NCBI GenBank assembly: GCA_029565935.1
Contig: JAKQNF010000036.1
Location: 5,552-37,551 of the forward strand
From: Bacillota bacterium
Lineage (GTDB): Bacteria; Bacillota; DTU025; MWDF01
DNA length: 32,000 nucleotides
Reading direction: 5' to 3'
The notes under the pieces are model-generated. The model had not been told where the DNA came from. It did no database searches and saw only the letters and a program-made list of their open reading frames with translations. Each line of letters opens with the position of its first letter. Within the stretch, counting starts at the first letter, position 1. The position numbers and the translations under genes are program-made. Shown in pieces: positions 1 to 32,000 of the stretch.

Positions 1-843
1 TTCAAGGATACGGAGTGGCTGAGGAGCTCTTTGGAGCAGAGCAGCTTCGCCCCGCAAATAAACATAAACATAAGCGCGGACGGCTTCATGGCCCAGATCA
101 AGAGCGTGGTCATAACTCCGGTGTTCAAGAACGACTGGTCGAGCGCCTATACCAGCTACAACGTCGGTACTTGGGTGAACGTGCCGGCGCCCGTGACGCC
201 GCCGATAGTGACACCGCCCGTGGTGGTGCCTCCTATAAGCGTCCCCATAGCGGCGAACGGCAGGATCAACGTGACGTCTAGCCCCAGCGGGGCAAGGGTG
301 TTCCTCAACGGGGTGGAGCAGGCTTCGACCCCGGCGAACTTCACCGGGCTGGAATTCGGCGAGTACGAGATAACCGTCATATATCCCGGCTACCGCACCT
401 TCACCAGGACCGTAAGCGTCAACAGCTCGAGCGTGCAATATGTATACGCTGAACTGACGGCGATAAGGAACCAGAACGCCTCGGGCAAATCGATCTTCGC
501 CAAGCAGATAGACCTTTCATGGCCTTCTGTGGGGCCTTTCACCGAGAGCTTCAGCTACGCGGGGTACTACTGGAACGTGACCCTAAGGGCGGATTCGATC
601 CTGGGGATGCTTACCAAGGTCAACGCTACCGCTTCAGTGCAGGGAGGATCGCAAGTGCAGTTCGCCGAGTTCACGCCGTCCGGCGCGAACGCGGCTTACA
701 GGTCAAAGGTCGTAGAGTACCAGTACAGGCCCTTTACGTTCAGGATCACCGTGCTTGACGTGAATAACACGACAGGGTCCCTTACCGGCAGCAGCTACAT
801 CGAATCTATAAAGCTGTACCTGGAAGTCTTCTATACGGGCTAA
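1..843 (+). CDS. C-terminal part of a secreted/cell-surface protein with a PEGA domain (5' partial; ORF open to the left window edge)
   Basis: Frame 1 has no stop from nt 1 to TAA 841-843. The track's start at 31 is a TTG with no SD, so the real start is probably upstream of the window. It contains a Pro-rich linker VTPPIVTPPVVVPP followed by a PEGA-like module (GRINVTSSPSGARVFLNGVEQASTPANFTGLEFGEYEITVIYPGYRTFTRTVSV). I do not recognise the last ~150 aa. Confidence 0.6.
   Translation, partial: FKDTEWLRSSLEQSSFAPQININISADGFMAQIKSVVITPVFKNDWSSAYTSYNVGTWVNVPAPVTPPIVTPPVVVPPISVPIAANGRINVTSSPSGARVFLNGVEQASTPANFTGLEFGEYEITVIYPGYRTFTRTVSVNSSSVQYVYAELTAIRNQNASGKSIFAKQIDLSWPSVGPFTESFSYAGYYWNVTLRADSILGMLTKVNATASVQGGSQVQFAEFTPSGANAAYRSKVVEYQYRPFTFRITVLDVNNTTGSLTGSSYIESIKLYLEVFYTG
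181..249 (+). repeat. Short Pro-rich (V/I)xTPP linker-coding repeat inside the PEGA protein
   Basis: Encodes VPAPVTPPIVTPPVVVPPISVPI. The same peptide style recurs at 6523-6621 in the giant protein. Confidence 0.6.
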
Positions 844-869
844 GACCTGACGCGATACTGATGACGCAA

Positions 870-900
870 GCGCCGGAAGGGTAGGTCCCCCGGCGCTTTT
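870..900 (+). terminator. Rho-independent terminator candidate after the PEGA-protein gene
   Basis: Perfect 7-bp stem GCGCCGG (870-876) / CCGGCGC (890-896) with a 13-nt loop, followed directly by TTTT (897-900). Confidence 0.6.
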
Positions 901-975
901 ACTTGCCCTTTTGAGGTTCGAACATCATAATTATATATGACGATTATTTAAAGCATTCAAGCAGGGGGTGCACCG

Positions 976-2271
976 ATGGCCGCATTGGCTTTGATAGGCA
1001 AGATAGGAGAGCATGACGGCAAGGAAGTAGAACTGAGAGGATGGCTGTACAACAAGAGGTCCAGCGGCAGGATACATTTCCTGGAGCTTCGGGACGGAAC
1101 GGGTTTCATACAGTGCGTCGTGGTGAAAGGCGAGGTCCCTGACGAGGATTTCGAGGCGGCTGGCAAGCTGACCCAGGAATCTTCGCTGAGGCTGACAGGC
1201 ATTGTAAGGGCAGACGCAAGGGCGAAGGGCGGATATGAGATAACAGTGAAGTCGGTGATGCCCTTCCAGGTCGCCCAGGATTACCCCATAACGCCCAAGG
1301 AGCACGGCATAGATTTCCTGATGGACAACAGGCACCTTTGGATAAGGCATAAGAGGCAGCACGCGCTGCTATCGATAAGGCACGAAGTGATCGCCGCAGC
1401 CCAGCAGTATCTCAACGACAACGGCTTCCTAAGGGTGGACGCCCCGATATTGACGCCTGCGGCATGCGAAGGTACCACAACGCTCTTCGAGACCGAGTAC
1501 TTCGAGGAGAAGGCGTATCTAAGCCAATCTGGCCAGCTGTACAATGAGGCGGACGCGATGGCGTTCGGAAAGGTATATTGCTTCGGCCCTACCTTCAGGG
1601 CCGAGAAATCCAAGACGAGGAGGCACCTGATCGAATTCTGGATGCTAGAGCCTGAGATGGCCTGGTGCGACCAGGAGGAGAACCAGAGGGTGCAGGAGGA
1701 GCTGGTCTCCTACATAGTGGCGAAGGTGCTCGAAAAAAGAAGAGCCGAACTTGCGGTCATCGAAAGGGACGTAACGAAGCTGGAGGACATCAAACCCCCG
1801 TTCCCGCGCCTAAGCTACGACGATGCCATAGATATCCTCAAAGGAGCCGGCAGGGACATATCCTGGGGAGACGACTTCGGCGCCCCCGACGAGACCCTTA
1901 TTTCCGAGAGGTTCACAAGGCCTGTGTTCGTCACCAACTACCCGACGTCAATGAAGGCATTCTACATGCAGCCCGAGCCAGGCAGGCCAGAGGTGGTAAA
2001 ATGTGCCGACATGCTGGCGCCTGAGGGCTATGGCGAGATAATCGGCGGAAGCGAGAGGATATGGGATCCGGCGCTCATGGAGGAGCGCATGAGGCAGCAC
2101 AACCTCAGCGAAGAGGCGTATGGATGGTACATGCAGCTAAGGAAGTTCGGTACCGTACCGCATTCTGGCTTCGGCATCGGAATCGAAAGGACTGTGGCAT
2201 GGATTACAGGATCTGAGCACATCAGGGAGATGATCCCATTCCCGAGGCTACTATACAGATTGCGTCCATAA
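976..2271 (+). CDS. asnS: Asparaginyl-tRNA synthetase (class IIb aaRS)
   Basis: 431 aa. N-terminal OB-fold ([32 protein letters not shown]). Class II motifs [24 protein letters not shown] and GSERI...[17 protein letters not shown]...[16 protein letters not shown] upstream of ATG 976. Confidence 0.93.
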
Positions 2272-2361
2272 TGCTACGACGCCCACGGCGGGAACCAAAA
2301 GCCCCTGTGGGCGTCAAATGACTTGATGGAGGAAAAAGCTGACCTACAAGGAGGGTTTGAA

Positions 2362-5300
2362 ATGCTAAGGAAGAAGACCGGCGCGCTATTTGCGGCATCT
2401 TTGCTCCTTGTACTCTTGATAGTCGCAGTCCAAGCGGGCGCCCAGGTGACCACGTACATCCAGAACGGCGAGAAGTACCTTGCCGATGGAAGCTGGGCCA
2501 TGGCGATCAACGAGTTCAAGTATGCGCTCAACTATGAGCCACAGAACACGAATGCCTGGTACGGACTGGGCAGAGCTTATGAAGGACTCTCGGGCGCCAA
2601 GGGTGCGTTCGATATCAATGCGGAGGCGCTCACCGGCGGGACTGATGCCATAGCCTTCAAACCGGACAAAGACGCCTCTGCGAACCTCGAAGAGGCGATA
2701 AGGGCGTTCTCCAACGCGGCTTCCTACTATCCTGTGAATCTTTCCGCCATTGCGGCCCTTGGCAGGGCGCAATACATGGCGGGGCGCACACAGGAAGCCT
2801 TCTACACGCTAGAAAGGGGTACCGTCCCATACTCGCTAAACAACGAGGCGCTGGCTAACATGCTTTACATAAGCATGATGGCAGGCGATGCGCAAAGGTT
2901 CGGCACCTATTCGCAGATAGCAAGGAACAGCACCGCCGCCATGTCCGACCAGGGTGTCATCCACGCCCTGGCTGCCGCCGAGGTCGCCGCGGGCAATTAT
3001 AAAGCGGCGGAGACACTGCTCACACCGCTGATGTACAGGTACGACCTAGGATATCTGCCCCTTAAGGCGATGGGAGACATCCTGTTCGCACAGGGCAGGC
3101 CGATGGAGGCGCTCAGCTTCTACAAGTACGCCGCCAACGCGAATCCCAAGGCGACGGGTGCCCTTACGATGACGGGCGACATCCTGTCACTTACCGGGGA
3201 TCCCACGGGAGCCTCGGCTGCGTACAGGGCGGCCCTGCTGGCCAATCCAGCATCCTACTGGGCCAAGATGGGCCTTGCCAGGAGCCTTATGGAGCTCAAC
3301 GACAACACCGGGGCCCTCAACGTGGTGAAGGAACTGCTCAGCAAGGGCGGATCTGATAACCAGGATACGGCGTACACCTTGGAGGCGGTCCTAGAAAGGG
3401 CGCTCGGGCAGCTGCAGCAGGCCGAGATCTCGCTGAAGACGGCCTTGGCGCTTAACCCGTCGAACCAGGTGGCCGCTTATTACCTGAGCCTGGTACAGTC
3501 CGAGATGCGCGCAAGGGGCCTGGCAAGCCTGACGTTCCCGGGCATGACTCTGCCGGCCTTTGAAGGCTTCGTGATAAACGGCGGGGCTTCGATCGCAAAC
3601 AACCGCAAGGTGACCCTGAGCGTGAATACGACGGCCAGCTACGTGTCATTCAAGAACGAGAACGCGGATTACGGGACATGGAGCTACAAGTTCGGCACTT
3701 CGGCGAGCTATGACTGGCTGCTCTCCGAAGGGGACGGGAAGAAATCCGTCCGCATGCGCACCAGGGAGGGCCTGTTCTCCATGGCGCAGGAAGGACCTGT
3801 AGAGGAGATCCTGCTCGACACCACGCCACCCACGGTCATCTCTCGCGAAGCTTCATACTTGTCAGGGAACACCTTCATGATGAGAGTGGTCGCAGAAGAG
3901 GCGATGACCGGGATAGGCACGTTCTGGATGTCCGCCGACGGGACCCTCTGGAAACCGTACAGGTGGATGGGCGGGACGTTCCCGTTCGCATTCGTCGTAG
4001 GGGCAAGCAAGGTAGTCACGGTGGCGATAGTCGACGGGGCGGGCAACTTTGCATCGTTCCAGACCGACATAAGCCAGTACATACCGGGTCCTGTCATAAC
4101 CGACGTGTCGGCGCAGGAGACCGGGACCGGCAAGGTGACGGTAAGATGGACGACCGACAGGCTGTCCAGCAGCTACGTAGAGTACAAGCTGGGCCAGTCG
4201 GCGAACGTGGTGGGCAACGAATCTCTGGTCAAGTCCCACGTAGTGGATGTAACGGGGCTCATCCCCGGCCAGGCATACCAGTTCAAGCCAATATCGGTAG
4301 ATTCCTACGGGATCAAGACGGAAGGGCAGCCCGTTACGCTTACGCTGAGCGCGCCGGTTAAACCGCCGACCATAAGCGGTATAAGCGTCTTGGGCGTTAC
4401 CGCGAACACCGCTACCATAAGCTGGAATACGGACGTGCCCTCATACGGGTATGTCATGTACTCCGTCTCGGGCCAGCAGATATCTTCCCAGCAGGTGGGC
4501 CCGTCCACCCAAAACCAGGTGACGCTCACCGGGCTCATGCAGATATCCACCTACCAGTTCCAGGTAATAGCCTGGGACCAGCAAGGTAGGCAGGCATACT
4601 CCGACATGAGGAGCTTTACGACCTCCTCGTCGGACAGGAAGTCCCCGACGATATCCAATCTCAGGATAAACGGGGGCGCGGCTTCGACCAACAACAGGAC
4701 GGTCGGGCTGGAGCTATACGCGACGGACGATTCCGGTTATGTCACAGAGATGAGCTTCAAGGACGACTACTCCAACTGGAGCGCCTGGATGCCTTACAAT
4801 ACGTACTCCAGCTTCGTTCTTAGCGACAGGGAAGGCCAGCGCACCGTCTATGCGAGGGTGAAAGACGCCGCCGGCAACATCTCGACCGAAGTCACAGCGA
4901 GGATAGAGCTGGACAGGACGGCGCCCAGGATCAGCTGGGTAGGCGCACAGGCCGGCCTCGATAATGCGGAGATCACCTGGGACACCGACGAAAGCTCCGA
5001 TTCTTGGGCGTTCTTCGGCACGTCCTCAAGCTCGCTGTCATATAGCCAAGGGCAGGGCGACTCGGTGAGGTCCCATAGGGTGTTCCTTACCGGGCTACGT
5101 CCGGACACGACCTACTTCTACAAGGTGATGTCCCGTGATGCGGCCGGCAACGCTTCCGAAAGCTCCATCGCCTCCTTCAGGACCCAGCCTGCGATGCCGG
5201 CGGACACCAAAGCCCCCACCGGATCCGTGACGATCAACGACGGCACCACATACACCAGGTCGAGGTACATCTACCTCAACCTGTACGCGACGGATGACAG

Positions 5301-7071
5301 GTCCTCGCAGGGCGAGATACAGTTCAGGGTCGGCGAGGGAGCCAGCAGCTACAGCATAACCTGGGGCGCTTGGCAGGCGTTCGCGCCAAGGGTGCAGTAC
5401 ACCCTCGGCTACGGCGACGGCCAGAGGAACGTGTGGGTGATGTACAGGGATGCCGCCGGCAACGTATCGCAAATCTACGGCGCGTCGGTCATACTCGACA
5501 CGAAAGCTCCGATAATAACGAACCTCGGAGTATCAAACGTAACGACAACCAGCGCTGTGATCAACTTCACTACCAACGAGCCGTCGTTTGGCAGCGTAGA
5601 GTACGGAATCGCGACATATTCGCTTAGCCTGGCATCGGGCGAGAGCGGAGTCAAGTCTTCCTCCGTGAGCACGGCCGAACCCAGCTCGGTAATCATAACC
5701 CCGAACCCGCTGCCGACGAGGCCCGGCATGACGAACTTCAGCATCAACATCACAGGGCTCAAGGCGGGGACGACCTACTACTTCAGGGCTGTGGCCATGG
5801 ACATAGCGGGCAATACGTCGGCCACCCAGGTAGGCAGCTTCAACACGCTGGAGCCTGTGCCGGTCGACACCAAGGCCCCGACCGGATCTGTCACGATAAA
5901 CGACAATACAAGGTACACCAGGTCCAGGTACGTATACCTGAACTTGTACGCATCCGATGACAAGTCGCCTCAGTCGGCCATACAGTACCGCGTAGGCGAG
6001 GGCATAAGCGCATACAGCATAAGCTGGGGCGGCTGGACGCAGTTCGCCAGCAAGGTGGCGTACACCCTAGGCTATGGCGACGGCCAGAGGAACATCTGGG
6101 TCATGTACAGGGACGCGGCGGGCAACGTTTCGCAGGCGTACGGAGCGTCGATAGTTCTCGACAGCAAGGCGCCTATAATAACCAACCTGGCCGCAAGCAA
6201 CATAACGACCAGCTCAGCGACTATAACCTGGAACACCAACGAGGCTTCGTTCGGCAGCGTCGAGTTCGGCACCTCCTCTTCGTCCCTAAGCTCAGCGACC
6301 GGCGAGACGGGCGTGAGGTCGTCTTCGATCAGCACGGCTGAGCCCAGCTCGGTGGTGATCACCCCCAACCCGACCGGCGGAAGGGGCGGGAACACCAGCT
6401 TCAGCCTGAACATAACAGGGTTAAGGGCCGATACTACCTACTACTTCAGGGCAGTGGCGATGGACCTCGCCGGCAACATAGCCGCCTCCCAGACGTCGAG
6501 CTTCCGTACGGCGTCGGCGGTCGTGGCGCCTCCCGTGGTGACACCACCTATTGTGACACCCCCTGTGGTAACGCCTCCTGTGACGCCTCCGGTCGTGACA
6601 CCTCCTACGACTACGCCCACACAGCCGACAGGAGTCAACCTCGCGGGCAAGTCACAGGGCACGAAAGCAAGCACCAACGGCTGGTCCAAGGCAAATGTGG
6701 CGGCTTTAGCGATCGACGAGAACATGTCGTCCTTCTGGATGTCGAAGGATACCGCTACTTCCTCGACACCTCAATGGATAGAGGTCACGTTCGGCAAGAC
6801 CGTCGCGTTCAACACCGTGGTCATGAAAGTATCCTCGAAAGGAGCGCCCAAGGACCTCAAGGTGTTCGCCATGGTCAACAACAAGTGGACCGAAGTCTAC
6901 AATTACAAGACCAACAGGGAAGGTACCGGAAATCCCGCATCGTCGACAGTAGAGACGATAACGATGAGCTTCAGCAGGGTGCAGGCAACAGCGGTGCGCC
7001 TCTACTACTACGACATGGTCTACAAAGACGAGCCTACGGTCTTGTACGAGGTGGAAGTCTATAACAGGTAA
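2362..7071 (+). CDS. Giant membrane-anchored/secreted surface protein: N-terminal signal-anchor, TPR region, four ~95-aa 'INxG...DxxAP' modules alternating with FN3-like domains, Pro-rich linker, C-terminal F5/8 type C (discoidin/CBM32-like) domain
   Basis: The ORF is open from 2323, but AAGGAGGG (2348-2355) sits 6 nt before ATG 2362 (MLRKKTGALFAASLLLVLLIVAVQAGAQ). TPR-like WYGLGRAYEGL / ALSFYKYAANANP / AYRAALLANP. FN3-like segments (VTVRWTTDRLSSSYVEYK..., ATISWNTDVPSYGYVMY..., AEITWDTDESSDSWAFFG...YFYKVMSRDAAGN). Discoidin-like tail (AIDENMSSFWMS...PQWIEVTFGK...VRLYYYD...VLYEVEVYN). Confidence 0.8.
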   Translation: MLRKKTGALFAASLLLVLLIVAVQAGAQVTTYIQNGEKYLADGSWAMAINEFKYALNYEPQNTNAWYGLGRAYEGLSGAKGAFDINAEALTGGTDAIAFKPDKDASANLEEAIRAFSNAASYYPVNLSAIAALGRAQYMAGRTQEAFYTLERGTVPYSLNNEALANMLYISMMAGDAQRFGTYSQIARNSTAAMSDQGVIHALAAAEVAAGNYKAAETLLTPLMYRYDLGYLPLKAMGDILFAQGRPMEALSFYKYAANANPKATGALTMTGDILSLTGDPTGASAAYRAALLANPASYWAKMGLARSLMELNDNTGALNVVKELLSKGGSDNQDTAYTLEAVLERALGQLQQAEISLKTALALNPSNQVAAYYLSLVQSEMRARGLASLTFPGMTLPAFEGFVINGGASIANNRKVTLSVNTTASYVSFKNENADYGTWSYKFGTSASYDWLLSEGDGKKSVRMRTREGLFSMAQEGPVEEILLDTTPPTVISREASYLSGNTFMMRVVAEEAMTGIGTFWMSADGTLWKPYRWMGGTFPFAFVVGASKVVTVAIVDGAGNFASFQTDISQYIPGPVITDVSAQETGTGKVTVRWTTDRLSSSYVEYKLGQSANVVGNESLVKSHVVDVTGLIPGQAYQFKPISVDSYGIKTEGQPVTLTLSAPVKPPTISGISVLGVTANTATISWNTDVPSYGYVMYSVSGQQISSQQVGPSTQNQVTLTGLMQISTYQFQVIAWDQQGRQAYSDMRSFTTSSSDRKSPTISNLRINGGAASTNNRTVGLELYATDDSGYVTEMSFKDDYSNWSAWMPYNTYSSFVLSDREGQRTVYARVKDAAGNISTEVTARIELDRTAPRISWVGAQAGLDNAEITWDTDESSDSWAFFGTSSSSLSYSQGQGDSVRSHRVFLTGLRPDTTYFYKVMSRDAAGNASESSIASFRTQPAMPADTKAPTGSVTINDGTTYTRSRYIYLNLYATDDRSSQGEIQFRVGEGASSYSITWGAWQAFAPRVQYTLGYGDGQRNVWVMYRDAAGNVSQIYGASVILDTKAPIITNLGVSNVTTTSAVINFTTNEPSFGSVEYGIATYSLSLASGESGVKSSSVSTAEPSSVIITPNPLPTRPGMTNFSINITGLKAGTTYYFRAVAMDIAGNTSATQVGSFNTLEPVPVDTKAPTGSVTINDNTRYTRSRYVYLNLYASDDKSPQSAIQYRVGEGISAYSISWGGWTQFASKVAYTLGYGDGQRNIWVMYRDAAGNVSQAYGASIVLDSKAPIITNLAASNITTSSATITWNTNEASFGSVEFGTSSSSLSSATGETGVRSSSISTAEPSSVVITPNPTGGRGGNTSFSLNITGLRADTTYYFRAVAMDLAGNIAASQTSSFRTASAVVAPPVVTPPIVTPPVVTPPVTPPVVTPPTTTPTQPTGVNLAGKSQGTKASTNGWSKANVAALAIDENMSSFWMSKDTATSSTPQWIEVTFGKTVAFNTVVMKVSSKGAPKDLKVFAMVNNKWTEVYNYKTNREGTGNPASSTVETITMSFSRVQATAVRLYYYDMVYKDEPTVLYEVEVYNR
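5203..6528 (+). repeat. Tandem in-frame duplication of a 663-bp (221-aa) unit inside the giant protein gene
   Basis: Unit 1 starts at 5203 (DTKAPTGSVTINDGTTYTRSRYIYLNLYATDD...) and unit 2 at 5866 (DTKAPTGSVTINDNTRYTRSRYVYLNLYASDD...). The two copies are collinear to ...YYFRAVAMD(I/L)AGN.... The DNA copies are clearly related but diverged, mostly by synonymous and conservative changes. Confidence 0.9.
6523..6621 (+). repeat. Pro-rich pentapeptide (VVTPP/IVTPP) linker repeat
   Basis: Encodes VAPPVVTPPIVTPPVVTPPVTPPVVTPPTTTPT, roughly six imperfect 15-nt units, between the last FN3-like domain and the discoidin domain. Confidence 0.85.
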
Positions 7072-7092
7072 TCAGTGACATGATCGAGAACC

Positions 7093-7130
7093 GGCGCCGC
7101 GGACTGTGCCATCGCGCCATCCGCGGCGCC
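7093..7130 (+). terminator. Strong GC hairpin after the giant gene (possible terminator, weak U-tract)
   Basis: Perfect 11-bp inverted repeat GGCGCCGCGGA (7093-7103) / TCCGCGGCGCC (7120-7130). Only TT follows, so intrinsic-terminator status is uncertain. Confidence 0.35.
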
Positions 7131-7149
7131 TTCCATCGGAGGGGAGACA

Positions 7150-8319
7150 TTGGGGACCATCAAGCTCTACAAGGGCAAGGACAGGAGAATCAGGGCGGGG
7201 CACCTGTGGATATTCGAAGGTGAGATAGACGAGGTCCGCGAAGCCGCGCCGGGGGACATCGTCGACGTGGTGAACCACCAGGGCAGCTTCCTGGGGAAGG
7301 CCATGGTGAGCGGCTCTGAGACGCTCAAGGCGCGCATCATGGCAAGGAAGGACGTGCCGATAGACGAAGCCTTCTTCGCTAGGGCCCTTGAAGGCTGCCT
7401 GGAATATAGGAGGAGGGTCGCTCCCGACGCCACATGCTACAGGCTGGTCAACAGCGAGGGGGACCTGCTGCCGGGCCTAACCGTGGACGTATACGAAGAC
7501 GTGTTCGTACTGCAAGCGACGACCTACGGCATGGACATAAGGAAGCGCATGCTAGCAGAGCTGGTGGCGAAGCTTTTGGGGACCGGCAAGGCCTATGAGC
7601 GGGACGACATGCCGGTAAGGCGGTATGAGAAGCTAGAGCCGGTCAAGGGTTTCTTGATGGGCGAGTTCGACACGCGAATCAGGATCAGGGAGAACGGAGC
7701 CGTCATGGACATAGACGTCTCCGAGGGGCAGAAGACTGGATATTACCTCGACCAGAGGGAGAACAGGTCGGCGGCGGCAGGGCTTTCGGCAGGGCTGCAC
7801 GTGCTGGATGCATTCTGCTACAACGGCAGCTTCGGAGTGCAGGCCGGCATCAAAGGCGCGGCCAGCGTCCATTTCATGGACTTGAGCGAGCCAGCCATCG
7901 AGAAGGCGAGGGAGAACGCAAGGCTCAACGGCATCGAGGGTATCAGCAGGTTCGAAACCGTGAACGCGTTCGACGAGCTGAACAAGCTTGCCAAGGAAGG
8001 GGCCCGGTATGACATGGTGATGCTGGACCCTCCTCCTTTTACGAGGAACAAGGAGGCCGTCGAGGGTGCGATAAGAGGCTACAAGGAGATAAACCTAAGG
8101 GGCATCAAGCTCACGAGGCCCGGCGGATACCTGGTTACTTCGAGCTGCTCCCAGCACATAGGGATGGAGCTGTTCAAGGAGATCATCCTGACGGCAGCGG
8201 CGGATGCAGGCAAGTATCTGCAGCTCGTGGAGGCGAGGTCGCAGGCGAAGGACCATACGAGGCTCCTTTCGATGCCGGAGACCGAATACCTGAAGTTTCT
8301 GATATTCAGGGTGGCATGA
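7150..8319 (+). CDS. rlmI: PUA-domain class I SAM-dependent rRNA (cytosine-C5) methyltransferase, RlmI/YwbD family
   Basis: 389 aa, collinear by eye with E. coli RlmI: N-terminal KGKDRRIRAGHLWIFEGEI, central QKTGYYLDQRENR, SAM-fold VLDAFCYNGSFGV, MLDPPPF, TSSCS. TTG start 7150 preceded by GGAGGGGAG (7138-7146). Confidence 0.85.
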   Translation: MGTIKLYKGKDRRIRAGHLWIFEGEIDEVREAAPGDIVDVVNHQGSFLGKAMVSGSETLKARIMARKDVPIDEAFFARALEGCLEYRRRVAPDATCYRLVNSEGDLLPGLTVDVYEDVFVLQATTYGMDIRKRMLAELVAKLLGTGKAYERDDMPVRRYEKLEPVKGFLMGEFDTRIRIRENGAVMDIDVSEGQKTGYYLDQRENRSAAAGLSAGLHVLDAFCYNGSFGVQAGIKGAASVHFMDLSEPAIEKARENARLNGIEGISRFETVNAFDELNKLAKEGARYDMVMLDPPPFTRNKEAVEGAIRGYKEINLRGIKLTRPGGYLVTSSCSQHIGMELFKEIILTAAADAGKYLQLVEARSQAKDHTRLLSMPETEYLKFLIFRVA

Positions 8320-8354
8320 GCCGAGGAACGGCCTTCCATTCCCGAACTTATATA

Positions 8355-8363
8355 TGTTATAAT
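8355..8363 (+). promoter_or_regulatory. Extended -10 promoter candidate (TGtTATAAT) upstream of rpmE
   Basis: TGTTATAAT at 8355-8363 matches the TGnTATAAT extended -10 consensus and lies in an AT-rich gap ~55 nt upstream of the rpmE start. There is no good -35. Confidence 0.4.
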
Positions 8364-8417
8364 TCACGATGTTTTATGTTCAGGAGATAGTTCCTTCTCT
8401 TAGTGGAGGTGTACGGA

Positions 8418-8615
8418 ATGAAGGAAAAGATACATCCTAAATACTCGGTCACGAAGGTGACGTGCGCTTGCGGCGAAACTTTCGAGGTGGGATCGACAGC
8501 TGAGAACCTCAGGGTCGAAATCTGCTCCAAGTGCCATCCCTTCACCACTGGCGTACAGAGGATAGTGGACACCGGTGGCAGGATAGAGAAATTCCGCAAA
8601 AAGCACAACCTGTAG
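8418..8615 (+). CDS. rpmE: 50S ribosomal protein L31 (Zn-ribbon, Cys-containing form)
   Basis: [45 protein letters not shown]...[14 protein letters not shown] (8405-8409) precedes ATG 8418. The track's GTG 8403 start would overlap the SD. Confidence 0.93.
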
Positions 8616-8666
8616 CACCACGGGCGGGCGCCTTGTCCAAGACATGTCCCGCCTAAAGACCAATAC

Positions 8667-8707
8667 GTCGGAGCCTTACTATATGCTAAGGCTCCGACAT
8701 TATTTTA
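8667..8707 (+). terminator. Rho-independent terminator after rpmE
   Basis: Perfect 12-bp stem GTCGGAGCCTTA (8667-8678) / TAAGGCTCCGAC (8687-8698) with an 8-nt loop, followed by ATTATTTTA. Confidence 0.8.
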
Positions 8708-8744
8708 TAATGAATAGGATAAAGTCTTCCTGGAGGTAACCTCA

Positions 8745-9341
8745 ATGGATCTTAGGGTCGGCCATCCCGGCGGTTGGTTGGAGGTCATCTGCGGTTCGAT
8801 GTTCTCTGGCAAGAGCGAGGAGCTCATAAGGCGGGTAAAGAGGGCAAGGATCGCAAAGCAGCGCGTAATAGTCCTCAAACACGCAATAGACGACAGGTTC
8901 TCCATGAGCCAGGTCGTATCGCATGATGGCGACAAACTTGAGGGCATCCCGGTGACCAATTCCTCAGAGCTCATTTCTAAGATCCCCCTGGGTACGCAGG
9001 TCGTGGCCATAGACGAAGCCCAGTTCTTCGACTCCGGCCTGGTGGAAGTGTGCGACACATTGGCCCGAAGCGGCGTTAGGGTAATTGTGGCGGGGCTCGA
9101 CACGAATTTCAGGGGCGAGCCGTTCGGTCCGATACCGATGCTTCTCGCCTTGGCCGAGGACGTCACTAAACTCAACGCGATATGCATGAAGTGCGGCGCG
9201 CCGGCCTCTAGGACGCAGAGGCTTGTAAACGGCAAGCCCGCGAAGTTCGACGACCCTGTCGTTATGATAGGGGCGAGCGAATCCTACGAGGCAAGGTGCC
9301 GCAAGTGCCACGAAGTGCCCGGAAAGCCACAATCCGATTGA
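8745..9341 (+). CDS. tdk: Thymidine kinase
   Basis: P-loop [22 protein letters not shown], Zn-finger-like C..C...CRKCH tail. GGAGG 8 nt upstream of ATG 8745. Confidence 0.92.
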
Positions 9342-9352
9342 GAGGTGCGCAG

Positions 9353-10270
9353 ATGAGCGAAAAACATAACTATGGCGGCCAGGCCGTCCTCGAAGGCATC
9401 ATGATGAGAGGTCGCAAGGGCATGGCCGTAGCCGTCAGGAAACCAGACGGGCAGATAAGCATATACAAGAGATTCATCAAGCAAGACAACAAACCGGCGT
9501 TCCTTAAGATGCCGGTCATAAGGGGCGTCGTCAACTTCGTCGAGACTTTGGTCATAGGCATGGACGCGCTTATGTACTCCGCCAACGAGGCGACAGGGCA
9601 GGACGAGAAGCTCTCCAGCTGGGAAGTCGCCCTTACGCTCTTAGTTTCCCTGGGCCTTTTCATAGGCCTTTTCATAGTCGTCCCCAACCTAATAGTGGGC
9701 CTGGTGTCCAGGTTCATCGGCGGCGTCATACTCCTCAACCTTGTAGAGGGCATGTTGAGGCTGGTGATATTCGCCATGTACCTATATGGGATCTCCTATA
9801 TGAAGGACATCAGGAGGCTGTTCGCCTACCACGGAGCCGAACACAAGGTAATAGCCACCTATGAGGCCGACGAGCCGCTCGACAACGCGCATGTCAGGCC
9901 CCACACTACGCTGCACAAGAGGTGCGGCACGAACTTCCTGCTGATAGTCATGTTCGTCTCCATACTCACCTACTCGCTGCTTGGCAAGCAGGCGATGATA
10001 GAGCGCATCATGACGAGGATAGTCCTGCTCCCACTGGTTGCGGGGCTTGCGTACGAGCTGTTCAAGCTCGCGGCGAAGAAGGAGAACAACCCTATATTGA
10101 GGGCCGTGTCCTATCCCGGCCTTCAGCTGCAGAAGCTAACTACCAAAGAGCCGGATGACGGCATGATAGAAGTGGCGTTGGCCGCGTTCAAGGGCGCCTT
10201 GGAGATGGACGGCGAACCCGAATCAGGCCTGGGGGCATCGGTAGAAGTGGAGGAAAGGCCGGCATCATGA
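9353..10270 (+). CDS. DUF1385 (YqhQ-like) membrane protein commonly linked to prfA/prmC
   Basis: [20 protein letters not shown]..., ...YHGAEHKVI..., ...RCGTNFL..., with several TM helices. Start moved to ATG 9353 (GAGAGG upstream), because the track's 9296 start overlaps the tdk 3' end. The stop overlaps the prfA start (ATGA). Confidence 0.8.
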
Positions 10271-11334
10271 TAGAGAAACTGCTGGACGTGGAAAAGAGGT
10301 TCGAGGACCTCGAAGCCAGCCTTGCTTCGCCGGACGCCGTATCCGACATGGAGCTTTTCAAGAAGACGAGCAAGGCGCACTCGTCCCTGCTTCCGATAGT
10401 TGAGAGGTTCAGGCGCCTTAGGGACGTCGAAGAGCAGCTAGCCGGCGCCCAGGAGATGATGTGGCACGAGGATGACCCCGAGCTGAAGCAGATGGCCGAA
10501 GCCGAGGTGGACGAGCTCACTTCGGAGAGGGACAGGCTCACCGGCGAGCTGAAGGTGCTGTTGCTGCCAAAGGACCCGCTGGACGAGAGGAACGTAATGC
10601 TGGAGATAAGGGCCGGCACAGGAGGCGACGAGGCCGCCTTGTTCGCCGGCGACCTGCTCAGGATGTACAGTATGTACGCAGAGATAAAGGGCTGGAAAGT
10701 AGAGCAGATGAGCATGTCCGAGACGGGCCTTGGAGGTTTCAAGGAGGTCATAGTCATGATCTCCGGGAACCAGGTCTATTCCAGGCTCAAGTTCGAATCC
10801 GGCGTCCACAGGGTCCAGAGGGTGCCCGAGACGGAAGCCCAGGGCAGGATACACACGTCGGCGGCGACTGTGGCGGTGATGCCAGAGGCCGAGGAAGTCG
10901 ACGTCGAGATCAATCCCAACGATCTTAGGGTGGATGTGTTCAGATCCGGAGGTCACGGCGGCCAGAGCGTCAACATGACCGACTCGGCCGTGAGGATAAC
11001 CCACATGCCCTCGGGACTCGTCGTTCAGTGCCAGGACGAGAGGTCGCAGCTGAAGAACAAGGAGAAGGCGATGAAGGTGCTCAGGGCGCGCCTCCTGGAG
11101 AAGACGATGATCGAGCAGGAGACCAAATATTCCCAGCAGAGGAAGAGCCTCGTGGGCAGCGGGGACCGCTCGGAGAGGATCAGGACCTACAACTTCCCGC
11201 AAAACAGGGTGACTGACCACAGGATCGGGCTCACGCTTCACAGGCTGGACATGGTGATGAACGGGGACCTGGACGAGATAATAGACGCCTTGATCCTCAG
11301 CGAGCAGAGTGAGAGGCTGAAGAAGGATGAGTAG
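10267..11334 (+). CDS. prfA: Peptide chain release factor 1
   Basis: 355 aa. GGQ motif ([25 protein letters not shown]). PxT-type codon-recognition loop [17 protein letters not shown] (RF1 type, not the SPF of RF2). Confidence 0.93.
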
Positions 11335-12199
11335 CGCGGAGGGGAAAAGCACCGTGCTGGATCTTCTGAACAAGTCGGCGCGGTACTTGGCCTCCAAAGG
11401 TTCGCGATCTCCAAGGCTGGACGCCGAAGTGCTCCTGGCCGGAGTGCTCGGCTGCTCGAGGATCCAGCTCTACGTCGGATTCGACAGGGGCCTTAGCGAC
11501 GCCGAGGTGGACTCCTACAGGGAAGCGGTGATGAGGAGGGGCAGAAGGGAGCCCGTAGCTTATATAACGGGCAGGAAAGAGTTTATGGGAAGGGATTTCT
11601 CGGTAGGCAGGGGCGTACTTGTGCCGAGGCCCGAGACGGAACTGCTGGCCGAGAAGGCCATAGAGGCCCTAGTGGGGAGCGAGTGCGCGAATGCCGCGGA
11701 GATCTGCTGCGGCACCGGGGCGGCCGGGATAACCGTAGCCCTCGAAGTGCCCGGCATAAGGATGTTCCTCTCCGACATATCCGATGACGCGCTGGAGACG
11801 GCCTCTAAGAACGTAATGAAGCACGGCCTCAAGGACAGGGTAAGCGTGTTGAGGGGGGACCTTCTCGCGGCGCTGCCCGACGAGCTGAAAGGTAAGCTGG
11901 ACCTGGTGATGGCCAACCCTCCGTACATAAGGACGGGGGATATAGACGCCCTCGAGCCCGAGGTCTCGGAGCATGAGCCCCGGATGGCCCTGGACGGAGG
12001 ATCGGACGGGCTGCTGTTCTACAGGAGGATAGCGCCCGAAGCTGCCCTGTGGCTGAAACAGGGGGGCACGGTGCTGATGGAAGTAGGCTACGACCAGGCA
12101 GGAGAGGTTTCGGGCATGCTGGGCGCGTGCGGCTTCGGTTCCATAACGTCGCACAAGGACCTCCAAGGGTATGACAGGGTGGTCGCGGCGACCTTATGA
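11327..12199 (+). CDS. prmC: Release-factor glutamine N5-methyltransferase PrmC/HemK
   Basis: [19 protein letters not shown] motif, catalytic NPPY (LVMANPPYI). 8-nt overlap with the prfA stop. Confidence 0.9.
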
Positions 12200-12212
12200 A
12201 GGAGGTTTCCCG

Positions 12213-13310
12213 ATGGATACCGTCTATGTGAACATGTCGTCCGGGATAAAGGACGAGGCCATCAAGAAGGCCGCGGGGATAATACGCTCCGGTGGCCTCG
12301 TGGCTTTTCCCACCGAGACGGTGTACGGGCTTGGCGCGAACGGTTTCGACCCCACGGCTGTAAGGAAGATATTCAAGGCGAAGGGCAGGCCCCAGGACAA
12401 CCCGCTCATACTCCACATCTCATCGATGTCGAGCCTTTACGAGCTCGCGGCAGAAGTGCCGGCGGACGCTCTCAGGCTCGCGAACATGTTCTGGCCCGGA
12501 CCGCTCACGATGGTCCTCAAGAAGAAGGACATAGTCCCGGACACCGTGACCGCCGGACTCAAGACGGTGGCCATAAGGATGCCGGCGAACGATATCGCAC
12601 TAAGGCTTATATCGGCATCCGAAGTGCCGATAGCGGCCCCTTCCGCTAACATATCCGGAAGGCCGAGCCCGACTTGCGGAGAGCACGTGATGAACGATCT
12701 GGCCGGTGTGATAGACATGGTCATCGACGGGGGGCCCACTAGGATAGGGGTCGAATCGACCGTCGTGGACATGAGCTCTAACAAGCCGTGCCTGCTAAGG
12801 CCGGGAGGGCTGGGCATCGAGGACTTGAAGCTGGTCCTTCCGGAGTTGGAGCTGGGCATGGACAACCCCGACGGCCCCGCCAGGTCGCCCGGGCTCAGGC
12901 ACAAGCACTACGCCCCGAAAGCGCCGTTGTTCTTGTACAAGGGCCCCGTGGATGAGCAGATAGCCACCATCGGCAGAGAGATGGTCTCCCTTGCCAAGAG
13001 CGCGAGCAGGGTCGGGATACTCGCCGCCTCGGGGGAGATAGAGAGGATAAGGAAGTCCGCTAGGTTGGCGGGGCTCGTCGCCAGCGACGCTCCGAGCGAA
13101 GACGCCGACATCGTATATGCGGCGACGGGAGCAAGGGAACGGATGAACGAAGTGGCATCCTCCCTCTTCTCGTGCCTTAGGCAGCTTGACCTTTCGGACG
13201 TTGACATAATCCTCGCCACCTCCTACATGGAGGAGGGCCTGGGTTTCGCCGTTATGAACAGGCTGGTAAGGGCCAGCGACGGCAGAATACTTACTGTGGA
13301 GGAAAGATGA
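12213..13310 (+). CDS. tsaC: L-threonylcarbamoyladenylate synthase, long Sua5/YwlC form (t6A biosynthesis)
   Basis: [49 protein letters not shown], plus a C-terminal Sua5 domain. GAAGGAGG (12198-12205) precedes ATG 12213. Confidence 0.88.
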
Positions 13311-13326
13311 CTTTCGGAGGTGCGCG

Positions 13327-14412
13327 ATGAGAATTTCCATTGGATCCGACCATGCTGGTTTCGAGCTCAGGAAGAAACTGATAGACAAGATAGTGTCGCT
13401 CGGACACGAGGCGATCGACCGCGGGCCGTACGCCTCGGCATCCGTGGACTATCCGGATTTTGCGGCCCTCGTGGCCGAGGATGTCATCAACGATAACGCG
13501 GAGCGCGGCGTCCTGGTCTGCGGAACGGGCATAGGCATGTCCATGGCCGCCAACAAAGTGCGCGGAATAAGAGCGGCGCTGGTATACGACATGGACACCG
13601 CTAAACTCTCCAGGCAGCACAATAACGCCAACATAATATGCCTCGGAGCCCGCACGCCTAGCGCGTCGATCGCGCCAGAGCTTCTGGAGACCTGGCTCGC
13701 CACGGAGTTCGAGGAAGGAAGGCACAGAAGGCGGGTCCATAAGATAGACAGCCTCGCGGCCTCGATGGAAGGCTGGGAGGGAGCCCCGAACGTGCACGTG
13801 ATCAAGCACCCTCTCATACAGCACAAGCTATGCCTGCTGCGCCAGAAGGAGACGGAGACGCGGCACTTCAGGGATCTGGTGTCCGAGATAGCCAAGCTGA
13901 TGGCATACGAGGTAACTAGGGACGTGCCCCTTTCCGAGGTCGACATAGAGACGCCGATATGCAGCACGAAGGGCAAGGTCATGGCGGGCAAGCACTTCGG
14001 CATCGTCGCAATATTGAGGGCAGGGCTGGCGATGGCGGAGTCGATGCTCGAGATAATGCCGGGCGCCAGGATGGGCCACATCGGCCTGTACAGGGACCCC
14101 CAGACGCTGAAGCCCGTGCAGTACTATGCCAAGCTGCCCAAAGACACCGCCGAAAGGAGCGTCATCCTGGTGGATCCGATGCTCGCGACGGGAGGGACGA
14201 TCGTGAAGGCGATCGACGTCCTTAAGGAAGCGGGCGCGAAGGGCATCAAGGTGGTCAGCATAGTCTCGGCCCCGGTGGGCATAAAGAAGGTATTGGAGGC
14301 GCACCCGGACGTTGAGATCTTCGTTGCCGCAGTGGACGAGAAGCTGAACGACCACGGCTACATCGTCCCCGGCCTAGGAGACGCCGGCGACAGGCTCTAC
14401 GGGACGAAGTAA
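13327..14412 (+). CDS. In-frame fusion of ribose-5-phosphate isomerase B (aa 1-~146) and uracil phosphoribosyltransferase (aa ~155-361)
   Basis: N-terminal [18 protein letters not shown]...[24 protein letters not shown]...[12 protein letters not shown] is full-length RpiB/LacAB. The C-terminal [12 protein letters not shown]...ILRAGL...[12 protein letters not shown]...[12 protein letters not shown]...[18 protein letters not shown] is full-length Upp. There is no stop between them. Confidence 0.9.
13775..13794 (+). promoter_or_regulatory. Retained internal SD (GGGAGGGAG) plus in-frame GTG at the rpiB-upp junction
   Basis: GGGAGGGAG at 13775-13783, with 8 nt to the in-frame GTG 13792, which opens [13 protein letters not shown], the normal Upp N-terminus. 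An in-frame ATG also occurs at 13765. Confidence 0.45.
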
Positions 14413-14423
14413 GGAGGCCCTCT

Positions 14424-14891
14424 ATGAATTCTAGGCCTAGCTGGGACAGGTATTTCATGGAGATCGCCCGGATGGTGGCGACGAGATCCACTTGCTTAAG
14501 GCGCAGCGTAGGGGCGATAGCGGTGAACGAGCGGCGTATACTGGCCACCGGGTACAACGGCACCCCGAAGGGTCTGAGGCACTGCGATGAGGTGGGCTGC
14601 TTAAGGCAGCAGTACGATATCCCCTCTGGGCAGAGGCACGAGCTGTGCCGCGGCCTGCACGCCGAGCAGAACTGCATAATACAAGCGGCGGTGCACGGAG
14701 TCCAGCTCGAGGGCTCGACGATCTACTGCACCTTCCAGCCTTGCGTGGTGTGCGCGAAGATGCTCATCAACGCCGGCATAGTCGAGATAGTCTACGAGGG
14801 CGGCTACCCTGACGAGATGTCGGTCGGGATGCTAGAAGAGGCGGGGATAAGACTAAGGCGGCTGGTGCCCGAGGAGGAGGACGTGACATGA
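14424..14891 (+). CDS. comEB: Deoxycytidylate (dCMP) deaminase, ComEB family
   Basis: Zn motifs HAEQNCI and [22 protein letters not shown]. The stop overlaps the next start (ATGA). Confidence 0.88.
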
Positions 14892-15943
14892 ACCTTATGG
14901 CTATAGGCTTCCTCCTGGCGACGGCCATAGCCCTGCTGCTTACGCCCGCCGTGGGCTTCCTTGCGACGAAGGCCGGCATAGTAGACGTGCCACGCGGCAG
15001 GCACATACACAAGAAGCCCGTTCCTCTAATCGGCGGAGTCGCCATCTTCGCGGCGTTCATCGTCACTGTCCTTCTCAGGCTCAGGGTCACCGGATGGGTG
15101 AGCGGCCTGGTACTCGGGTCCGGGATCATAATGCTCACCGGCATAGTGGACGACATACTGGAGCTCAAGCCCCTTGTGAAGCTGCTGGGGCAGGTCGTAG
15201 GGGCGTGCGTGATGGTGGGCATGGGCGTGAGGATGGAATTCATCTCCAACCCGTTAGGCGGGATGCTGCACATGGGATGGCTGTCCTATCCGTTCAGCGT
15301 GGTCTGGATACTCTCCTTCGTCAACGCGGTCAATTTCCTCGACGGGCTCGACGGCCTCGCCTCGGGCGTGGTAGCCATAAGCTCGTTTGCGCTGGGTTTG
15401 ATAGCCTTCGCGAAGGGGCACATAGACATAGCGATCGTCTCCGTGATACTTTCAGGCTCGTGCCTGGGCTTTCTGTGGCATAACTTCCACCCCGCCCAGA
15501 TCTTCATGGGGGACACCGGGGCGATGTTCATCGGGGCCGCCATGGGAGGAATCAGCGCGGTAGGTGCCCTTAAGGGTCCCGCGACCCTGACCATAGCCGT
15601 GCCGGTAGTGCTCATGGGAGTCGCCGTGCTGGACACGGCCCTCGCCATCTTCAGAAGGGTGAGCAAGAAGATGAGCGTAGGAGAAGGAGACGAGGAGCAC
15701 ATACACCACAGGCTGCTCAAGATGGGGCTCAACCAGAGACAGGCCGTGGGCATAATCTACGCCGTGACCATAGCTCTCGCTGTCGCGGCCTATTTCATAT
15801 CGCAGCAGGAGGCCACGTCGAAGGGCTGGTTCATAGCGTTCAGCGCATTCGCCCTCCTCATAACGCTCGGAGGCATCGCGGGCATGTTCAGGCTCGGAAG
15901 GCTCGGGCGCAAGATCAGGGAAAGGATGGCACGCAGACAATGA
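14888..15943 (+). CDS. wecA: Glycosyltransferase family 4 (MraY-like): undecaprenyl-phosphate GlcNAc-1-phosphate transferase, WecA/TagO type
   Basis: Polytopic membrane protein. [58 protein letters not shown]. Confidence 0.8.
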
Positions 15944-17079
15944 AGAAGGTCATGGCCGTATTCGGCACGAGGCCGGATACGATAAAGATGATGCCGGTCG
16001 TGGAGGCGGTGAGGAGCTCCTCTAAGCTTAGGCTGTTCGCTTTATCCACGGGCCAGCACAGGCAGATGCTCGACGACGTGCTGAGGGTCTTCGGCGTGGA
16101 GCCGGACATGGACCTGGACATAATGAGGCCCGACCAGAGCCTCGCGGACATAGTGACGAGGGGCCTGCCGGCGATGATGCGCGCGCTGGAGGAAATAGGG
16201 CCCGACCTGGTGCTGGTGCATGGCGACACGTCAACCGGCTTCGTGGCTTCGCTGGCCTCGTTCTACTCGGGCGTTAAAGTGGGCCACGTCGAGGCGGGGC
16301 TCAGGACGCACGACAAGCTCAACCCGTTCCCCGAGGAGATGAACAGGAAGCTAATAGGCTCCCTGGCCGACGTACATTTCGCCCCGCTCAAGACCCATAA
16401 GGACAACCTCGTCGCAGAGGGCGTGGGGCCGGATTCGGTGTTCGTCACCGGCAACACCGCGGTGGACGCCGTGCTCAATACGGCGGCCAGGGTGGACAAG
16501 CTTGAGGACGGCAAGCTTCACGATGCGGTCTACGGGCCTGGCAGGCTTCTGCTAGTCACGGCGCACAGGCGCGAGAGCATCGGTATCGGCATAAAGGGTA
16601 TCTGCGAGGCAGTAAGGTCCATACTAAGAGACTACGAGGATGTAAGGGTGCTGTTCCCCGTGCATCCTAACCCGAGGGTGTCCAAGACCGTGCACGAGAT
16701 CCTTGACGGCGTCAAAAGGTGCCACCTCACGGGCCCGATGTCATATCCGGACATGGTCATGGCCATGAAGAACGCATATTTCTGCATGAGCGATTCGGGA
16801 GGCATCCAGGAGGAGGCGCCGTCTCTGGGCAAGCCGGTGCTCGTGCTCAGGCGGGTGACCGAAAGGCCCGAGGGCGTGAGCGCCGGGACCCTTAAGCTCG
16901 CCGGGGTGGACCCGGTGCAGATAAGGAAGCTCGCCGGAAGGCTCCTAGATGACGAAGGGGAATATAATAGGATGGCAACCAGCCGCAACCCGTTCGGCGA
17001 CGGCAGGGCCTCCGAGAGGATCAAGGACGCCATACTTTACTTCTTCGGCCTGGGCCCAAGGCCCGGGGATTACGAATAG
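15940..17079 (+). CDS. wecB: UDP-N-acetylglucosamine 2-epimerase (non-hydrolysing), WecB/MnaA
   Basis: [70 protein letters not shown] overlap with wecA. Confidence 0.9.
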   Translation: MKKVMAVFGTRPDTIKMMPVVEAVRSSSKLRLFALSTGQHRQMLDDVLRVFGVEPDMDLDIMRPDQSLADIVTRGLPAMMRALEEIGPDLVLVHGDTSTGFVASLASFYSGVKVGHVEAGLRTHDKLNPFPEEMNRKLIGSLADVHFAPLKTHKDNLVAEGVGPDSVFVTGNTAVDAVLNTAARVDKLEDGKLHDAVYGPGRLLLVTAHRRESIGIGIKGICEAVRSILRDYEDVRVLFPVHPNPRVSKTVHEILDGVKRCHLTGPMSYPDMVMAMKNAYFCMSDSGGIQEEAPSLGKPVLVLRRVTERPEGVSAGTLKLAGVDPVQIRKLAGRLLDDEGEYNRMATSRNPFGDGRASERIKDAILYFFGLGPRPGDYE

Positions 17080-17103
17080 CAGAGGACCGGAGGGAATGAC
17101 GCG

Positions 17104-18360
17104 ATGGAACTGAACACCCTTGTGGTAGAAGGCGGAAGGAAGATATCGGGCACGGTCAGGGTAGGAGGGGCCAAGAACTCCTCCCTGCCGTTGATCGCCG
17201 CCGCGCTGCTGACTGCCGGCACCTCCACGATAGAGGACGTACCCAGGTTAAAGGACATCGAGACCATGCGAGGTGTCGTGGAGGCGCTCGGTGCCCGCGT
17301 GATAATGGAAGATAATGTAATGACCGTGGATTCCTCCAGCCTGAACGGGAACGAACCACCATATGACCTTGTAAGGGCCATGAGGGCGTCGTTTCTGGTC
17401 ATGGGACCCCTGCTTGCGAGGATGGGCAGCGCCCACATATTCCAGCCCGGAGGCTGCGCCATCGGTGCAAGGCCGATCGACTTACACCTGAAGGGCTTCG
17501 CCGCTTTGGGCGCGGAGATAGACATGAGCGGGGGAGTCGTGAAGGCGAAGGTCAGCGGAAGGCTCAAAGGCGAAAGGGTCTACCTGGACTTCCCAAGCGT
17601 CGGCGCGACGGAGAACATAATGATGGCGGCCGCCACTGCCGAAGGCAGGACCCTGATAGAAAACGCCGCCAGGGAGCCCGAGATAGTGGACCTTGCGAAC
17701 TTCCTAAATAAGATGGGCGCCAAGGTCAGAGGGGCCGGGACCCCGATGCTCAGGATAGACGGCGTAGACACGCTTGTCCCCTCTTCCCATACGGTCATAC
17801 CTGACAGGATAGAGGCCGGCACCTTCATGATCATAGCGGCCGGCACCCAGGGCTCTTTGTACATCGACAACGTGGTGGGCGAGCACGTGAAACCGCTTGA
17901 GGCTAAGCTGTCCGAGGCCGGGGCGCATGTGGAGACCTTCGAAGGGGCGATGCGCGTGAGCGCGGACAAGCGCCTCAAGGCCGTGGACGTGACCACCATG
18001 CCGTACCCTGGTTTCCCCACGGACATGCAAGCACAGCTCATGGCGGTGCTGTGCACGTCGGAGGGCACCTCCCAGGTGACCGAGAACGTGTTCGAGAACC
18101 GTTTCATGCATGCCCCGGAGCTTTCGAGGATGGGTGCGAACATAAAGATCAGCGGCAGGACCGCGATCATCGAAGGAGTACCGACGCTTACCGGAGCCCA
18201 AGTGAACGCTACGGACCTTAGGGCCTCGGCCGCGCTGGTCACCGCCGCGCTTACCGCCGAGGGCGAGACGCACATACATAACATCTCCCACCTCGACAGA
18301 GGATACGAGAACTTCGAGGGCCGCCTGGCCAAATGCGGCGCTCGGATGAGGAGGGAGTAG
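17104..18360 (+). CDS. murA: UDP-N-acetylglucosamine 1-carboxyvinyltransferase
   Basis: 418 aa. GAKNSSLPLIAAALL, active-site Cys loop QPGGCAIGARPIDLHLKG, YPGFPTDMQAQLM, HLDRGYENFEGRL. Confidence 0.93.
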   Translation: MELNTLVVEGGRKISGTVRVGGAKNSSLPLIAAALLTAGTSTIEDVPRLKDIETMRGVVEALGARVIMEDNVMTVDSSSLNGNEPPYDLVRAMRASFLVMGPLLARMGSAHIFQPGGCAIGARPIDLHLKGFAALGAEIDMSGGVVKAKVSGRLKGERVYLDFPSVGATENIMMAAATAEGRTLIENAAREPEIVDLANFLNKMGAKVRGAGTPMLRIDGVDTLVPSSHTVIPDRIEAGTFMIIAAGTQGSLYIDNVVGEHVKPLEAKLSEAGAHVETFEGAMRVSADKRLKAVDVTTMPYPGFPTDMQAQLMAVLCTSEGTSQVTENVFENRFMHAPELSRMGANIKISGRTAIIEGVPTLTGAQVNATDLRASAALVTAALTAEGETHIHNISHLDRGYENFEGRLAKCGARMRRE

Positions 18361-18364
18361 GCCG

Positions 18365-20041
18365 ATGATCTCCGGTCGGAAGCTGGCATATCCTCTTTCG
18401 CTGGTTTTGGTACTGCTCTTGGCCTTCTGCGTGAGCGCCTCGGCGCCGGTTTTCATGGATCCGAAGGACGTCAAGGCGGGCATGACCGGCTACGGGCTCA
18501 CTGTGTTCTGGGGGGACGAGCCGGAGACGTTCGACTTCTCCGTCATAGCGGTGACCAAGGGGGACACGAGTCTAGCGGACATGATACTCGTCAAGGTATC
18601 TGGACAGAAGATAGACGCGATAGGCGGCATAGCGGCCGGCATGAGCGGAAGTCCCTGCTACATAGGCGGGAAGCTCGTCGGGGCGCTGTCGCACGTACTG
18701 GAGGGCCCCGATCCTAAGATAGGCGTGGTGACTCCGATGAGCGTCATGGTGAGGCTCTTGGAGGCGGGCAAGCTGGCGGATTCCGCAAAGCCTTTCAAGG
18801 TCGCCGGCTGGGGCAGCTTCGTGCCGGTCGCCACTCCAGTGTGGGTGGGCGGGCTCGGTCCAAGGGCGCAAAAAGCCCTGGAGGCTTCTCTCGGCCTGAA
18901 GGGCTTCGCCTTAAGCCCCGCCATGGCGCTTGGCGCAGGTGGCATGGAAGATTCTAACGGGACGTTCGCCGCCGGCTCTTCGATCGCCGTACAGATGTGC
19001 AACGGAGACGTGGAGGCCGGGGCGATAGGCACTCTCACATGGACTGACGGGAGGAATTTCCTCGCATTCGGACATCCGATGCTTAACATCGGCTCGATCG
19101 AGATGCCGATGTCGAAATCGTCCGTGCTTGCCGTGCTGCCTTCGGACTCGTTCCCGTTCAAGCTGGGCACTTTCGGCAAGCCGGCCGCGGTCGTGACCGA
19201 GGACAGGACGTACGGGCTGGCCGGCGTGATAGGCAAAGACGCCAAGATGGCCGACGTCACGGTCAAGGCGAGCGACATGCAGACCGGACGCAGGAAGAGC
19301 GCGACCATAAGGTGCCTGCAGGACGAAAGGCTCATCTCGGAGCTCATAGGATCGGCCGTACTGTCGGTGATGGACGGCGTTACGATGAGGGTAGGGGAAG
19401 GCACCGTCTACCTGTCGGTGATAATAGAGGCGAAGCAGGGCAGCATCTTCAGGGAAGAGATGATCTGGTCCGGCTCCGACGTCGCCAATGAGGTAACCTC
19501 GGAGGTATCGGGCATGATATCGTTAATAGCCGGCAACGACGCCCAGGCCGCGGAGATCCTGAAGGTCCAGGTCAACGTCGACGTGGCGCCTTCCAGGATG
19601 ACGTCGGTGATCAAGGGGGTCACTCTGCCGGAGGGGGGCTTCGTGGCAGGGCAGACGCAGTCGATCGGCGTGGTCCTCAAGCCTTTCAGGGGGCAGGAAT
19701 ACACGAAGATGGTCGACATAGACCTTCCGGCTGACATCGGGCCGGGCCCCGTATCCGTGACCGTATACGGGGGCTCCTCCGAGGACGACGAAGGCTCCCT
19801 GGACATCGTGGACAAGGTGGGCGACGTGAGAGGCATCTCCCTGGAGGAGCTGCTTGGCAGGATAAGCACCGCCGACCAGAACAACGACCTCATCATAGAG
19901 ATATACAGCGACGCGGGCTCCTCGGAAGAGGACCTGCCGCCCGAGGACGGAGCTTACGAGCAGGAACCGCTCTACTCCGGAAGGATAGTTCTGCAGAGCA
20001 TAATACAAGGTTCGGCTGTCGAATACTCCGAAGTGCGGTAG
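18365..20041 (+). CDS. Secreted SpoIVB-like (peptidase S55 family) serine protease with an uncharacterised ~300-aa C-terminal region
   Basis: Signal peptide/anchor LSLVLVLLLAFCVSASA. GGIAAGMSGSPCYIGGKLVGALSHV (aa ~88-112) matches the SpoIVB catalytic-Ser motif. AIGTLTWTDGRNFLAFGHPM (aa ~220-239) matches the SpoIVB catalytic-His motif. Confidence 0.65.
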   Translation: MISGRKLAYPLSLVLVLLLAFCVSASAPVFMDPKDVKAGMTGYGLTVFWGDEPETFDFSVIAVTKGDTSLADMILVKVSGQKIDAIGGIAAGMSGSPCYIGGKLVGALSHVLEGPDPKIGVVTPMSVMVRLLEAGKLADSAKPFKVAGWGSFVPVATPVWVGGLGPRAQKALEASLGLKGFALSPAMALGAGGMEDSNGTFAAGSSIAVQMCNGDVEAGAIGTLTWTDGRNFLAFGHPMLNIGSIEMPMSKSSVLAVLPSDSFPFKLGTFGKPAAVVTEDRTYGLAGVIGKDAKMADVTVKASDMQTGRRKSATIRCLQDERLISELIGSAVLSVMDGVTMRVGEGTVYLSVIIEAKQGSIFREEMIWSGSDVANEVTSEVSGMISLIAGNDAQAAEILKVQVNVDVAPSRMTSVIKGVTLPEGGFVAGQTQSIGVVLKPFRGQEYTKMVDIDLPADIGPGPVSVTVYGGSSEDDEGSLDIVDKVGDVRGISLEELLGRISTADQNNDLIIEIYSDAGSSEEDLPPEDGAYEQEPLYSGRIVLQSIIQGSAVEYSEVR

Positions 20042-20173
20042 AATATAAAGGGCATGGCCGGGAACAGGCACGGGGCCTTGAGCGTTTCATTCATTAGTTG
20101 CGTCCGGGGCGTTTTGGTAATACGGGCTCTCACGACGGACTCCCACTCAGCTCGACCATCAGGAGGTAAGGTA

Positions 20174-21874
20174 ATGTTAAGTAACTGCAAGAGCAGGACG
20201 ATGATCTTGCTGACGCTGGCATTGGCGATCGCTTTGGCGGTCTCCGGCACTGCGTCGGCACAGTCGTACGGCCGCCTGGCCGGCATAGAGATCGAAGGCA
20301 ACAAGAAGCTCGACGCCGAATACATAAAGGGCCTGCTACCGCTGACCATAGGGATGGATCTGACGCAGGAGGCCCTCGACAAGGCGTTCGCCGCGTTGCA
20401 GGAAAGCGGCTACTTCGCCGACCTGGGGGCGCGCTCGCAGGTCTTCCTCGGAGGAATTAAGCTGATCGTGACGGTCTTGGAGTTCCCCGACCTCAAGGCT
20501 ATAAACATAGAGGGCAACACCCTTATGAGCGACGATGAGCTCCTTTCCAGGATGACGTCGCAGGTGGGCAAGATAATCAACGTCAACGCCCTGAAGAAGG
20601 ACCTGGACAGCATAATCCAGATCTACAAGGACAAGGGCTACGTGGCTAGCATAGAACCCGAGATAGGCATGGACGGCATCGTGCTGGTCAAGATGACCGA
20701 ATGGAAGGTCGGCTCGATACTGATCTCCGGCAACGACAAGACCAAGGAGCAGATCATAAGGCGCAGCATCAAGCTCGCGGAGGGCGACTTCATAGACAGC
20801 AAGGTCATAACCGACGACAGCCGCAGGATATACAACACGGGCATCTTCGACGAGGTCGGAGTGGAGCTCGAACCTCGCGAAGAGGGCGCCTACGCCGACG
20901 TGAAGTACGTGGTCAAGGAGAGCCAGACGGGCCTTTTCAACGTCGGCGCGACGTACAACTCTACTGAAGGGCTGATCGGCTACCTGGAGATCTCCGACAA
21001 GAACGTCTTCGGCTACGGCATCAAAGTATCCGGCAAGCTAGAGGCCGGAGGCAAGGAGAAGCTGGTCACCGGCGAGTTCAGCGTATCTACGCCGTATCTG
21101 TTCACTGACAAGTTGGAAGGCGGTCTCGAGTTCTACAGGCGCATGTCCAACAAGAAGATCGAACTCCCGCCGGACGGCGAGGAGGGGGACGTCGCCTACA
21201 AGCAATACAGGACCGGCGGTAGCATCTGGCTTGGCTACAACTTCGACCTGTACACTAAGGCGGGCGCATCTTTCAGGCTGGATTTCCTGCAGAACTCTGC
21301 CGAGACGCCGGATCCCGCAGTGCCGGAGGATTCCTCTACGAGGAGCATAACGCTTTCGCTGACGAGGGACACCAGGGACGATTTCATAAGCCCCACCAAG
21401 GGCTACACCGTGTACGCTTCGAGCGAATTCGCCGGAGGGATACTGGGCGGAGACGACAACTTCACGAAGCTGTACGCCCAGACAACGGGCTATTACGAAT
21501 TCAAGGACGGGCATGTCATAGCCGGAAGGCTCGGCATAGGCGGGGGCTTCCCCACTTTGCCTGAACATGCGAAGTACCTGCTCGGCGGCGGCACCAACAT
21601 GAGAGGCCTTAAGGAGCCCATAGCGGGCGACTACATAGTGTTCGCCAATGCGGAGTACAGGTTCAGGATCTATCAGGACATAGTGGGCGGCGTCGTGTTC
21701 TTCGACATGGGCGAAGCTTGGAACAAGGGCGAGAGCTTCACCTGGAACGGGCTCAAATACGGCGTGGGCATCGGGGCTAGGGTGACGATCCCGATGCTAG
21801 GGATGCTGAGGCTGGACTACGGTATCTCCAACGGGCAGGGCCGGGTGTATTTCGGCTTCGGTCATACGTTCTAG
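20174..21874 (+). CDS. bamA: Outer membrane protein assembly factor BamA (Omp85), apparently 3 POTRA domains plus a beta-barrel
   Basis: AGGAGG (20161-20166) precedes ATG 20174. Signal peptide MILLTLALAIALAVSGTASAQ. POTRA-like IEIEGNKKL..., INIEGNTLMSDDEL..., ILISGNDKTKEQIIRR.... Barrel with RGL/GGxxxxRG region (LLGGGTNMRGL) and a C-terminal beta-signal ...RVYFGFGHTF. The track's 20054 start adds 40 non-signal residues with no SD. Confidence 0.88.
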   Translation: MLSNCKSRTMILLTLALAIALAVSGTASAQSYGRLAGIEIEGNKKLDAEYIKGLLPLTIGMDLTQEALDKAFAALQESGYFADLGARSQVFLGGIKLIVTVLEFPDLKAINIEGNTLMSDDELLSRMTSQVGKIINVNALKKDLDSIIQIYKDKGYVASIEPEIGMDGIVLVKMTEWKVGSILISGNDKTKEQIIRRSIKLAEGDFIDSKVITDDSRRIYNTGIFDEVGVELEPREEGAYADVKYVVKESQTGLFNVGATYNSTEGLIGYLEISDKNVFGYGIKVSGKLEAGGKEKLVTGEFSVSTPYLFTDKLEGGLEFYRRMSNKKIELPPDGEEGDVAYKQYRTGGSIWLGYNFDLYTKAGASFRLDFLQNSAETPDPAVPEDSSTRSITLSLTRDTRDDFISPTKGYTVYASSEFAGGILGGDDNFTKLYAQTTGYYEFKDGHVIAGRLGIGGGFPTLPEHAKYLLGGGTNMRGLKEPIAGDYIVFANAEYRFRIYQDIVGGVVFFDMGEAWNKGESFTWNGLKYGVGIGARVTIPMLGMLRLDYGISNGQGRVYFGFGHTF

Positions 21875-21885
21875 TATATAAGTGA

Positions 21886-21915
21886 ATGACAACTTGCGAA
21901 GTTAAGAATTATAAT
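21886..21915 (+). promoter_or_regulatory. Sigma70-like promoter candidate upstream of skp
   Basis: ATGACA (21886-21891), 18-nt spacer, TATAAT (21910-21915), in an AT-rich 89-bp gap. A 7-bp inverted repeat TGACAAC (21887-21893) / GTTGTCA (21923-21929) brackets the -10. Confidence 0.4.
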
Positions 21916-21963
21916 GATATTTGTTGTCAATGAACAAATGAATGAGAGGTAGGTCAATCCCAG

Positions 21964-22422
21964 ATGAAGAACCTTTTTAGGAACACCACGGCAGTAATCA
22001 TAGCGATAGCGCTCATTGCGATCGCAGCCACCATCAGCAACCTTACTACCGGCAAGGCAGGGGCGGCCCCGGATTACGCCGTGATCGGGCATATCGACAC
22101 GGACAAGCTCAACTCGGAGTTCCCCGCCCTAAAGACCGCATGGGAGGCGGTAGCGGTAAAGAAGGCCGAGCTTGAGAAGGACCTCAACAAGAAGGCAGAG
22201 GGCCAGGACCAGGACACCAAGACCAAGCTCGTAGAGCAGTACAACACGACCTACAACGACTACGCCAAGAAGACCCTGGATCCTGCGTACGCCAAGCTCG
22301 AAGAGGCTGTCAAGGCGGTTGCCAAGGACAAGGGAGTGACCGTGATCCTCAATAGTTCGATAGTCATAGAAGGCGGCATCGACATGACGGCCGCGGTACT
22401 CCAGAAGGGCGGGGCGAAGTAA
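21964..22422 (+). CDS. skp: Periplasmic chaperone Skp/OmpH family
   Basis: 152 aa. N-terminal hydrophobic signal, then a Lys/Glu-rich helical arm (KKAELEKDLNKKAEGQDQDTKTKLVEQYN). Closes with AVKAVAKDKGVTVILNSS, typical of OmpH. Lies directly after bamA. Confidence 0.78.
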   Translation: MKNLFRNTTAVIIAIALIAIAATISNLTTGKAGAAPDYAVIGHIDTDKLNSEFPALKTAWEAVAVKKAELEKDLNKKAEGQDQDTKTKLVEQYNTTYNDYAKKTLDPAYAKLEEAVKAVAKDKGVTVILNSSIVIEGGIDMTAAVLQKGGAK

Positions 22423-22441
22423 GGCCCTGCGAGAGACCTTT

Positions 22442-22469
22442 GAGGGGCGCACGATTGCGCCCCTCTATT
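22442..22469 (+). terminator. Hairpin terminator candidate after skp
   Basis: Perfect 10-bp stem GAGGGGCGCA (22442-22451) / TGCGCCCCTC (22456-22465) with a 4-nt loop, followed by TATT (short U-tract). Confidence 0.5.
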
Positions 22470-22491
22470 CACATGAAAGGCAGTTGCCCAG

Positions 22492-25400
22492 ATGAGGAAG
22501 CTTGACCGGTATGTGATGCGGGAATTTCTCGGACCTTTCCTTGCAGCGATAACCGCATTCATAGTCATATCGCTCAGCGTCCAGCTGTTCTGGCTGGCGG
22601 AGATGGTCGTTGTCAAGCACACCCCCCTCGCCACGGTGCTCAAGCTCATAATGTTCAACATGCCCGCGGCCATCGTCCAGGTGCTGCCATTCGCCACACT
22701 CTTCGGGGTGCTCCTCAGCCTAGGCAGGCTCAGCCGCGACAGCGAGCTTTCCATAATGAGGGCGGCCGGACTGAGGCTTTCCAGGATATCCCTTCCGCTC
22801 ATCATCCTATCTATATTCATAAGCCTGTTCGGCTTCTACATGGGCGACCAGGTCGCTCCCAAGGCCAATCTCGAATCCAGGAACATAGTGAACAAGATGA
22901 TACTCGGAGAGAGCATACCCAGCATCGACAACAACGTGTTCTTCCGGGGGCCCGACAATAAGTTCTTCTACATAGGGCGCATAAGCGAGGACAGGGCCAC
23001 CGTCCAGGACGTGATGATCTACGACATCGGATACGGGAAGTACCCCCAGCTGATAACCGCCTCCAAGGGCAGGGCGGATTCCGGGACCTGGGTCTTCGAG
23101 GACGGCAACATACACGAATGCGGCCAGGACGGCAGGGTGGCCTCGACGGCCCATTTCGACGTCCTCGAGATAAAGATGGAAAGGGCCGTAACGGACTACA
23201 CAAACTCCGGCAGGACCACGTCCGAGATGTCCATGAAGGAGCTTAAGGACAGCATCGACCTCTTCTCCAAGAGCGGGATAAGGGCCAAGAACCTGCTGAT
23301 CGACTACTACTTGAAGATGGCCCAGCCGCTCTCCTCCCTGATCTTCGCCATGCTCGCCGTGCCTCTTGCCGTAAGGAGCCCCAGGAAAGGCGGCGCCGTC
23401 TACAGCATCGGTGCGGGCATCGGGATAATAACCCTGTACTTCATATTCGAATCCGTGGTGAGATCGTACGGCATGCTGCAGGCGACCAGGATACAGCCCT
23501 GGCTTGCCGCATGGTCCGCGGACATAATATTCCTTGCCGCGGCCCTAATCCTGTTGTTGAAGGCCGACGCGAGGAAGATGGGCAAAAGGGCCAAAACACG
23601 CAAAGGGCCCGCCGCACTGTCACTGATGGTACTTGCGGCCATCCTCCTCATCATGCCAGGCACTTCGTCCGCCGCGGGGACGGCAGTGAAGGTGAGCGCC
23701 CAGAGGCTCTTCTACGACGGTGGCGACGTCTGGAGGGCCGAGGGAGGCGTGACGATATCCTTCGACGATGTGACCATCACCGCCGGAAACGCCGCAATAG
23801 ACGTGGTTACGGGCCTTGCCGAGCTTGGCGGGCTTGTCACCGTCACGACCAAGGAAAGCGAAGTGTCTGCGGTAAGCGCCACATGCAATATCAAGACGAA
23901 ACAGATATCGTTCGATACCTTCGAAGGCAGGGTGAGCGACGAGCGGGTCAAGGGCTACATATACATCAGCGGCGAGAAGTTCGTCGAGGACGACGGATCG
24001 TACAAGCTCACGGGAGGATACCTAACCACTTGCGACCTTCCCCAGCCTCATTACAGGATCGAGGCCGAGAGCATCGAGTTTACGAACGAAGACTACATAA
24101 TCGCAAGGAACGTATCCTACTTCGAGGCCAACCTGAGGCTGTTCAAGCTGCCGTACCTTAGCATCCCCCTTAGGGAGGAGGACAGGATGATCCTCCCCGA
24201 GTTCGGCTGGAGCAGCGGCGACGGGGTCTACGTCAAGACGACCATGAAGAGGAAGCTTAACGACGCGAACAGGCTGACCATAAGGCTGGACCTGTTCCAG
24301 ATAAGCGGGCTGGGCGCCGGCGTGCGCCACGACTACACCATCGAAGGGATAGGAGACGGTTACTACAGCCTTTACGGAGTAAAGAGCTTCTTCGACCCTT
24401 CCGCGTCCTGGACCGCGGAGGTATCGCAATCGGTGAGCCTGCCGCTGGAGGTCAAGGCCGACGTGAAGTACTCGGTAAAGGGCACCGTCGACAAGCTCGG
24501 CAATTTCCGCGACGACCAATATACGGAGCTCAAGCTCTCAAGGAACGCCAAGGACGACAAGACCTCGGCATCGGTATCCTACAGATTCAGCGGCACTAAC
24601 GAGGACTCCTCGACGCTGAACCTTTCCGCCACCCACTCATCTACCTTGGCGGAAGGGTTCAAGCTGAGCGGCAACGTAAATTACAGAAAGATAGTCCTGG
24701 ATGGCACTCTTAAGCAGGAGTACTTGAACTACAAGGCCACGCTGGTGCACACCGGCCAGGACGGCAAGCTTACCATAAACTTACAGGCCGCGGACACGAT
24801 GGACGAGAAGCAGGAAGTCGTCCTTTCCTCGCTAAAAAGGCTTCCCGAGATGCAGATCGACATGTTCAGGATCAAGCTTGGCAGCCTTCCTGCCGGGATT
24901 ACGGCCAAGTTCCTCGCCGGCAGGTACGTCGAGAGGATACTGAACACTACCCCGACGGAATACCTCGACGCCGTGAAGGGCGAGGCCCAGGCGGACCTTT
25001 CGTTGGACAGGGTCGACCTTTGGGGCTACGGGTCTTTCGACCTCGGAGGGAGCTTCATAGGCAGCCTCTACTCGACTGGCGACGCCAGGGCCTACCTGAG
25101 CGCTTCGACCTCCCTTACGGTAAAGCCGGTGAGCGGCTGGGACATAAAGCTCTCATATGATTATTCGAAGAAATTCGGCCTGTCACCGTACAGGTTCGAT
25201 TCCTTGAGCGACAGGAACAAAATATCGGCATCGACATCGGCTTCTTTCTACGGCTTCAGGCTCACCGCTTCCACCGGATACGACTTCGTGAAGGCCGCGT
25301 TCGACCCATTCACCGCGGTGGCGGCGTACAGCTACCAGGACAAGTACCAGGCGGACCTCACGATGAGGTTCGCACTGCCGGATTTCTCCTTGTCGTACGT

Positions 25401-25731
25401 GCTCGGAAGGGTGACGGTCAAGCCGACCGAGGACATCAACCTCAAGTTCGGCCTCGAGTACAGCGGCACCCTCAAGAAGCTGAGCAAGGTGGAGACCAGC
25501 GGGGATGTCAGGTTCCTCAAGGAATGGCGGGTGGCATGGGCGGCGATATACGATATCGCGAGAGAGGGCCTCAGGAAGGCCGACATCGCGGTTACGAAGG
25601 ACCTGCACTGCAGGGAGATCACGGCAGGGTATCAGATCGTCGAGCAGAGGTTCTTCGTGAACTTGAAATTCAAGGCGTTCCCTGACGTTCCTATAGGCAT
25701 AGGGACGGACGAATGGACCCTTTTCAAGTGA
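22492..25731 (+). CDS. Single ORF encoding a complete LptF/LptG-family LPS-export permease (22492-23577) fused in frame to a complete LptD/OstA outer-membrane protein (23578-25731)
   Basis: N-terminal MRKLDRYVMREFLGPFLAAITAFIVI..., six TM helices and a periplasmic insert between TM3 and TM4 (YjgP/YjgQ architecture), ending ...IIFLAAALILLLKADARK. Then MGKRAKTRKGPAALSLMVLAAILLIMPGTSSAAG (signal peptide). Then an OstA-like jellyroll (VKVSAQRLFYDGGDVWRAEGGVTISFDDVTITAGNAAID). Then the LptD-like YLTTCDLPQPHYRIEAESIEF...LFKLPYLSIPL and a long beta-strand region ending RFFVNLKFKAF. The track and my reading both show no stop in 1079 codons. Confidence 0.85.
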   Translation: MRKLDRYVMREFLGPFLAAITAFIVISLSVQLFWLAEMVVVKHTPLATVLKLIMFNMPAAIVQVLPFATLFGVLLSLGRLSRDSELSIMRAAGLRLSRISLPLIILSIFISLFGFYMGDQVAPKANLESRNIVNKMILGESIPSIDNNVFFRGPDNKFFYIGRISEDRATVQDVMIYDIGYGKYPQLITASKGRADSGTWVFEDGNIHECGQDGRVASTAHFDVLEIKMERAVTDYTNSGRTTSEMSMKELKDSIDLFSKSGIRAKNLLIDYYLKMAQPLSSLIFAMLAVPLAVRSPRKGGAVYSIGAGIGIITLYFIFESVVRSYGMLQATRIQPWLAAWSADIIFLAAALILLLKADARKMGKRAKTRKGPAALSLMVLAAILLIMPGTSSAAGTAVKVSAQRLFYDGGDVWRAEGGVTISFDDVTITAGNAAIDVVTGLAELGGLVTVTTKESEVSAVSATCNIKTKQISFDTFEGRVSDERVKGYIYISGEKFVEDDGSYKLTGGYLTTCDLPQPHYRIEAESIEFTNEDYIIARNVSYFEANLRLFKLPYLSIPLREEDRMILPEFGWSSGDGVYVKTTMKRKLNDANRLTIRLDLFQISGLGAGVRHDYTIEGIGDGYYSLYGVKSFFDPSASWTAEVSQSVSLPLEVKADVKYSVKGTVDKLGNFRDDQYTELKLSRNAKDDKTSASVSYRFSGTNEDSSTLNLSATHSSTLAEGFKLSGNVNYRKIVLDGTLKQEYLNYKATLVHTGQDGKLTINLQAADTMDEKQEVVLSSLKRLPEMQIDMFRIKLGSLPAGITAKFLAGRYVERILNTTPTEYLDAVKGEAQADLSLDRVDLWGYGSFDLGGSFIGSLYSTGDARAYLSASTSLTVKPVSGWDIKLSYDYSKKFGLSPYRFDSLSDRNKISASTSASFYGFRLTASTGYDFVKAAFDPFTAVAAYSYQDKYQADLTMRFALPDFSLSYVLGRVTVKPTEDINLKFGLEYSGTLKKLSKVETSGDVRFLKEWRVAWAAIYDIAREGLRKADIAVTKDLHCREITAGYQIVEQRFFVNLKFKAFPDVPIGIGTDEWTLFK
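23578..23676 (+). other. Embedded Sec-type signal peptide (or 7th TM helix) at the LptF/G-LptD junction
   Basis: An in-frame ATG at 23578 opens a basic n-region (KRAKTRK), an h-region (AALSLMVLAAILLIM) and a c-region (PGTSSAA|G). GAGGAAG lies immediately upstream. The codon before the ATG is AAG, one substitution from TAG. Confidence 0.7.
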
Positions 25732-25754
25732 CGGGAACGAAAGGAGACATCTAG

Positions 25755-26396
25755 TTGAACCTCAGGACGGGGCTGGTCATATTCCTCGTTTTGGCCCTTG
25801 CGACTGCGGCCGTATACTACTACGGCTTCGTGGCTCCTGAGCCCGAGGCCGCAAAGGTGCAGGCGCCAGAGGACAAGGACGCGCCCGAGGTGCTGATCAA
25901 GGGGCTTTCGATGTCCAGCTGGACGGACGGGGAGAAAGTCTGGGAGATGGAGGTCGAGAGGATGGAACTGCCCAGGTTCGGCAGGAACACCGTGCTCTAC
26001 GACATAACCGATGGCACTATCTTCCGCGACAAGGGCCCTTATCTGGGATTCAGCGCGGGTATGGCGAAGGTCGACGGCAGGAACAGGATGGAGTTCTCAG
26101 GGGGCGTCGTCGTCGACTCTGAAGGTAAAACGCTCATGGCTGCAGAATCAATGTCTTGGGATCCTGCGACGCAGAAGGTGACGGTGCCCGGAGAAGCCAA
26201 GATAACGGCGGACGGAAGCACGGTCCTGGCGAAGAACCTTATCGTGGACCTCAATGACGAATACATATACACGACCGGGGAGATCATAGCCCAGCAGGGC
26301 GACAACATAAGGATTACCGCAGGCAACATGAAGTATTCGGTGACGAGGCGCGAGATGGAGATAATCGGCCCCTCGAAGATCGTCATCGACCTATAG
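25755..26396 (+). CDS. lptC: LptC-like inner-membrane-anchored LPS transport protein
   Basis: 213 aa. N-terminal TM anchor (GLVIFLVLALATAAVYYYGF) followed by OstA-like beta repeats. Sits directly upstream of lptA-lptB as in the canonical lptCAB order. TTG start with AAGGAG 8 nt upstream. Confidence 0.6.
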   Translation: MNLRTGLVIFLVLALATAAVYYYGFVAPEPEAAKVQAPEDKDAPEVLIKGLSMSSWTDGEKVWEMEVERMELPRFGRNTVLYDITDGTIFRDKGPYLGFSAGMAKVDGRNRMEFSGGVVVDSEGKTLMAAESMSWDPATQKVTVPGEAKITADGSTVLAKNLIVDLNDEYIYTTGEIIAQQGDNIRITAGNMKYSVTRREMEIIGPSKIVIDL

Positions 26397-26408
26397 GGAA
26401 GGTGTGCA

Positions 26409-27077
26409 ATGATGTCTAGGACCTTGATCAGGCTGATGTCCGTGGCGATGCTCGCCGCAATAGTGCTGGCGGCAGGTACCGTATCGGCCGCGAAGCAAGT
26501 GACCATCACCGCGACGCGCAAGCTGAACTACCAGGGCGCCAAGGGCGACGCCATGGTGGAGGGCAACGTGCGGATAGAGTACGGCTCGACCATCATAAAC
26601 GCCGAGAAGGTGCTCTTCAACAGCGACACGAAGACCGCTAAGGTGGACGGCGGAGTCCGGATCGCCCAGGACAACATAGTGATAACGGCCGACAAGATGG
26701 ACGCCGATTTCAAGAACGACAAGGTGAAGGTCAGCGGCAACGTGAAGCTTGAGCTCACCGAGACGCTCACTGAGATGGACGAGGCCGGCAAGCCCAAGAA
26801 GGACGTGGTGGTGCTGCTGACGTCCAGCATGGAGATAGACATCAACACCAACGACTTCAAGGCCACGGGCGGTGTCACGATAACAAAGAATAAGCAGAAG
26901 GTCCAGGCGGGCGAGGCGGCGTACGTCGACGCCGAGAAGAAGATGACCCTGATCACAGGCGTGATGATAGAGACCGAGGATGGGGACACCGTCAAGTCCG
27001 AAAAGGCGGTAGTATACACCGACAAGGAAGCCTTCGAGGCAGAGGGCGAGAAGATAGAGATCAACTTTACGGTCTAG
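26409..27077 (+). CDS. lptA: LptA/OstA-family periplasmic LPS transport protein
   Basis: Signal peptide LMSVAMLAAIVLAAGTVSAA. Repeated OstA pattern (AMVEGNVRIEYGSTIINAEKVLFNSDT..AKVDGGVRIAQDNIVITADKMDADF..VKVSGNVKL; GGVTITKNKQKVQAGEAAYVD). Confidence 0.78.
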   Translation: MMSRTLIRLMSVAMLAAIVLAAGTVSAAKQVTITATRKLNYQGAKGDAMVEGNVRIEYGSTIINAEKVLFNSDTKTAKVDGGVRIAQDNIVITADKMDADFKNDKVKVSGNVKLELTETLTEMDEAGKPKKDVVVLLTSSMEIDINTNDFKATGGVTITKNKQKVQAGEAAYVDAEKKMTLITGVMIETEDGDTVKSEKAVVYTDKEAFEAEGEKIEINFTV

Positions 27078-27093
27078 GCAGGCGGGGGAAGGA

Positions 27094-27813
27094 ATGGGCA
27101 TAAGGGCTACCAATCTTACCAAGTCGTTCTCCGGGCGCACCGTCGTCAACGGGGTCGACCTGGAGCTCGAAAGGGGCGAGGTGGTCGGGCTGTTCGGGCC
27201 GAACGGGGCCGGCAAGACGACGACTTTCTACATGCTCCTGGGCCTCGAAGCGCCCGATTCGGGGACCATCCAGGTGGACGGCACCGATGCCACGTACCTT
27301 CCAGTGCACATGAGGGCGCAGCTGGGCATAGGCTACCTCGCTCAGGAGCCGTCGATCTTCAGGCGCATGAGCGTGGAGTCGAACGTCGCCTCCGTGCTAG
27401 AGACGATGAAGCTCGCCAAAAGGCAGGTCACGGAGAAGACGGCGGAGCTGATGGAGGCGTTCAACCTCACCGGGATAAGGAAGCAGATGGGCTATACGCT
27501 ATCGGGAGGGGAGCGCAGGAGGGTCGAGATAGCGAGGGCCGTGGCCACATCCCCGTCCTATCTGCTGCTGGACGAGCCGTTCACGGGGGTAGACCCGCTG
27601 GCCGTCCTGGAGATCCAGGGGATTGTCAGGAAGCTCAGCTCAAAGGGCCTGGGGATATTGATCACCGACCATAACGTGAGGGACACCATGGCCATAACCA
27701 ACAGAGGGTATATAATGTATACGGGCAACATCCTGGTTTCGGGCACCCCGGGGCAGATAGCGCAGGACCCGCTGGCCAGGAGGTTCTACCTGGGCGACGC
27801 ATTCGATCTTTGA
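27094..27813 (+). CDS. lptB: LPS export ABC transporter ATP-binding protein LptB
   Basis: 239 aa. Walker A GPNGAGKTTTFYML, signature LSGGERRRVEIARA, Walker B LLLDEPFTGVDP, H-loop ITDHNVR. Typical LptB tail ...DPLARRFYLGDAF. Confidence 0.9.
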   Translation: MGIRATNLTKSFSGRTVVNGVDLELERGEVVGLFGPNGAGKTTTFYMLLGLEAPDSGTIQVDGTDATYLPVHMRAQLGIGYLAQEPSIFRRMSVESNVASVLETMKLAKRQVTEKTAELMEAFNLTGIRKQMGYTLSGGERRRVEIARAVATSPSYLLLDEPFTGVDPLAVLEIQGIVRKLSSKGLGILITDHNVRDTMAITNRGYIMYTGNILVSGTPGQIAQDPLARRFYLGDAFDL

Positions 27814-27826
27814 TACGGAGGTCCCA

Positions 27827-29167
27827 TTGAGCGGAATCTTACTTATCGCAATACTGGCCATCGTAGGCGGCCTCGTCGCCATAGTCGGCGACAGGATAGG
27901 CATGCGCGTAGGCCGTAAACGCCTCACCCTCTTCGGCATAAGGCCGAAATACACCTCGATAATAATCACGTTCCTAACGGGAGTGCTCGTAGTCGCCCTA
28001 ACGGTCGTCACCTTGTCGCTCCTGTCTGAGAACGTCAGGATCGCCCTCTTCAAGATAGAGGAACTAAGAGGCGACCTGGAGCAGACCGCATCGGCGCTAG
28101 AGGACACCAAGAAGGAACTGTCCGACAAGATGAGCGAGGCGGACGAGCTGACCGTGAAGGTGCAGAGCATAGGCTCTCAGTACGAATCGCTCAAAGCCGA
28201 CTACAACGCCATAATGGCCCAGCTGAGCAAGGCCAACACCGAGAAGACCGTCACCGCAAGGCAGCTGGAGGAGCTCAAGAAGGGCCTTTCGGACATACAA
28301 GGCAAGCTCTCGGCCACCGAAGAACGGCTTTTAGTGGCTAGCCGGCAGGTTCAGGAATCAGGTCTGCTGCTCAAGGAACAGCAGGGCGAGATTACCAAAT
28401 TATCCGATGAGAGGCTAAATCTGGAGAGCAACATATCCGAGCTCCAAGATACCAGGAACACGCTGAACGAAGAGGTCGCCTACCTGGAAGAACAGCTCAA
28501 CCAGCTCATCCAGACGAGCATGCTGCTGATAGAGAGCAAGCAAGCCTCCATGACCATGCAGGTGATATTCTACGCGGACCAGACCATCCTCGGCTCGGCG
28601 ATAGACTGCTCACAGCCGATAGAATCGATACACCAGCAGATCAACGACTTCCTGATCAGGGTCAACGACATAGCCAAGACGAAAGGCGCAGGAGAAGTCG
28701 CAGGCCGCCAGGACGGATCGGCTCTCAACTTCGACGAGGACAACGTCCTGAACGCCTTCCAGAAAGTATATTCGTCGAAGGGCAAGGTGATAATGAGGGC
28801 CGTCTCGCCGGTCAACAGCTGGTTGGGGGAGCCGCTCTGGGTGTCGCTGCACGTTTTCGAGGACGAGCTGGTCTTCTTCAAGGGCCAGGTCATCGCCAGC
28901 CAGACGATAGACGGCTCCATGAGCGCCGACAAGGTGCAGTTCGAGATAATCAGGCTGATCGAGGAGGTCAACGCCATAGGCCTGGCAAAGGGCATGGTAA
29001 GCGACGAGGAAGGCAGGATAGGCACCTTTATAAAGGCCTTGCAGTTCACAGATGCGATAATAAAGGTCCTAGAGGCCGGGACCAAGGTCAGGGTGGACGT
29101 AATCGCCGAGCGGGACATATACCGGAGCGAAAGCCAGCCTACCATGACTTTGTCCGTCGCCTTATAA
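27827..29167 (+). CDS. DUF3084-family protein: two N-terminal TM helices, ~160-aa coiled coil, C-terminal globular domain
   Basis: ILAIVGGLVAIVGDRIGMRVGRKRLTLFGIRPKYTSIIITFLTGVLVVALT matches the DUF3084 N-terminal signature as I remember it from cyanobacterial and diderm-Firmicute homologues. A heptad-rich segment follows (EELRGDLEQTASALEDTKKELSDKMSEADEL...LEEQLNQLIQ). TTG start with GGAGG 5 nt upstream. Confidence 0.6.
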   Translation: MSGILLIAILAIVGGLVAIVGDRIGMRVGRKRLTLFGIRPKYTSIIITFLTGVLVVALTVVTLSLLSENVRIALFKIEELRGDLEQTASALEDTKKELSDKMSEADELTVKVQSIGSQYESLKADYNAIMAQLSKANTEKTVTARQLEELKKGLSDIQGKLSATEERLLVASRQVQESGLLLKEQQGEITKLSDERLNLESNISELQDTRNTLNEEVAYLEEQLNQLIQTSMLLIESKQASMTMQVIFYADQTILGSAIDCSQPIESIHQQINDFLIRVNDIAKTKGAGEVAGRQDGSALNFDEDNVLNAFQKVYSSKGKVIMRAVSPVNSWLGEPLWVSLHVFEDELVFFKGQVIASQTIDGSMSADKVQFEIIRLIEEVNAIGLAKGMVSDEEGRIGTFIKALQFTDAIIKVLEAGTKVRVDVIAERDIYRSESQPTMTLSVAL

Positions 29168-29201
29168 ACCGGTCAGTAACATGGCCCATTTATCTGCGAG
29201 C

Positions 29202-29231
29202 TTGATAAAAACACGCAAATAGATGTATAAA
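29202..29231 (+). promoter_or_regulatory. Sigma70-like promoter candidate for the SLH/OmpM-like gene
   Basis: TTGATA (29202-29207), 18-nt spacer, TATAAA (29226-29231). It would give a ~190-nt 5' leader. Confidence 0.35.
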
Positions 29232-29345
29232 AGAAGAAGGATTACTGGCTTAATTGAAGAAAAGATAAAGGAAGAACCCGTAAGAAGACCAAGCCCTAGG
29301 TAGTCATGGAATCAGAATGTCTAAAGAGGGCATAAAACCTGACAT

Positions 29346-29373
29346 CTTTGAAGGCAACAAGGTCACTTCAAAG
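29346..29373 (+). other. Hairpin in the putative 5' leader of the OmpM-like gene
   Basis: Perfect 8-bp inverted repeat CTTTGAAG (29346-29353) / CTTCAAAG (29366-29373) with a 12-nt loop. No U-tract follows. Confidence 0.3.
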
Positions 29374-29428
29374 GCTGGACGGTTTTAGGTTTGGCAGTTA
29401 TCAACAAAGCCAAGGGGGGTAAGAACAC

Positions 29429-32000
29429 ATGAAGAGAACCGTAGCCATGCTAATTGCGGTTCTGATTGCCATGGCGGTAGTGATGCCTGCGATGGCAAGC
29501 CCTTACCCGGACGTTTCGGATCTTCATTGGGCGTCCGAATCGGTAAGGACACTGACCGCACTGGGCATCTTGGAAGGCTACCCCGACGGGACCTTCAAAG
29601 GCCCGCAGCCTACCACCAGGTATGAGATTGCAGTCATGATAGCCAGGCTGCTTAAGTACTTGGATCAGCAGATCACCGCACGCGTAGCGGAAGTAGAGAA
29701 GAAGATACCTACTGCAGCCGAACCGGCTCCCGTTACCACCCCTACTCCCGTACCTACACCGGCGCCTGTGACCACGGTAGTCCAGGTCGAACCAGACCAG
29801 ACTATACTAGAGACCATAATCAGGGAGAAGATAGAAGCGCTGGTGGGTCCGAAGCTCGAGGACATCGACGAGAGGATAGCCGAGCTATATGCGATGATCC
29901 AAGACCTTAGGACCGAGTTCTCCCGCGAGATATCGATCCTTGGAGTGCGCGTCGATGCCCTCGACGAGCAGCTTAAGCAGCTAGCCGCCAAGGTCGCCAA
30001 GAACGAGGCGGACATAGCGGCGCTGAAACTCCAGCTCGATCCGGCAATCGCAAGGATAGCGGGCCTCGAGAAGAGGACCGATGCCATCGAGAAGGAGTTG
30101 GCGAACCTCAACGCAGGACTGACGAAGATCGCGACAGTACAGCCTGGGCAGCCGGCTCCGGTGGTAACGACCACACAGCCCGCGCCGATAATCACGACCG
30201 TACTGGAAGGCGCGACCCAGGCAGAGCTGGACGCCGTCAAGAAGATGGTCCTCACCCTTGAGAAGGACAAGGTCGACGTGCTCTCCTCGAAGCTGGGAGT
30301 GCTTGATTCGAAGGTATTGGCGCTCGAGTCGAAGCTCAACAACACCGATACGATGATCGGCATGCTCGAGCTCAGGACGAGCGAGATCGAGACCTGGGTG
30401 TCCAAGGTAGGAAAGGACGTCGAGGTCGTTTCCAAGCAGGCCGAACAGAACGCGACCGACATAATCGACCTGTACGAGCTGAACTACAAGAACGCCGACG
30501 ACATCAACGCCCTTAAGGCGGAGATGGCAGCCAAGTTCGCGGCGATAGAAGACACGATGAGCAAGCACGGCGACGTGCTCGCCGCAGAGACCGGCATCAA
30601 CAAGGAAGGCCTCGCCCTCCTTAGGCTGGACCTGCTACAGGCACAAGACGACATAGACGCGCTCAAGCCGCTGGTCGACCAGGTCAATTACCTGTACAGC
30701 TGCTGCGACGCGGTCAACGTCAAGCTAGAAGCGCTCGATGAGAAGGTCGCGATGCTCAACATGGACCTCGTAGCCCTCGAAAGCGAGAAGGTAGACAATG
30801 CCATGCTGAGGATAGAGCTTCTCGAGCCCCAGGTGGCCGACCTGTTGGAGAAATACGGGGCGCTGGCGGCACAGGTCCAGGGCAACTCCGATGACATCAA
30901 TGACCTGTACATCCAGCAGAACCACACTACCAACGTAATGAACAACCTCGTGGCGGCGGACGCGGCCATGAACGAAAGGGTATCCAAGCTCGAAGCCGAG
31001 AACAAGATAAAGGCGGACGAGCTGAGCGCAAAGGTCGCGGCCCTCGAAGCGGCGGCCAAGGACAGCGCCTCTGAAGCCCTCAGCCTCAAGAGCGGCCTGA
31101 TGGGACTTTCCGACACCCTGTCCAAGCTATGGGTCAACAAGTTCCTGCTCTCCGGGACGCTTCTCTTGGAGTTCAAGGACGTGGCGGTCCAGTACGGAAC
31201 CCCGTTCGTCGATCCGTTCGACAACTCTGACCCGCTAGATGCGATCACACCGACTAACAAGTACTACGCCAAGCTCTCGCTCACAGGCACGATCAAGCCC
31301 GAGCCCGGCGTGGAGATCAACGTCGGCATCAACGCGGATCTCGACACCTACGGCATAACCGATGCGAGCGCATACGTATACAGCGGCGACGTCGACATCA
31401 AGGTAACCGGGCCCAACGGCTCGGGCCAGCTGCTCGGCGGAGAGCTCACCAGGCCCAATTACATCGGCAAGTACGTGATGTCCGCGCTCAAGTTCAAGGA
31501 CACCAAGTACGAAGGCCTTGAGGGCTGGATGAAGTACACCCCCGAGCTCATGGACAACATGACGCTGGGCGCGTCGGCGATACTGGGCAAGCTCGGCTCC
31601 TCGACCGACTTCAACTATGTCTGGGGCCTCGCCGGCAACGCCAACTACGCCGATGTGGTAGACCTTACGCTCTACTACCTGGCGATAGACGACAGGCCGT
31701 TCTCCGGTGATAGCACCGTGACCTACAGCGAGAAGAACATAGGCGTCAACCTCGACCTCAAGCTGTCCGACACCTGGAAGGCCGGAGCATTCGCCAACGT
31801 GCTGCTCGCGACGGGCCTGCCGCTTCCCGAGAGCGCGGTAACCGCGTACATCGAGGGCAAGACGGGAGTCTGGAACACCAGCGTGAACTTCGAGCGTTTG
31901 GGCGCAAACTATGCACCGAAATTCGTAGAGTTCACAGATGACGATGATCCTGACATGATCGAGAACGACATAATGAACTTAGAAGTCAAGAACAGCATCG
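29429..32000 (+). CDS. SLH-domain / long coiled-coil / beta-barrel outer-membrane tether of the OmpM / Omp-alpha type (3' partial, runs off the window)
   Basis: Not in the ORF track because there is no stop before nt 32000. I translated it by hand from ATG 29429 (GGGGGG SD upstream). Signal peptide MKRTVAMLIAVLIAMAVVMPAMA. SLH domain PYPDVSDLHWASESVRTLTALGILEGYPDGTFKGPQPTTRYEIAVMIARLL. About 490 aa of heptad-rich sequence with two Pro/Thr-rich breaks. From ~aa 568 (31130) the sequence is beta-strand-like (YYAKLSLTGTIKPEPGVEINVGINADL, VDLTLYYLAID, IGVNLDLKLSDTWKAGAFANVLLA). All minus-strand ORFs here are its antisense shadows. Confidence 0.8.
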   Translation, partial: MKRTVAMLIAVLIAMAVVMPAMASPYPDVSDLHWASESVRTLTALGILEGYPDGTFKGPQPTTRYEIAVMIARLLKYLDQQITARVAEVEKKIPTAAEPAPVTTPTPVPTPAPVTTVVQVEPDQTILETIIREKIEALVGPKLEDIDERIAELYAMIQDLRTEFSREISILGVRVDALDEQLKQLAAKVAKNEADIAALKLQLDPAIARIAGLEKRTDAIEKELANLNAGLTKIATVQPGQPAPVVTTTQPAPIITTVLEGATQAELDAVKKMVLTLEKDKVDVLSSKLGVLDSKVLALESKLNNTDTMIGMLELRTSEIETWVSKVGKDVEVVSKQAEQNATDIIDLYELNYKNADDINALKAEMAAKFAAIEDTMSKHGDVLAAETGINKEGLALLRLDLLQAQDDIDALKPLVDQVNYLYSCCDAVNVKLEALDEKVAMLNMDLVALESEKVDNAMLRIELLEPQVADLLEKYGALAAQVQGNSDDINDLYIQQNHTTNVMNNLVAADAAMNERVSKLEAENKIKADELSAKVAALEAAAKDSASEALSLKSGLMGLSDTLSKLWVNKFLLSGTLLLEFKDVAVQYGTPFVDPFDNSDPLDAITPTNKYYAKLSLTGTIKPEPGVEINVGINADLDTYGITDASAYVYSGDVDIKVTGPNGSGQLLGGELTRPNYIGKYVMSALKFKDTKYEGLEGWMKYTPELMDNMTLGASAILGKLGSSTDFNYVWGLAGNANYADVVDLTLYYLAIDDRPFSGDSTVTYSEKNIGVNLDLKLSDTWKAGAFANVLLATGLPLPESAVTAYIEGKTGVWNTSVNFERLGANYAPKFVEFTDDDDPDMIENDIMNLEVKNSI

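Follow-up and report, generated by a model that had tools for sequence, protein, structure and literature searches.

A single open reading frame (ORF) in this Bacillota genome encodes an LptF/G-type permease, an internal segment resembling a signal peptide and a complete LptD, and the fusion is genuine, anciently fixed and conserved across many diderm Bacillota lineages. One gene here combines an inner-membrane pump subunit with the outer-membrane pore of lipopolysaccharide export, an arrangement found in many uncultured two-membraned Firmicutes, and the fusion hides an LptD that earlier surveys of two-membraned Firmicutes called missing. We lean towards a polyprotein precursor in which the seventh hydrophobic segment serves as an internal signal peptide and is processed by signal peptidase I, although the cut is an inference made without proteomic data. 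No earlier description of an LptF/G-LptD fusion was found in the literature searched. Coordinates are collected in Table 1 and refer to the window, i.e. the whole stretch of 32,000 nucleotides that was analysed.

A preliminary description, made from the sequence alone, had claimed a seamless fusion of LptF/G and a full LptD with an internal signal peptide. This held, and both halves were confirmed by profile and fold. The permease half matches PF03739 (LptF_LptG) end to end (profile 1-353/353, 282 bits, cut-off 27.9, E 8e-84), and no other + strand ORF of 120 aa or more in the window matches this family. Foldseek aligns it to LptG (6mjp_G; E 7.5e-17, target-normalised TM-score 0.69), while AlphaFold model 2 shows a pLDDT of 70-86 for the permease, with strands at 149-238. 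From the solved LptB2FG structures matched by Foldseek, the C-terminal end of TM6 is inferred to face the cytoplasm. The half represents a single LptF/G type that stays under both NCBIfam equivalog cut-offs (200 bits against 240, and 178 against 230).

For the LptD half, the claim of a full protein exceeded what simple HMM scans show: no Pfam model (the LptD models included) reaches threshold on the C-terminal part, and a direct phmmer comparison of this part with PDB LptD gives no match. It is upheld by the family profile together with AlphaFold and Foldseek. The profile matches solved LptDs (8h1r_A, E 1.7e-6; 7omm_A, E 0.0028), and for two AlphaFold models (overall pLDDT 78.6 for model 2) the best 15 PDB matches are all full-length LptD, headed by 5iv9_A (E 2.8e-27 and 3.1e-25 over ~780 aligned columns), with only 10-12% identity to solved LptDs. 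Residues ~396-1079 are shown by profile and fold to be a complete LptD, consisting of a jellyroll and a large barrel. In the jellyroll the PDB LptD matches cover profile positions 39-228, DSSP strands are present in both models, and PF03968 is found in homologues. In alignments with solved LptDs the TTCDLPQPHYRIEA motif falls where jellyroll and barrel meet; its Cys514 is probably the disulfide partner of Cys1040, a bond that we infer by analogy with E. coli LptD.

As described before, no stop codon separates the two halves: the junction reads ...GCC GAC GCG AGG AAG ATG GGC AAA... (...KADARK-MGKRAK...), the ATG lying at 23578. By hydropathy the ORF has six TM segments, followed by a seventh hydrophobic segment (374-392) and none beyond it. 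A charged segment of 15 aa (net charge +7) precedes the hydrophobic stretch, and the uncharged stretch at the junction counts 28 residues, extending into the mature LptD N-terminus (both counted by script). A signal peptidase I cut is predicted at S393-A394-A395|G396 (nt 23676|23677, counting M363 from nt 23578), though cleavage itself is not shown. In both AlphaFold models the pLDDT of the h-region is below 50; in model 2 this holds for residues 363-396, with both domains confident.

Table 1. Features of the fused ORF and of its neighbourhood in the window
Feature	Position (nt)	Strand	Remarks
S55 serine peptidase, SpoIVB-like	18365-20041		Just upstream of bamA
bamA, Omp85 and POTRA domains	20054-21874	+	Insertase expected to fold released LptD
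Promoter-like site upstream of skp	21886-21915	+	11/12 matches, consensus match only
skp/ompH periplasmic chaperone	21964-22422	+	
Whole fused ORF (LptF/G permease, internal signal peptide, LptD)	22492-25731	+	ORF listing, 1079 aa plus stop
LptF/LptG permease module, residues 6-357	22507-23562	+	PF03739; six TM segments; periplasmic beta-jellyroll between TM3 and TM4
Permease TM6, residues 338-356	23503-23559	+	Hydropathy; C-terminal end cytoplasmic (inferred)
Cytoplasmic linker (equivalent of signal-peptide n-region), residues 357-373, KADARKMGKRAKTRKGP	23560-23610	+	
In-frame ATG, M363	23578-23580	+	GAGG only 3 nt upstream
Hydrophobic h-region (seventh TM segment), residues 374-388, AALSLMVLAAILLIM	23611-23655	+	Hydropathy
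c-region, residues 389-395, PGTSSAA	23656-23676	+	(-3,-1) small-residue rule met
LptD N-terminal beta-jellyroll, OstA/LptA-like, residues ~399-559	23686-24168	+	PDB LptD profile matches, DSSP strands
TTCDLPQPHYRIEA motif with Cys514, residues 512-525	24025-24066	+	Cys514 invariant in family
LptD beta-barrel, residues ~570-1060, ~28-30 DSSP strands	24199-25671	+	Model 2 pLDDT 80-95; Foldseek 5iv9_A E 3.1e-25
Cys1040 in DLHCRE motif	25609-25611	+	Nearly invariant in family
lptC, N-terminal TM anchor	25755-26396	+	
lptA	26409-27077	+	
lptB ABC ATPase	27094-27813	+	

Given the AAG codon preceding the ATG, one substitution away from TAG, it might be argued that two ordinary genes have been merged into an artefact or pseudogene by a wrong base call or by the very recent loss of a stop. 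This reading, one of four in the preliminary description, is refuted. Over 30 protein clusters, reaching down to ~25% identity, contain the fused ORF, which is found in many independent assemblies of Bacillota and Halanaerobiales metagenome-assembled genomes (MAGs); the dozens of assemblies carrying it derive from ENA, JGI, NCBI and Logan. Continuous fused ORFs are seen at loci L001-L003, L081-L084, L085 and L088-L090, colinear alignment runs across the junction in P0013 (36% identity) and P0059 (29%), and ~30 further 90%-identity clusters contain a fused protein of 1072-1110 aa, the length range of homologues with this architecture. One exact fused sequence was found on at least 23 contigs. 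The linker is hypervariable, with junction sequences and lengths that differ among relatives and indels that are all in frame, and both halves are evidently under purifying selection. Chance or artefact is excluded because the same continuous ORF recurs in independent assemblies from many projects.

The fusion derives from an ancestral adjacent lptF/G-lptD pair. Its gene context in relatives is always bamA-skp-[fusion]-lptC-lptA-lptB, and two split relatives, L006 (a Limnochordia MAG) and L087, have the identical order of lptF/G, lptD-like, lptC and lptA with the same LptD family. They differ from the fusion in that a stop codon and 97 or 327 nt separate lptF/G from lptD and the signal peptide is N-terminal (an ordinary one in L006, read as MQQYARRLMMFVLMLFLFLGENQVVFA|QEK). 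The junction ATG is likely a relic of the earlier lptD start codon.

Comparison of 33 fused proteins indicates what the junction retains. The linker is net-positive in all 33 (9-34 aa long), the hydrophobic stretch is kept in each of them, and in nearly all the first jellyroll strand follows within a few residues of a small-x-small (-3,-1) site. Linker and TM7 are nonetheless the least conserved segments (identity 0.17-0.20 against 0.41-0.56 for TM1-6), and h-region identity amounts to 0.33 within the clade of the window and 0.20 overall. The junction sequence drifts in the manner of a signal peptide.

These data also bear on internal initiation at ATG 23578, in which LptD would be made as an ordinary pre-protein and the fusion formed by read-through would be a minor by-product or one that is tolerated. 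In its favour, five of the six members of the clade of the window retain the junction Met, the ATG is closely preceded by a purine-rich GAGG or AGGAGG, and the Met is placed exactly where a standalone lptD would start. Against it, the linker Met is kept in only 10 of the 33 fused proteins and missing from 23, and three of the ten loci with DNA (L081, L089 and L090) lack any in-frame ATG, GTG or TTG in the linker. In P0004 the Met codon is ACA in three independent assemblies, without an alternative in-frame start (ATG, GTG or TTG) before the h-region. Arg/Lys codons make up the Shine-Dalgarno-like motif, whose distance to the ATG is 0-3 nt (3 nt for the GAGG of the window), against ~6-11 nt for the GGAGG-type motif in most window genes having a recognisable one. 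A consensus-match scan found no promoter-like site on the + strand within the fusion ORF, a stop codon was never regained across divergence to ~25% identity, and upstream ribosomes would still read through, so that fusion protein is made regardless. We consider the reading improbable and disfavour it as a general mechanism; some internal initiation in the clade of the window cannot be excluded because this clade keeps the junction ATG.

The polyprotein cut by signal peptidase I remains the best fit of the four readings, with cleavage inferred. TM1-6 of LptF/G would be inserted during translation, with the C-terminus staying on the cytoplasmic side, after which the linker (K357-P373) and hydrophobic segment (A374-M388) would engage SecYEG as an internal signal peptide in N-in/C-out orientation and begin translocation of the 684-residue LptD part. 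Signal peptidase I would then cut after S393-A394-A395. The signal segment would remain on LptF/G as a seventh helix (product of ~395 aa), and mature LptD (G396-K1079) would be freed into the periplasm, chaperoned by Skp and inserted into the outer membrane by BamA. The last step would follow the canonical machine, with LptC and LptA forming the bridge between LptB2(F/G)2 and LptD. If so, LptF/G and LptD are synthesised at a fixed 1:1 ratio and a co-translational route is forced on LptD. An LptF/G homodimer is reported for Acetonema (PMC13018214); if it applies here, 1:1 synthesis gives two LptD per transporter, for which there is no obvious rationale.

Retention of lptC, lptA, skp and bamA beside the fusion supports a need for LptD release. 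The long uncharged stretch could also act as a stable anchor, and a leftover seventh helix on LptF/G might hinder docking of the LptC TM helix; both points count against the preferred reading.

Release might instead be due to another protease (e.g. a SpoIVB-like S55 enzyme) or to a cut elsewhere in the linker. An S55 peptidase gene does lie just upstream of bamA, and such a gene is also present in L081, L084, L088 and L090. However, the 4.4 kb of sequence upstream of the fusion in the Halanaerobiales-like fused locus L085 shows no S55 gene, the linker has no other conserved motif, and all lineages conserve the n-h-c layout of a classical signal peptide together with small-x-small, as recognised by signal peptidase I. 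This alternative thus seems doubtful.

A further alternative is an uncleaved chain, with the seventh helix as a permanent anchor and one polypeptide spanning both membranes (a milder variant keeps the LptD part at the inner membrane). There is no sequence proof of cleavage, and the hydrophobic segment is long enough for a bilayer. Only ~3 residues, however, separate its predicted end from the first jellyroll strand; with the jellyroll directly on the barrel, an uncleaved chain therefore needs membranes within a few nanometres. The SLH protein encoded at the locus is 857 aa or longer, and a long coiled coil is present in its L081 orthologue, which points to a wide periplasm. lptC and lptA persist as genes of their own, the segment evolves at the pace of a signal peptide, and folding by BamA normally requires a released substrate. 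The uncleaved chain is not excluded, but we regard it as unlikely.

In bacteria, a multi-spanning membrane protein is seldom followed by a signal peptidase I cut, which also counts against the preferred reading. FbcH of Bradyrhizobium japonicum is reportedly such a case (Thony-Meyer and colleagues, around 1989-1991): a cytochrome b-c1 polyprotein in which one ORF runs from a multi-spanning inner-membrane protein through an internal signal sequence to an exported partner from that complex, the precursor being split at the signal. To our knowledge there are no further precedents. Whereas both FbcH products reportedly stay in or at the inner membrane, the part released here would be an outer-membrane beta-barrel that crosses the periplasm and is folded by BamA, and no polyprotein is known to us that releases such a barrel to BamA. 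Tandem LptF-LptG fusions (~760-797 aa; P0188-P0202) likewise join Lpt components in one ORF, but their two permease halves belong to the same inner membrane, without export signal or outer-membrane partner.

With the canonical system (E. coli LptB2FGC-LptA-LptDE) the locus shares the LptF/G fold with periplasmic jellyroll, the LptB ATPase, a TM-anchored LptC and LptA, and in LptD the N-terminal jellyroll, large barrel and conserved Cys pair. It differs in that lptF, lptG and lptD are separate in the canonical system whereas permease and LptD form one ORF here, with a single LptF/G type under the equivalog cut-offs. Canonical LptD carries an N-terminal signal peptide of its own and is plugged by LptE; here the signal peptide is internal, and the scan of + strand ORFs with 120 aa or more brought up no recognisable lptE in the window (small ORFs were left out of the scan, as were overlapping minus-strand ORFs except two near the window end). 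The single lptF/G and absent lptE, also pointed out in the preliminary description, thus hold within this scope and are not unusual: both traits have been described before in diderm Firmicutes (PMC5007114, PMC13018214). Acetonema longum and other cultured Negativicutes likewise have a single LptF/G, thought to form a homodimer, no LptE, and lpt genes beside bamA, skp and LPS synthesis genes. In A. longum LptF/G (F7NLZ6) is separate from the LptD candidates F7NLY8 (480 aa, 16 strands) and F7NII2 (26 strands), whereas the LptD of the window is fused to LptF/G and has a large-type barrel of ~28-30 DSSP strands.

The ORF listing of the window returns a single plus-strand ORF of 1079 aa, in which a permease, a signal-like segment and an LptD part follow one another in one continuous chain. 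The DNA across the junction runs GCC GAC GCG AGG AAG ATG GGC AAA AGG (translated as ...KADARK-MGKRAKTRKGPAALSLMVLAAILLIMPGTSSAAGTAVKV...) and holds no stop codon, as the preliminary description had claimed when it called the fusion seamless. The signal-like segment is not N-terminal: it begins at residue 357-363, after six transmembrane (TM) helices. It displays a signal peptidase I-type pattern (positive n-region, hydrophobic h-region, small residues at -3/-1), with a net charge of +7 ahead of the hydrophobic stretch, an h-region running from A374 to M388 and the c-region PGTSSAA/G (the slash denotes the predicted cut).

That the N-terminal part is an LptF/G permease, as claimed from the sequence alone, is supported by both profile and fold. 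PF03739 matches residues 6-357 over its entire length (profile positions 1-353 of 353), scoring 282.1 bits (cut-off 27.9; E 8e-84). Hydropathy indicates six TM segments and a seventh hydrophobic stretch (374-392), with none downstream of it, and modelled strands at 149-238 correspond to a beta-jellyroll that lies in the periplasm between TM3 and TM4. When AlphaFold model 2 of the fused chain was compared to the PDB with Foldseek, the hits ranking directly below the LptDs were LptG and LptF chains from LptB2FG(C) structures (6mjp_G: E 7.5e-17, TM-score 0.69; 8frn_G: TM-score 0.76; both target-normalised). The NCBIfam equivalog models tried for LptF and LptG (TIGR04407 and TIGR04408) were not reached (200.2 bits against 240 for LptG, 178.2 against 230 for LptF). 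Sub-threshold scores for both fit the undifferentiated single LptF/G of diderm Firmicutes, where one LptF/G and no LptE are published traits (PMC5007114; PMC13018214).

The C-terminal part is more difficult to identify. Its 717 residues gave no Pfam match at E up to 0.01 (PF04453, PF19838 and PF03968 were all missed), a phmmer search against the PDB sequences returned no LptD, and the sole NCBIfam LptD signal was weak (PRK04423, 14.8 bits against a cut-off of 944, E 0.006 across residues 511-579). Because these direct scans yielded nothing usable, a family profile and a fold comparison were needed. The profile built from the homologue alignment A2 matches solved LptDs (8h1r_A, E 1.7e-6; 7omm_A, E 0.0028) from the jellyroll into the first part of the barrel, including the TTC...PHY...P.L.IPL segment, and PF19838, PF04453 or PF03968 is present in more remote members of the family. 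The first AlphaFold model (12 sequences) is confident in the C-terminal part only; the second (37 sequences) has a mean pLDDT of 78.6, with 70-95 in both domains, 80-95 in the C-terminal part and values below 50 at residues 363-396 alone. With either model the best 15 Foldseek hits in the PDB are all LptD (5iv9_A: E 2.8e-27 and 3.1e-25), aligned over ~780 columns at a target-normalised TM-score of 0.55-0.61. DSSP assigns ~12 strands to the jellyroll (399-559) and ~28-30 to residues 570-1060, so that a large barrel of the LptD type is predicted by the model. Two cysteines stand out across the family: Cys514 (TTCD), which is invariant, and Cys1040 (DLHCRE), which is nearly so. They may be counterparts of the LptD cysteines that tie the jellyroll to the barrel's C-terminal end, a disulfide and the proximity of the two residues being presumed by analogy only. 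Overall, the proposed LptD identity is upheld by profile and fold, albeit without reaching any curated LptD model, and the LptD function itself is inferred from the fold and the surrounding lpt and lpx genes.

The fusion is real and conserved. Close homologues of the C-terminal part (57-89% identity) are all 1079-1083 aa long and contain PF03739, and at the DNA level the ORF is unbroken in L001, in L002 and L003 (both from uncultured Clostridia MAGs) and in L081-L083 and L084. L001 belongs to Firmicutes bacterium ADurb.Bin153, the closest genome, which NCBI classifies no further than Bacillota and which, like several related MAGs, apparently derives from anaerobic digesters. Word-indexed searches with the C-terminal part found 9-11 proteins only. 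When 1.84 billion cluster representatives were searched exhaustively by HMM, 8227 proteins related to the LptD part emerged. Nearly all of these are standalone (~720-950 aa), but two further fused clusters were among them, P0013 (1100 aa) and P0059 (1106 aa). Each has a full PF03739 module and aligns colinearly across the junction (36% and 29% identity, respectively). Queries with these two led to ~30 further 90%-identity clusters of 1072-1110 aa, and the exact sequence of one fused protein (P0166) is present on at least 23 contigs. The fused proteins stem from Bacillota MAGs and one Halanaerobiales MAG, and their source names are restricted to 'LptF/LptG family permease', 'lipopolysaccharide export system permease protein' or 'hypothetical protein'. 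Given this conservation across clusters and loci, the suggestion that the ORF results from a base-call error or a recent stop loss has failed, and an artefact is all but excluded. P0007, a 621-aa protein encoded by L004 (MFD03899.bin.1.111 MAG), was considered as a split form and rejected: it is fused at an intact junction, and is only 621 aa because two frameshifts interrupt the barrel part in this one MAG assembly. These frameshifts reflect assembly error or gene decay rather than a separate lptD.

Junction statistics were collected for 33 full-length fused proteins. In all 33 the linker after TM6 (9-34 aa) is net positive and is followed by a strongly hydrophobic stretch, and nearly all have a (-3,-1) small-residue site (SAA/G, ASA/Q, AVA/E, VSA/Y, FSA/S, VFA/E and others) a few residues ahead of the first jellyroll strand. 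Mean identity is lowest in the linker (0.17) and the hydrophobic segment (0.20), against 0.41-0.56 for TM1-6 and 0.33-0.36 for LptD, and the frequent linker indels are in frame without exception. The junction thus evolves in the manner of signal peptides, unlike an integral transporter helix. Of the intact internal signal peptide that had been proposed, the n-h-c pattern holds; its removal from the mature protein is inferred, in the absence of N-terminal mapping or immunoblots.

The reading we favour, and regard as likely, is a polyprotein with an internal signal peptide cut by signal peptidase I, the processing step being inferred. The segment would insert N-in/C-out after TM6 and start export of the LptD part; signal peptidase I would then cut after A395, leaving a seven-helix LptF/G and releasing a 684-residue LptD for Skp and BamA. 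Alternatively, the chain might be released by a protease other than signal peptidase I, or not be cleaved at all; we consider each of these highly improbable. Release seems necessary because the jellyroll begins only ~3 residues past the predicted cut, because lptC and lptA are kept (so that a canonical bridge is expected) and because a very long SLH coiled-coil protein in the locus suggests a wide periplasm. In a bolder reading the chain remains uncut, or is cut only once the barrel is in the outer membrane, so that one polypeptide would sit in both membranes and serve as a covalent tether or assembly template for the Lpt bridge; in a milder version the signal segment left on LptF/G is a functional seventh helix that stands in for the LptC TM helix or modulates what it does. 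We regard these readings as possible but very unlikely.

Internal initiation at the linker Met, which would yield LptD separately, was another of the possibilities raised in the preliminary description. It is disfavoured, as a Met or other start codon is absent in many fused lineages, and we consider it unlikely. Only 10 of the 33 fused proteins have the Met. Three of the ten loci with DNA (L081, L089, L090) lack any in-frame ATG, GTG or TTG in the linker, and two more (L085, L088) have TTG only, at or within the hydrophobic stretch. In P0004, the fused protein of L081, ACA stands in place of the window's ATG, in a sequence that is identical in three sequencing runs. The purine-rich motif before the ATG in the window's clade consists of Arg/Lys codons (AGG AAG or AGG AGG) at 0-3 nt, against a GGAGG-type motif ~6-11 nt upstream in most window genes where one is recognisable. 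Given the start-codon losses and the codons and spacing of this Shine-Dalgarno-like motif, the junction Met appears to be a decaying relic of an old lptD start. There is no sign of an internal promoter for lptD: a promoter-like site (11/12 matches) lies upstream of skp, and none was found on the plus strand within the fusion ORF, although this is a weak test.

Pfam scans of the plus-strand genes of the window give the order murA, SpoIVB-like S55 peptidase, bamA, skp, fusion, lptC, lptA, lptB, DUF3084 coiled-coil protein and long SLH protein, so that the fused permease is co-encoded with the LptB ATPase, LptC and LptA. In the window ORFs that were scanned, those of 120 aa or more, no LptE was recognised (the scan left out smaller ORFs and the remainder of the genome); a lack of LptE has already been published for diderm Firmicutes (PMC13018214). 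In every case the fusion neighbourhood is an outer-membrane/LPS cluster, either of the form (S55)-TamB or unknown-BamA-Skp-fusion-LptC-LptA-(~780 aa unknown)-LptB or together with lpx genes. The S55 serine peptidase gene, directly upstream of bamA in the window, is also found upstream in the cluster in the fusion-bearing loci L081, L084, L088 and L090; it is unlikely to encode an alternative processing protease. Coordinates are listed in the table.

Coordinates of the fusion, its junction and other features in the window and in related loci
Feature	Sequence	Coordinates	Strand	Remark
LptF/G-LptD fusion	window	22492-25731	+	1079 aa
Junction ATG	window	23578	+	codon 363
Small-x-small site S393-A394-A395/G396	window	23676/23677	+	predicted cut
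lptC	window	25755-26396	+	
lptA	window	26409-27077	+	
lptB	window	27094-27813	+	
SpoIVB-like S55 peptidase	window	18365-20041	+	
bamA, start region of the listed ORF	window	20054-20200	+	
DUF3084 coiled-coil protein	window	27827-29167	+	446 aa
DUF3084 coiled-coil protein	L081	13369-14709		
DUF3084 coiled-coil protein	L084	10601-11944		
SLH-domain protein	window	29429-32000	+	at least 857 aa
ORF overlapping SLH gene	window	29665-30462	-	
ORF overlapping SLH gene	window	30688-31260	-	
361-aa two-domain ORF	window	13327-14412	+	PF02502, residues 3-140; PF14681, residues 158-360
1582-aa protein	window	2323-7071	+	
Frameshifted fusion	L004	6684-8154		encodes P0007
~710-790 aa protein	L085	8774-11140		
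~710-790 aa protein	L087	9123-11258		
~710-790 aa protein	L089	10785-13124		
~710-790 aa protein	L090	10833-13148		

Split Bacillota relatives have a gene order identical to that of the fused loci. In L006 (a Limnochordia MAG) a 363-aa lptF/G ends in ...VFWVERW and a stop codon; 97 nt further on lies an LptD-like gene (762 aa) whose product bears an ordinary signal peptide (...LFLGENQVVFA/QEK), and lptC and lptA come next. In L087, the other split locus, the gap between lptF/G and lptD is 327 nt. A first neighbour-joining (NJ) tree placed all fused proteins together. In a later NJ tree of the LptD parts (33 fused sequences, 100 bootstraps and 200 more for the drawn tree) three fused groups, g1, g2 and g3, each receive 100% support, and the fused set as a whole does not form one clade: nine standalone LptDs, P0060 of L087 among them, are sister to g1, g2 and P0059, and the Halanaerobiales-like g3 branches outside all of these. 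A single origin of the fusion is consequently unsupported by the bootstrapped tree, and the non-monophyly implies either that a single fusion was later undone by one fission or that the fusion arose twice, and no choice between these can be made at such divergence.

No LptD has been reported in Negativicutes and Halanaerobiales (PMC5007114), lptD is stated to have never been found in 'atypical diderms' (PMC8871954), and these absences have served arguments on outer-membrane evolution (PMC5007114, PMC8871954); for Acetonema, separate LptD candidates have been described (PMC13018214). Our results place a full LptD in several Bacillota lineages, a Halanaerobiales MAG among them. It lies concealed in a gene whose only annotation is 'LptF/LptG family permease', of which it forms the C-terminal 700 residues, and this alters the view of LptD in diderm Firmicutes and its evolutionary accounting. 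For annotation it follows that Bacillota PF03739 proteins of ~1070-1110 aa carry LptD. We found no description of an LptF/G-LptD fusion in the literature searched, and it is apparently undescribed. The nearest mechanistic precedent known to us is the Bradyrhizobium FbcH cytochrome b-c1 polyprotein, of the type split at an internal signal sequence. The fusion shares its layout: one ORF encodes a multi-spanning protein of the inner membrane that ends in the cytoplasm, then an internal signal sequence, then an exported partner from the same complex. That two mature polypeptides result is inferred, without expression or proteomic data. Tandem LptF-LptG fusions differ in that both halves reside in the same membrane. 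To our knowledge, an outer-membrane beta-barrel that forms the tail of an ABC permease of the inner membrane is without precedent, and this might represent a new route of outer-membrane protein biogenesis. If signal peptidase I splits the chain, it would be a natural case of polyprotein processing that feeds BamA, and both ends of a trans-envelope machine would be coupled in amount, time and place.

Several further observations were made along the way. P0188-P0202 (~760-797 aa) look like tandem LptF-LptG fusions, some carrying source names with 'LptF/LptG' plus 'LptG/LptF'. A ~710-790 aa protein is encoded between lptA and lptB in L085, L087, L089 and L090; it occurs in other fused lineages and one split relative and its gene is absent from the window. 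It has no above-threshold Pfam match in the L085, L087 and L089 copies, and was rejected as a second LptD (hhalign probability 0.05% for the L089 copy). The DUF3084 protein after lptB is constant within the window's clade. The SLH-domain protein (the 'long OmpM rod' of the preliminary description) is cut by the window end; its L081 orthologue has 1198 aa, with an SLH domain and long coiled-coil matches (Rod_CreS, CCDC39). Two minus-strand ORFs overlapping its gene have no Pfam match and are probably spurious. The listed bamA ORF begins 40 codons ahead of a typical signal peptide (MLSNCKSRTMILLTLALAIALAVSGTASA/QSY), and the true start is likely the ATG at ~20174 or ~20201. A second gene fusion in the window joins ribose-5-phosphate isomerase B to uracil phosphoribosyltransferase. 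Finally, the 1582-aa protein combines TPR repeats, fibronectin type III, four purple-acid-phosphatase N-terminal-like domains and a C-terminal F5/8 type C domain.
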